From Marsupella aquatica (taxonomy: Eukaryota > Plantae > Marchantiophyta): a DNA stretch of 64,000 nucleotides. The notes under the pieces were generated by a model. It did not search any database. It was not told the DNA's origin and was given only the letters and a program-made list of their open reading frames with translations. Below are positions 1 to 64,000 of this stretch, one piece after another (positions within the stretch are counted from its first letter, which is position 1; every line of letters starts with the position of its first letter). Location of the stretch: assembly GCA_973895155.1 (NCBI GenBank), contig OZ316894.1, forward strand, positions 3,372,944 through 3,436,943, in the 5' to 3' direction. The position numbers and the translations under genes are program-made.

Positions 1-1080
1 CCTTTTCTTTAGTGGCAAAAATAATAGCTACTGTAGATTCCGCATATTTTGTGACAAGGCGGAAGTAAGGGCTTCGAGTGACTGTTCACTGGGACCTCAT
101 TTACCCTAGAGACAAGAGATTTTTTTAGTGGCGAAAAGTAGTTCTCAGTGGCAAAAATTGGCTAGATTCGGCCTGTTTTGTGAGAAGTGAAGTAAGGGCT
201 TCGAGTGAGTGTTCACTGGGACCTCATTTACCCTAGGGATAAGCGTTTTCTTGAGTGGCAAACATTAGCTAGAGTTCACATATTTTGTGACAAGTCGGAA
301 GCAAGGGATTCAAATTAGCTAGATTCGGCATATATTTTGTGAGAAGGGGAAGTTAGGGCTTCGAGTGACTGTTCACTGGGACCTCATTTACCCTAGTGAC
401 AAGTGATTTTTTTAGTGGCGGAAAGCAATTCTCAGTGGAAGAAATTAGCTAGATTCCCCATATTTTGTGACAAGGTGGAAGTAAGGGCTTCGAGTGACTG
501 TACACTGTGACCTCATTGACCATAGGGAGAAGTTGTTTTAGTGGGAACAAGTATTTCTTAGTGGCAGAAATCAGAGATTCCACATGTTTTGCGATGATGT
601 GGAAGTAAGGGCTTCGAGTGACTGTTCATTGGGACCTCATTTACCGTAGGGACCTGCCCTTCATTTAGTGGCGAAAATTAGCTAGATTCCATATTTGTGA
701 CAAGGTTTGGGCAGTTGGGGGCGAATATTTGCTAGATTTTTTCCACCATGGTGACAACTTTTGTTCCCTTGAGGCGGAAATTAGCTAGATTCCACCATTG
801 CACCATATTTTGGGCATTTGGAGCGAAAATAGCTACAGTACATTCCACCATTGTGACAAGTTTTGGGCACTTGAGGCGAAAGGTAGATTCCATCATTGTG
901 ACTAGTTTTGGCCACTTGAGGCGAAAATTAGGTCGATTCCACCGTGGTGACAAGTTTGGGGCACTTGGAGCGAAAATTAGGTCGATTCCACCAATGTAAC
1001 AAGTTTTGTTCACTTGGTACCAAAATCCTCATTTGTGACGACTTTTTTCCACTTGAGACTAAAATTGGCTAAATTTTGTT
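1..1080. repeat. Degenerate tandem repeat array (satellite-like), open at the window start
   Basis: The motif gaagtaagggcttcgagtgactgttcactgggacctcatttaccctag recurs near 61, 190, 350, 478 and 601. From about 720 to 1080 a shorter, roughly 60-bp unit (gcgaaaattagctagattccaccattgtgacaagttttgggcacttg) repeats. Confidence 0.85.
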
Positions 1081-3891
1081 ATCTTCCATTAACGAGTTTC
1101 CACTCACCCCATTAGTAGAATCCAATGGTTATCCTAATTCTAGGGAATCTGACAATCCAGATAATCCAAGAAAAATTGATCTTTTGTGGATCCTCTCCCC
1201 ATAGGTAGATTTTAAAAATGTGAGCACGTACATCGTCATGTAGTCAACCTTCTGTGCATAATAGGTAGCTCGCCAGCATAAAATGGTGGCACCCAATAGG
1301 CAGCAACACATGAGTGGATGAGGAATGGTCCCTCAGAATGGGAGAGAGGGAGTGAGGGAAATACAGTCTACACTCCCTAAGTACACAAGAAGAAACCACG
1401 GCTATGCAGTCCTTAAACCGTTCCTTATTTTCTGTTTGTATTTTTCAGGGCCATCTGGAGCGTAATGCCCTGGTCAAGATCTGGATCATCTTTTTACAAA
1501 GATTCTCCTCAACTTTTACTAAAGATAACAAGAATGAAATCTAGTAAAACTTTAAGTGTACTAAGTTCTTGTTTCCGGAGTATTATGGGCACTTATAGGC
1601 CCTCAAAACTCAAGCTGAATCTCTCATTTTTTTCAAGGAATTATATCCCCCAATGCCCTCCAACGAGGACTTTACTGTATACATATGGTTTTGTAGTATG
1701 TGATAAGTGCATGTTATTTTTAAACTTTGCACCTATAGATAAGTAGCATGACTGTTGATTCTTCCCGGGGATAGATTTCTCACCTTCAGCCCTCCCTCTC
1801 CCCCTCTATTACTTGTAACATTTCATCTCAAAATGCTCAGAAAAAAAGGAACGATCTATCAGACTTGCAATAAGGAATATTTTGCACTAATGGACTGTGC
1901 ACTCAGGTAGATCAGATAGTGTAAAGAAGGGAAAAGGCAAAGCCACAGTACATTGTGGTGAAACCGTTGCAAGGTTGCTTACAAAAACCGTAACTATGAG
2001 AAAAAGCTGTAAGAGCACCAGCACTGATTGGCTACAAAAGCAGTCACTACTAAAATCATAGCACTACGGACTACAATCAGGTTAGGGAGGGAGACAAATG
2101 GCAGGCCCTGGGCAAAGACACTATAGTAGCTTGGTTCATATATATTGGTGTCTGACCAGTCATGACGGGTGCCCCAACCCTCAACAGTCCCATGTCCCAT
2201 GGTGTAGTCAATGTATTTGAGACGTCCTATTACATTCTATTGAAAGCGGTTACATAAAACAGCGCAACCTATGAAAAAAAGTAGTAAGAGTGCCCCTGTT
2301 GGGCTGGCTAGGTCCGCAGATATGTCTTCAGAAGTGTGCCAGTAGTAATTTATGGGGATTGTAATTGAATTTGGTGTAGATTTGTGTTACAACTGTAATG
2401 AGAAGTGCAAAATGGAGTAGGACATCCCTTCATTGAGATTTGAGAGTGTTCACTAGTCATGAAAGTTACTGACAGGACTGCGATACTAGTCACTAGCACA
2501 CGGATCTCAAAGAGCACAACATAAATACGCAATTGGTAGCAATAATAGTTTCTTGGGGGCCCACTTAGTATAGAATGCAATACCGTGAACAAGACAATGT
2601 GTGATTTGAAATACTCCTATTATCAACAAGCACCAAGTGACCAAGAGCAAGCTCCAAACAATGATCTGCATCCTGGTTGTTCGTCCTGCCTCCCTCCGTC
2701 CCTTCCTCCCTCCCTCCCCCAACCTTGGGGGCATCTTCTCTTCCATGGATCTAACCTCCAACTGTCACCACCCCCTCCCTCTCCTGGTGAATCTCAAGCT
2801 GCCTCTACCGTCCGTATCTTGTCTTCGATCTATTATTGAACAAAAACCCTGCTGAGGGCTAGACTCTTTACAATATTTTAGTGTCACTAAACAATTAGTA
2901 TCACACACACTAATTAGGGGAAGCCCTTGAATTTTCATACAAGTAACACAATTTTCATACAAGTTACACTATACCATAATAGTGTCACACACACTAATAA
3001 CAATCACCCAACCCAAATATAACCTCACACTAAATAGAGTGTATGAGACTAAATATTGTATAGAGTGTAGCTCAAAGTGCCCATTGGTTACATTGGGCCA
3101 GGTTGATATGTCTTTCCTCAATTTTGGCTCAACAATGGAGACTTTTGGCACCTTCCCTCAACTGAAGCCCAACCTCACTTTTGCTCTCCCGTCCATTGCA
3201 CGTAAGCAACTTCTTTTTTGCACTGGTTACTTTTCTTGTCATTGAATGAGACAAAAACAACCGTCCACTGTTCAGTCTCCCGTACTTTTCTCCCTTTTCC
3301 CTCTTTTTTCTCTTACATTAGGGACAATGAATCCAATATTCAATAAGACAAAATAGGCATGTACTAGGATGAAACATACTCTTTTTTGCTTCCAAATTCT
3401 TATTCTGTCAAGCGTTTTGGCGTGTATGATGGCATCAGTTTTTTCCTCTGATCCAATTGGTCAAAGACTTGTTTCACGAAGATGTCTATTGGAATCTTAC
3501 CCTATCTGGAATTCTGTTTTGTTTGGCCTGAAAATTCTAATTGTCAGTCATATGAAGACCATGCATGATAGCAGCAAAGTTTTCCTAGTACGAGACTACA
3601 GTAGTAGTCAAAGAGCAGTCGCTAAGTTTGACTGTTTTACGTGGGATTAAATTAAATGGTCAATTTATGTTGGCCAGTGGGATTATATTGGAATCCTGCT
3701 GGCCAACTACTGTACAGTATAGTGAGGCATCTAAGTGAGCAGCCAAATCATTAAAAAAAATACCCAGAGGACCTCGGCAATCAGTAGGATTGCGTGCAGT
3801 ATCTACTTCGATGCTTAAGAATCCCGCCAAAAGTACTCACGTGGTATATAACTTGGATGGAGGACCAAAACTTAACCATCATATGTTTTAT

Positions 3892-3983
3892 TGTGATAAT
3901 GGAATGAGAATGAATAGGTGAATAGCCATGAGTGGTGGTACATATAGTCATGTCTGGTGACCGGCTGGAGGTAGAGTCTAACA
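3892..3983 (-). repeat. 3' LTR of the Bianca-like element (92 bp)
   Basis: Base-for-base identical to 8480-8571; adjacent to the PPT (ccaaaggggag on the minus strand). Confidence 0.95.
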
Positions 3984-4308
3984 CTCCCCTTTGGATATAT
4001 AGTGACAACTATATAGACAACATAGACTATACCTATTATATCATGTTCATAGAAAATACATGATATAAGTACAAGCGAGGTAGACTGCCTCGTTAAAAAA
4101 CCTTTATCAACTCTAACTTAGTAAAAACTCTACCAGTTTAACAGAGAAAAATATGAGTGCTAAAGGAAAAAGACTACAGCCTAACAGTTCTCGTCGTAAT
4201 GAATGTCAATAGTGTATAAAGTTAGATGCTATAGTAAATCTAGCTTTAACATCTGTTTCATCAGTCGGTCGTCAGCAGCGTATCATAAGCATCATGTCGT
4301 CAGCATCA

Positions 4309-6299
4309 TCAGGTATCATGTGGAGCAGTAGCCTCCATGGTCATCATGCGTCGCACGCTCCGTAGTCCAATCGTCTGGCAGTGTCGGCGATGAATTGATG
4401 ACGATAGGGATTTGGTGAAGAGATCCGCACAATTGTCTGCACTTGAAATCTGCAAAATGTTGATCTCTTTTCCGTGTAACTCGTGGGTGTAGAAAAACTT
4501 TGGAGCTATATGTTTCACGCGATCGCCTTTGATGAATCCTTTTGTGATCTATTGTATACATGTTGCGTTATCCTCAAAAATGTTAGTAGGCTTCGTTAGT
4601 GGTGGTAGGCCGCATTTGGTGTTGATGTGGTTTATAAAGGATCGTAACCAAACGGCTTCACGACTAGCCTCATGTAGAGCTAAGATTTCTGAGTGATTCG
4701 ATGAGGTTGCTGTTAGGGTCTGTTTCACGCTTTTCCAAGAAAAAGCGGTACCCCCTATGGTAAAAATGTATCCAGTTTGGGATTTTGCGGTGTCAGTGTC
4801 GGAAAGATATCCGACATCCGCATATCCTATGAGCTCGTGGTTTGCACCGAATGGGTAAAATAACCCGGTATCGGTGGTTCCACGTAGGTATCTAAATACG
4901 TATTTAACTCCATTCCAGTGTCTGGCTGTGGGAGTTGCACTATGTCTAGCTAGTAAGTTAACTGCAAATGCAATGTCTGGTCGTGTCTGATTTGCTAGGT
5001 ACATTAATGCTCCTATCGCAGAAAGATACGGAGTTTCTGGTCCTAATAGTGGTTCATGTTCTTCGCGTTTGCGAAAAACATCAGTATTGTTTTATAATGA
5101 ACGTACAACCATTGGTGACGTCAATGGGTGTGCTAGGTTCATATTGAACTGTTTTAGGATCTTTTCAGTTTGTGTTGTCTGATGGAGCATCATGCCAGTG
5201 GGTAAGATCTCCAGTTGTAAGCCTAAGCAAAAGTTTGTATGTCCAAGGTCTTTCATCTCAAATGTTGATTTAAGATTGGTAATAGTATCTTCTATAAGTT
5301 GGGGTGTCCCAAATATATTTAAGTCATCAAAATAAATAGAAACGATGACATATTCGTCATCCACATGTTTAATAAATAAACATGGTGTAATGACATCATA
5401 GGAAAAACCCATGGCAATCATTTTATCAGTAAATCTTTGATACCATACTCTGTCACTTTGTTTAAGGCCATATAATGCCTTCAACACGCGGATAGCTAAT
5501 CCACGGCGAGTATTCCGTACGGTTGACACAACGATGTCATTATTATGGGTTAAATGTGTAGATGACACATGAGGTGTAGCTTGAGATAATTGTGTTATAA
5601 TCTTATGTAAATATGGGATATGCGATTTAGCGCCTTGAGCTAAAGCTCGGCGACGTTGCTCCAACTCAGGAGGTGATCGCATGTATAGACAAGTGTCTAA
5701 AGTGCCATATAGATATGCAGTTGCAACATCCATTTGTCGCATTTGTAGTTTATGGAAAATGGCAAATCTGATAAGGTATCGGAATGTTGTGCTATCCATA
5801 ACCGGTGAGTAAGTTTCATCGTAATGAATTCCCGGTTGTTGGGTAAATCCTTTCCCTACCAGACGTGCTTTGTAGCGTACAACTTGGCCTTTATCATTTC
5901 TTTTGCGGACAAATGTCCACTTGTAGCCAATTAGATGTACGTCTTGCGGTGTTGGCTCGACTGGGCCAAAAGTGTGTCTGCTGAGTAGGGAATCTAATTC
6001 TCCATTTATAGTTTTTTGCCATTCAGGCCAATCTGGTCTGTTTTGGCATTCTAAGATAGATATTGGTTCGGGTGTATCGTCAGTGATATGTGTTGCCACC
6101 ATTAATGCAAAAGCATCATCTATTGAAGTAGTATTTCTGTCCCACATCGCACCTGTGTGTGCGTAGTGGATAGAGATCTCTTCATGGGATGTAGATTCGG
6201 TATGATCGACATCAGTTGAAGGTGGTATAGATGAACCACGCCTTCGTGGTTGTTTATCTTTTGATCCCAAGGGTCTACCTCATTTTGCACGAGGTTGTT
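4309..6299 (-). pseudogene. Copia reverse transcriptase-RNase H with in-frame stops
   Basis: YKARLVGKGFTQQPG, ALYGLKQS, YFDD, GYADVGY, IFEDNA and ADLFTKSL. ORFs 5092-6270, 4549-5004 and 4309-4518 share one frame and are separated by single stop codons. Confidence 0.92.
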
Positions 6300-7144
6300 C
6301 TACCACCGCCGCGTCCTCCGCGTCCGCCACATCCGCCACGTCCTCCTCATCCACCACGTCCTCCACATCCTCGAAAGGTTCGTTGGGAGTTATATTGTGG
6401 ACGTTGGTTATAGAAACTCCCCCTGTTGTGGGTGTTTCTCCGGTTGCTATTCTTAGTGCGTTTAATGCCTTGCCTCGATGTGGAGGGTTCATCGTTTTCT
6501 ATGTTATGGGTTTCATTCTGTTGTCCTGAGGGCATTGTGCCCGCAGGTCATTTTCTAGAGTTTACGAAAAGAAGTTCTTGGTTTCTTTCGGTGACTAGGA
6601 GGTGGGCTATGAGCTCGGAGTATTGCCCGAACTTCATGTTTCGATACTGTGTTGATAGCCACACATTCGATGAATGAAATGTCGACAAGGTCTTCTCTAG
6701 CAGATCCTTGTCTGTGACCGGCTCGCCGCATAGTGCGAGGGTTGATGTTATTCTAAAGAGTTCGCTATTGTAGGCTGAAATAGAGGTAAAGTCTTGGACT
6801 CGCAGGTTTAGCCAGTCTTGCCTGGCTTTAGGTAGTTCAACCAATTTTTGGTGGTCGAATCGGGTTTGGAGCGCTGTCCAAAGTTCACGAGGGGTTGAGA
6901 GGTGCATGTATTGTCTTTGTAGGAATCTATGGATATGGCGTCTAAGGAATACAAGGGCCTTAGATACATTGGCTTTAGTTAACGGGTCTGGTTGGGGTTC
7001 GCCAACTAGTATAGGTAAAGTCATCCCTATAGCTGGGAGTAGGGTTAGCGAGGTAAGGTTCTCTCTGAGGTTCATCGACCATTCCAGGTAGTTGCTACCA
7101 TCGATGTCTAGGGCTGGAAATGTTAATTTCTCTAGGTTGGTCAT
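6300..7144 (-). pseudogene. Copia gag with in-frame stops and an RGG-rich C-terminus
   Basis: ORF 6548-7144 (ELWTALQTRFDH, WLNLRVQDF, LLEKTLSTF) continues in frame past TGA stops at 6548 and 6347 into GGRGG repeats. Confidence 0.88.
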
Positions 7145-8465
7145 TGTGGTGATGGCTTGATTCCTTTTAATGGTAGTTGAGGCTTATATACTAGTAAGTA
7201 TAGTAGGAAACGACAAAGCACATTTCTGCGGCATGCAAAGTGGGGCTGGGTGGAGAGAGCATGCAAATCCGGAATTCAATTTTAGGGTTTGCACTTAGGA
7301 TTTAGGTTTTCCTTGCTATTTGGTTAACTGCAAATTTTCCTTTGTATTTGCTTTTTCCTTTGTTAAACTGTGCAGTAATGGAATTGTGCAGTTTGTGCAG
7401 TTATGGGTGGTAATATACTCGTGCATTGGTTAAGTGCACATGCAGCTTTGTAAAGTAAATTTTTCTTGGTTACGGTGTGCAGTTATGCGGATGTGCGCTT
7501 AGGTTTTGCAGTTATGGTTAAGTGCAAATTTTCCTTTGTAACTGGAATCTCCTTGACAGAGTTTGCACTTAAAGAGGGTTTTGCGGTTATGGAGCGTGCA
7601 CTTAGCGGTTTGAGTTTTCTTCGATGTTTTGTCGATGTATCTGGCAGCGATGTTGCGCTTTCTCTCGAGCTTGGCCTGCTCGTGCGTTTCTGCTGCTATC
7701 TTCACGTCCTCCGCTTCAAATTCTTCTCTCGCTTTCCTTATGCTGCTTTCAATTTCGCCTTCTTCTCTTATCTCTTTATATCAGCTGCTTCAATGTCGGG
7801 GCTCTCATTCTTATGGTGTCCCTTTTGAATTCCTTCATCGAGTTGTGACAGCATCGGCTATCTTCGGCTTCAGGTTTCTACTCGCTCTGGGTTTTGCCTG
7901 CTTCTCTTCTCACTGTATTTTCCCCTCGCTAAGTCGAAGTCCTGGGGCCGATGCTGCTTTCAATCTTTCTATTCCTTCTATTTTATGTCACTTTCGCATC
8001 GATCTGGCTACCCTGCAGGTTTGCGATTCCTAGCAAATTTGAGTCTATTCTGCTTCTCTGCATAAAAGAAATCTAATCTCAAGTGAATTCTGCGAGCGTT
8101 TCTTCTTCTACGGCCTCAAGACCATCCTGGCGCTCTTCCTGCTAGATCATCTGCACATTTTTCAGGTTTCTGCCGAGCTCGTGCGCCTCTTCATCGTGGT
8201 GTCCTTAGCCGATCCTGTTCAATTTTTGGGGTCTCCTCAATTTTTGAAAGTTCTTATGGCCTCCTCATTGTCTTTTCTTCCCTCTGTCCTTATCTTCTCT
8301 TTTGCTATTCAATTTTTCCTCTCAATCTCCTTAGCCCTTGCTCAAGTAAAAACGAGACGTGCGTACTCTAGTGCCAATCACGCTGTATCCATTCGGCATT
8401 TAAAACAAATTCACAATCTTCCATGGTCTGTTCTCTCCTTTCTTCTTGGCTCCATTGGTAAGTCC

Positions 8466-8479
8466 TCGTGCTGATAACG
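8466..8479 (-). promoter_or_regulatory. Primer binding site CGTTATCAGCACGA (internal/half-tRNA type, tRNA-Ile anticodon arm)
   Basis: Abuts the 5' LTR and lacks the TGG of 3'-end tRNA priming; the plus strand TCGTGCTGATAACG resembles the plant tRNA-Ile anticodon stem-loop. Confidence 0.75.
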
Positions 8480-8571
8480 TGTGATAATGGAATGAGAATG
8501 AATAGGTGAATAGCCATGAGTGGTGGTACATATAGTCATGTCTGGTGACCGGCTGGAGGTAGAGTCTAACA
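8480..8571 (-). repeat. 5' LTR of the Bianca-like element (92 bp)
   Basis: Identical to 3892-3983; followed on the minus strand by the PBS. Confidence 0.95.
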
Positions 8572-11216
8572 TTTATGGTTTTCTTGACATTGTTGGGTCG
8601 ATTGAAATAGGGTGCTCATTAGTTGCGAAAGTATTTCATTTGCCGCGGTTCTTTATTGGATGATTTTATGGACTCGATATAATTGGCTGCTGCAAGGGGT
8701 ACGTGATGTATGTGTACAGGGATACAATATACCGTACTGGTACATAGACATTAGATGGTTTATCAAATAAGGCTGTACCTGTAGTACCTTACTTGGTACA
8801 TGGCAGGCCTGAGAGATTTGTGCTATGGGGAGGGGATCTTGCAAGGGGCGTCTATTTTTGTTTTTACTTTTCTCTTGAGATGGAGGTGAAGTCATGGGGC
8901 CAAGGTGGATCCTTGCACAGCCCCCTCCCTCTTTGCCTGTTTTTTTGGAGGTGGGGCGGGATGGGGTGCATTTTGGCTTTTTCATTTTTGGATGGGGGGA
9001 ATCATAGGGCCTCCCACATTGCTTCTTTTTGGCCCCCATTAAAACTTTACCTTATCTTTGTCTCCCAATTTATTTTCTTTGCATTGGTTCTTTACAATCT
9101 ACCAACACATTTGACATTAACAACACCTTGTATCTGATTTCCATATTTTCTTTTTTCAAGATGGGGAGCACGGTTTGGCAAGGAGGGAGAGGGAGAGAGA
9201 GGAGGGAATTGTAAGCTAAGGGGGGTTTGGGGAGGGAAATAAAAACTTGTATGCTCAACACCTTGTTAAGAATTGACTCAAGTTCCTGACTTCTAGTTAG
9301 TTTGGCCTTAGTAGGGTTAGTTAACCTTGGATTACATTAGGATAAGATCCGCTTAGTTTAGGCCTACACATCTCGGCCCCCTTGGGGGGTATAGGTTGGC
9401 GGGAGAGCATTCTCTCTCTCATTTTTCACATGTATTTCTCATGAGCTATGGATCCTTCAGGAGTTTCTCCATCGTGGTGTCTTGTTGATGTAGTGTGAGA
9501 TTGAGAGCTCTCATGTTCCGCATTGTTGTCTAGTCCAGAGCTGACGGCTTCTTACACACCTTTGCTCAACCTGTCCTCATGTTTAAATTAGCCTTAATCA
9601 GAGTGGCTCTCTCCCAACTGTGTCGTAGCTCTTGCCTCAACTCTTGCTCCAACTCTCCCTAATCATTTATGCCTTCTATCCAATGTTGTCAACTGGTAGT
9701 CATCCACGCTTGCAACCAGCGGCACCATTTGACAACCTGGATTGTGTGCAACAATAACATTACACAAGGACAACACTTTTCACATTCAAGTACAACTCTT
9801 CACAATGGCACACTTTCCACAACTTACCATGTAATGTCTTTCCATGCCAAGAACACGTTTGCAACAACTACCTGATTGCAAAGACGACTGTGCAATGCAC
9901 AGACATTAGGCTAGTGAGATATATAGGCTAGTGAGATATATGAATAATCTCAGTCTCTTATAAAAATGTGTTGTATAGAATCATTATAGTAACAATTTAA
10001 GACAATTAGCCAATAAGATGTTCAAATGAACCAAAATTTTGATCTTTGATCTACAGTAATGGAAGTAGAAAAGGTGGGTTAGTTATTGCAGTTGGCCACT
10101 CAATTTGTTTCTGACTAGTTAAATACCAGTGCATATTCTAAAGATCTTGAGGTTAGACAAAGATGTACTGAAGTGTAGGTGAGGCAAGGAAATTCTGTGG
10201 CAAGGAGGTGTTGGTGAGGCAAGGAAAAATTCTCAAGACATGGGAGTCATTGAGACTAGCCAGTGTCATCAAAGGTGTTTTGTATGCCACAAAAGTGCTG
10301 TTGAAGCAAAGCCAAGTCACCATTGTAAACAAATGCAAATGATGGAATAAACTGTTATCCTTTGTTGCCGGCCACCAACTAAAAATAATACAATGGATAC
10401 GTGGACCCCCGCGATTTAAAAAAAAGAGGGATGGTCCGGATGTGCCAAGAGCACAGACCCCGCCATGCAAGGAAAAACCGAGGGCCAAGCAGCTTGTGCC
10501 GAGAGCACGGACCCCAATGGCCAGGAAAAATAGAAGGCATGCAGGGGTGGGGCAGGCCCAAGCACAGACCCCACATAGGAAGACAAAAAGAGTGTGTGAG
10601 GGGGGGGGGGGGGGGTTGCGTGGGCCCACATAGGAAGAAAAAAGAGGACCGGCAGGCCGCAAGCTTGGACCCATGCAGGGAGACAAAAGGGTGGGGGCAT
10701 CGCCATGAGGGAGGACTGTGTGAGGGAAGCGTAATAGATGGGGCCACGTGGATGGGGAAGGATAATCCAGAAGAAACTTTTAATGGATCCAATGGTCCAA
10801 CAAAAGAGCTCAAAACTCAACGGCCAAGATTTCTTTATGCTTTTCTCACTTTCACATCCAAACATGGGAGAGAAAGGTGTAACTTTATATTATATTGAAC
10901 AGCTTTTCGTATATGGGCTACCTTGGTGAACTCATTTTACATCTAACCTTGTTTGTTGTATTGTATACACGTTGTAAAACCATGGCAGTGTTTGTTCTAA
11001 TTTCAAGTAACTTTAGTGGCAATGTATTTAGAAACTGTTTAAGTGAAACAGACAGACCCCCCTCCCTCCTTTTTTAAGTTCCCTTTTTCCTTCCCTTCTG
11101 CTTTCTCTTTTCCATTTTCTGCCGCCCTGGCCCTCCTCCCCCCCTGCCCTCTTGTGAATCTTTCTCCCGTCCCCACCCTTACGTTGTTTTCCTATGTGAA
11201 GTATGGGGAATCCAAC

Positions 11217-11935
11217 TCTCATGTTTTGTCTTATTCATATTTGTGTATCATGAATTTTTATTTGAATGTACCTTAACAAGGGGCATCCTTTGTATCACAT
11301 AGACTTTTAATTCATTTTTGGACCATATTTGTGTATCATGAATTTTTATTTGAATGTACCTTAACAAGGGGCATCCTTTGTATCACAAAGACTTTTAATT
11401 CATTTTTGGACCCCTTTAAATTTTTGGTATTCTAGTGTTTTGAATTTATTTTGGCAGCCCCCTTAATTTGTATAATTTGTAAAGTACTAGAGAGAAACTA
11501 AGGGCTTCATTTTCTACAGCTTTTAAGTATACTCATGAGTGAGAGGAATGATTCTAAGAAATGTCAGCACATCCTGTCTTAAGCTCCCCTTGTGACTTTC
11601 TTTCCTAAGTTTATGGTTTTTATTGAGATACACACTGAAATATGTGCACAACTCGTAGGATCTTTGTGTAATAAAATTGTACTTTCCATTGGTCACTATG
11701 TACTTTTATTGCATGTGCTTTATTTATATTATTTGATTTCATTGTGCACAACTCGTAGCAATTTTGTTTATACTTTCCATTTGGTCACTATGTGCTTTTA
11801 TTGAGTGTACTTTATTTATATTATTTGATTTCATTCACATTTAATATGTATTCTAGTCTTACTCTTTAATTTTGTCCACTTAATATCACTTCAAGACAAA
11901 AAGTAAAGCATGTTCCAGGATGAGCATGCTATATG
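11217..11935 (+). repeat. AT-rich dispersed repeat, copy 1 (with an internal duplication of about 85 bp)
   Basis: Colinear similarity to about 47410-47925, from gaatgtaccttaacaaggggcatcctttgtatca through agacaaaaagtaaagcatgttccaggatgagcatgctatat. Confidence 0.85.
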
Positions 11936-12261
11936 GGGAATTGCAAGGAAGCTCCCCCTTCCTGAGTGGTACTGTTCATATAGAATAGAATATTAATAAA
12001 TCAATTGTAAGGGTATCTTACCACTCTTTTCGAGTTCTTTGATCTGGTTATCATAAATAGATTATTCCCCTCCCGAAAAGAGCGTAGGCACATTTTTCAT
12101 TCATGCATTTTGTTTGTAGGTTGGAAGATTACAAGGTCGGGAAGCAATTGGAAAGATTGGAAGGAAAACAAAGTCAAGGGGAGTGAAAGGTGGGCAAAGG
12201 AGTATACAACCTAAATCGACCATTCTGAAACATTACCTTTCACTTAAATAACAACATATCT

Positions 12262-12790
12262 TTCTGACTCGGATTTACTACATTGTCAAGTTTTTTTTGG
12301 TATTATACATATCTTGCCACTGATTTTTTCCTATTTGTCACTACTCTTTTTGTTCATAGGTTGAGAAAACTAACCTGGGTTAGCTCCTTCACATCCAGTG
12401 GCTCTCATCACACACAGTTTCATGATCAGAAGGCTTGGGTCTATCTCCCTCAAGGTGACTTTGACCATCATTAGGAGGACAAGAGCAAAAGCTATGCATA
12501 GGGACAGGCTAGCTTTGGACAAAGGCTGTGCGTAGGATGGGAGGACAGGACCACCCGGCACACTCCTTGGTCAACTGACCCAAGGGTGGTCAAGGTCACC
12601 TTGAGGGAGACACTGGGCGTTTCATTATGATACTGGGTGATGCTACCCATTGGATGTGAAGGGGCTAACCTAGGTTAGTTTTCTTAACCTACAAAAAAAA
12701 CAATGGCATTGGGTTAAACGAAAAAATCTGTGGTAAATATGATTGTATTATGCCAAAAAAGAGTGACAATCTAATAAATCTCAGATCTTT
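12262..12790. mobile_element. Foldback / MITE-like element with imperfect inverted arms of about 200 bp
   Basis: About 12262-12470 is the reverse complement of about 12587-12790 (e.g. tctccctcaaggtgactttgacca versus tggtcaaggtcaccttgagggaga; gaaaactaacc versus ggttagttttc). No TSD was resolved. Confidence 0.7.
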
Positions 12791-13631
12791 GTAATGCTCA
12801 CCTTTTAGGGTGTTAAAAAAGTGCTAGGTCTAATGGAGTCAAACATTATTCTCCATTTGAGCATCATCTTCTGGCCACTCCCAAACAAGAAAAGAAAAAA
12901 AACCAGCCCAAGAAATATAGTCTTTACACAGGGGATACAAGTTTGAGGGGTATGAACAAGCCCTTAACAAGCAAATCATGTTGCTTTCTACTAGTTTGCC
13001 ACTAAAGATACTAGCCTGAGTGCACATTCTTGTGAGCATAAATAGAGTTGATTCAAGCCTCTTGCCCATTCACCTATTTGGGTTCAATTGATTTCTAGTG
13101 ACTCACACACTACACAAAATTCAGAGATTCACCCTGCCCCCAATCCCCATTTCCCCCTCAATTGTACCCCACGAGTCATGGTCTACAGACTTCACCCTTG
13201 ACTGTAGGCCCAGAAGAGTAGGTTCACGTTACAATCATATAATTAGATTCAAAATTTCTGATTTGCCACAGTTTTAAAAATATTTATCACGTAAGTATGG
13301 GATTAAGTTAGTTTAAGATTTTTACTAAGTTAAGAATATCACGCTCAAATGAGTGGCTTACAGGTTTTTTCCTTAGCTTTGTTGTCCACCTTGGTAAGGT
13401 TTGTGTTAAACCACAACTGCCCCTTCAAGAGCTACATACTTAGAATCCTAAGTATGTAATTTCACTATTAAATAACAACAAATTGTTCCCAAATTGTGGA
13501 GCAGACTAGCACCTTAAAGGAAAGAAGTGAGTGAAATGTGGAACGGGAGAACTCTTGGACACTTTGCCTTGTTAGATGGACAATTTGCTTTACACCTTGA
13601 TCAACCAGGGCTAAACCTTAAATGATTGTCC

Positions 13632-13897
13632 TAACCATGGTTAAGTGTCATTGAATTAGCCGTAGAGGCAGCTGATGGTGAGAGAGATGTGAGAAATGAT
13701 CATCTAACCATGGTCGAGTCTCGATGAAATGAACCATACAGGCAGCTGATCGTGAGAGAGATGTGAGAAATGATCATCTTAACCATGATGAAGTCTTGAT
13801 GAAATGAACCATACAGGTGGCTGATTTTGAGAGAGATGTGACAAACTAATATCATAACCATGGTTAAGTCTCGATCAAATTGACCATACAGGTGGCT
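13632..13897 (+). repeat. Tandem repeat, unit about 74 bp, about 3.5 copies
   Basis: taaccatg...accatacaggcagctgat...gagagagatgtgagaaatgatcatc units start near 13632, 13705, 13780 and 13855. Confidence 0.85.
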
Positions 13898-14777
13898 TAG
13901 GGCTAGGATCCACGGCGTTGGGAGTGAGGAGTACAGACATGTGTCAGAATGTGACAGTACAGTGCATTCTCATTGGCTCTAAGTCAAAACTCATACATTT
14001 AAAATACCACATACACCCTGGCATACAGTGTATTTGGGCCCATGGGGTAACCAGAGGAAGTGATAGTACTCCCTGCCCCTGGCCCATGGAACCTAGCCCT
14101 GAGCCAATTAGATTGCAGCTTTTCCAGGGAGTGAGGGGTGTACAAATACTATAGTAGGGAGTATGATTTTCCCTCACACTTCCTCTTAAACTTCAGAGGT
14201 ATGCCCTGCCTCTATAAAGTAATTAGTAGAGGGCATTGTCATTGGCTCCAAGTCAAAATTCATACATTAAAAATAATGTGTATACATTGGCATAGGGCAT
14301 ATTTGAGCCCCAGGGGGTGTCAGAGGGTCATTGTGAAGTGCAAGGAAACAACAATTTTTTTTGTCACATGACCACTAATTTTTCTATCTCCAATTGACTT
14401 GCTAGCAAGAACCTGGTCGATAACATACATTTTTGGGACTCCTCTTTTTGCTACAGAACTTGCTAGCCATCTGGATTCTTAAAAAAACACAAAGAATATA
14501 AAAGGCAGCAAAAAGCAAAAGAAATTTAAAATCACTAGTGTCTTGCTAACAACATTCTAATCAGTGCTAACGTAATTCTTGTCAGGAAGAAAGGTTAGAG
14601 GTGTGTAACCTTCTCTACTAGGTGCCACCATTTCCATGACCCTTTGCCTAGAAAATCTGGCCCCATAATCTTTTTCCCGGGAAGGTATTAGTGTGATAAT
14701 GACGGATGGGGTTGGGGTACCGTAGGAAACCTGTTCCCACAAAGCTCAGAAAAACTTCTCTACTGCCTCGGATCAGT

Positions 14778-15235
14778 ATTTCCTCACTTTCTGGTCGCAG
14801 GGTCACAGACTGGTAACCCAAGACCAATCCGTCATTACCCTATAAGCATTTCTTCACTTTCTGGTCACAGGGTTACAGACTAGTAACCCAAGACCAATCC
14901 ATCATTACCCTATGAACATTTCCTCACTTTCTGGTCACTGGGTTACATACTAGTAACCCAAGACCAATCCGTCATTATCCTATAAACATTTCCTCACTTT
15001 CTGGTCGCAGGGTTACAAACTAGTAACCCAAGACCAATCCGTCATTACCCTATAAACATTTCCTCACTTTCTGGTCATAGGGTTACAGACTAGTAACCCG
15101 AGACCAATCCACCATTACCCTATAAGCATTTCTTCACTTTCTGGTCATAGGGTTACAGACTAGTAACCCTAGATCAATCTGGCCTTACCCTATACAGACC
15201 AGTAACCCAAGATCAATCTGGCATTACCCTATACA
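14778..15235 (+). repeat. Tandem repeat, 70-bp unit, six copies plus a partial, each unit with a hairpin
   Basis: Units start at 14778, 14848, 14918, 14988, 15058 and 15128; the core is GGGTTAC-agacta-GTAACCC. Confidence 0.93.
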
Positions 15236-15417
15236 AAGTTTCTGTTTATCACATTATACAATAAAGTTATCCGCAATGTGAGTGATTAAGGGCGACTGGT
15301 CGTGACTTGTACCTAAATTAAAGGGTGAGTTAACTTAAATGGAAACTTCAAGTACTCAGGGGCGAGAAACAGGGTGAATCCCGTTTTTTGTCCTTCCAAC
15401 AGTGTCGGGCCCTTCTC

Positions 15418-15750
15418 ACCGCGAGTTAGTGTCAGCCGCGAGTTAGTGCCAGCCGTGAGTTAGTGCCAGGACGTTCTGCTCTTTCCTGCCCAGGCCCATC
15501 ATGCCTCCAATGTTGCATCGTGCCTTCCTGCTCAGGCCCGACATTGCTCAAGCCCTCCATAGCTTCAAGCTGCTGATCGAGCACTGCCTAGCTTCCTTGC
15601 CTCCATTGCTCCACACTGCATCGTGCCCCTGATTGTGCCTCCATCGCTGCTGCTCAGGCCCGACATTGCCCAGCCCTCCATAGCTTCGAGCTGCTGAGCA
15701 CTGCAGCCCAGCTTTGGTTCCTCCATCGCTCCATCCTTGCCTCCATCGGG
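15418..15750 (+). repeat. GC-rich short direct repeats (three 17-bp ccgcgagttagtgccag copies; duplicated ctgctcaggcccgacattgc block), probable TE remnant
   Basis: Repeats are visible at about 15418-15469, 15528-15600 and 15650-15720. Confidence 0.6.
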
Positions 15751-16801
15751 TATCTTCTAACTCAAGTGGGAGGTTAACTCTCTTAACTCACCTGCTTATT
15801 TACTTAACTCAGTTCTTACAAGGGAACTTTAGGAGAGTTTAAGGAAACTCACTTAAAAGACCAAATAGGGACTCTGGCCTTGAGTTTGGCCCCTTTACAT
15901 TAAGGATAACTTTAATACCTCTTGTAAGAGAGAGTGATCTTACTCCCTGCCCCGGGACCATGGAACCTAGCCATTATCGTTAGAGCGAGAGAGATCTGAG
16001 GCTCGAGAAAATGTTGAAGGTGAGACTGGGAGACCGGGAGTCCCGAGCCACCTAGGGCTTTTCTTCGGTATTGAAGGAAATCTTCAAAAATTCGTCGTCT
16101 TCTCCTGTCATGAATCCATAGACTGCTGCTCTCTCATTTCGTTCGGATGCAATTTTGGCCGATTAAACAGGGTGATTATCCCTCAAAACTGTCGTGTCTG
16201 AATACCAAACATTCAGTCTCTGTCTTTGTAATTGTCGTTGATTTTCCTCTGAAATTCAAATATTCACTATCTGTTTTGTCGCGTTTTCTGTGTTGGCATT
16301 CATTCATTCATACTTTCTGGACCGGAAAGTTATTTTCTCACGTTTCTAATTGCTTTTGTGCTGCGATTCTGAAATAAAATTCAAATTCTCTCGGTCTGAA
16401 ATGCCTTCAACCGAGACGGCAGTCTTTAATCTCCCTCTCCGTCCCTTTGGTCTTCGAATTCGAGCTCAATCCCTCTGCTATTCGTGGAATATGAGCTCGA
16501 TTCAGTTTTTCTCAGTTTGTCGTGGAATTTAAGTTCAATTCAGTGTCTCTCGGCTCTGATATCCATTTTCTTAATCCCTACGTTTGCTTCTCTGTGTCGT
16601 GAAGTTTTGGAAGGAAAAAGAAAAAATTCTGCCTGAAGTTCTTCGACAAAGACTTTACTGTGCGTGGTATTTTTCTCTCGTTACTATGTTAATAGCGGAA
16701 CTTGAGCTCAATTTATTCGGGAAGTCGAAAAGAGAAACATTGCACTGAACGAAGATATGTATGAACAGGGACCCTGAGGTAGAGGGAGACTCTGGGGAGG
16801 G

Positions 16802-19800
16802 ATGGGGCCAAAGAAGGGGCCTCAGAAGCAGCAGCAGCAGCAGAAGGGGAAGGGGAAGAATGTTTCTGGGAAGGCCGGTGAGGCAACAGGAGGTGGGAGC
16901 AGTAAAAACAAGGGTGCGGCTCAAGTTCAAATTTCGTCGGAGAATGAGAGAAAGCTTCGACAACTTCTGCAGAACACAGGGAATCTCTCCTCTGGGGTGA
17001 CTAAGCAGCAGGAGGAGCTCTCTGTGGGCCAAAAGAAGTCAGCCGGAAGGCGGCTCCGTAATGTGTACGACACTCTTATTTCCGAAGGATTTTCTTCCTC
17101 TCAGATAGAACAAGCTCTCGCTGCTCTATCGATTGTGAGCCTCCTGATTCCGCCGACTCAAATATTTGTTTCATACGTGAAGACGAAATGAAAGAAAGCA
17201 GTGGGGAGACAATGGAAGTCATTAAAGCTTGATTATACCCTTCGGTGACCATCATTTGTATCGCTCTCGACTTGGGTTGATAGAAACTATAGATACTGTT
17301 TGGTTTAAATTTCCGTGCATACCCGGAGTGTTGAAATTCTGGGGGTCATCTTGTGTCCTTATTTGGTGATGTTTTGCTGACATGCAGGGAGGAGCAACTC
17401 TTGAATCCGCCCTGGATTGGCTGTGCATGAATTTACCTGCGAATGAGTTGCCGATAAAGTTCTCAAGTGGTTTCAGGGTTGAAGAGACTGAAGGTGCGGT
17501 TTATTTGCCGTCAAAAGCCCTCCTCAATATGGTGAATGATATCAACTTCCTGATTTGAGTGCATCTCAAGGTTATCAATTTGTTTTCTGTATAGGTCATG
17601 CGTTGAATTTGTTATTGGTCGGCACGTTGGGCGGGGCGTGTAGGAGGATCTATACAAGTTCTTGCAGCAGCACGACCCGACTGGGCACCTCCTGTGAAGC
17701 CAAGTGACGACGAGGAAAGAAATGTTCTTTACACATCAACAATTCCGAAACCTGCTCCAACTGTCAGAGAAAAGATACCCGACAAGGATGTGCAAACCGA
17801 GCAAGCCGAGTGGATTAAGCGCTACTTGGCTCAACAAGAAGAGGTGTGGGACTCAACCTTGAGGTCTCAAGATGCTGTACCAATTGATCATTCAGTTTCT
17901 AAGAAGCAATAATTATTTGTTTCCTTAGCGATTCGAATTTAGAATGCTTCTGTAAAGTGCCTTTTCTTTCTGTAATTGGCTTCAGGCTAGTGGCAGTGAG
18001 AGCGATGAAGTGGACAGCGAAGATTCCGATTGGGAGGTACGTTTTACCTTTTGCTATTTTCGTTTGTTAATCAGCCTACAGGGTTCGTTATTTACTCCAC
18101 CCTTTAACATTGAACTTTTCTTCATTGGAGGTAGGAAATCCCTAGGTTTGGGTCCTCTGACCTGAAAAAGGTACGAGCTTTGACCTAGAGCAACTCAAGT
18201 TCCAAGCAAGAATGCTTGTCTTATGTTGCTGCATTTAGCTCACATGCGAACCTCTGGGTGTTTTGGTGGTCGAATGTGTTCTGTCAATAAGCAACAACTC
18301 TCAACTGACACCTATTTGAGTTTTTTTTTCCTTCTTTTTTCTCTTTTTCCTCGCGATCCCCACGGGTGGGGTGTGAGGCTCCCAAGAAGACCATCTATTT
18401 TCGTTCTTAAAATTGTCATGTGTTCTGTTGGACTCACATGCAGGTGTTTGCTGACCCAACGGAGCAGAACCGTCGCAAGGAGAAACGCCAGGTCTGAGTG
18501 ATGTTCTTAGCTCATAATCTTCACTAAGAGATGAAGGCACAAGGCTATGTCCATTCCTGAGTCATGAATTGGCAGGAAACGCAGACAGTTTTGAAATCAG
18601 CTATAATCTGTCGTTTGTGCGTTTCATATAACAGGTTGTGGATCCACGCACCCGGTCAATTTCTATAGCAACTGAGTTTCAGAAGGCAAAACAGGCAGCT
18701 GCTCAGGCCAAGGAGAGAGGTGACAAAGAGAAACAGAAAGCAGCTGGTCGCTTGATACGTGAGCTGAGACAAGAAATGACTTCTTTAGGTGATTTCGGAT
18801 CCCAGAAGCGCTGTGGTTTCTTTTGCACGCTTTAATTCCCAGGACAATTATTTAGTTTACCACGATTCATTTCTACCTAGATTGCAAAGCAGTCTCTTAT
18901 GAATAAGATGGGTTTCATACATTTGTTAACGTCAAGTGTCGTTGTTCATAACAGGTTTGTCAGAGAGTGCACTCAATCAAATGGTGGTAAGGGATCCGTT
19001 CCCGGGTCTTGGAAATGCTGCTTTCCCAAGTCTTGGAGAGACTACAAACACAGCCTTTCCCAGGCTGGGGGAGCCTAGAAATGCTGCCTTCCCGAGCCTT
19101 GGGGAGACTAAAAGTGCTCGAGCTCCTGACCAAGGCCAAAACAATTCATTAGGATTATCATTCGCTGACTTAATGAGAAGCAAAACGTCTGCACCTTCAG
19201 CAGCTGGTACCCCTGCGGTGTCAAATATGGTCAACCTCTCCAAAGCAAGAAAACTGCCAGATTGGGCGAAAACAGTTGTTGAGGGGAGTCCACTGGTTCC
19301 TAAGAGTGTCAGCAATGCAAACTCTAGTGAAGACGTTGACGGAAGTGTGCTAACATTTATAGAGGCCGAGGACGATTCTCTGGGAAAGAGATTAGCCTCA
19401 GAGCCTGCACAAGATACTGAAAGACCGACAGCACCACAATCAGTAGACATTGAGCAGGAATCTCATGCGAGATCGACAGATGATGCAGTTGACGATTCGG
19501 AGGAGGCACCGGAGAAACCGACAGAACCTGAGATAAGCTATAGCACCGAAGCTCAGCAACAAGTGAAAATTCCTGATAAAGAAGCAGAACCGGTGACGGA
19601 AGAAGATGGTGGCATGCTGGGTATGTTTGATGAAGAGTCAGCTTCTGAGCAGTTACCAGAATCTGTGGTAAACATTCAAAAGAAAGAAAAGCTCACTGCA
19701 TGGGGAATGGAGAATGCTGGCCCTCGGCGAAAGCAGGTTCCAATCAACAAGAAAGCAAGCCAACAAACGTCACAGGTTCGTCCCCCCACCTCTCATCGCA

Positions 19801-22800
19801 AGTATTCAGTTGTTACCTCGGCAATATCTTTCTGTATCTCTATTTCTATGCGTATATGTTGTCAGCATGCTTGTATACGTGGAACAAGCTCAGGGTGACG
19901 CTTTTACCTATTTATGGTTGTTTCTTATGAGAGGGAAGCAACTCGAATTCGTCGAAAAGAAACATTAGCTGAATACAAAAAGTTGACAATTATTCATATA
20001 CATAGAATATACAGTTCTTCGCACTTTGATTACAACCATGTTTTAATCCATCTTGAAGGAAGCGAATTGTTTTCTCTTTCTTGCGAAGATCCGTGATGCT
20101 TCGGTTACAGAATGTATTCTCATGAATAGTTCCGGACTTTGCAACGTACACTCGCTTGGAGCTTTTTGAAGGGTTCTGATTCTCAATTTCTCTGGCACTC
20201 GCAGGATGAGTTTCTACGACAACCAAAAGCTGTTCTCCAGCAGCACTGCCAAAAGAATGGCTGGGCAGCTCCAAAATATGAAAAGCTGTCCGCACTAGGC
20301 AAACTATATGCATATACTGTAACTGTCACTAGACCGACTGTTGGCCGCGGCAAGAATAAAATAGTTGGAGGTCCAGTACTTTGCAAACTTCCGGAAAAGG
20401 AAGATTATTTTGAGTCAATATCTGTGAGTACCAAGCAGATCTCTATTTCTTCTGTGAGAAGAGTAAATTGAATAGTATACTTCTATATACTTATATCCGC
20501 CCTGGTCAAAATGCAATGCGATTTACAGTATCATGCTGATCTGGTGTCTTTCACACTTGGCAAGGTAGAAGCAGTGTAACTGTTGCAAGCTTACACCCCT
20601 CCTATCTCAGAACTAGGGTATTTTTGGCTGAGTAGAGAACGACGTTCTTCACGACTTGGCTCCCGTCAGGGCAACGCTGATTTCCACAACACTTTTGTTT
20701 TGACCTGGGATAACGTTGAGACAGTGTTAAATCCTACACTAATTTCTAGCTTGGTGCAGGATGCACAGAATGCCGTCGCTACCTGGGCGTTATCTATACT
20801 GCTGCCAGAACTCCCATTGCATCACATCTTACCAGAACCATATAGGACAATGTGTCTACGCTGGCAAACTTCAGGTTACATGACTACTTATCTTCACTTG
20901 TGACCATGAATTGAAGCTTGCATCAGCTTTCCTTGTTTTCATAAATCTATGATCTGTGTCTAGTCTAACGTGTTCGTTGCGCAGGGCAAAATGCTAGGAA
21001 GGACTTGAAAAGAGAGGAGGAGGTTCGCAGAGCTTCCTTTGTTGATTCTCTCGTTAATTCGAGCATTTCTAGTGATAAGACAACGGATGATAACACTGTC
21101 TCTGAACAATCACCCACCGAAGAAAGAGAATTTATGGACAGTCAAAAACCTTTTGCCAAGCCCGCCGCAATGGACAACTGTGAGTGTCCCGTATGCCTGA
21201 GCGAAGCCTCAGAATTTGAAATAGCTGTAGAGGTAGACTTCATGAAGCGCATGAGAAATCTGCTTGTACTTTACGGGAATAGGTCTTGCAGCAGGGACAG
21301 ATATTTACATACAAAACTTTCCAGCTGCTTTGAGTAAATTTGTATGCTCTGAAGAAGAAGCCATAATTAGAGACATTTGGTGGCTCCTGCAGTGATCCAG
21401 TTCCGCAAAGAAGCTGAGAGCCGTGATCTTAAAAGGAGACACGAGGGCAAGTTGAGAACAAACAATTATCAGGTGTGCCCAGAAACCCTTTTTGGACGTT
21501 TTGCTCACCGAGACCGTTTTTTGTCTAAAGTGCTTCATATCCTGAATGATGCTGCTGAGTCTAACGATCGTCATGATCTGTATTAGGCTATGGTGAGAGC
21601 CCGAGCAGGGCTGCCAATGGCAGCTGTGAAAGATGACTTTCTAAGGAAAGTCAGAGAAAGTGAAGTGGTGGTTGTTAGTGGCGAAACTGGGTGTGGGAAA
21701 ACTACACAGGTAGACTTTGGTGGATTGTTCAGATTTTGTTCTCAGCTATCATTAGTTGCACAGAATATGATGTTGATGCAGTTTATCCTTTGCTCAGATT
21801 CGGTCAAACTATCCTATTCTGCTCTACTGTGCAAGTTGAGTGCACCAGTAATTGGCTCTACAGTCAGAACGCTTCCTTTGAGAAAATTGTACGGAGAAGT
21901 CCCATGCAACGAAGACTCTTGGGTAGGCTTCCTAGAGGGTTAGACCGCGAGGGATGGCATCCATTCAAACTCGAATACTACGCACAAGAATTTTTGCTAA
22001 TTATGTGGTTTTCATCTGTCTACAATTAGGGTCCACAATATCTGTTAGATGAGATGATTGTTGCTGGCCGTGGGGGATTCTGTAATATTATCTGCACTCA
22101 ACCACGGCGAATAGCAGTAAGATCTGATTCTCTTTACTTTTCATTGCCGTATGTTATGTGTATATGTCCTTTCTACAATGTGAGCAAAGTCTAGCGTGAC
22201 GAGGAATAAAATCTCACTGATCAGATCTAAGATCTCTGTCGGCTCTTCAGTTGAGCCATAAGTGGTCAATCCAGTAATGTGGGCCTAATAAGTTTTCCAA
22301 GTGCTACACCGCTGAGACGCCTGCTCTAGTACATTCTTTTGTCAATTTCCCAGCCTTGAAGTTTTGAAGCATAGGAAGAGTCCCTGAGAATTTGGTCATT
22401 GGAGTTCCTCGTCCAGTACTTAAGTGATGCTGTGAACTCATGCTGACCATTATGAAATATATCTTAGAGCTATGATTGAGCAGTTTATCTCCACTAGGAG
22501 ACTGATTATAGACTTTTAAAGGCCTTGAAGGTCCCGATTGTGGTGGCGATGTGGATTTATAATTGGTTCGGATTTCAATTGAGTGTAGTTTTCATTCTTG
22601 TGACAGCGGGCTTCATGACATATTGTTGCTTTATTTGCCACGATGCTTCCATAGGCAATATCTGTAGCAGAAAGAGTAGCAGTTGAACGGTGTGAGACTT
22701 CTCCGGGAACCAGTGGATCTCTTGTTGGCTATCAAGTTAGACTTGATACTGCATGGTGAGATTCTCCTGGAGCCTCCTGTTTATGTAAATGTACATATGG

Positions 22801-25800
22801 GCCACTGAATGTGAGTTACTCGCTAGAGAGGAGCTTACCACGATTCTTTGGGATCGAAGGAAGTAAATTGCTGAGATTGTGGTTTGATTTTCAGGAATGC
22901 AGGCACAAAGCTTCTATTCTGTACGACAGGTATTTTGCTTCGGCGCCTTGGGGTGAGTAATCTTTAGAACCAATTTGAGCCACCATCGCTTTTTTTTTTT
23001 CGAAGCCTTCCGTTGGTCTAATAATGTTTCAAAAATTCTTTAAACTTAGCTTTTCTGTGAAGAGTGTGTGTGTATTTGTTGACTTTACTTTTCAAATCAA
23101 ATTCATATAATTGCAGTGCATATATGACTTGGCAATGAGTGGGTTATACTAGAAAGAAATGTTGTGCTCAGTGTCGCAGTCTTGTATGAGTCAGCGATAA
23201 ATTTGTCGCTGGTATGATTTCTGTGACTTGGTGTGTGACTAACAACGTGCTGAAACGATTGATTTCGCTATTTGACGTCTTGCTCACACGTTGCAGGGAG
23301 ATCGAGATTTGGAAGGTGTTTCTCACATCGTAGTGGATGAAGTTCATGAACGCACCGTTCTGGTAAGGTTTTGGGTTCTACACCTGGATTTGTACAGCGA
23401 CAACGTAAACAATAGACTAAGTGCTCCCACTCGCTTTTAGTGCTAATCACAAGAGATAAACTATGAAGTTGTTTCTTGATTATATTTAGTGTCTACGTTT
23501 GTGCACGGCAAAGAAAATGAGAATTTTTCAAGACGTTGTCGTATAGATTTTAGATAAGTACACCCTAAACCCAAGTATCTCAGTATGAGTGACTTTTTTT
23601 GGTCCTTGATTATGCAGGGCGACTTCTTATTAGTGATTTTGAAAGACCTCTTGGAGAGGAGGAGGGAATCGGGATTTCCTCTGAAGCTCATTCTCATGTG
23701 AGTTTCCTTAAATCTCAAGAGCGCGTTTACGTCTGAAATGGGAAGACTCCTTCGATTCATATTTGTGCCACTGTCAAAATCAGAAGCGTTTGTTATGCAT
23801 ACAAATTGTTTCTGACCAAGGTCTCGACTCTGCATCTCTAACAGGTCTGCTACTCTTGACTCTGAGCTCTTCTCACAGTACTTTGGAGACTGTCCAGTGA
23901 TCAAAGCTAAGGGCCGCACATTTCCAGTGACTACATATTATTTGGAGGACATCCATGACCGACTTCAGTACCGTCTTGCAACTGATTCACCAGCAGTCAT
24001 GCACTATGATAACAAAGGAAACAAGAACAAGGTGAGGATGTACTCTTATTTCTAAATCGTTTCACGAGTGTACATTTCGTGAAATGCATTGGTTGCACTG
24101 ACACTCGTGGTTGACTCTCAGACGTCCAAGAATCTCGTGGATAGTAGTAGGGGAAGGCAAAGTCTGGTGCAGTCCGGGTGGGGAGATGATCAGTCCTTGG
24201 AGGAGGTGCCTGTCAACCCACTTTTTGACGAGGATATGTACGTGGAGTACAGCCAGAGAACCCGTTCCAATCTGGTGGGCATGCCAAGACCTCTTTATCA
24301 GTTACATGATGCTTTTGTTCACGGACAAATATCTCAATTGGGAAGTCCTACATGCTGCATTTGTGGAAGTTTCATGTACTAAGATTCTTACAGAACCTCT
24401 TGCAAAAAGAAATGCTAAATCAGGCTCTGTCCCGCTTTAAAAAAAGAAAAAGGAAATAGAGAAGCTATAGATATGCTGAAATGGCTCAGGGATTTGTTTT
24501 GCAATTGGAATCCCACCTGCATAAGAGGACGGCACATCTGATACAAAGTTTATTGCAGACAAGACTCAACGAAGATGTTATTGATTATGACCTTATTGAG
24601 GATTTGATTATTCATATTGATGAGGAAGGTGAACCTGGAGCCATTCTTGTATTTCTACCGGTAAGTTGTCCTGTCAATTGCCCTGATGTCATCGTTAGCG
24701 TATCTCGGTTTTGAGAGGCAGATATTTCTTGAAACCTGTTGTTGATCGTGTCAATTTCTGGCCTTTATTGGCAGGGAATGGCAGAAATTCAGTTCTTGTG
24801 GGACAGACTTGCAGTTTCAAGAAGATTTAGTGGCTCAGCATCAGAATGGCTGCTGCCTTTGCACTCTTCTGTTGCCTCCTCAGATCAAAAGAGAGTGTTC
24901 CAGACTCCTCCAAAGGGACACCGGAAGGTAGAGGCTATAACTTCTTATCTTTCAGATCTACAGATGCAGTTCTATGATAACAAGAAAGGAGCTTGGTTGT
25001 GTTGAGCACAGGTTCATTATGGTCTTTCTCAATCGTTAGTCTTGTCTGTAATTTCTTGAGTCATTTGGAGTAATTTGTAAGATTTTCCTCTATTAAGCTA
25101 GTCCTCAGTTAACTGCCACAAGCTCCATTAACCTCAGATTTGTTGTGAGTCTGTGCTCAGGTGGTGTTAGCAACCAACATTGCAGAGACAAGCATAACAA
25201 TTGATGATGTGGTCCATGTTATTGATGGCGGAAAACACAAAGAAAACCGATTCAACCCTCGGCGAGTATGTAACCTCATTCTAACTATTGTTCTGGTTCA
25301 ACTAAATTTATTACTGTCCACCCGTTTAAACTGTAATTTGCGTAGTGTTGATTTCGTGTGTACGTAGTGCCTACCTTCAAGTCAAGCCAGAGGGCTTGTT
25401 TGCTCCAAGGTTGAAAGGCTTCTGTATTTGTTACATTTTCTTACTTCTCTTGTCTTCAGATACTGATGAAAGTGTTATTTCTAACGTGGATTGCACCTCT
25501 CAGGGAATGTCGAGCATGGTCGAAGCTTGGATCTCCCAAGCAAATGCAAAGCAACGAAGTGGTAGAGCTGGTCGTGTGCAAGCTGGAAACTGCTTCTGCC
25601 TGTACACAAGAAATCGTTTTGACAAATTACTCCGGCCATTTCAGGCACGGCTACCCATGAACCTTATCTCAGTTGCTAAAATTTTGTCATTTTTGCTAAA
25701 GCAAGCCTGGTACGATGAACACGAACCTGCAAGTTGGTTGCGTGTGTTGTGGGTTTCAACAATGTATTTTGCTTTCTATGATAATGGTAACTGAAGTGGT

Positions 25801-28800
25801 TTCTGACCATCGCTGGTCAATTTGCAGCTTCCAGAGATCTTAAGAGTTCCTTTGGTGGAGTTGTGTTTACAAATAAAGCTTCTACGGCTGGGCAGTATAT
25901 CTTCTTTTCTTGAAAGGGTTAGGCTCTTATCTTGGCCCGTCTGTTTCTTCAAAATCTGGTACTATTTTCCGGTCACAAATCTTACTTGCAGGTGACGGGT
26001 TCACAGTTGAAAATCATGACCCACTAATGTTTGTCTTCTATGTAACCTCTAGGCACTGGAGCCTCCAAAGGCGGATGCAGTACAGAGTGCTATCTCTACA
26101 CTTCGTCAGGTACCCAATCTCAGCTACGATGGAGTTCGGATGGACCGGCATGACTTTTGTTATGTAGAAGATGGATTGTTTGTGTTCACTCTCCTGAGTA
26201 CTAAACTTTGTACTTGCAGGTTGGAGCCTTAGACGAGGCAGAAGTCTTGACATCCCTGGGGTATCATTTGGCCAATCTCCCAGTGGATGTTCGTGTTGGG
26301 AAGGTCCGTGTGCATTTGTTGAAACTGCAAGGAGCTTGCACATTTTTGATTGCTTTGCCTATGACCCTAATTTGTAGGATTGGACTTCATCTTTTTAGCT
26401 ATTTCCCTGCCTGAAAGTTTGACATGCCTTACGCGTCCTTTCACTTGAAACAGATGCTACTCTTTGGAGCCGTTTTAGGGTGTCTTAGCCCAGTCCTGAC
26501 GATTGCAGCTTGCCTCAGCCACAAGTCGCCCTTTACTTCACCTCAAGATCAGGTTCAAATTTCCTTTGCCCTTACCGGTTGTGTTATTGTTGTTGTTTTC
26601 GATTGTATTGACGAAGGGAGATCTTTGATCAACCAGTCATGCTAACCACCCCGTTAGTTTAACCAGTCAAGAAAATCTGAGGTTCAGCTTTCGTACTAAC
26701 TATTGGAGTTGTTGGGAACTTACGTTTTGCTTGCTGGTTTTCCCCAAAGCCGGACGAAGAAAAATAACAAGCAAGTTTTCATCATTCTTACAGAGGGAAG
26801 CCGCTGAGAGGGCAAAACAATTGCTAGTCGCTGATAAAGGACAGGATGGAACGGCTGCAAATGTTGCGTCTGGTCAACAATCTGATCACCTCGCAATGGT
26901 TGCTGCATACGAGGGGTGGAACACTCTAGCGTCATTGGTAACTAACGCAAAGATATTCTTCTACCTGATGGCAACTGGATCTTTTGTTTATCTTTCTTTC
27001 TCGTTCAGCAATGACATACTTATAATTTTTGGGTATCGGATGGATGACAGAAAGGAGCACGAGCTGCTCGTGAATATTGTAATAATAATTTTCTCAGTGG
27101 TCCTACTTTAACCATGTTACGGTAATGATTGTTTTCTCTATCTTATGTTGGAACCTGTCTTAGAAAAACCAAGTCTTGGACTTTCTTTGATTAAAATTCC
27201 ATCTACGTGGTTTTGATGCCTGAATTTTTCAGTGTTCGTGTACTCAGTATTAATTTACTTCACAGAATCTCATGTGCTAGCTGTTTTGGTTCTTAACAGG
27301 GATATGAGGAATCAATTTGCTTCTCTGTTGGCAGACATCGGCTTCATCCGTGTTCCAGAGGTTTGTATGAAATTTAGTCCTCTGAAAAGCGGTAGTCTGT
27401 CTCTAGCAGGCGCACAAGTGGTTTTGAATAGGCGCAATTATAGCCATGCTGCCATACTGAGCCACATTTGTCTGTTGGTGTGAAGGCCGATAAAGGGAAG
27501 AGATCTGGTAAAATTGAGAGCCTCATAAATGATCCTCGACAGCTTTTCAACCGGAATGCTCACCTATCATCAGTTGTGAAGGTACTGACTAGTCCTTCTC
27601 TTGCTCATCTTGAGGCTTTGCATAGTCAAATGACAATCTTGCCGTTTTTATGATCCACTAGATTAATTCATAAGAGCATCACATGTATCTTTTCTTTGTG
27701 CCCTCAGGCAGCGTTATGTGCGGGCCTGTACCCTAATGTAGCTGCAATGGAGGAGGATAGTGTGCGTGCTGGCCATGCAAGTGCACTCAGTCGGCGGGCA
27801 GGTCTGTCGTCTGGAAAACGCGCACATTGGTCAGATGGGCGTCGAGAGGTGTTCATTCATCCGACATCAATCAATCACAAAGTCTCCGAGTTTCGCCAAC
27901 CATTTATTGTATTCCATGAGAAGGTAAAGATTGTACCGATGTCAGTCCCTGCTTATCTTGTGTATGCTCTCAATTATCCTGCACAATTTCGAATATCTAA
28001 TAGTCTGGGTGATGCAAGTAGGAAAGCATGATATAAAGGACCTGAGTTTTGGATATAAGGAAGAGAGTTGAAAGGCGTAGAATCTTGCTTTAGACTGGGA
28101 AGAAACTGAAGTTCAAAGTTGTATTTTGGGTTGTCAGTGTAAGACTGTGTATTGCTAAGTCCAGCCTTCTCAGTAACCGAAAAGTGAAGTCTACCTTTGT
28201 TTGTTTGATATCATTTAGATGAAGGTATATAATTAGCAATTTGAATTGTCGGTTGTGTCTTTGAACTGGTAGGTGGAAACTAGCAGAGTGTACTTGCGGG
28301 ATACAACAGTTATTTCTCCTTACGCTCTTCTGTTGTTTGGTGGAGCAATCAATGTGCAACATCAGGTTCGTGCTGTCTTGATCGTATTTGTAGCGTTTTC
28401 TATCTCTCTTTGGTTCCCATCCGTGTAGTCTACTACTAGGGTCTCTAGTAGCTTTTAGAGGGTCAGGCAACCGTGGAGCATGCTATCTAGTTATAGATAA
28501 TGCGGCTCGAGAGTTGGTTGCGTCGTCATGAGATAAATGCTTGAATAAAATCTAAGTTTCAGTCTATTTCCATTCAGATGCGTGAGGTAGAAGGTTGACC
28601 TCGGGGTCGCAATTCGAGACTGCCTAGGATTGACGAGGTTTCTATTAACTGCTTGATACAGACGGGAAGGGTCACTGTTGATACATGGCTGGAGATGAAT
28701 TCTCCAGCTCAGACAGCCGTTCTGTTTAAGAATCTCCGTGCTGCCCTGGACTCATTGCTAGATGAACACATTCGAGCTCCTCAGGTACGTAACTCATCTT

Positions 28801-29068
28801 TGATACCTTTATAAATTCTTGGGATACATGGTAGTGAATAGGGAGACGATATTTTTGAAGTGCATTACATCAAGGAAAAGGAAGTCAAACAACTTGAGTT
28901 TTGTATACTTGCCATCGAGGGTCCTATTTTTTGTTCTTAAGGTGTAACCTTCTTCACGTCTGTGTCTTGTTTTATGGCTGTATCCAGGGAACGATATCCT
29001 CCAGTACGGAAGAAGTTATCAATTCGATAGCCCAACTACTGGTAGATGAAGAGAAAGTCCCATTATAG
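16802..29068 (+). CDS. DExH-box ATP-dependent RNA helicase, DHX29/DHX57 family (plant DExH7-like), roughly 35 exons
   Basis: Exon 1 is 16802-17134 (MGPKKGPQKQQQQQ). Exon 2 from 17388 encodes UBA-like LESALDWLCMNLP. A dsRBD-like segment lies at about 20205-20422. Motif I SGETGCGKTTQ is near 21680, DEVH near 23337, MSAT is split by an intron, then ATNIAETSITI near 25170, QRSGRAGR near 25552 and HA2/OB-region exons. The last exon is 28988-29068, ending in TAG. Confidence 0.92.
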
Positions 29069-30880
29069 ACCATTTATTGTTCTAGTGGGGCTCAATATCT
29101 GAAACTCTCAAGTGTGGTGTGTTATTCGCCATACATGGGAATCAGTAGTCGTCCCCTCCCTTCGTAATGGCGTGGAAATTGTAGTAGATGATTTCATCAC
29201 CATTCATGGGAATTGAAGTCCTAAGACGGATCTTTCTTTTGCCTGTTGCCTTTGTGATGCATTAGAATAAGGTATCCCAGAGTATGGTCAAGGTTGGGTC
29301 AGGGTCACCTCATGTAGGTACATACATGAAATGATAAAGAAATCAACTTCCGAGTGTGTTTTATTGGCTAACCTTTAAGTAGTTCGATTCATTGCAGTTC
29401 GTGAATTAGTGCACGCCAATCCAAGTCTTGACTTACTTGCCGGTTCTCCTGTGATGAGCTCATGGCTTGGAGCTTATAACTGTGTAGATCATAGCCTTCT
29501 GAAGCCTAGTTACAAAGGCCCTGAACACATGGAATGCATTTTCGAGAAGGAAAGATCATCCAGAACCACGAGTAATAGTATTTCTTGGCGGATGAGCATG
29601 ATTGAACCGTGGGTGTGTCGAGGTGAAAAATAAAGTGAAATGGACCAGTGCTAACAAGATGATGGATATGGTCAAGTTTACAAATGCCGTGGGGGTCTCA
29701 CTCTAAAACGTGTATTCTATCAGGGGACGTTTTGGGTCATAAGTACCCTAGAATATAAGAAATATTTTAATTAATATTTATAGCACCAAAAACATTAGTA
29801 TTAGGTCACAAGAATTTATAAGTCTTCCATTAAACACATTGCCCTTTTTCAATACTAAGTGGTGCACAATGAGTTTGAAGAAAAAAAGTGACTACCTAAA
29901 GTTCAATCTGCTCACATTTCCACCAAATTGCCCCCCTTCTTACCACGAGGGTGAGATGGCAAGAGTGTAATGAATTTGAAGATACTAAGTGAGTACCTGA
30001 AGTTAAATTTGCCTTCATTTCCTCCAAATACCCTGCTTCTTGCAAAGAGGATGAGATGGCAGAAATGTACTGCTATACTTTAGATGCAAACCCTAAACCC
30101 TAAACTCACTTTGCAAGTAAGGGTGAAAACAGGGGTGATGGAACAACACCCTAAGGAATTTGTCAGGTTCACTTAAAATCCATAAAGATTCTTGCAAGTG
30201 TGTATACATGTTATAACCCCCTCGTTTCTTTTCCCTAAGTAGTTTAAGGGAAGATTACCAGTTCTTGTTCGCTAGGTAGTTTCAGGGGAGGTTCCCAGCT
30301 AACCCTGGCTGGGGGTTTCCAAGGCTTGTAAACCCACCCTTTAGCTTTCTCTTTTTATTTCCATCGAGGTTATGAGCCATTAGCCCCCTGCCAGGCCCGG
30401 GGCTCATGAGCTTTGACCTCATGTGGCTCCGCCTGGTTGTCCAATTTCAAGGACAATTTTCAGGTTAAATATAGCAAAATGACCACGATTTTTTGTTGGG
30501 GGGTGGGGGGTGGTTACCATTGTTAACCCATGGCCACTCAGCCGCCATGGCTGTAACCCCCTCGGGCTCACCCAGGGTAACCTTAGACAACCAATCTTAA
30601 AGAAAATGACAATTTGATTTGCTGGAGCATGTCAAAAGACACATTCCTCCCTTGGGAACTAACATGGCACTTCCCTGTTAACCATTTCATTTTTGAGATA
30701 ATTCTCTGATCAAGGGGCCTTGAGTATTCTACCTTCGCAGGGGTCCCCATGTCAGGTCTAGAAACCGGCACCACGAATCTTACTAGGGAAAATGGTATCA
30801 AGCCTAATCCTTATTGTCTGACGAAGAAATCGTCTGTGTTTCAGAAAGCGAAGAGCTGAAAATGGTATCAAGCCTAATCC

Positions 30881-32428
30881 TTATTGTCTGACGAAGAAAT
30901 CGTCAGAAGCATACTGAAGCATCTCATCCTCATCCAAAAGCTTATCTGCACTTGCGATGTCTCCCTTTATCCTCTGCACGAGATCACCGAGAGAGGTGAA
31001 TCGCATCTCACCACGAATGAATCCCAAGACGATGATACTTAATTCTTTGCCGTAGAAGTCACGACTGAATTCATGGAGGATATTCACTTCCACTGTGACC
31101 CCTTCACCATCTGCAAAGGTGGGTCGGTTCCCTATATTCATAACCATCTTGTAAACCCCACCATCCAATTCCTCTGCATCGTGTTGTTGTGCCCATCCGA
31201 AATAGACCCCTTTTGGTAATGCAAGGAAACCGGTGGGTAACTCGAATGGATCTATGTTGGCTGTGGGAATGCCCATCTGCTTGCTTCCACGGCCAAAACC
31301 TTGCACAATGTGTCCCCGTGCACGAAGCGGAAACCTTTGTTGCCTCGACGGTTCTCCTGAATCATTTCGAGATTGTAAAGCTGCGGAAGTTCCTTCCACC
31401 TCAAGAGTGGCTAGGTAGAAAGATGGTTCATCCTGAAGCTCCACAAGCTTTAGGGGCAGTGTCTCAATAAAATTCTGTAAGTCAGCCGCATCAGGAAGAC
31501 TCTGAAGTATGAGTTGTGGGTTCCTTTGTCTGCATAAAGTCACATCTTTCTTTCCCTGGCTACAGCCGATGACGATCTTCGCGCCATGGTTGCAGAGGCT
31601 TGCCACAGCTCCGAGAAGATCAGCAGGAGAGTAAGCAGTTGCCAAAACAGAGTGGAGAAACACGGAGTCGAAAGGACCGTATGAATCTGGCAAATCCTCG
31701 ATGTGGCCAAGCCAGCAAATGACATCGTCGTTCATTTCTTTGACGGTCCCCAGCACTGACATGGAGAAGTGGGTCACGACCACCGAAGCTGGAGTGGCCG
31801 TCACCAGTAGCTCCTGTACAAATGCAGCACTCCCACCCCAAACAAGAACCCGAGAGTTCCTCTGCACTCGCCCAGCAGCAAGCAGCAAGCTCAGCTTCTC
31901 CTTCACCGCTGGAGAGATTCCACCACAACAGTCCTCATCCACAAAGAGAAACTCGTTCTCCAAGTAGAATTCCTCCAGCTGCTCTGTGTGTTCCTGTCTG
32001 GTAGATTTGAACGTTCCATCTGGAGAGGTATCACCTTGGGCAACGGCAGAGGTCCCAACGAATGGCTCCGTGGAGGAACCAGGAGCACTTTGATTCCAGC
32101 CAAATCTCTTCCAACACAAAGATTCAGGTCTTTCCTTCCCCCTGTTCTGCAGACCTTGACATTGAGCTCTGCAAGGAAAATATTTCGGAAGCTGGAATTT
32201 GAAAACTGGAAGACGATGACTCGAAGCGCAACGCTCGCTGAAGATTGCAAATGCGAAAGCAGGAGGCTGAGGTTTAGAGGACAAAATCGAGGAAACACTC
32301 ATTGAGATGGGATTTGAGAGGGTAGATTGCAGAGCTGAGGAGAAAAACCGCTGCTGAGGATTGTCCTGTACAGATACACAAGACGAGTTCCATTGCCAGC
32401 ACTTGAAAACCTGGCCACATGCTTCCAT
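30881..32428 (-). CDS. Intronless fusion protein: putative transit peptide, SAM-methyltransferase-like fold and C-terminal riboflavin kinase
   Basis: 515-aa ORF. The C-terminal region (about 30881-31330) has GFGRGSKQMGIPTAN, GVYFGWA, NIGNRPTF, VEVNIL and LGFIRGEMRF flavokinase motifs. The middle region (RVLVWGG...GPFDSVF...GAKIVI) looks like a Rossmann methyltransferase fold. The N-terminus is Ser-rich; the start codon is uncertain. Confidence 0.88.
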   Translation of the reverse strand: MEACGQVFKCWQWNSSCVSVQDNPQQRFFSSALQSTLSNPISMSVSSILSSKPQPPAFAFAIFSERCASSHRLPVFKFQLPKYFPCRAQCQGLQNRGKERPESLCWKRFGWNQSAPGSSTEPFVGTSAVAQGDTSPDGTFKSTRQEHTEQLEEFYLENEFLFVDEDCCGGISPAVKEKLSLLLAAGRVQRNSRVLVWGGSAAFVQELLVTATPASVVVTHFSMSVLGTVKEMNDDVICWLGHIEDLPDSYGPFDSVFLHSVLATAYSPADLLGAVASLCNHGAKIVIGCSQGKKDVTLCRQRNPQLILQSLPDAADLQNFIETLPLKLVELQDEPSFYLATLEVEGTSAALQSRNDSGEPSRQQRFPLRARGHIVQGFGRGSKQMGIPTANIDPFELPTGFLALPKGVYFGWAQQHDAEELDGGVYKMVMNIGNRPTFADGEGVTVEVNILHEFSRDFYGKELSIIVLGFIRGEMRFTSLGDLVQRIKGDIASADKLLDEDEMLQYASDDFFVRQ

Positions 32429-33872
32429 AGCTTGAGAGCTTGCTCCGCGACCCAGAGGGAGCTGCCGACGAGAAAAGTTTTATGCGTCCCTCTGGATTAC
32501 TCAAACTCAGGATAGACTTCTGAATTGCAATTTGTCTGTCAATATTAACTTCAGAAGCACGCACCTGTCGAATTTGAATCCCCCATGGACAACAAGGTTG
32601 GTCTTTGCAACCCCCATAAACACATGACCACATTTCCCAAAATTTGAGTCTAAGTGTAATAACTTGGTAATCAGAAATTCAAATATTTTTTATTTAGGGA
32701 CCCCAATTAGAGGTCCCTTCCAAAATTATTGGCACTAGAGTTTGTCACGTAAACAACAAGTGCAACAAACAAGAATTGTCAGTTTTGTGATTCAATTTTT
32801 TTAAAGACATGCTAGAGGAATAGGTATACTAAGCTTGCATCAAAGTGACAGTGAAATTTTTGGCCTTTTTGGTTGAGGTTTTCATCATAAAATGTGGAGG
32901 GGTATTACATAAGATTAATTTTCATTGTGCTAATAAAAAAATAAAATTTGGGCTTGTGTTTTTCTTTACGTACCCGCTTCTCTAAGTTGCCTTGGAGATG
33001 CAAAACTAAATTGTGCCTTGGAGATGCAAAAAAAGGTAGGGGTAAAAATGTACAAAAAGATTTGTTTGAAACTTTTTATGAGAGTGTTTACTGCCCAAAA
33101 GTTTTGGGCATGATATGAGATTCCCCTTAGAGTGAACCCAACAAGCATAGGACCATTTCCAATCCTTTATCAACTACTAGAATACAAGGTTGTGCCTTTT
33201 TATGGAGTGGTCATCATTTGAATTTGAAGGGCACAAAAATCAAAGAACTTGACCAAGAGAAAGAATAAACCAAAATTGAATTATATTTAGTGTGAAGTAA
33301 AGAGTGCATTTTTTCCAATCAAAAAATAAAGGGGTGCCAGAGAATGGCAATACACAATAATCAAGTACTTTATGGACAGATAGGTATAATACTATCCATG
33401 CATAGGAAATCATCCATGCATAGACATAGTACTTTTCATACCTAGACATTCATATCAAGTATTCCCATGATAATCTATGTCAATTACAAATATTACATAA
33501 TGTAATAGAAAACATCACACCAAAAAATAGTACAAAAGCGGTAAAAGTGGGTGGGTTTAGAAGGAATTAAAAAATGAAAAATATAAAGACTAAAATAATT
33601 CTTAACTGGTGATACTTTGTGGTTTTTGTCACTCATTTTTTTCCCCATCACATCTTTTACTGGATAACATTTTTCCCCAGAAAATATTTTACTCAATATA
33701 TAAACTTGATTGAAGCCCAATGGCCAGTGATAAAAAAGTGTTCATGGAAGTATCAGGATCATAAAAATTGCACATGTCCTCCAAATAGATACTTGCAAAT
33801 AAAAAATGTCGAGAAAACCTTGTGTGGAGCACGTGAAAGTGAGTCGCATGACTACCTTTCAATACAGTTAAA

Positions 33873-34052
33873 ATTCAAATCCGAAGACATAATTGATATT
33901 GTCTTCACTTTGCAGTTTGTGTAGCGGTTGCGGTTCAAATCCGAAGACATAATCCATATGGCCTTCACTTTGCAGTTAGTCTAGCGTCCGCGGTTCAAGT
34001 CCAAAGACATAATCCATATTGTCTTCACTTTGTAGTTTGGATAGCGGCGGCC
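33873..34052 (+). repeat. Tandem repeat, 60-bp unit, three copies
   Basis: ttcaaatccgaagacataatccatattgtcttcactttgcagtt at about 33873, 33933 and 33993. Confidence 0.85.
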
Positions 34053-34298
34053 GCAATTCCGTGGTTCCCCCAACCATGTCGTATGACCTTTCTGTTCGAC
34101 AATATATGCAAGATTGGGTGCGGCATTCGACATTGCACTTGGTCATTGCATCAAGAAAACATTGGTTAGAGTGATTGTTACAAGAACAACCGACACAAAA
34201 GTGTAGGAGGGAGCCTATTAGGTAAAAAAGTTTCATAGGGGCCCATCAGGTAAGAATGTTACACCAGTGGGTCCATCAAGTATATACCTCCAGTCCTC

Positions 34299-37200
34299 CT
34301 ACTTGAGAATGTCATCTAAAGTTCTTACAGTGAGTGCTTCTTGACCTATCTTCTGAATATTAAGCAAGAACTCAAGCACAACATTCATGGATGGGCGATT
34401 TCCTGGCAGCAGCCTTGCACAAAAAATACCTAATTGTAATGTTAACATCATTTGCTTCCTAATGATGGCGTTACTAGCACCCTCAATTTTGAGAGTTGGG
34501 GTGAGCACGTTGAATGGTGTAATTCCAGGTGTAATATTTGACTCTTGGAAACTGTGCTGCACTATGGCCACTAGATCCTCATCTTGGCCAGAAGGGGTCA
34601 TGCTCTGTGATTGTGTAACTGGTTTTCCGGTCAAGAGCTCAAGCAGAACCACTCCGAAGCTATAAACATCTCCTTTGGTGCTGACTCTTGCACCTGTCCC
34701 ATATTCTGGATAACCAAAGTATCCCACAATGTTGTTAGGAACAAAACAACAATCTTATCTCAAGTTCCAATTCTAGTGCTGGTTTGAATGCACCACCTTG
34801 AACAGGTTTAAGTAGATCATAAATTCCACCGCTCAATGCTTTTATTAGCCAGGACCCGAAGTAACTACCCTAGATAGAATACTTGAGTATTTGATTGCCC
34901 CATAATTATCATCTCAAAGGGCGGGGATGGGTTTGGGGTCGCACTGGGTTAAATTATCTATCCTGGAAAAAAAAACGAAATGCTGCGAAGTTATGCAATT
35001 AATCCTCATTCCAATCACTCTGTAGATGAAGTAGAATATACAGTTTATTAGTAGAAGACGCTCACCTGGAGGCATGTAGCCAAAGGTGCCACAAACTGTC
35101 GAGGCAGACACTTCCCCATTCTCGCCATGATTGCTGTATGCCACGAACTTGGAAATCCCAAAGTCACACAGCTTCGGTTCCAAATCTGCATCCAGAAGTA
35201 TGTTGCTTGGCTTCAAATCCCTATGTATGATCGGGTTTGGAAGTTCATGGTGAAGGTACACCAATCCATGCGTCACACCCAAGAGTATGTTCAACCTTTG
35301 TGCCCAAGTCAACTCACACGGTGTATCCCCATGCAGATTGCTATGTAAACTCCCCTTGGGCATGAATTCCAGCAAGATGGCTTTCAGATCCACACTCGAG
35401 TACATCCCGACAACCTTAATGATATTGCGGTGCCGCAACTGAGCAAGAGTGTGCGCCTCACTCAAGATCTCCTTCTCATCATGCTGCTTCCCCTCGATTG
35501 TAGAGAGCCCTCGATCCTTGAAAACTTTGATAGCGATGATCTCACCGCCAGGTAAATCCGCCCTGTACACAGTACTTTTGGCGCCGTTTCCAATTGCAGA
35601 GTCCTCCCCAGTCCTACTGCGGCAAGTATGTCAGACTTCGTAAAGAACCTCATCGAAGGAACATTGGTGAATGTTAGGAGTCCGAGGTCCCCGCTGTCTT
35701 TCTTGCCATAACAACGGGAGGAGATATACAAAGCTCCAACGAGAATTACAACAAACCCCAGAGCAGAAACTACAGATATCCACACTCGGGGACATTCAAA
35801 ACCGTTGCAATGTGACCTCGACCTCACTGGCGAAGCTATTCCAACAGGACAGAGTCGCTGAGGCCCAAGAATAGCTCCACACAGCCCAGGATTTCCCAAA
35901 AATGAAGCCGTCGTCAGATTGTCCTGGAAAGCACCCGAATTAGGGATCGGCCCACTAAAGTTGTTATAAGAACAGTTGAAGGTCGTAAGACTCTTAAGTA
36001 ATCCAAGATCTTGAGGAATTGACCCAGAAAGCTTATTGAAAGAGAGATCCAAGCTTTCAAGCGAAAGACATCCTCCAAGACCCAAAGGAATTGGTCCTGA
36101 GATGTTGTTAGAGGATACATTTATGACCAGAATTCTGGTTAGTTCATTCAATTGTGATGGCCATGAACCAGAAAATAGATTACCGCATAGATTCAATGTC
36201 GCCAGAGAAGACATTGGAGCAAAAGCGTCCCCGGGAATGCTGCCCGTCAATTTGTTGTGTGAAAAATCCACTAATAGCAGCTGTGTACAATTGCCCAAGG
36301 AAGCCGGAAGCACCCCGATGAATTTGTTTGCAGACATATCCAATTGCTGCAAATTGATAAGTTGGCCAATCTCCGCTGGTATCGAACTACCCAAGTTATT
36401 GTCACTGAGGTCAAGGGTTTCCATCAAGTGAAAGTTCCTGAGGAGCTCCGCTGCAACACTTCCAGAAAGCTGATTCTGGCCAAGGAAAAGAAATTGTAGA
36501 TTGGTCAAATTGGCAAGCCCGAGGGGAATTTGTCCACTCAGGAGATTTCCTCCGAACTCCAAATGAAACAGGTTGGAGCAATTGCTGAAGGATTCTGGAA
36601 TCGGGCCATGAAAAGAGTTATTATTAGCAACAAAGCGCTGCAATCGCTGGAAGCTTCCGAAATTTCCATCTAACTCCCCGTGGAATGGATTATATTGCAC
36701 TCCTATGGATTGCAAGCTCGACGTTAGATTGTAGATGAAAGTAGGGAATGAGCCCGAGAGAAGGTTATGGCCAATCAAGAGATGTGCCAATTGTGACAGG
36801 TGTCCTAACTCAGCAGGAGGTTGACCGGTCAGCTGATTGTCGTCAACGGCAAGATTGTCTATAGCAGTGCAATTTCCGAGCGATGGTGGAATCATCCGGA
36901 CAAATTGTTGGACGAGACCAAAAACTGACGAAGTTGGGAAAGTTGACCTATCGCTGTGGGAATTTCACCTTGAAGATTCATGTCAGCTAAATAGACGTTC
37001 TGCAAATTTTGCAATGATACTATCCAAGGGCGCAGACCGTGAGGATAAAATCCTGGGTTCTCAGCCAACCAGAGTCCTTGTAAACGTGTACAATTGGATA
37101 ACGACGACGGAATTACGCCACTGAATGCGTTGTTGGAAAGATATAGTTGTTCCATGTTTCTCAGCAAACCTATTTCATCTGGGATAGAGCCTGCTAACTG

Positions 37201-38430
37201 GTTCTCGTACAAATGAAGGAATGTAAGGGAGGTCACGTTGCATATGGATCTGGGAATCTCTCCGACGAGACCAGAATTACTGATATCCAAAGTTTCCAAA
37301 TTAGTCAGTGAACCGATCTCAGGTGGGATCTCAGATCCATCCCACACGTTGGATTCCAATCCCAGCCCGGTAAGATTTGATAATTGGCTCCACGCTTGAG
37401 GTAGCTGACCAGCGAATCGATTGAAGCCAAGGCCGAAGTTCTGCAGCGAAGTCAGATTCAATGTCCACATTGGAAAACTCCCCTCGAAACTGCAGAGCTT
37501 TAAGCGGAAATCTTGCAAGTGAATCAGCTCACCCAACTCGAAAGGGAGTTCCCCTCCGAGTCTAATATTGTTGCCCAACCACAAGTGGGTAAGTGAGGAG
37601 CAGTTACCCAAAGTAGATGGAATAGAACCAGAAACTGAGCTGCTGTTGAGACTCAGAAACTTCAAGTAGGACAAGGCGCCAAATTCAGGAGGAATGCCTC
37701 CGTCAAAAGAATTATTACCTAAATCCAAATGTCTTAGAGCCGAGCAGTTGCCCAGTGATCCTGGAATCCCTCCAGTGAGGTTGTTGTTGGACAAGTCTAG
37801 AATTTGAAGTTTGTCAAGATTTCCGACTGGAGGAGGGATAATTTCGTTCAGTTCATTGAAGGAAGCGTTGAGATGCAACAGATTGGAGCAGTTGCCAAGA
37901 CTAGCTGGTATGGAGCCGTGCAACAAGTTCCGCGAGAGATCCAGATGCTGCAGATCTAAAAGCTGACCAAGGAGGGTTGAGACCGTTCCTACCAGGTTAA
38001 GGCCTGCCAGATTCAGGGTGGTGACATGCTTGGAGTTCGCTGCACATCCAACCCCTGGCCATCTACTGGGATCAGAGTCATTTGCGCGCCAGCTATTGAG
38101 CACTCCCAGCGGATCGACCGTGATTTCGCTCTTGAAACCAATGAGAATGTCCACATCCTTGCTAGCCTTGGCCGGGTTGATTCTTACGTTTTGTTGAAGT
38201 GAGTGTCGTCTCCTTCCCCGGGCGGATGTGGAAAGAGGAGTGCTGGACGCAGCAGTGGCTACTAGATTATTGAACGTTGGTGTGTCAGCTCGTCCCATTC
38301 TCCTTAAAGCTATAGCATGACTCTCTATACTGCTGCCGATAGAACCGCACAAAGAGCATTGCCCCTTTGCGAGGATCACAACCGTGATGATAAGATGCCG
38401 GAGAAGAGTGCCTCGAATCGTTGCTGCCAT
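34299..38430 (-). pseudogene. LRR receptor-like kinase copy A (LRR-XII, FLS2/EFR-like), two single-base frameshifts as assembled
   Basis: Signal peptide, LRRNT, more than 20 plant LRRs, TM helix, kinase HRDLKPSNILL and DFG, GTFGYMPP|EYG split by a GT-AG intron at 34706-35065. Frameshifts lie near 36895 and 35610. Confidence 0.88.
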
Positions 38431-39538
38431 GATTAGTGACGCTCTGCCAGATGATGGATCCACGTACTCTTTCCTAGTGCCTCGACAATCTGAGCATCAC
38501 TGATCGAACTACGCAATCGATCTCTGCATTTCGCATTGCTCAAATGGTCAGAGGACTGACTAATCAGACCCTAAGTCAGCCTTACGACCGCCCTACACTA
38601 GACGAGTGCTCTCAAGATGCAAGAGTGATCAGAACACCGCACCCGAATTGAAATAATTAGACAGATGGAAGGCGGCGTCGTCTGAAAAAATCCATCTGCG
38701 GTAAACCAGACCATTGTGCACCACTCTTTGAATCTTTTCATTTAGGTGAGCATTCGGAAAAAAGTCCTGTACGCAGTACGTTACATGAGAAGACAGATAA
38801 GAAAGCAGGGCCGGATAAGCCCAGCTTACCAGCACGAATGAACGTTATGATTCTGACGTCCACTGGTAAGGTAGAGTGGCTCGATAGAACTGACGAGAAG
38901 GGCCTGCAACCCTGTTTGCGTAGGCGGCTCAGACACGCACCTTCAGATCCTCACACTTTCAGCACAGAGGACATCCAAAGGAATTGCCGGACCTGGGAAT
39001 CAGACGGGCAGCGCAACTGTCAGTAGAATTCAAATTCCGAGGGCTCTACTAGTGGGGAGTCCAACGTCCCGGTCCCACGTGCACCATAGAGGAATTGCAA
39101 TGGTTTGGATGACTTTGTCTGCGCACAATTCCGATGAATTACGATACTCGTAGACTCGTACACAATATAACTTGTGTAGACGTAATAACCTAGAGAGTCT
39201 CATGTAACATGAGATTTCACAATCTCACGGATTCTTGGAGCCCCGGGCGGTAGGACACAGAAATCGTCCTTCCTCGTCCTTCCTCGTCCTGCCGGGCAGG
39301 CAGGTTGGACACAGGCTGGACTTCCATTCAGTTGATTATGTAATGCAAGCGGTGTTTCAAAGCAGCACAACAGTCATCGATAGATCAGGAGGGCACAACA
39401 GTCATCAGGAGGGGCAAACTAATGCAAACTAAGAAGAAGGTCACATTCCTTTGACGACAATTTTATCAATCACAGCAATTTTTCCAGCAGCAGGCAGTCA
39501 TGAGTCAGCTGAATCTCCTTCGTCCTCGTTGCGATTTC

Positions 39539-39804
39539 TGAAGAAACTGACGAGCGCAGCTTCCCATAATTTACACAGCAAGAATACAGAATGAACAGTG
39601 AATTGGTCCTTAAGAGAGTGGTTGGCGAGAGAATGCACCGCACCAGATCAGTGAATACTAATCGGACCGTAAGTAAGATTAACCCTAAATCTAACGGTAA
39701 TCACACATATACAGGCCCCCCCAGATAACACCTAAGCGAAGGGGGAACAGACAAAGGAACAGCAAGTGGCGTATGTACACCGGATGAACGTCGTAAACTT
39801 AACA
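39539..39804 (-). repeat. 3' LTR (266 bp)
   Basis: TG...CA ends; identical to 44947-45212; next to the PPT acgggaggggg on the minus strand. Confidence 0.96.
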
Positions 39805-39852
39805 CCCCCTCCCGTCCGGTAATCCATCAAATGCACAGAGCAAGTGGGGAGA

Positions 39853-40431
39853 ATGGACGTAAGCAGAGTGGGCCTGCAAGTGCTCTGGGTGTTGTTGGGT
39901 ACGATAAGCTTGGTACTCAAGGTGCTGGGAGATATGGTCGAGACTCAATTCCAGTATGTACAATGGAAGTTGAATGTGAGTGCGACTGAGGTAGAAGAGC
40001 ACCAGGGCGAGAGAGAGGACGAGCCACAGATAGGGGAGCAGGTCAAACAGGTAATGGTGAAAGTCACCCGAGCGCCTGATGTACAGGGTGCACAGCACAC
40101 GATACAGCCAGTTGTGCCAACATCCCGCTACTTCAGTGACCATACCACAAGGCGAAAGTACTATGCAGTGGTGCGGGGATATGTTCCAGGCTTGTATGAT
40201 TCCTGGGAGGACTGTGAGCCACAAGTAAAGGGGTATAAGGGTCAGGTGTACAAGTCCTTCAAGTCGAGAAGCGAGGCAGAACGATACTTGCAGGAGAAGT
40301 TGCAGCGAGCAGGGGACCACGCAGTCCATGGGCACCGATTTCGAAGCATGGGGCAAGGCAATTTTGGTGGTCAGCTATATAGATGTGAATACTGCTTAGA
40401 GGTATATCACGATGCTACGCATCCTGAGTAG
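39853..40431 (+). CDS. Retrotransposon antisense ORF: hydrophobic N-terminus, RNase H1 N-terminal (hybrid-binding / caulimovirus viroplasmin-like) domain and His/Cys tail
   Basis: 192 aa from the ATG at 39853. 40156-40290 encodes KYYAVVRGYVPGLYDSWEDCEPQVKGYKGQVYKSFKSRSEAERYL, matching the family pattern YYAVxxGxxPGIYxxWxxCxxQVxGyxgaxyKsFxtxxEAxxyl. Confidence 0.85.
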   Translation: MDVSRVGLQVLWVLLGTISLVLKVLGDMVETQFQYVQWKLNVSATEVEEHQGEREDEPQIGEQVKQVMVKVTRAPDVQGAQHTIQPVVPTSRYFSDHTTRRKYYAVVRGYVPGLYDSWEDCEPQVKGYKGQVYKSFKSRSEAERYLQEKLQRAGDHAVHGHRFRSMGQGNFGGQLYRCEYCLEVYHDATHPE

Positions 40432-43400
40432 CTGCGTTACCCAGGGTAGGTAGAATGTCGCGCAGGGACTTCATGCCAAGGAATTCACGATGTTTCTCAA
40501 ACTTCCATCTTGGAAGGGATTTTGTAAGGATATCTGCAGGTTGCTCTACAGTGGGAATGTACTTAAGCGTCACTTCTCCTTCCAGGACTCTTTCCCTGAT
40601 GTAATGGTGCTGGAGTTCGATGTGCTTGGTCCGAGCATGGAAGATGGGGTTCTTCGCCAAATTAATTGAGCCTTGGTTGTCGCAATGTAGGTTTAGATGA
40701 GCATCTTGCAAGGTGGGTTGACTGGCCACCGACAGATTTGAAATCACCTCCTGATTTTGGCAATTCAATGCCACCCGAATTTCTGGGATGAAGCTCAACT
40801 CTGAGAGCAGACGCCTAAGGAAGACAGCTTCTCGAGCTCCTTCCGATAGGGCTCTGTACTCAGCTTCAGTTGTACTCTGTGAGACCGTTGCTTGTCGTTT
40901 GCTCGCCCAAGTAACAGTGCCCCCAGCAAATTGGAACACATAGGCCCCAATGGATCTTCGAGTGTCTTTGCAAGCAGCATGGTCTGAGTCAGTGTAGCCT
41001 GAGAGAGACAAAGTTCCAGTTCTCTGGAAGAGTAAGCCGAAATCAATGGTGGATTTGATGTATCTGAGAACGTGCCTTGCAGCATCCATGTGTTTTTGTT
41101 GTGGAGATGACATAAATCTGCTGAGAATCCCCACCGCATACGCCAAATCCAGTCTGGTGTTAGTTAAGTAGATCAACTTGCCAACTAACTTGCAGTAGTG
41201 AGTGGCATCCACGTCAGGTGATAGCGTATCAGCCGATACATCAAATCCTTCGGGTAGAGGAGTCGCTGCTCCTTTGCAGTCTTGCATTTCAAATTCCTCC
41301 AGGAAGCTTTGGCAGTAGTCACGTTGATGGATGAACATTCCATCGGCCACATCTACAAAATCTATTCCCAAATACCTGGTGACTTTGCCCAGATCCTTCA
41401 TTTTGTACTGTTGGCTGAGTTGTGCTTTGACCTCATCAATTTTGGCATCGTCATTGCCAGTGATGAGTAGGTCATCAACGAAAAGAAGCAGAAGAACAAT
41501 TTTCCCTCCTTTGTTGATGAAGTACAAATTATGATCAGCAGTGCTCCGGGTCCACCCTTTTGAGCGAAGGAACCGATCAACTTCCTCATACCATGCACGC
41601 GGGGACTGCTTTAAGCCATAGATGGATCGATTTAGCTGGCACACAAGGTGTTCGGATCCTGGGACCTCAAATCCTGGTGGTTGCACCATGTAGATTAGTT
41701 CCTTGAGCTTGCCGTTCAAGAAAGCCGTGATGACATCCATTTGGCTGATGGACCAGCCAAGAGCTGCAGCGAGTGCAATAACCAGTCTAATGGTTGACCA
41801 CTTGACAACCGGTGCGAAAGTGTCCTCAAAATCAACTCCAAAGCGCTGTTCAATACCACGAGCCACCAGGCGAGCTTTCAGTCGAGTGCGAGTGGGGTTT
41901 ACTTCTGGCTTCGCCCTATACAGCCACCTAGCAGAGATGGCCCTCTTTCCTGGTGGGAGTGCAGTGAGGACCCATGTCTCATTTTCGATCAGAGAATCAA
42001 ATTCTTCTTTCATAGCTGCATTCCACTGAGGGTCCAAACGGGCTTGCTGGAATGAGATGTTTTCATTCACAGGGTCGGTAGTCTCGACTAGGCAGACATC
42101 AGGGTTGTTGGGTCGAAAATCCAACACGTAATCTTGGCGTAGACGAACTGGGAGTTCCCTTGCACGAGATGACTGCCTGCGAATTGGGAATGGCAATGGT
42201 AATGTGCTCGTAGGGGTAGAGTCAGCTGGTGCGGGCTCAACTTCAAGAGAAGAATCGACTGGCTCAAGTGGCTCTAAGTTGGAGTCAGTACTATTACCAG
42301 GATCTACAGGCACAGAGTCGGGAGATGCAGGTTCAGATGCAGAGTAGGAATTTTGTTCCTGTGTTGCAGGAGAGATATAAATGGACTGAGCCGGTGAAAT
42401 CAATGGTAATTCTGCAGTGGCTTGAGATGGTTTGATGTTGAAGTCAAACATCTTTAACTCATTGAACACAACATCACGACTGATGTAGATTTTTCTTTTG
42501 ATAGGATCATAGCACCTGTATGCTTTCGATTTCTCGTCATATCCCACCAATGCAGTCCGAATGGACTTTGCTGACAGCTTATGTCTCAGTTCACTAGGAA
42601 CATGAACGTACGCCAGGCATCCAATAATTCTTAGACTAGACAGGTCAGGCTTGGCATTGTATAATTGCTGGAAAGGTGTGGAGGAGGTCAAAGAGGAAGT
42701 GTCACACCTGTTGAGCACATACGTGGCTGATTGAATGAGCTCATCCCATAGGAACGTGGGAGCTCCACTCGCAATGTGGGCGCTGCGTGCTGCTTCGAGC
42801 AGTGTTCGGTTTTTCCTTTCTGCTACTCCATTTTGCTGAGGTGTGCGAGCCGCTGTGAGTTGCCTCTTGATCCCTTGTCTGTCGCAAAATTGGCAGAATT
42901 CGTTGGACAAGTATTCACCTCCTCGATCTGATCGAACACATTGAATTTTGCTGTCGAATTCATTTTCGACCATAGCTTTAAAGTCTTTGAACTTTAAGAA
43001 GGCTTCACTTTTGGCTTTCAGGAAATACACCCATGTGTAGCGAGAGAAATCATCCGTGAATGTAAGCAAATATTTTGCTTTAGAAAGAGATGAAACAATG
43101 AAGGGGCCACAGAGATCCGTATGAACCAATTGCAGTGGTTTGGTTGACCTGTTGGCAGATTTCTTGGGTATGCGCTCTCGATGTTGTTTCCCCATGATGC
43201 ATGTATCACAGACATGATCCTCCAATGGCAGCTTGGGCAGACCTTCAACCAACTCGTTTGAAGACATGTTGTAAACTCTGCGGAAGTTCACGTGACTGAG
43301 CCTTCGGTGCCATAGCTCAAGAGGTGACACATCGCTTTGTGTCTCACTGTCAGCATTGCTCGTAGGTGTGTTGGATGGAGGACTGCTGGCATGCTCGTCC

Positions 43401-44872
43401 GTGCTGTCTACTAATGAAATGTGTATTTCAGAGCACAGCTTGGCATTGCCCTGAATAGACGAGTCTAGTCGGTATAGACTATTGTGTCTATCCCTTGTTG
43501 CCCTCAGAAAGATCTTATTAGGATCTTCTTTATCCAACACGTAGCAATGACGGGAATTAAATAATACATTGTGGCCTTCATCAGCCAACTGACCAACTGA
43601 CAAGAGATTGCGAGTCATAGCAGGCACGTACAAAACCTTTTTGACCACTTTATTTCCATTGAACTTAGTGCTGCCTCTTCCAGCAACTGGAATGCGTGCA
43701 CCAGAGGCAGTAGTTACATTGGAGGTGGATGCGTATGGAACAACGTGATTAAGAGTACTCTTGTTCCCAGTTACATGAGTACTAGCACCTGAATCAACTA
43801 GCCAATCTTGACTAGCTTTGAATTCTGTGAGATTAACTTCTAAGATGCTTCTGTCGGGATCGCTGTCGGACTCACATTCTTCAGGTTCCACCGTCTCAGC
43901 CACGTTTGCATGGTGCATGCCTTTCTTAATGTCCGCATGCTTGATTTGTAGGCCCTTGATTTGGCTCTCAATCTTCTTGAGGCATTCCCCTTCCCAGTGA
44001 CCAATATGCCCACAGAAATTGCAGGCTTCGGTCTTCCTGGCTGAAGAAGGTGCGCTTCGTCCCCGTCCACGATAGTTGTTTCTGCCTCTGCCACGTCCAC
44101 GAAGAGGGCCACCACGCTGGGTGTTGTAGCTAGTCATCAGTGCTTCTTCGGTGTCGTTGCTCTGTAAAGCCCGTTGCATTTCTTCGGCCTCAAGGTGACC
44201 AATAAGGTCTGAGAATGACAGTGTCGGGAACTGATGCAGCAAGGTACCAAACGACATGATAAATGGCTTCCAGCTCGCAGGTAATCCTTTGAGAGTGGTG
44301 CGGATTAGTTCCTTATCTTCTATAACAAAATTGATGTCACCTAGCTGCATCACCAAGTTGTCAATCTCACGAATGTATTCCTCAACACTACTCCCTTCGG
44401 ACATGTGCATCTTAGACAGTTTATCCCTGAGGATGAGCTGCTTACCCATGGCCGCGGATTCAAAACGCGATTTCAGCTGCAGCCATATCTTGGCAGGATC
44501 GTCAATGTACTTCTTCACGATAGGGAAGATGTGATCCTTGACCGTCTGAGAGAAGATGTAGATTGCTCTTTCCTTCTTTTCTTCGATTTGCTCTGGCGTG
44601 AGTTGCATTGGCTTCGTGGGGTCTGGACTGACCAGCTCGAACCACACTTTATCCTTGCGGAACTGTCGCTCCACCTTGAAGGACCACCCGATGAAATTCT
44701 TACTGCCATCGAGCTTGTCCTTGTCTGCATAGACGAGGCCTTTGTCAAACTCGTAGTGGACATTCTGAGCTGCAGAAGGTCCAGTGCTTGGCGATGCTTG
44801 CTGTGTGCTGCTGCCTGGTGAGGCAGCTTGGGAGCCGCTGCTCTGTGATGATCGCTGTGGGCCGCCAGCCAT
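40415..44872 (-). CDS. Copia Gag-Pol polyprotein (gag, zinc knuckle, protease, integrase, RT, RNase H)
   Basis: Single ORF with first ATG at 44872. Motifs in copia order: CNFCGHIGHWEGEC, WLVDSGAS, LWHRRLSH, HTDLCGP/RSDRGGEY/NGVAERKNRTL, FVDD, YTDSD/TEAEY/HCDNQ/ADILTK. Confidence 0.97.
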   Translation of the reverse strand: MAGGPQRSSQSSGSQAASPGSSTQQASPSTGPSAAQNVHYEFDKGLVYADKDKLDGSKNFIGWSFKVERQFRKDKVWFELVSPDPTKPMQLTPEQIEEKKERAIYIFSQTVKDHIFPIVKKYIDDPAKIWLQLKSRFESAAMGKQLILRDKLSKMHMSEGSSVEEYIREIDNLVMQLGDINFVIEDKELIRTTLKGLPASWKPFIMSFGTLLHQFPTLSFSDLIGHLEAEEMQRALQSNDTEEALMTSYNTQRGGPLRGRGRGRNNYRGRGRSAPSSARKTEACNFCGHIGHWEGECLKKIESQIKGLQIKHADIKKGMHHANVAETVEPEECESDSDPDRSILEVNLTEFKASQDWLVDSGASTHVTGNKSTLNHVVPYASTSNVTTASGARIPVAGRGSTKFNGNKVVKKVLYVPAMTRNLLSVGQLADEGHNVLFNSRHCYVLDKEDPNKIFLRATRDRHNSLYRLDSSIQGNAKLCSEIHISLVDSTDEHASSPPSNTPTSNADSETQSDVSPLELWHRRLSHVNFRRVYNMSSNELVEGLPKLPLEDHVCDTCIMGKQHRERIPKKSANRSTKPLQLVHTDLCGPFIVSSLSKAKYLLTFTDDFSRYTWVYFLKAKSEAFLKFKDFKAMVENEFDSKIQCVRSDRGGEYLSNEFCQFCDRQGIKRQLTAARTPQQNGVAERKNRTLLEAARSAHIASGAPTFLWDELIQSATYVLNRCDTSSLTSSTPFQQLYNAKPDLSSLRIIGCLAYVHVPSELRHKLSAKSIRTALVGYDEKSKAYRCYDPIKRKIYISRDVVFNELKMFDFNIKPSQATAELPLISPAQSIYISPATQEQNSYSASEPASPDSVPVDPGNSTDSNLEPLEPVDSSLEVEPAPADSTPTSTLPLPFPIRRQSSRARELPVRLRQDYVLDFRPNNPDVCLVETTDPVNENISFQQARLDPQWNAAMKEEFDSLIENETWVLTALPPGKRAISARWLYRAKPEVNPTRTRLKARLVARGIEQRFGVDFEDTFAPVVKWSTIRLVIALAAALGWSISQMDVITAFLNGKLKELIYMVQPPGFEVPGSEHLVCQLNRSIYGLKQSPRAWYEEVDRFLRSKGWTRSTADHNLYFINKGGKIVLLLLFVDDLLITGNDDAKIDEVKAQLSQQYKMKDLGKVTRYLGIDFVDVADGMFIHQRDYCQSFLEEFEMQDCKGAATPLPEGFDVSADTLSPDVDATHYCKLVGKLIYLTNTRLDLAYAVGILSRFMSSPQQKHMDAARHVLRYIKSTIDFGLLFQRTGTLSLSGYTDSDHAACKDTRRSIGAYVFQFAGGTVTWASKRQATVSQSTTEAEYRALSEGAREAVFLRRLLSELSFIPEIRVALNCQNQEVISNLSVASQPTLQDAHLNLHCDNQGSINLAKNPIFHARTKHIELQHHYIRERVLEGEVTLKYIPTVEQPADILTKSLPRWKFEKHREFLGMKSLRDILPTLGNAATQDA

Positions 44873-44934
44873 TCTGCTCAGCACGCGAGTAACGCTGGGA
44901 GATTCTCACCACGATTGTGCTCTGGCAGTCTGTT

Positions 44935-44946
44935 GCTCTGATACCA
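44935..44946 (-). promoter_or_regulatory. Primer binding site for initiator tRNA-Met
   Basis: TGGTATCAGAGC lies directly inside the 5' LTR on the minus strand. Confidence 0.95.
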
Positions 44947-45212
44947 TGAAGAAACTGACGAGCGCAGCTTCCCATAATTTACACAGCAAGAATACAGAAT
45001 GAACAGTGAATTGGTCCTTAAGAGAGTGGTTGGCGAGAGAATGCACCGCACCAGATCAGTGAATACTAATCGGACCGTAAGTAAGATTAACCCTAAATCT
45101 AACGGTAATCACACATATACAGGCCCCCCCAGATAACACCTAAGCGAAGGGGGAACAGACAAAGGAACAGCAAGTGGCGTATGTACACCGGATGAACGTC
45201 GTAAACTTAACA
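44947..45212 (-). repeat. 5' LTR (266 bp)
   Basis: Identical to 39539-39804; followed by the PBS. Confidence 0.96.
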
Positions 45213-45416
45213 ATTTCTACGTCATGAGTCTCCAGGATTTCAAGAATGGGTGCGCGATGCTAGTCAACAGTACCGGTACAGTCCATATATGTCGATGGAT
45301 GGGAACGCCACCTCGATCCCACTCTCGCTTCCTCCTGCTCGTCGCTGAAGTGGAGCTCTCGCCCCGAATTGGAGGTCTCGCTCACTCTGGAGTGCGCACC
45401 GTCTAATTAATTGGGA

Positions 45417-45425
45417 TTATATAAA
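45417..45425 (-). promoter_or_regulatory. Candidate TATA box of RLK copy A (paralogous site at 56389-56397)
   Basis: The minus strand reads TTTATATAA here and TTTATAAAA in copy B, both just upstream of a conserved GC/purine-rich leader-like sequence. Confidence 0.4.
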
Positions 45426-45950
45426 TGTGCGGTGAGAACAGTGTGGACTATGGTTGAACTTGTACGCCCGTTCGGAACTGGCTATTGTAGACTGGTCCAA
45501 GCTTAGATTAGGGGTTACTAGAAGGGCTAGGGGTTCCAATAAAATTGCTGGGTTCTTGACTTGGTCTCGTTACCAGCTTGATTGTCAGTTTGGGCAGTTT
45601 GGGGTGATTTCTTTAATATTAAACATTAGTATTGTTTTTACTAGTTGGAAAAGGACCTTTTCACTAAAATAGACCAAGCAAACCGTTAAAAGAAGAAAAA
45701 AAGAAAGATATGTGTATCACACTGTCAAAGGGCAAAAATGCTAGACCAGGAGACATGGTTCCAGTGGCAAAGCAACCCAATTAAGGGGGGTGGGGGCAGA
45801 AGGAAAAATGCCCTGGCCAAGATGACCAAAGAGGCTCCAAAAGCCAACTAAGGAGTCCCCCCAAACAAAAATGGAACAAGAGACAAAGAACCTACCATGG
45901 AGCAACCAAAACCAACTGGCTAAGCTCTACAAAGGATAGTGAGAGCTTGA

Positions 45951-46328
45951 TGTTAGGTATTGCCTCTACCTTGTACTCGGTTAAATGCACTTAGCATTAG
46001 CTCTAGTTAGACAGTAACAGAGTTTGTGGAGTGGTTCACTCGAGTAGGCATAATACCTTAGAGAGTTCCAGTGTGGAACTCATTTTACACAATGAGGTCT
46101 TCGGTGAAAGACCTAGAGAGGAGATATGCCTTAGAGCTCCGTGGAGGAGGCTATGGTGGACCATGTATGATTTGATCATTAGTAATTTTCTCGACGACAG
46201 TGGACGTAGCCCATCCGGGTGAACCACTTATATGCTGTGTAGTCTCATGGTGAATGTGCATGAGTTGTTGACGTGCGGCATTGTTGATGTGACTCTTGTG
46301 TAAATCCTGGTTGACAATTTTCCCAACA
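45951..46328 (+). mobile_element. Solo LTR (378 bp) with near-perfect TSD
   Basis: TGTTAG...CCAACA ends, flanked by CTTGA and CCTGA; internal gtggacgtagc...gaaccac motif typical of plant copia LTRs; empty site at 46405-46409. Confidence 0.75.
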
Positions 46329-46651
46329 CCTGAGGTGCTATGAAGTGCAACACACACAGTGTGTAAAGAAGGCTATGAGTAAGCTCTACAAAGGATAGTG
46401 AGAGCCTGAGTGCTATGAAGTGCAACACACACACAATGTGTAAAGAAGGCTATGAGTACAGAGACAGGGAGAAAAGGCCTAAACTCATACAAAAAAGTTG
46501 CACAAGGCCGAAGGAACTGGTCAAAGCAGGGCGGAAAGTTCCCCAAAACCCTCCAATGAGAGGGCCTTTTCCTTGAGCTGGGTTGCCTTGGTGGTAGTAT
46601 GGCCAGGCACATGGGTAGCAAGAGCTACTAAGAAAAAATTCCTTTACAAAG

Positions 46652-47150
46652 ACAAGTCCAACAATGTGGTCTTCTAGCTTGGTCCCACAGACCTTTAAAG
46701 ATCTATATCTAGCTTTGACTTAGTATGCCTCTCTCCCTTCTCTCTAAGATTAGATTTTGTGCTAGGATGCCTCTGTATCTTCTCTCTAAGATTAGATTTT
46801 GTGCTAGGTATTACCCTTATTTTGTATGGCGTTTGGTAACTGCACACCAAATAACAGTAGTACCTAGACAGAACAATACTCCCTGATGTAAACGAGCAAT
46901 CAGTTGTAACTTGGTATGGAAAATCCACTCAACTGTGGTTGGGTACTTGCCACGTGAACAAATTATGGGGTCTGGTGTTGGTTTTTTATGTCCCGTTTGA
47001 TGTGCAATTACCCCATCCTCTTGGAATAATGAACAAAACGAAGCATCAAGGAAACAGCACATTATGTGGTGAGCAGAAGTCAACCATAAGGTCTTCTGAC
47101 TAGGTCCATCCACGAATTTCTTGCAGAGTATCCTGGATTTGATGTGCCTG
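46652..47150. repeat. Old dispersed repeat (possibly LINE-derived), with an interrupted copy at about 59438-60490
   Basis: Shared blocks ggtcttctagcttggtcccacaga, ggtaactgcacaccaaata, ctgtggttgggtacttgccac and tttgatgtgcaattacccca occur in the same order in both copies. Confidence 0.7.
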
Positions 47151-47409
47151 TGTGAAATTAAACAGTGGGCCATGGCTCCAACCCATCTCGGGCGAGTTTT
47201 CAATTCTGGGAAAGGTAAAGATCTGAACATGGGCCTTTGTTGACTCATCTACTATCCTACATGGTTCATCCTGGCTCATGGTAAATTAATGGAGATGACT
47301 CATTGGAATTAAGTGCATTTATGGCAGTCAGACTAGTGCTGCCCAAAGTAACTGAAATTATGCAAAACAAATTCTAAGTGTCAAGAGTTGCTATATGGCG
47401 AATCCACTT

Positions 47410-47925
47410 TTCATGTTTTGTCTTATTCATAATTTTTTGTCATGTATTTTTATTTGAATGTACCTTAACAAGGGGCATCCTTTGTATCATATAGACTTTT
47501 AATTCATTTTTGGAACCCTTTAACTTTTGGTATCCTATAGGATTTTGAATTTATTGTGGCAGCCCCCTTAATTTTTAAACTTTGTTATGTCCTAGAGAGA
47601 AACCATGGGCTTCATTTTCTAATACTTTTAAGTATTCTCATGAGCGAGAGGAATGATTCTAAGTACCATCAACACATCGTGTCTTAATTTCCCTCATGGC
47701 TTTCTCGTAGCATCTTTGTGTCATAAAATTTAGTTGTAATTTCATTGGTCACTATGTGCTTTTATTTGCATGTGCTTTACTTATATTATTTTACCCATTC
47801 ACATTTAATATGTATTCTAGGTTATTCTCATTTAATATGTATTCTAGGTTTACTCTCTAATTTCATCCACTTACACATCACTACCAGACAAAAAGTAAAG
47901 CATGTTCCAGGATGAGCATGCTATA
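47410..47925 (+). repeat. AT-rich dispersed repeat, copy 2
   Basis: Colinear with 11217-11935. Confidence 0.85.
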
Positions 47926-50654
47926 TATGCAAAACAAATTCTAGGTGTCCAGAGCTATGCATAGACCCCACTCTATGCTGCCCGAACAACTGAAATTAAG
48001 TAAAAAACAAATTCGAAGTGTCAAGAGCTATGTCCTGGCAAAACAAATCTAAGTGTCAAGAGCTATGTCCGGACCTTACTCTTTGCACCCAAACAATTGA
48101 AATTATGCAAAATTAACAAATTCTAAGTGTGAGGACTTACTTCTTGGGTGGGTTTGTTTCAAAAGGGGGATTTAAACTCAGCACCTCTCCACTCAGATGG
48201 CCTGCCCCTTACTCATAGCATGGTTTGTATCCATATATGTAAGGAGCCCAGGCGTCAGGCAGCAATTGCCAGGTAGTAGGGGCGAACAGCCTGACTCTGC
48301 CATTGCAGCACATCCAGGGACTCATTGCCCCAAATATTGCCAACACTATTTGTCTAGCCCGGATCTTTTGTTGTTACATTTCAATTAAAATTATCAGGAT
48401 TCAATATTTGGAGAAATGGTGATTAATTTTATACTGCAAAGATGTACTACCACCAGCCATCTAAAATCATGGAGCCCTCATTCTCATATTCGGAAATGAT
48501 CAGTCAGTGGGCAAATCTTCTTATGCACACATCTTAACAGAGTCCCAAGGAGCCACAAAAGAATATATATATATATATGCTATCTAAAACCCGCATCTAA
48601 TTTCCATCCTGTCAGTATTTGTTACTTAGTTTCCAGGTGGTCATGGAATACAGTACAATTAAGGACGGTGGAAATTAAACAAATAGCACTCAGGAGGTGA
48701 ATAATATTAGAGAGCTTGATCCCTCAGACAAAGCTGGGTGGAAAGTATATTTTCTTGCTTTTCTGGTCTTTGTAGTTCCATGTTGAGATAATCCCCACAA
48801 GAAGACCTAGAGAGAGAACTACCATTGGCGCAAGACATTGAGGTCAATGGTTGAATATACTGGCATGTAATTCTTTTTTTGCCTAAAAAAAACCTATTGA
48901 AACTAGTTCAAAAATCCAGCATACACCATGGGTGGCCCACAAAAGGGGGTCTGCACCCGGGGGACCAAAGGTTGCAGAGCCCAAGGAACCAAAGAGGCCC
49001 GCACCAGGAGAGAAGCGAGGAGAGAAGCAGGCACAGCAAGAAATTAAGGAACTAAAAGAGAAATTTAACTGCTATATATAGAAGGACCGGCAAAACTCCA
49101 AAGACCGGCCAGTGGATATTAAGGACTGCTCTTAGTCTTGTGACTCAAAGGTTATGGCAATTAGGTTAACCTTAGTTAGGGATTTAGCTGAGGTTAGGTT
49201 AGTCGTGTGTGACCTTGCATATATACCAAGGCTAGTGTAAGCCGCTGGTATGTGGTGCTTGCTCATTGCAACGGAATAACTTGAGGAAGAGAGAGAGCTT
49301 GTGTGTTTTGACTACTGTGAAGTAAAGTTGGAGTGTTCGTGTGGACATAGCCTTGGAGAAGAAGTGAATCACGTATGGATTATGTCGACTATGTGTGCAT
49401 GGTATGAGTTATGATTGTATTATCATGAAGGAAGATGTCATACTTCAATAGTGGAGAGGTACTTGAGAGCCACCTAAGAGTGGGTCCATAATAAAGCAAA
49501 ACAATATCAGTCTAGCCTGGCATGTATTTCTTGAAAGAAAAATGAGGTCTGATAATGATTGGGACCAAGGAATTCCGAGGACGTGACCAATGCAGCGTCA
49601 CTTGCTCCAAATTAAATAATGGCAAATGTCCTGTCTGAACTGAACCAGGTCACTCTAGGAGTGATAAATTATCACCTGCCTCATTTGAAAGAGTGAGGAT
49701 CAAGATCTGCAAAAATATTAGCTAGTACTCAACCGTAGTGCCAACGGAGGGGAAACTGACGGCTGGAGTGCCAACACAATGAGTCCGCATTGCTATTTGC
49801 CCCCACAACAAGTTATAGATTGATGGATTCAAGGACAAAGTTTCAAATAACAATGTTTTACTCCATGTATGGAAAGGTATGTTACTAGTATCTGCCATCT
49901 GGTTTCCGGCTTGCATATGACCTTGCGCGCACTTCTTGACATACAGGTAATAAAGTGATTTTTTGCACTACTTTTTACTTTGTATATGAGCTCAGATCCC
50001 GGCTCAGATATTATTCATATATCTCATGGGTATTCGGTTACCAAGCCATTTCTTTAATAGACCTTAATTCAGTTGATTTGTTTTGGTTCTATTTTTTAGT
50101 AACTTAGTGGTCTAGTTCCTTAGTTTGAAATCTTACTAATAAACAGTGAACATACGCTACTTTCAAAGGCTAGGGTCTAGAGTGAAGCCTCTAGAGTACT
50201 GTAACCCCAAATATGGACAAAACTGAACTCCATAATAAGCACAAAGTGAAGGTGAAAAAAATGGGATGGGGCAAATATAAATGAGAAATAACCTATAATT
50301 TTTTTTAACAAAATTGTGCTTTCGTTTCATCTCTATTTAGTTACGTGCAAGTAACAGGTGATCAGGCTAGTCTTGCTAATAATTCACAAATGAAAGCTAC
50401 TTTTAAGGCCTACGGCCTAGAGTGAAGCCTCTAGACCGTGACTCTACTCTAACTCACAAAACACAAAGGGAAAGACAAACCAAAACAGCTAAGAATCATT
50501 TTTGTCCTCGTCACTCTCTTTTGGTTCAAGGAAGGGGTAGTCAAGTCTCAACCCCCTCAAACAGAACACTGACTCCAAAGCAGCTTCCTTGATGTAAAAA
50601 ACAATTCTAGTATGAACACATGCATTCCAATCTCAATCTGATAGTCATAGTGAG

Positions 50655-53600
50655 TCAGAAATATAATGTCCAGTATAGGCCCTCCTCCTTGAGAAGGTCA
50701 TCTAAAGTTCTTATACTGAGTGCTTCTTGACCTGTCTTCTGAATATTCAGCAAGAACTCAAGAACAAAATTCATGGATGGGCGATTTCCAGGCAGCAGCC
50801 TTGCACAAAAAATACCTAATTGTAATGTTAACATCATTTGCTTCCTAATGATAGCGTTACTAGCACCCTCAATTTTGAGAGTTGGGGTGAGGACGTTGAA
50901 TGGTGTAATTTCAGGTGTAATATTTGACTCTTGAAAACTGTGCTGCACTGTGGCCACTAGATCCTCATCTTGGCCAGAAGGGGTCATGCTTTGAGATTGT
51001 GTTACTGGTTTTCCGGTCAAGAGCTCAAGCAGAACCACTCCAAAGCTATAAACATCGCCTTTGGTGCTGACTCTTGCACCTGTCCCATACTCTGGATGTC
51101 CAAAGTATCCCACACTGTTGTTAGGAAGAAAACAACATTACTCCAAAATCAAGAGTAATGTCAGCCCACAATACCAATAAGTATTGATCTCTTAGTACTA
51201 CTCTAGTATCTCAAGTTGCAATTTTGGTGCTGGTTTGAATGCGTCACAATGAACAAGTATAGGTAGATGATAATTCGGCGACTGAATGCTTTTATTAGCC
51301 AGGACCTGATGTAGCCTACCCTACTAGAGTACTCGAGTATATGAATGCCCCATAATTATAATACAGAGAGTAACTACTGTATCATATCAAATGGCAGTAA
51401 TGGGTTTGGTATCTCACTGGGTTAAACTTTCTCTGTTGGGGAAAAAAATATCAAATGTTGCCTACATTTTCTAGTTGGAAAACTCTAACCAGTTTTCAGT
51501 TTTATTTCAGCTGTTAGGAAGGACCCACCATGATTGTAGATCCGTGACCATGTGGCCCAACCAGAAAGTGCATGCTCGCCAATTACTGATTTTATTAATT
51601 GTGGATACAAAAGCCAAGGAGAGAAGACTCTGGTCAGACAGACTCCTGGCTATACCTCGAAATCTGCCTGTGCTCTAGCAAGTCTTGTTTCCAAGTTATG
51701 CAATTAATCCTCATTCCAGTCACTCTGTAGATTAAGTAGAATATAGTTAATTAGTAGAAGACGCTCACCTGGAGGCATGTAGCCAAAGGTGCCACAAACT
51801 GTCGAGGCAGACACTTCCCCATTCTCCCCATGATTATTGTATGCCACGAACTTGGAAATCCCAAAGTCACACAGTTTTGGTTCCAAATCTGCATCCAGAA
51901 GTATGTTGCTTGGCTTCAAATCCCTATGTATGATCGGGTTTGGACGTTCATGGTGAAGGTACACCAATCGATGCGTCACACCCAAGAGTATGTTCAATCT
52001 TTCTGCCCAAGTCAACTCACACGGTGTATCCCCATGCAGATTCGCATGTAAGCTTCCCTTGGGCATGTATTCGAGCAAGATGGCTTTCAGATCCACACTC
52101 GAGTACATCCCGACAACCTTAATGATATTGCGGTGCCGCAACTGAGCAAGAGTCTGCGCCTCACTAACATCTCCTTCTCATCATGCTGCCCCCCCTCAAT
52201 TGTAGGAGCCCTCGATCCTTGAAAACTTTGATATCGATGATCTCACCGCCAGGTAAATCCGCCCTGTACACAATGCTTTTGGCGCCGTTTCCAATTGCAG
52301 AGTCCCCCCCCGCTGTCCTTCTTGTCATAACAACGGGAGGAGATATACAAGGCTCCAACGAACAGTACAACGAACCCCAGAGCAGAAACCACAGATATCC
52401 ACACTTGGGGGCATTCAAAACCGTTGCAATTGGACCTCGAGCCCACTGGCGAACCTATTCCAACAGGACAGGGTCGTTGAGGCCCAAGAATAGCTCCACA
52501 CAGCCCAGGAATTCCCAAAAATGAAGCCGTCGTCAGATGATCCTGGAAAGCACCTGAATTAGGAATCGGCCCACTGAAGTTGTTATAAGAAGCGTTGAAG
52601 GTCGTGAGATTCTGAAGCAGTCCAAGATCTTTAGGAATTGCTCCTGACAACTTATTGAAAGAGAGGTCCAAGCTTTCGAGCAAAGGACATCCTCCAAGGC
52701 CCAAAGGAATCGGTCCTGAGATATTGTTGACGGATACATTTATCACAACAATCTGGTTCAATTCAGTAAGTTGTGATGGCCATGAACCAGAAAATAGATT
52801 GCCGGATAGATTCAATATGGCCAGAGAAGACATTGTTGCAAAAGCTTCCCCGGGAATACTGCCGGTCAGCCTATTCTGTGAAAAATCCACTGATAGCAGC
52901 TGTGTACAATTGCCCAAGGAAGCCGGAAGCACCCCGATGAATTTGTTTGCAGACATATCCAATTGCTGCAAATTGATAAGTTGGCCAATCTCCGCTGGTA
53001 TCGAACTACCCAAGTTATTGTCACTGAGGTCAAGGGTTTCCATCAAGTGAAAGTTCCTGAGGAGCTCCGCTGCAACACTTCCAGAAAGCTGATTCCGGCC
53101 AAGGAAAAGAAATTGTAGATTGGTCAAATTGGCGAGCCCGCGGGGAATTTGTCCACTCAGGATATTTCGGCCCAATCCCAAATAATTTAGGTTCGAGCAA
53201 TTGCTGAAGGATTCTGGAACCGGGCCATGGAAATAATTATAACTGGCATGAAAGCCCAGCAAAAGCTGGAAGCTTCCAAAATCTCCATCTAACTCCCCAT
53301 TGAATGAATTATTTTGGAGTTCTATTCTTTGCAAGCTCGACGTTAGATTGTAGATGAAATTAGGGAAAGGACCAGAGAGAAGGTTCTGGCCAATCACGAG
53401 ATATGCCAATTGTGACAGGTGTCCTAACTCAGCGGGAACCTGACCGCTCAGCTGATTGATCTCAAGGACAAGGTTGTATATGGCAGTGCAATTTCTGAGC
53501 GAAGGTGGAATCACTCCGGACAAATTGTTGAACGCCACGAAAAACTGACGAAGTTGGGAAAGTTGACCTATCTCTGTGGGAATTTCACCTTGAAGATTCA

Positions 53601-55046
53601 TGTCAGCTAAATAGACGTCCTGCAAATTTTGCAATGACACTATCCAAGGGCGCAGACCGTTAGGATAAAATCCTGGGTTGTCAGCCAACGTGAGGCCTTG
53701 TAAACGTGAACAATTGGATAACGACGCGGGAATTAAGCCACTGAATAAGTTTTCGGAAAGATATAGTTGTTCCATGTTTCTCAGCAAACCTATTTCATCT
53801 GGGATAGAACCCGTTAAGTGGTTTCGGCTCAAAAGAAGGTACGCAAGGGAGGTCGCGTTGAATATGGATCTCGGAATCTCTCCGACGAGACCACAATTTC
53901 TGAACTCCAAAACTTCCAAAATAGGCAGTGAACCGATCTCAGGTAGAATCTCAGATCCATCCCACACATTGTATTCCAATCCCAGAAAGGTAAGATTTGA
54001 TAATTGGCTCCAGGTTTGAGGTAGCTGACCAACGAATCGATTGACACCTAGGTTGAGCTCCTGCAGCGAAGTGAGATTCAACGTCCATATTGGGAAACTC
54101 CCCTCAAAGCTGCATAGTAATACGCGAAAATCTTGCAAGTGAATCAGCTCCCCCAACTGGAACGGGAGTTCCCCTCCCAATCTTATATAGTAGCTCAACC
54201 ACATCTGGGTAAGTGATGAGCAGTTACCCAAAGTAGATGGAATGGAGCCAGAAATTGAGCAGTTCTCTAGACTCAGAAACTCCAAGTACGACAAGGCGCC
54301 AAATTCAGGAGGAATGCCTCCGTCAAAAGAATTATGACCTAAATCCAAATGTCTTAGAGCCGAGCAGTTGCCCAGTGATCTTGGAATCCCTCCAGTGAGG
54401 TTGTTGTTGGACAAGTCTAGAATTGAAGTTTGTCAAGATTTCCGACTGGAGGAGGGATAATTTCGTTGAGTTCATTGAAGGACACATTGAGATGCAACAA
54501 ATTGGAGCAGTTGCCAAGACTAGTTGGTATGGAGCCGTGCAACAAGTTCCGCGAGAGATCCAGATGCTGCAGATTTAAAAGCTGACCAAGGAGGGTTGAG
54601 ACTGTTCCAACCAGGTTAAGGCCTGCCAGATTGAGGGTGGTGACATGCTTGGAGTTCGCTGCACATCCAACCCCTGGCCATCTACAGGGATCAGAGTCAT
54701 TTGCGTGCCAGCTATTGAGCACTCCCAGGGGATCGCCCGTGATTTCGCTCTTGAAACCAATGAGAATTTCCACATCCTTGCTAGCCTTGGCGGGGTTGAT
54801 TTTTACGTTTTGGTGAAGTGAGTGTCGTCTCCTTCCCTCGGCGGATGTGGAAAGAGGAGTACTGGACGCAGCAGTGGCGATTAGATTGAACGTTGGTATG
54901 TCAGCTCGTCCCATTCTCCTTAAAGCTATAGCATGACTCTCTATACTGCTGCCAGTAGAACCGCACAAAGACAATTGCCCCTTTGCGAGGATCACAACCG
55001 TGATGATAAGATGCTGGAGAAGAGTGCCTCGAATAGTTGCTGCCAT
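50655..55046 (-). pseudogene. LRR receptor-like kinase copy B (LRR-XII-like), with multiple lesions
   Basis: Paralog of copy A. It has a 1-bp deletion near 54420, a juxtamembrane deletion near 52310 and further 1-bp deletions at about 52165-52210. The intron is 51092-51768 and the last exon 50655-51091. Confidence 0.9.
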
Positions 55047-57267
55047 GCTGACGCTCTGCCAGATGATGGATCCACGAACTCTTTCCTAGTGCGTCGACAG
55101 TATGAGCATCACTGATCGAACCACGCAATCACTCTCTGCATTTCGCATTGCTCAAATGGTCAGAGGACTGACTAATCAGACCCTAAGTCAGCCTTACGAC
55201 AGCCCTACACTAGACGAGTGCTCTAAAGGTACAAGAGTGATCAGAACACCGCACCCGAATTGAAAGGCGGCGACGTCTGAATAATCCATCTGCGGTAAAC
55301 CAGACCATTGTGCACCACTCTTTGAATCTTTTCATTTAGGTGAGCATTCGGAAAAAAGTCCAGTTAGTACGCAGTACGTTACATGAGAAGACAGATAAGA
55401 AAGCAGGGCCGGATGCCCGGATAAGCCCAGCTTACCAGCACGAATGAACGTTATGATTCTGACGTCCACTGGTAAGGTAGAGGTCGAAGAGTGGCTCGAT
55501 TGTCCCCAGACAGATGGAACTGACGAGAAGGAGCCTGCAAGCCTGTTTGCTTTGGCTGCTCACACACGCACCTTCAGATACTCACACCTTCAGCATAGAG
55601 CACAGAGGACATCCAAAGGAATTCCCGGACCTGGGAATCAGATGGGCAGCACAACTGTCAGTAGAGTTCAAATTCCGAGGGCTCTACTAGTGGGGAGTCC
55701 AACGTCCCGGTCCCACGTGCACCATAGAGGAATTGCAATGGTTTGGATGACTTGTCTGCGCACAGGTCCGATTAATGACGATACTCGTGGACTCGTACAC
55801 AATATAACCTGTCTAGAGGTAGTAACGCAGAGAGTCTCGTGTAACATGAGATTTACAATCTCACGTATTCTTTGAGTCCCGTGCGGTAGGACACACAAAT
55901 GCTCCTAGCTTCCTCGTCCTGCTCTCTCTGCGCGGGCACGCAGGTTGGACACAGGCTGGAATTACATTCAGTTGATTATGTAATGAAAGCGGTGTTTCAA
56001 GCAGCACAACAGCCATCGATCAGGAGGGCACAACAGTCGTCAGGAGGGCAAACAAATGCAAACTAAGAAGAAGGTAACATTTCTTTGACGGCAACTTTGT
56101 CAATCACAGCGATTTTTCAAGCAGCAGGCAGTCATGAGTCAGCTGAATGGGTCTCGTTCGTCCTCGTTGCGATTTCTACGTCATGACGTCTCCTGGATTT
56201 CAAGAATGGGTACGCGATGCTAGTCAACAGTACGGGTACAGTCCTACACATGTATCGATGGATGGGAACGCTACCTCGATCCCAATCTCGCTTCCTCCTG
56301 CTCGTCGCTGAAGTGGAGCTCTCGCGTCGAATTGGAGGTCTCGCTCACACTGGAGTGCGCACCGTCTAATTATTGCAAGAGTTCGGGATTTTATAAATGT
56401 GCTCTGAGAAACAGTGTGGACTATGGTTGAACTTTTACGCCCATTCGGAACTGGCTACCGTAGACTGGTCCAAGCTTAGGTTAGGGGTTACAATAAAATT
56501 TCTGGGCTCTTGACTTTGTCTGGTTACGTACCAACTTGATTTTCTGGGTTTGGTTGGTTCAGAATGTTGGTCAACTTCACTGTTTGTTGAATATGTTGGT
56601 CAATGTGTCACATTTGTACAAAAAGTTGCATGGACAAAATATTGGATAGTTTTGTATGGGGAAAAAACAAAATTGCATGCTAGTCAGTTTGGGATGATTT
56701 TATTTCATATTAATTTTTACTGTTCTTACTAGTAGGAGAAGGATAAAGGGACCAGTTTACTATAATAGGACCAAGTAAACTTTACAAAGAAGGAACAAAG
56801 AAAGAGGTATAGACATGACAAACTCAGAAGAAGAGGCCAAATGCAATAATGTGATGATCTAACAATCAACACTACTCAAGGAACTAATTTTTCAAGTGGG
56901 ACATGGATGTGTTGTAAGGGGGCAAGCCTCTACTCACCTGTGGTGCACTAGTAGTACCCATGGCTATAGATGTATAATATGGCCAGGGGATCTCACTATA
57001 TGAAGCCCCCCACACGGCATCCAATCCATGTGTTGTAGTCTTGAGCACCAAGGATGGGGGGCTCGTCAAACCAGCAGGCCAATGCAAGCATCATAGCAGC
57101 ACCCATGCAGTAGGGCCAAACAGGCAAAAACAGCCTAGAAGGAGAAAAAAAAAAGGTGGGGGGGCAGGCCCAGGTATAGTGGGTACACCAAGACCTAAGT
57201 TGCCATCCTAAACCCACAAAGCACTCAAAGAGTATAAGCAAACATCACTGCACCACCTTCACAGATG

Positions 57268-57707
57268 TGTTAGATATTTACTCAAGGTCTAGGGTTATGA
57301 CATGTAACCGTAGTTAGACTAACCATAGTCGGAGATGTGGTTAGGTTAACTAGGATGCACACTATATGCCAAGCGGTGTTTGCTTGGATAAATGGAACTT
57401 AGGCTCATTGTTATGGAGCCACTTGAGAGATGAGGAGAGCTTACACTATAGAGACTTGGTATAGCCGACGGACTTAGAGTTCAATAAAGCTCTCTTGTGT
57501 ATTCCCGTGGATGTAGCCTTGAGGAGGTGAACCACGTATCTCTTGTGTCGACTACTTGCGTGTTGGATGTGTCATGTGCTTACCATTACAAGTGTCGTCT
57601 ATGCTCAACAAGATGGACTCACATTCAAGATTAATCTAGAGAGGATTGACCCTCCATCTTGAGGTAGTGAAATGCTTGGAATGTGCAATAAGTGAGTGTT
57701 TCCAACA
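57268..57707 (+). mobile_element. Degenerate solo LTR-like fragment
   Basis: TGTTAG...CCAACA ends and the cccgtggatgtagcc...gaaccacgtat motif (related motif also at about 49340-49375). No TSD. Confidence 0.5.
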
Positions 57708-59545
57708 AATCACCAAGTGACAGCCAAACCTATTCAACCTTCAAGTACAGGTGACCGCCAGTCTAAATTAATGGCAAGCATACACGCAATCCAGTGTGAG
57801 ATTGAGTAAGAGTAGTCAAGGACCAATTCTCATCGAATGTTCTCTTCCAGCTCCAATCACGGCTATGGCCCTTAATAATCTTGTATGTCGATTCCCTGGG
57901 GATGGGGCCGCTCTGAGAGCAGTCAGGCGATTCAAAGCTTCCACCATTACCAATTGTGGATTAAAGGAGGGTCTTAATTCGATCCAGGTGAAAGGTCTGT
58001 CCATTCCTAGACAGCCATTGATTTAATATCCTGAGATCAACTTAAGAAAACAAGATTTATTTTAATCATTCTAAGCCCTAGCTTTTTAGAATATCTTCCA
58101 AATTTTGGTTTTAAAAATACTGTCTTTTCTTATAATGCTCAAAAGTGGATTTAAATAACCATATATAACGGTCTTTCATAAGTTTCTTAAAGTTTGCTAT
58201 ATGGAACCAAGAAGGTGGCCCCATACTTTGTCGCACATGGTCTGTCATTTTTTATGAAGTGAGACCCCCAAGTGTCCAATGGATCATTTGGGTTTGAGCA
58301 GAATATAACATTCATTTGCCAAAATCCGCTCATGGAAGTGGGTTGCAAAATGAATAGTACATGGTATGTGGAAAGGAGCGTAGCCTGTCCAACCCTATGG
58401 AAGCAACCCATGCATGAATTATATCTTGAGTTGCCATAGTCCTAGGAAAGGAGCCTGAGTGTCCTATGAAGCTACCCATCCATGGAGCCCATCAAACTGA
58501 GGATAGAGCCTCCCAAATATAATTATTGATAGCAAACCTTGAGGAGTAAACTATCTGATGAAGTGTGTACTGGTATTTATGCTCTTTTGCTGTTGCTGCT
58601 CATATTGTTCATATCCCTACCCATGATTGATGTGGAATCTTCATGGTGTCCTGGCGCAAAGGTTGGCTAGCACAACATCAACCAAGGTACACCTGCGCAC
58701 CATCTTGTATTATTGTTAGATCAGTGTGCAATCGGGTGTGCAATCTCTATAGACTGAGGACTGATTGAGATCCTGAGTCTAGGCATGGCTCTTTGGCAGT
58801 GTTATATCTAATTATATTCATAGTTAAGGGGTACAACCTAAAATTTCCTACACTTAAATGAAGCTTTGAGATTGTGAATAAAGAATTACAAACTTCCCCG
58901 CTCATACAAAGGGGAGTTGGGTGCCCAACCTTGTGGTTCCCTCAAATGTTGTAGACCTGCCGCTCTCACAATGAGGTCTTCTCACTCCAAGCACAACCAC
59001 AAAGTCAGCACTTTTTTTGAAGTTGAATCTAAGACTGACGGACTTCCGTACCTCATAGCCTGATCAAGTGCACAATTTGTGACAGATGTACTTGGCTTCA
59101 TAGATGCTTAGTTAGTTTTCCATTGTGATTTAAATTCTGTATAGCCTAATGCCCATGTATCTCACTGTAACTAGTCCTTGCAAAAATCATTGCCTGATAA
59201 ATGTGTCATGGTGGATAATGTGTCCATTCAAAAAATGATGTGGCCATTGAACAAAATCAGGGTTTTCCATTGTGCAGATGGCTGCAAGGGGAAAGCAGGC
59301 GGATCCTCTAAGGATGTGAATGACTATGATGTGAATGGGCAAATTGGAAGTAGTTAAAAAGAGTAACTGGGTAGGGGGACAGCTGAGGCAAAAAGCTAGG
59401 GGAGACAATGAAAGTAAGAATAAATTCATCCACAAGGACAAGTCAAACCATAGTTATGGTCTTCTAGCTTGGTCCCACAGATCTTTTGAGATTTATATCT
59501 AGCTTTGACTAAGGATGTGTCTCTCCTTTCTCTCTAAGATTAGAT

Positions 59546-59944
59546 TCCCTGAACCAAGTGACTTAGGTCACATGATCCTGGAACTGAAAGGTCCCAGGTT
59601 CAATCCCCCCTCCACCCACAGGGTATATGTACATGTAGAGGGTAAGTATATATGTGTGTGTGTCGGGGTGTGTGTGTGTGTCGGGGTGTGTGTGTGTGTG
59701 TGTGTGGGTGGGATGGGTTTTGTGGGTAGTGGATGTGAATTGTGATTACCTACCTGGCCCCTGGTTGTCCACTTTGTGGCCTTGCTTGAGTCCTCTCTCC
59801 CTCCTGGTGCAGGTCCCTGTCAGATCAGTGAGGGTTCACCCTGAAATGGGTTCCCTATTTTTAATTTGTGTCCCTATTGGGGTGGCGAGAGCCTACTAAG
59901 TAAGTGTTCTTCATCATTTCTAACAAGACCAAAAAAACCAAAAA
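59546..59944 (+). mobile_element. Probable tRNA-derived SINE with an internal (GT)n tract
   Basis: B-box-like GGTTCAATCC near 59597, A-rich tail, flanking direct repeat ATTAGAT (59539-59545 and 59945-59951); it interrupts the older repeat that lacks it near 46750-46800. Confidence 0.6.
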
Positions 59945-60764
59945 ATTAGATAGGTCCTGTGCTAGATGTACCCTTATCTTGGATGGTGTAGTGGTAACTG
60001 CACACCAAATAGGAGTAGTTAGATACCTAAACAGAACAACATTCACGACTCAGTCATGTAAAAGAGGAGTTGGGTCACTTTTTTAAATTAAAAAATAGAG
60101 GTTAAAGCTTTATTATTATTATTTTATTTTTTAAAGGGGATATCTATTCTGTGAAACCCCACATAAAGGGAATAGTCAGCCACAATAGTTGAAACGGTAC
60201 CTATCAGTGTCTCTATTCAAGTGAGCTACCACAAAGTCATACCTCTATGGGTCACTTTTATTATCTTAATATGGAAAATAGTCTCAGCCTGTGGTTGGGT
60301 ACTTGCCACCTAAACAAATTAGAGCGCATGGTGTTGCCTTTTGATGTGCAATTACCCCAGGCTCTTGTCTTTCTCTACAAGGAAGAAAATGAAGCATCAA
60401 GGAAAAAGCATTGGTCCACTGAAGTCAAACAATCTCCTAGGGGTGATCCACAAATTATTGTATCAGAGTATCTTAGATTTAATTTGTATATCAAAAGTTA
60501 TAATACAAGGTTGCGCCAAAAATGCACTGGTCCTCATGCAAAATTGAATTGTTGTTTTCAGTGCTAAAAAATGAAAACCTGAAAAGGTGGAAGGAATAAG
60601 CCAAAAGGGAATTGTTTAAAATAAAATAAAAATTAAAAAAATTAAAAAAAGGAATTGTTTTTTGTGTGGACGGTTTACCAAGCAAGAAGAAAAGGCATGA
60701 ACCAATCATGACCCTCCAGCAAAATATTGTTTCTTTCCACCATCAGATCTATCCATGTACTCCA

Positions 60765-61993
60765 TCTACTACTATAATAACGAGTTTCCGACCATCGTCC
60801 CATTACAAAAGTGAAAAAGGAGGGAACAATGTTCAGCCTTCAAATATTTTCTAGAATTATTTAAGATTCTTGGATTGAGTAAGATGGGTACCTAAGATTG
60901 GTTCTAAGTTATAGTACAAGAGAGGTATGCTTATAGTACTTTTTGGAATGGAACATTAAAGTGGAAGTATATTATTTTATTCTATTTAGAGTGCATTTTG
61001 ACATGGAGCATTAAAGTAAAAATAGATTGACTTGAGAAAATGATTTTTGGGTGGGAGCAAGCACTAAGGGGAAGTAGAGTAGATTGACAATTAGATTAGT
61101 TTGGTTTTTGCTCTTTAATTATTTTTTAATTTTTTGGAGGTTAATGTCTTTGTTGCACATTTTTTAACTCATTTTTAAATCTTTTTAATGATGTTAAAGG
61201 GAAGAAAAAAGGAGGAGGAGGAAGGAGGAGGCACTAGCTAGGAGGGCAAGAGGGGAAAGCAAGGAACGAAAGGGAGAGGATAGGAGGGCAAGAGGGGAAA
61301 GCAAGGAAAGAATAAACATGGTTTGAATAGATGCCTTGGAGGTTATCTTGCATCTCCAATTTCTATGTGCAAACGCACAAGTTATTAAACACCACCACAA
61401 CCACTTTACTTTACCTTGACATCTTTCTCTCATCTCACCATTTTTTTTCACATTGACATATTTATCTCACCACAGCATTTTTTCTCACCTTTGATATATT
61501 TTCTCTCCTTGACATCATTTTTCACCTAGCTTGACATCTTTTCCTCAACTCAACATCTTACCTTTTGCTCACCTTGACATATTTATCTCACTACAATATC
61601 TTTCCATCACCCTCAACATCTTTTCTCTCCTCGACATCTTTTACTCACCTTGCCATCTTTTCTGTCCTCAACCTCCTTTTCTTACCTTGACTTATTTTCC
61701 TCATCTCAACATCTCTTTCTCTCATTGACATCTTTTTCCACCTCCACATCTTTACCTCACCTCCTTATCTTTGCCTCTCCTTGAAATCTTGCCCTTGCCT
61801 CGACATCTTTCTCTCACCTCCCTATCTTTTCCTCACCTCGACATCCTGCCCTCATCTCGATCAACATATTTTGCCTCACCTCGAAATCTTGCCCTCTCCT
61901 TGACATCTTGCCCTCGTCTCAACATCTTTGCCTCTCCTCGACATCTTGCTCTCACCTCAAAATCTTTCGTGCAACGCGCGGGCAGCAGGCTAG
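60765..61993 (+). mobile_element. Non-autonomous Helitron
   Basis: 5' end A|TCTACTACTATAATAA; 3' hairpin cgtgcaacgcgcg followed by CTAG|T; internal pyrimidine-rich cctcgacatctt repeats. Confidence 0.75.
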
Positions 61994-62779
61994 TCTCAAA
62001 TAAATGTTTACATGAGCTGCCCTTTACCCTGCAGTCACCTATTCAAGATTAAAACCATTAATTAAAAATTAATTAAATTCATTTACATTTGAATTATTTA
62101 AATTTAAACAAAAATTAAAAACTTTGAAAATTTGTAAAACTATTGAATATAAATAATAAATAGAAATTATTTATTTCTCTGAAAATTTAAAACTAAAAAA
62201 AACATATTGTTCCTACCAGTTGATTGCGTTTGGACTGTATGATGTGGTGGCTGCTATCTCACATCTCCAATTTGCTATCTGACTCACATCTCCAATTTTT
62301 ACATGGAATCACTACCACAATAGGTACATGGTCATGATCACACATAACATGCGTCAACAAATACATTGTAAAGTTTATATGTTTTTGCCTTGCCTTGACA
62401 TCTTTTCTAATCTTACATTTTTTTTTCCGGCCTTGAGTAATCTATTCATTAAAAGTGAATTATTATTCAATTTGTGAACATTTGGGCAATAGAAAGTGTA
62501 CATTTGGCTTTCAAAAAGTGTACATTTGGGCAAGAAATAAAAGTGATGGCCATCAGACATACCACCATGTTCATCTTTTATAAATGAACTAGGACGAGAC
62601 TCCTTCTAGTAAAGATCATTTTTTCTCCCTCAAGTTTATAATTGACTATTTAGGTGTAGAGTATTGTACTATAGTATACCTTTTGGGGTTAAAAAGTGTA
62701 CATTTAGAGACCAAAAAGTGTACATTTCGAGACCTAAAAGTGAACAAAATAAAATACACTTTTAATGAATAGGGTGAGT

Positions 62780-63129
62780 TTGGACATCCCTTTTTCTCCT
62801 CAAGATCTTTTTTCACCTAGCTTGAGATCTCTTCTTCAACTGGACATCTTTTCTCACCTTGACATCTTATCTTTTTCACATCTTCCCATCTTTTTTTCTC
62901 ACCTTGGCATCTTTATCTCACCACAACATCTTTCCCTCACACTCGACATCTTTTCCTCATCGTTACATCTTCTTCTCACCTCCATTTGTTTTTCTCACCT
63001 CCACTACTTTTTCTTACCTTCAGTGACATCTCATCAACATCATTCTTTTTTAATCTCAACAACTTTTCTTCACCTAGATATCTGTTCTCACCTCAACATC
63101 TTTTGTGCAACGCATAGGCATCGGGCTAG
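62780..63129 (+). mobile_element. Second Helitron 3' segment of the same family
   Basis: The same gacatctt repeats end in tgtgcaacgcataggcatcgggCTAG|T. Confidence 0.65.
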
Positions 63130-64000
63130 TGTAGGATTAAATAGTGGGTTTGGACATAGCTCTTAATAGGTAGAATTTGTTATGTCTACTTTCAGTTGGT
63201 TCGGGCTGCATAGAGTGGTTTTGCATAATTTTAGTTGGTTTGGACAACATCTTAGAAAAACTTCAAGTGCTCAAACTTACTTTTTTGGTGACTGGGGTTT
63301 CTTTCAAAAGGGAGACATGTAAGGAGGATTCAAACTCAGCACCTCCCCACTCAGCTGACCTGCCACTTATGGATAGCATACTTTGTAAACATAGTAGCAG
63401 CTGGAGGGTTTTAGGGGGTCTCAATCATTTCTAGGTAAATGAATGAAGTAAGAAGATATAATTTATTGGAATTCAAAACTTAATTAAATATACCCGTCAC
63501 AAGCAGTTACTTTCTTGCCACTGCTCTTTGTCATTGGGCATGTCAATTGTTGATTTCTCCAAATTTTTACCATTCCCGGGTCTAGCCCTAAGGGTTTCAC
63601 TTTTGCAACATGACACATCACATGTGACAAATCTTTGGGTCATTTTATCCGTTCTAACGGAAGACCTCAAATTTAATCTTTAAGAAGTTTAGAGCACTTA
63701 AAAGCCAATTTTAAGATTATACGAAAAGAAAGGGTTTAAAATACCACTTTTGAGAATATTCTAGAAATATTCCTTTTAATAGGTGTAAAATACTTTCAGA
63801 AAAATGTAAATTTCCAGGGAATTTCCCTTAAGTTTCAGGGTCCATGAGGCCTAAAAACATGGTAGCTAGGTGGTGTGTGGATCTCCATATAAAGAGACCT
63901 CCGAGGTTTTTTTTGGCTTTCTGACAAATGGCCGACCTGTTGTTTATAATGGCAAACATCATGGCTCCTATTTGGAGTTGCAACAAGGAACCAGGAATTT

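Follow-up and report, generated by a model that had tools for sequence, protein, structure and literature searches.

An antisense open reading frame with a predicted RNA:DNA hybrid-binding domain in a young Ty1/copia retrotransposon of Marsupella aquatica

According to our analysis, the minus strand of a 64,000-nucleotide stretch of Marsupella aquatica DNA (the window) contains a complete 5,674-bp Ty1/copia LTR element which carries, besides gag-pol, an uninterrupted 192-amino-acid open reading frame (ORF) on the opposite strand (39853 to 40431, plus strand, convergent with gag-pol). This ORF encodes a hybrid-binding domain (HBD) of the RNase H1 type and, in our judgment, is very probably an accessory gene that codes for protein and is under selection, irrespective of its mechanism. 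Its product is likely a non-catalytic protein, predicted to bind RNA:DNA hybrids.

The element has two TG...CA LTRs of 266 nt (3' LTR, 39539 to 39804; 5' LTR, 44947 to 45212; both minus strand), which are 100% identical, and the same 5-bp target site duplication, ATTTC, flanks both ends (39534 to 39538 and 45213 to 45217). A polypurine tract (PPT; 39805 to 39813, minus strand) lies directly upstream of the 3' LTR, while the primer-binding site (PBS; 44935 to 44946, minus strand) adjoins the 5' LTR and is presumably the complement of the 3' end of tRNA-Met, of the full-tRNA 3'-end type. The intact gag-pol is a single ORF of 1485 amino acids (40415 to 44872, minus strand) ordered Gag-PR-IN-RT-RH, with a copia reverse transcriptase (RT; PF07727) and its catalytic motifs present, as expected of Ty1/copia. 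The PBS starts with TGG right at the LTR and is not of the half-tRNA type; the Bryco lineage of REXdb is described as having a PBS complementary to a half-molecule of tRNA-Met (PMC6317226). The empty site is preserved in a paralogous receptor-kinase copy 16.6 kb away, where the flanks join at 56172 to 56176; this fixes the element boundaries securely and marks the insertion as recent. The original prediction of an intact young element with identical LTRs, bearing an uninterrupted ORF opposite gag-pol, is in line with all of these features. Among named sequences, the closest pol is that of the leafy liverwort Calypogeia fissa (58% identity).

The antisense ORF starts at an ATG 48 nt inside the 3' LTR boundary, in a context with A at −3 and G at +4, and an out-of-frame ATG at 39831 (52 codons) lies upstream and overlaps its start. 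It had been proposed to fill the interval from the PPT to the pol stop; it is indeed located there, but it runs past the pol stop and overlaps the final 17 nt of pol (40415 to 40431). In first-order Markov simulations of the interval, ATG-initiated ORFs of at least 192 amino acids, in any frame, appeared in 5 of 3000 runs. The location between pol and the 3' LTR is that of the plant antisense ORFs termed aORF-3R, and the 3' LTR is the presumed source of an antisense promoter. A sense-strand ORF of 176 amino acids (39799 to 40329) was rejected as an antiparallel shadow, having neither a Pfam match nor a counterpart in the related locus L007 described below.

The hybrid-binding module had originally been proposed from the sequence motif, and the profile search substantiates it: residues 102 to 145 (nt 40156 to 40287) match the whole PF01693 (Cauli_VI) profile (1 to 44 of 44) with 68.6 bits (E = 5.3e-19), against a Pfam cut-off of 21 bits. 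From Pfam and structure comparison we delimit the HBD to residues 102 to 146 (40156 to 40290, plus strand). Its sequence matches the RNase H1 HBDs of yeast (1qhk; E = 2.8e-8) and human (3bsu; E = 0.002). The AF2 model of the full-length protein has a pLDDT of 61.6 and that of residues 86 to 192 a pLDDT of 73; the latter superimposes on the human HBD-hybrid complex 3bsu with an rmsd of 0.8 Å over 45 residues (target TM 0.89, Foldseek E = 2.8e-3). In a second structure search 1qhk ranked top, but with a Z score of only 3.7 and an rmsd of 2.4 over 47 aligned residues. The contact residues W118, Y133, and K134 align to human W43, F58, and K59 and are kept, while S135 replaces K60. For the human HBD, W43A and deletion of FKK are reported to abolish heteroduplex binding and K59A or K60A to cost about 10-fold in affinity, and the HBD raises the substrate affinity of cellular RNase H1 (PMC6846478). 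Pfam detected PF01693 only, and no catalytic RNase H domain, in the 192-amino-acid ORF and the scanned family members. The product shares sequence, fold, and W/F/K contact residues with the RNase H1 HBD, but it differs from RNase H1 in lacking the catalytic domain, in the Ser at the K60 position, in the hydrophobic helix and His/Cys tail flanking the HBD, and in being encoded by a transposon.

The N-terminal part (residues ~6 to 45; 39868 to 39987, plus strand) is hydrophobic and then amphipathic by Kyte-Doolittle analysis, and the AF2 model places a helix at residues 3 to 49. The 19-residue hydropathy maximum is 1.98 in the window ORF and 2.61, 1.67, and 1.21 in the homologues P0005, P0006, and P0001, respectively; this helix is a possible membrane anchor. 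The linker which follows is variable and predicted to be disordered (pLDDT <50 at residues 43 to 86). Downstream of the HBD, the tail H156-x4-H161-x16-C178-x2-C181 (40318 to 40395, plus strand) is a putative zinc site by conservation, all four residues being retained in 7/7 family members that reach the C terminus, and it is modeled as a helix plus a beta-hairpin. Its Pfam matches are below threshold (zf-H2C2_2, E = 0.1 to 0.4; HalOD2, E = 0.0015) and the structure searches barely probed it, so we can only guess at zinc binding. Neither this tail nor the N-terminal helix had figured in the original proposal. When the ORF core was paired with the element's own RNase H, complex prediction returned an uninformative score of 0.00.

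The family includes seven further protein clusters, one of them from C. fissa (P0239, a gene model). The word-indexed search gave three family clusters among 31 candidates, and P0237, P0239, P0247, and P0251 (the last of them truncated) came from a profile search over 1.84 billion representatives; the remainder of the 150 profile matches listed were assigned to generic HBD proteins by their matched stretches and an inspected subset. Compared with P0001, P0005, and P0006, the window ORF is identical at 36, 34, and 35 of 45 HBD positions (76 to 80%) and at 18, 21, and 22 of 40 tail positions, while the linker retains 13, 4, and 6 of 43 (9 to 30%). The excess of domain over linker identity is significant in each case (Fisher p = 6.5e-4, 7e-10, and 8e-9, respectively). 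Such conservation in three homologues points to purifying selection on the encoded protein, as judged from these alignments. Open frames in the homologues span 205 to 213 amino acids; in neutral simulations the frame survives in 2.6% of runs with 0.15 substitutions per site and in 0.35% with 0.3, and retrieval by similarity to the window protein favors intact homologues. P0239 has lost several of the conserved HBD residues.

Within the proximate family, contigs from runs X1 to X4 (two studies) cover the ORF with 0 to 4 differences. The same runs contain contigs of a sister family with ~85% identity that spans the interval from the PPT to the pol end. Its 14 listed differences within the ORF fall in 12 codons, with 5 synonymous changes, 6 replacements in the loop at residues 168 to 174, and H186R. 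Among the 40 of 1258 differences listed there is no stop and no change in the RCEYC motif, and one 1-nt gap lies somewhere in 39801 to 39985, before or within the ORF. A relative with ~80% identity has at most ~86 nt between its PPT-adjacent match and the pol end, with just 27 nt on the joint side; it therefore seems to leave no space for the ORF, which would make the ORF accessory and dispensable. Retention is seen in the same-family contigs and the sister family, but apparently not in this relative.

Two homologues may be tied to copia pol genes through the sizes of their contigs. P0006 lies on a contig of 3896 nt, as does the top pol match P0008 (75% identity), and P0005 lies on one of 3974 nt, as does the pol relative P0134 (70%). 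The chance of two such exact size matches is roughly 2e-5 and both pairs fit the available space, the linkage being by equal contig sizes, with the strand of P0005 and P0006 unseen. The pols P0008 and P0134 cluster with the window pol in a clade with support of 100/99.

A further instance was found with the pol alignment, by which the best 79 of 461 metagenome loci were fetched. L007, the sole locus among these best 79 of 461 with more than 50% pol identity, carries a convergent antisense ORF of 213 amino acids which ends 18 nt past the pol stop and matches PF01693 with E = 1.1e-10. The L007 pol belongs to a sister clade, and the window and L007 clades join with support of 95/91. Its antisense product is without the hydrophobic N terminus and the His/Cys tail, and its HBD has the lowest score of 153 on the family profile. 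Run against 10,021 translated segments, the family and generic HBD profiles matched nothing beyond the window and L007. No HBD was detected in the other 78/79 related copia loci (best 79 of 461), 45 of which have at least 700 nt after pol (46 with L007 counted). The HBD tree, with 37 rows and 45 columns, lacks resolution and neither supports nor rejects a single origin of the window family and L007 (p-AU = 0.50); the arrangement may be older than the separation of the two clades, or the domain may have been captured at this position on two occasions. The antisense PF01693 ORF in L007 and the conservation of domain over linker both speak for a transposon accessory gene, as had been proposed, and against passive capture of a host fragment.

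Broader scans added no related loci. The ORF-alignment scan found none among 60 stretches of viral contigs and none among 228 of metagenome contigs, although L007 is in the latter collection, which shows that these scans are insensitive; the pol-alignment scan of viral contigs gave 0/61. Pfam likewise gave no match for six long antisense ORFs taken from five distant loci. Just past pol in five distant copia loci we observed related proline-rich antisense frames (L018:4909-5406, L021:4345-4962, L022:1905-3121, L038:5824-7178, and L073:1738-2367 (-)), which may be shadows of GC-rich sequence; the four frames scanned, from L022, L038, and L073, had no Pfam match.

Concerning function, the reading that we favor, at a probability of roughly 0.4, is that the protein coats the element's reverse-transcription hybrids and keeps host RNase H from destroying them. 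Antisense transcription would proceed from the 3' LTR or the PPT region on the opposite strand, and the predicted hybrid binder would be anchored by its N-terminal helix at the membrane or particle where the element RNA is packaged. There it would compete with host RNase H1, which locates its substrate by the same domain. We favor this shielding role because the domain is the hybrid-finding module of RNase H1 without the nuclease, and because host RNases H restrict the yeast copia element: loss of RNase H1 and H2 is reported to increase Ty1 mobility about 12.5-fold, with accumulation of Ty1 cDNA hybrids (PMC4214602). Several observations argue against it. The yeast effect appeared only when both RNases H were lost, and RNase H2 is not known to have an HBD with which the protein could compete. 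Because reverse transcription occurs within particles, the protein would need either packaging or a supply of escaped hybrids to act on. The upstream out-of-frame ATG overlaps the ORF start, the K60 equivalent is a Ser, the ORF appears dispensable in view of the ~80% relative, and the L007 protein has neither the N-terminal hydrophobic part nor the His/Cys tail. More tentatively, and with less confidence than in shielding itself, we entertain the idea that a bryophyte copia clade encodes an anti-RNase H counter-defense, a membrane-anchored and zinc-stabilized HBD decoy, and that the module was captured repeatedly (in the window family and in the L007 sister clade) under recurrent selection for hybrid control.

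We regard it as rather unlikely that the protein instead binds double-stranded RNA (dsRNA), arising from convergent transcription or host RDRs, and thereby damps small-RNA silencing of the element, given that the human HBD favors hybrids over dsRNA. The convergent ORFs overlap by 17 nt and would yield dsRNA if both were transcribed, a DRBM-like role has been proposed for the aORFs of sunflower Tekay (PMC11728184), and the homologous dsR motif of the caulimovirus P6 protein (TAV) binds both dsRNA and hybrids in vitro (PMC5902531). Yet that same domain is reported as not needed for the suppression of RNAi (PMC5902531), which weakens the original analogy with P6/TAV as a silencing suppressor.

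Similarly doubtful is a helper acting in trans on the element's own reverse transcription, where the protein would hold hybrids at the RT/RNase H or tether the RNP to the membrane, providing the substrate-binding module absent from copia RNase H. The HBD normally acts while covalently tethered to its nuclease, and most copia elements replicate without one, as illustrated by the 78/79 related loci (best 79 of 461) that gave no match. The hydrophobic N-terminal helix suits a tether, and in cellular RNase H1 the HBD increases substrate affinity (PMC6846478).

That the protein is a self-limiting copy-number factor, which binds element hybrids or RNA and slows its own retrotransposition, we consider improbable. 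It has been suggested that antisense transcription holds retrotransposition in check (PMC7264820), a protein bound to hybrids could block the RNase H of RT or strand transfer, and the family looks low-copy, its element contig having ~5 times the depth of the lowest-depth contigs in run X1 (depth is not copy number). On the other hand, the element has just inserted, with identical LTRs, and self-limiting elements tend to be outcompeted, as argued in PMC5408684.

Still less probable is a passenger, that is, a captured host or microbial gene fragment, or what is left of a nested insertion, that does nothing for the element. It would agree with the apparent absence of the ORF from at least one relative (~80% identity), with the residues lost in P0239, with the promiscuity of the HBD, found on RNase H, UvrD, and PIF1 proteins, and with one HBD capture by a fungal Helitron (PMC4289320). 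Against it stand the open frames of 205 to 213 amino acids with strong domain-over-linker conservation, the two homologues tied through equal contig sizes to pol lineages 25 to 30% diverged, and the very different second antisense HBD ORF at the same position in the sister clade (L007). A mini-TAV mimic binding TOR or ribosomal proteins and promoting translation is very improbable, for although the P6 dsR domain binds TOR, eL13, and eL18 (PMC5902531), gag-pol is one continuous ORF that needs no reinitiation, no other part of P6 is present, and no viral structure matched the full-length model (pLDDT 61.6) in a fold search at E ≤ 0.001.

Among known systems, the ORF most resembles the aORF-3R (eORF-3'R) of plant Ty3/gypsy elements, which likewise lies in antisense between pol and the 3' LTR, converges with gag-pol, and is conserved in relatives (PMC7264820, PMC11963269, and PMC6317226). 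Named examples are Grande gene23, RIRE2, Retand with TRP28 (PF04195), and Ogre with a plant mobile domain (PF10536). These gypsy elements have long 3' regions and encode other domains, whereas the window ORF resides in a compact 5.7-kb copia host and has PF01693 alone, with neither TRP28 nor the plant mobile domain of the Retand and Ogre ORFs. According to PMC6317226, eORFs occur in 582 copia elements, the sense type being characteristic of SIRE. The SIRE env-like eORF-3'F is also an extra 3' ORF in a copia lineage and has a hydrophobic segment, but the SIRE eORFs are sense-oriented and, according to PMC6317226, share no common conserved domain, while ours is antisense. PF01693 is absent from the eORF domain table of that survey (Additional file 4), which lists no copia domain and covers ORFs of at least 250 codons.

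The dsR domain of P6/TAV (mini-TAV) is likewise this 44-residue motif, carried by an accessory gene that stands apart in a reverse-transcribing element of plants. P6 itself is large, has several domains, and is made from its own 19S RNA, in contrast to the 192-amino-acid window ORF with PF01693 as its sole Pfam match, and no further similarity was found. The aRH of Tat, Ogre, and Retand is, likewise, an acquired cellular RNase H-related module in LTR retrotransposons (PMC4408406), but it is catalytic and lies within the gypsy Pol, whereas the window HBD is non-catalytic, outside Pol, and antisense. The ORF resembles an aORF-3R accessory gene, is a member of PF01693, and is not RNase H1, P6, or a Retand/Ogre ORF. 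Our full-text search of the literature found no PF01693 protein as an extra gene of an LTR retrotransposon and no conserved antisense 3' ORF in copia, the closest case being the single Helitron capture in Pleurotus described in PMC4289320. The original suggestion of an undescribed copia architecture appears to hold, within this search, for the presence of PF01693 and for conservation in copia, but antisense 3' ORFs as such are known from plant gypsy elements (PMC7264820); the combination of an antisense HBD ORF with a copia host is apparently undescribed.

What the antisense 3' ORFs of plant LTR retrotransposons do is not settled, mainly because the encoded proteins look like nothing of known activity (PMC7264820). 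Here the product has a structurally solved nucleic acid-binding domain with known loss-of-function mutations, so its role is directly testable. With this finding the class also takes in the copia superfamily and, probably, liverworts. If the shielding role is true, the retrotransposon would encode its own antagonist of restriction by host RNase H, which would also be a possible R-loop-binding reagent. The logic would then be comparable to that of the VANC anti-silencing proteins of DNA transposons.

Elsewhere in the HBD family, PF01693 domain pairs are fused to UvrD/REP or PIF1 helicases (P0322, P0365, P0383, P0356, P0316, P0337, and P0378), suggesting hybrid-targeted helicases. The HBD neighbors in the atlas are stand-alone Basidiomycota PF01693 clusters at 0.82 and 0.88 to 0.90, which we take only as leads to the donor of the domain, and no retroelement polyprotein was found among 20 HBD-bearing proteins scanned, mostly the longest matches. 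The RNase H of the element itself has ~25 additional residues separating the catalytic Glu from the Asp that follows, relative to distant copia loci (window 41,020 to 40,680, minus strand; pol residues ~1336 to 1398), 319 query residues corresponding to 293 codons in L001; this insertion is seen too in Calypogeia P0013 and in L007.

The element lies ~1.1 kb upstream of the ATG of the first of two tandemly duplicated LRR receptor-kinase genes (34,300 to 38,430 and 50,680 to 55,050, minus strand), with its 3' LTR facing the gene, while the second copy has the empty site. The two copies are ~90 to 95% identical and both appear broken into several ORFs by frameshifts or introns. A second, decayed copia element with RVT_2 and gag (4,312 to 7,144, minus strand) is 28% identical to the intact pol and has no HBD match. 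The window also contains a 515-amino-acid ORF with a C-terminal riboflavin kinase domain (30,881 to 32,428, minus strand), a 70-bp tandem array at 14,708 to 15,264, a degenerate 127/49-bp array at 34 to 1,064, and a pyrimidine-rich array with ~19-bp periodicity at 61,385 to 63,084.
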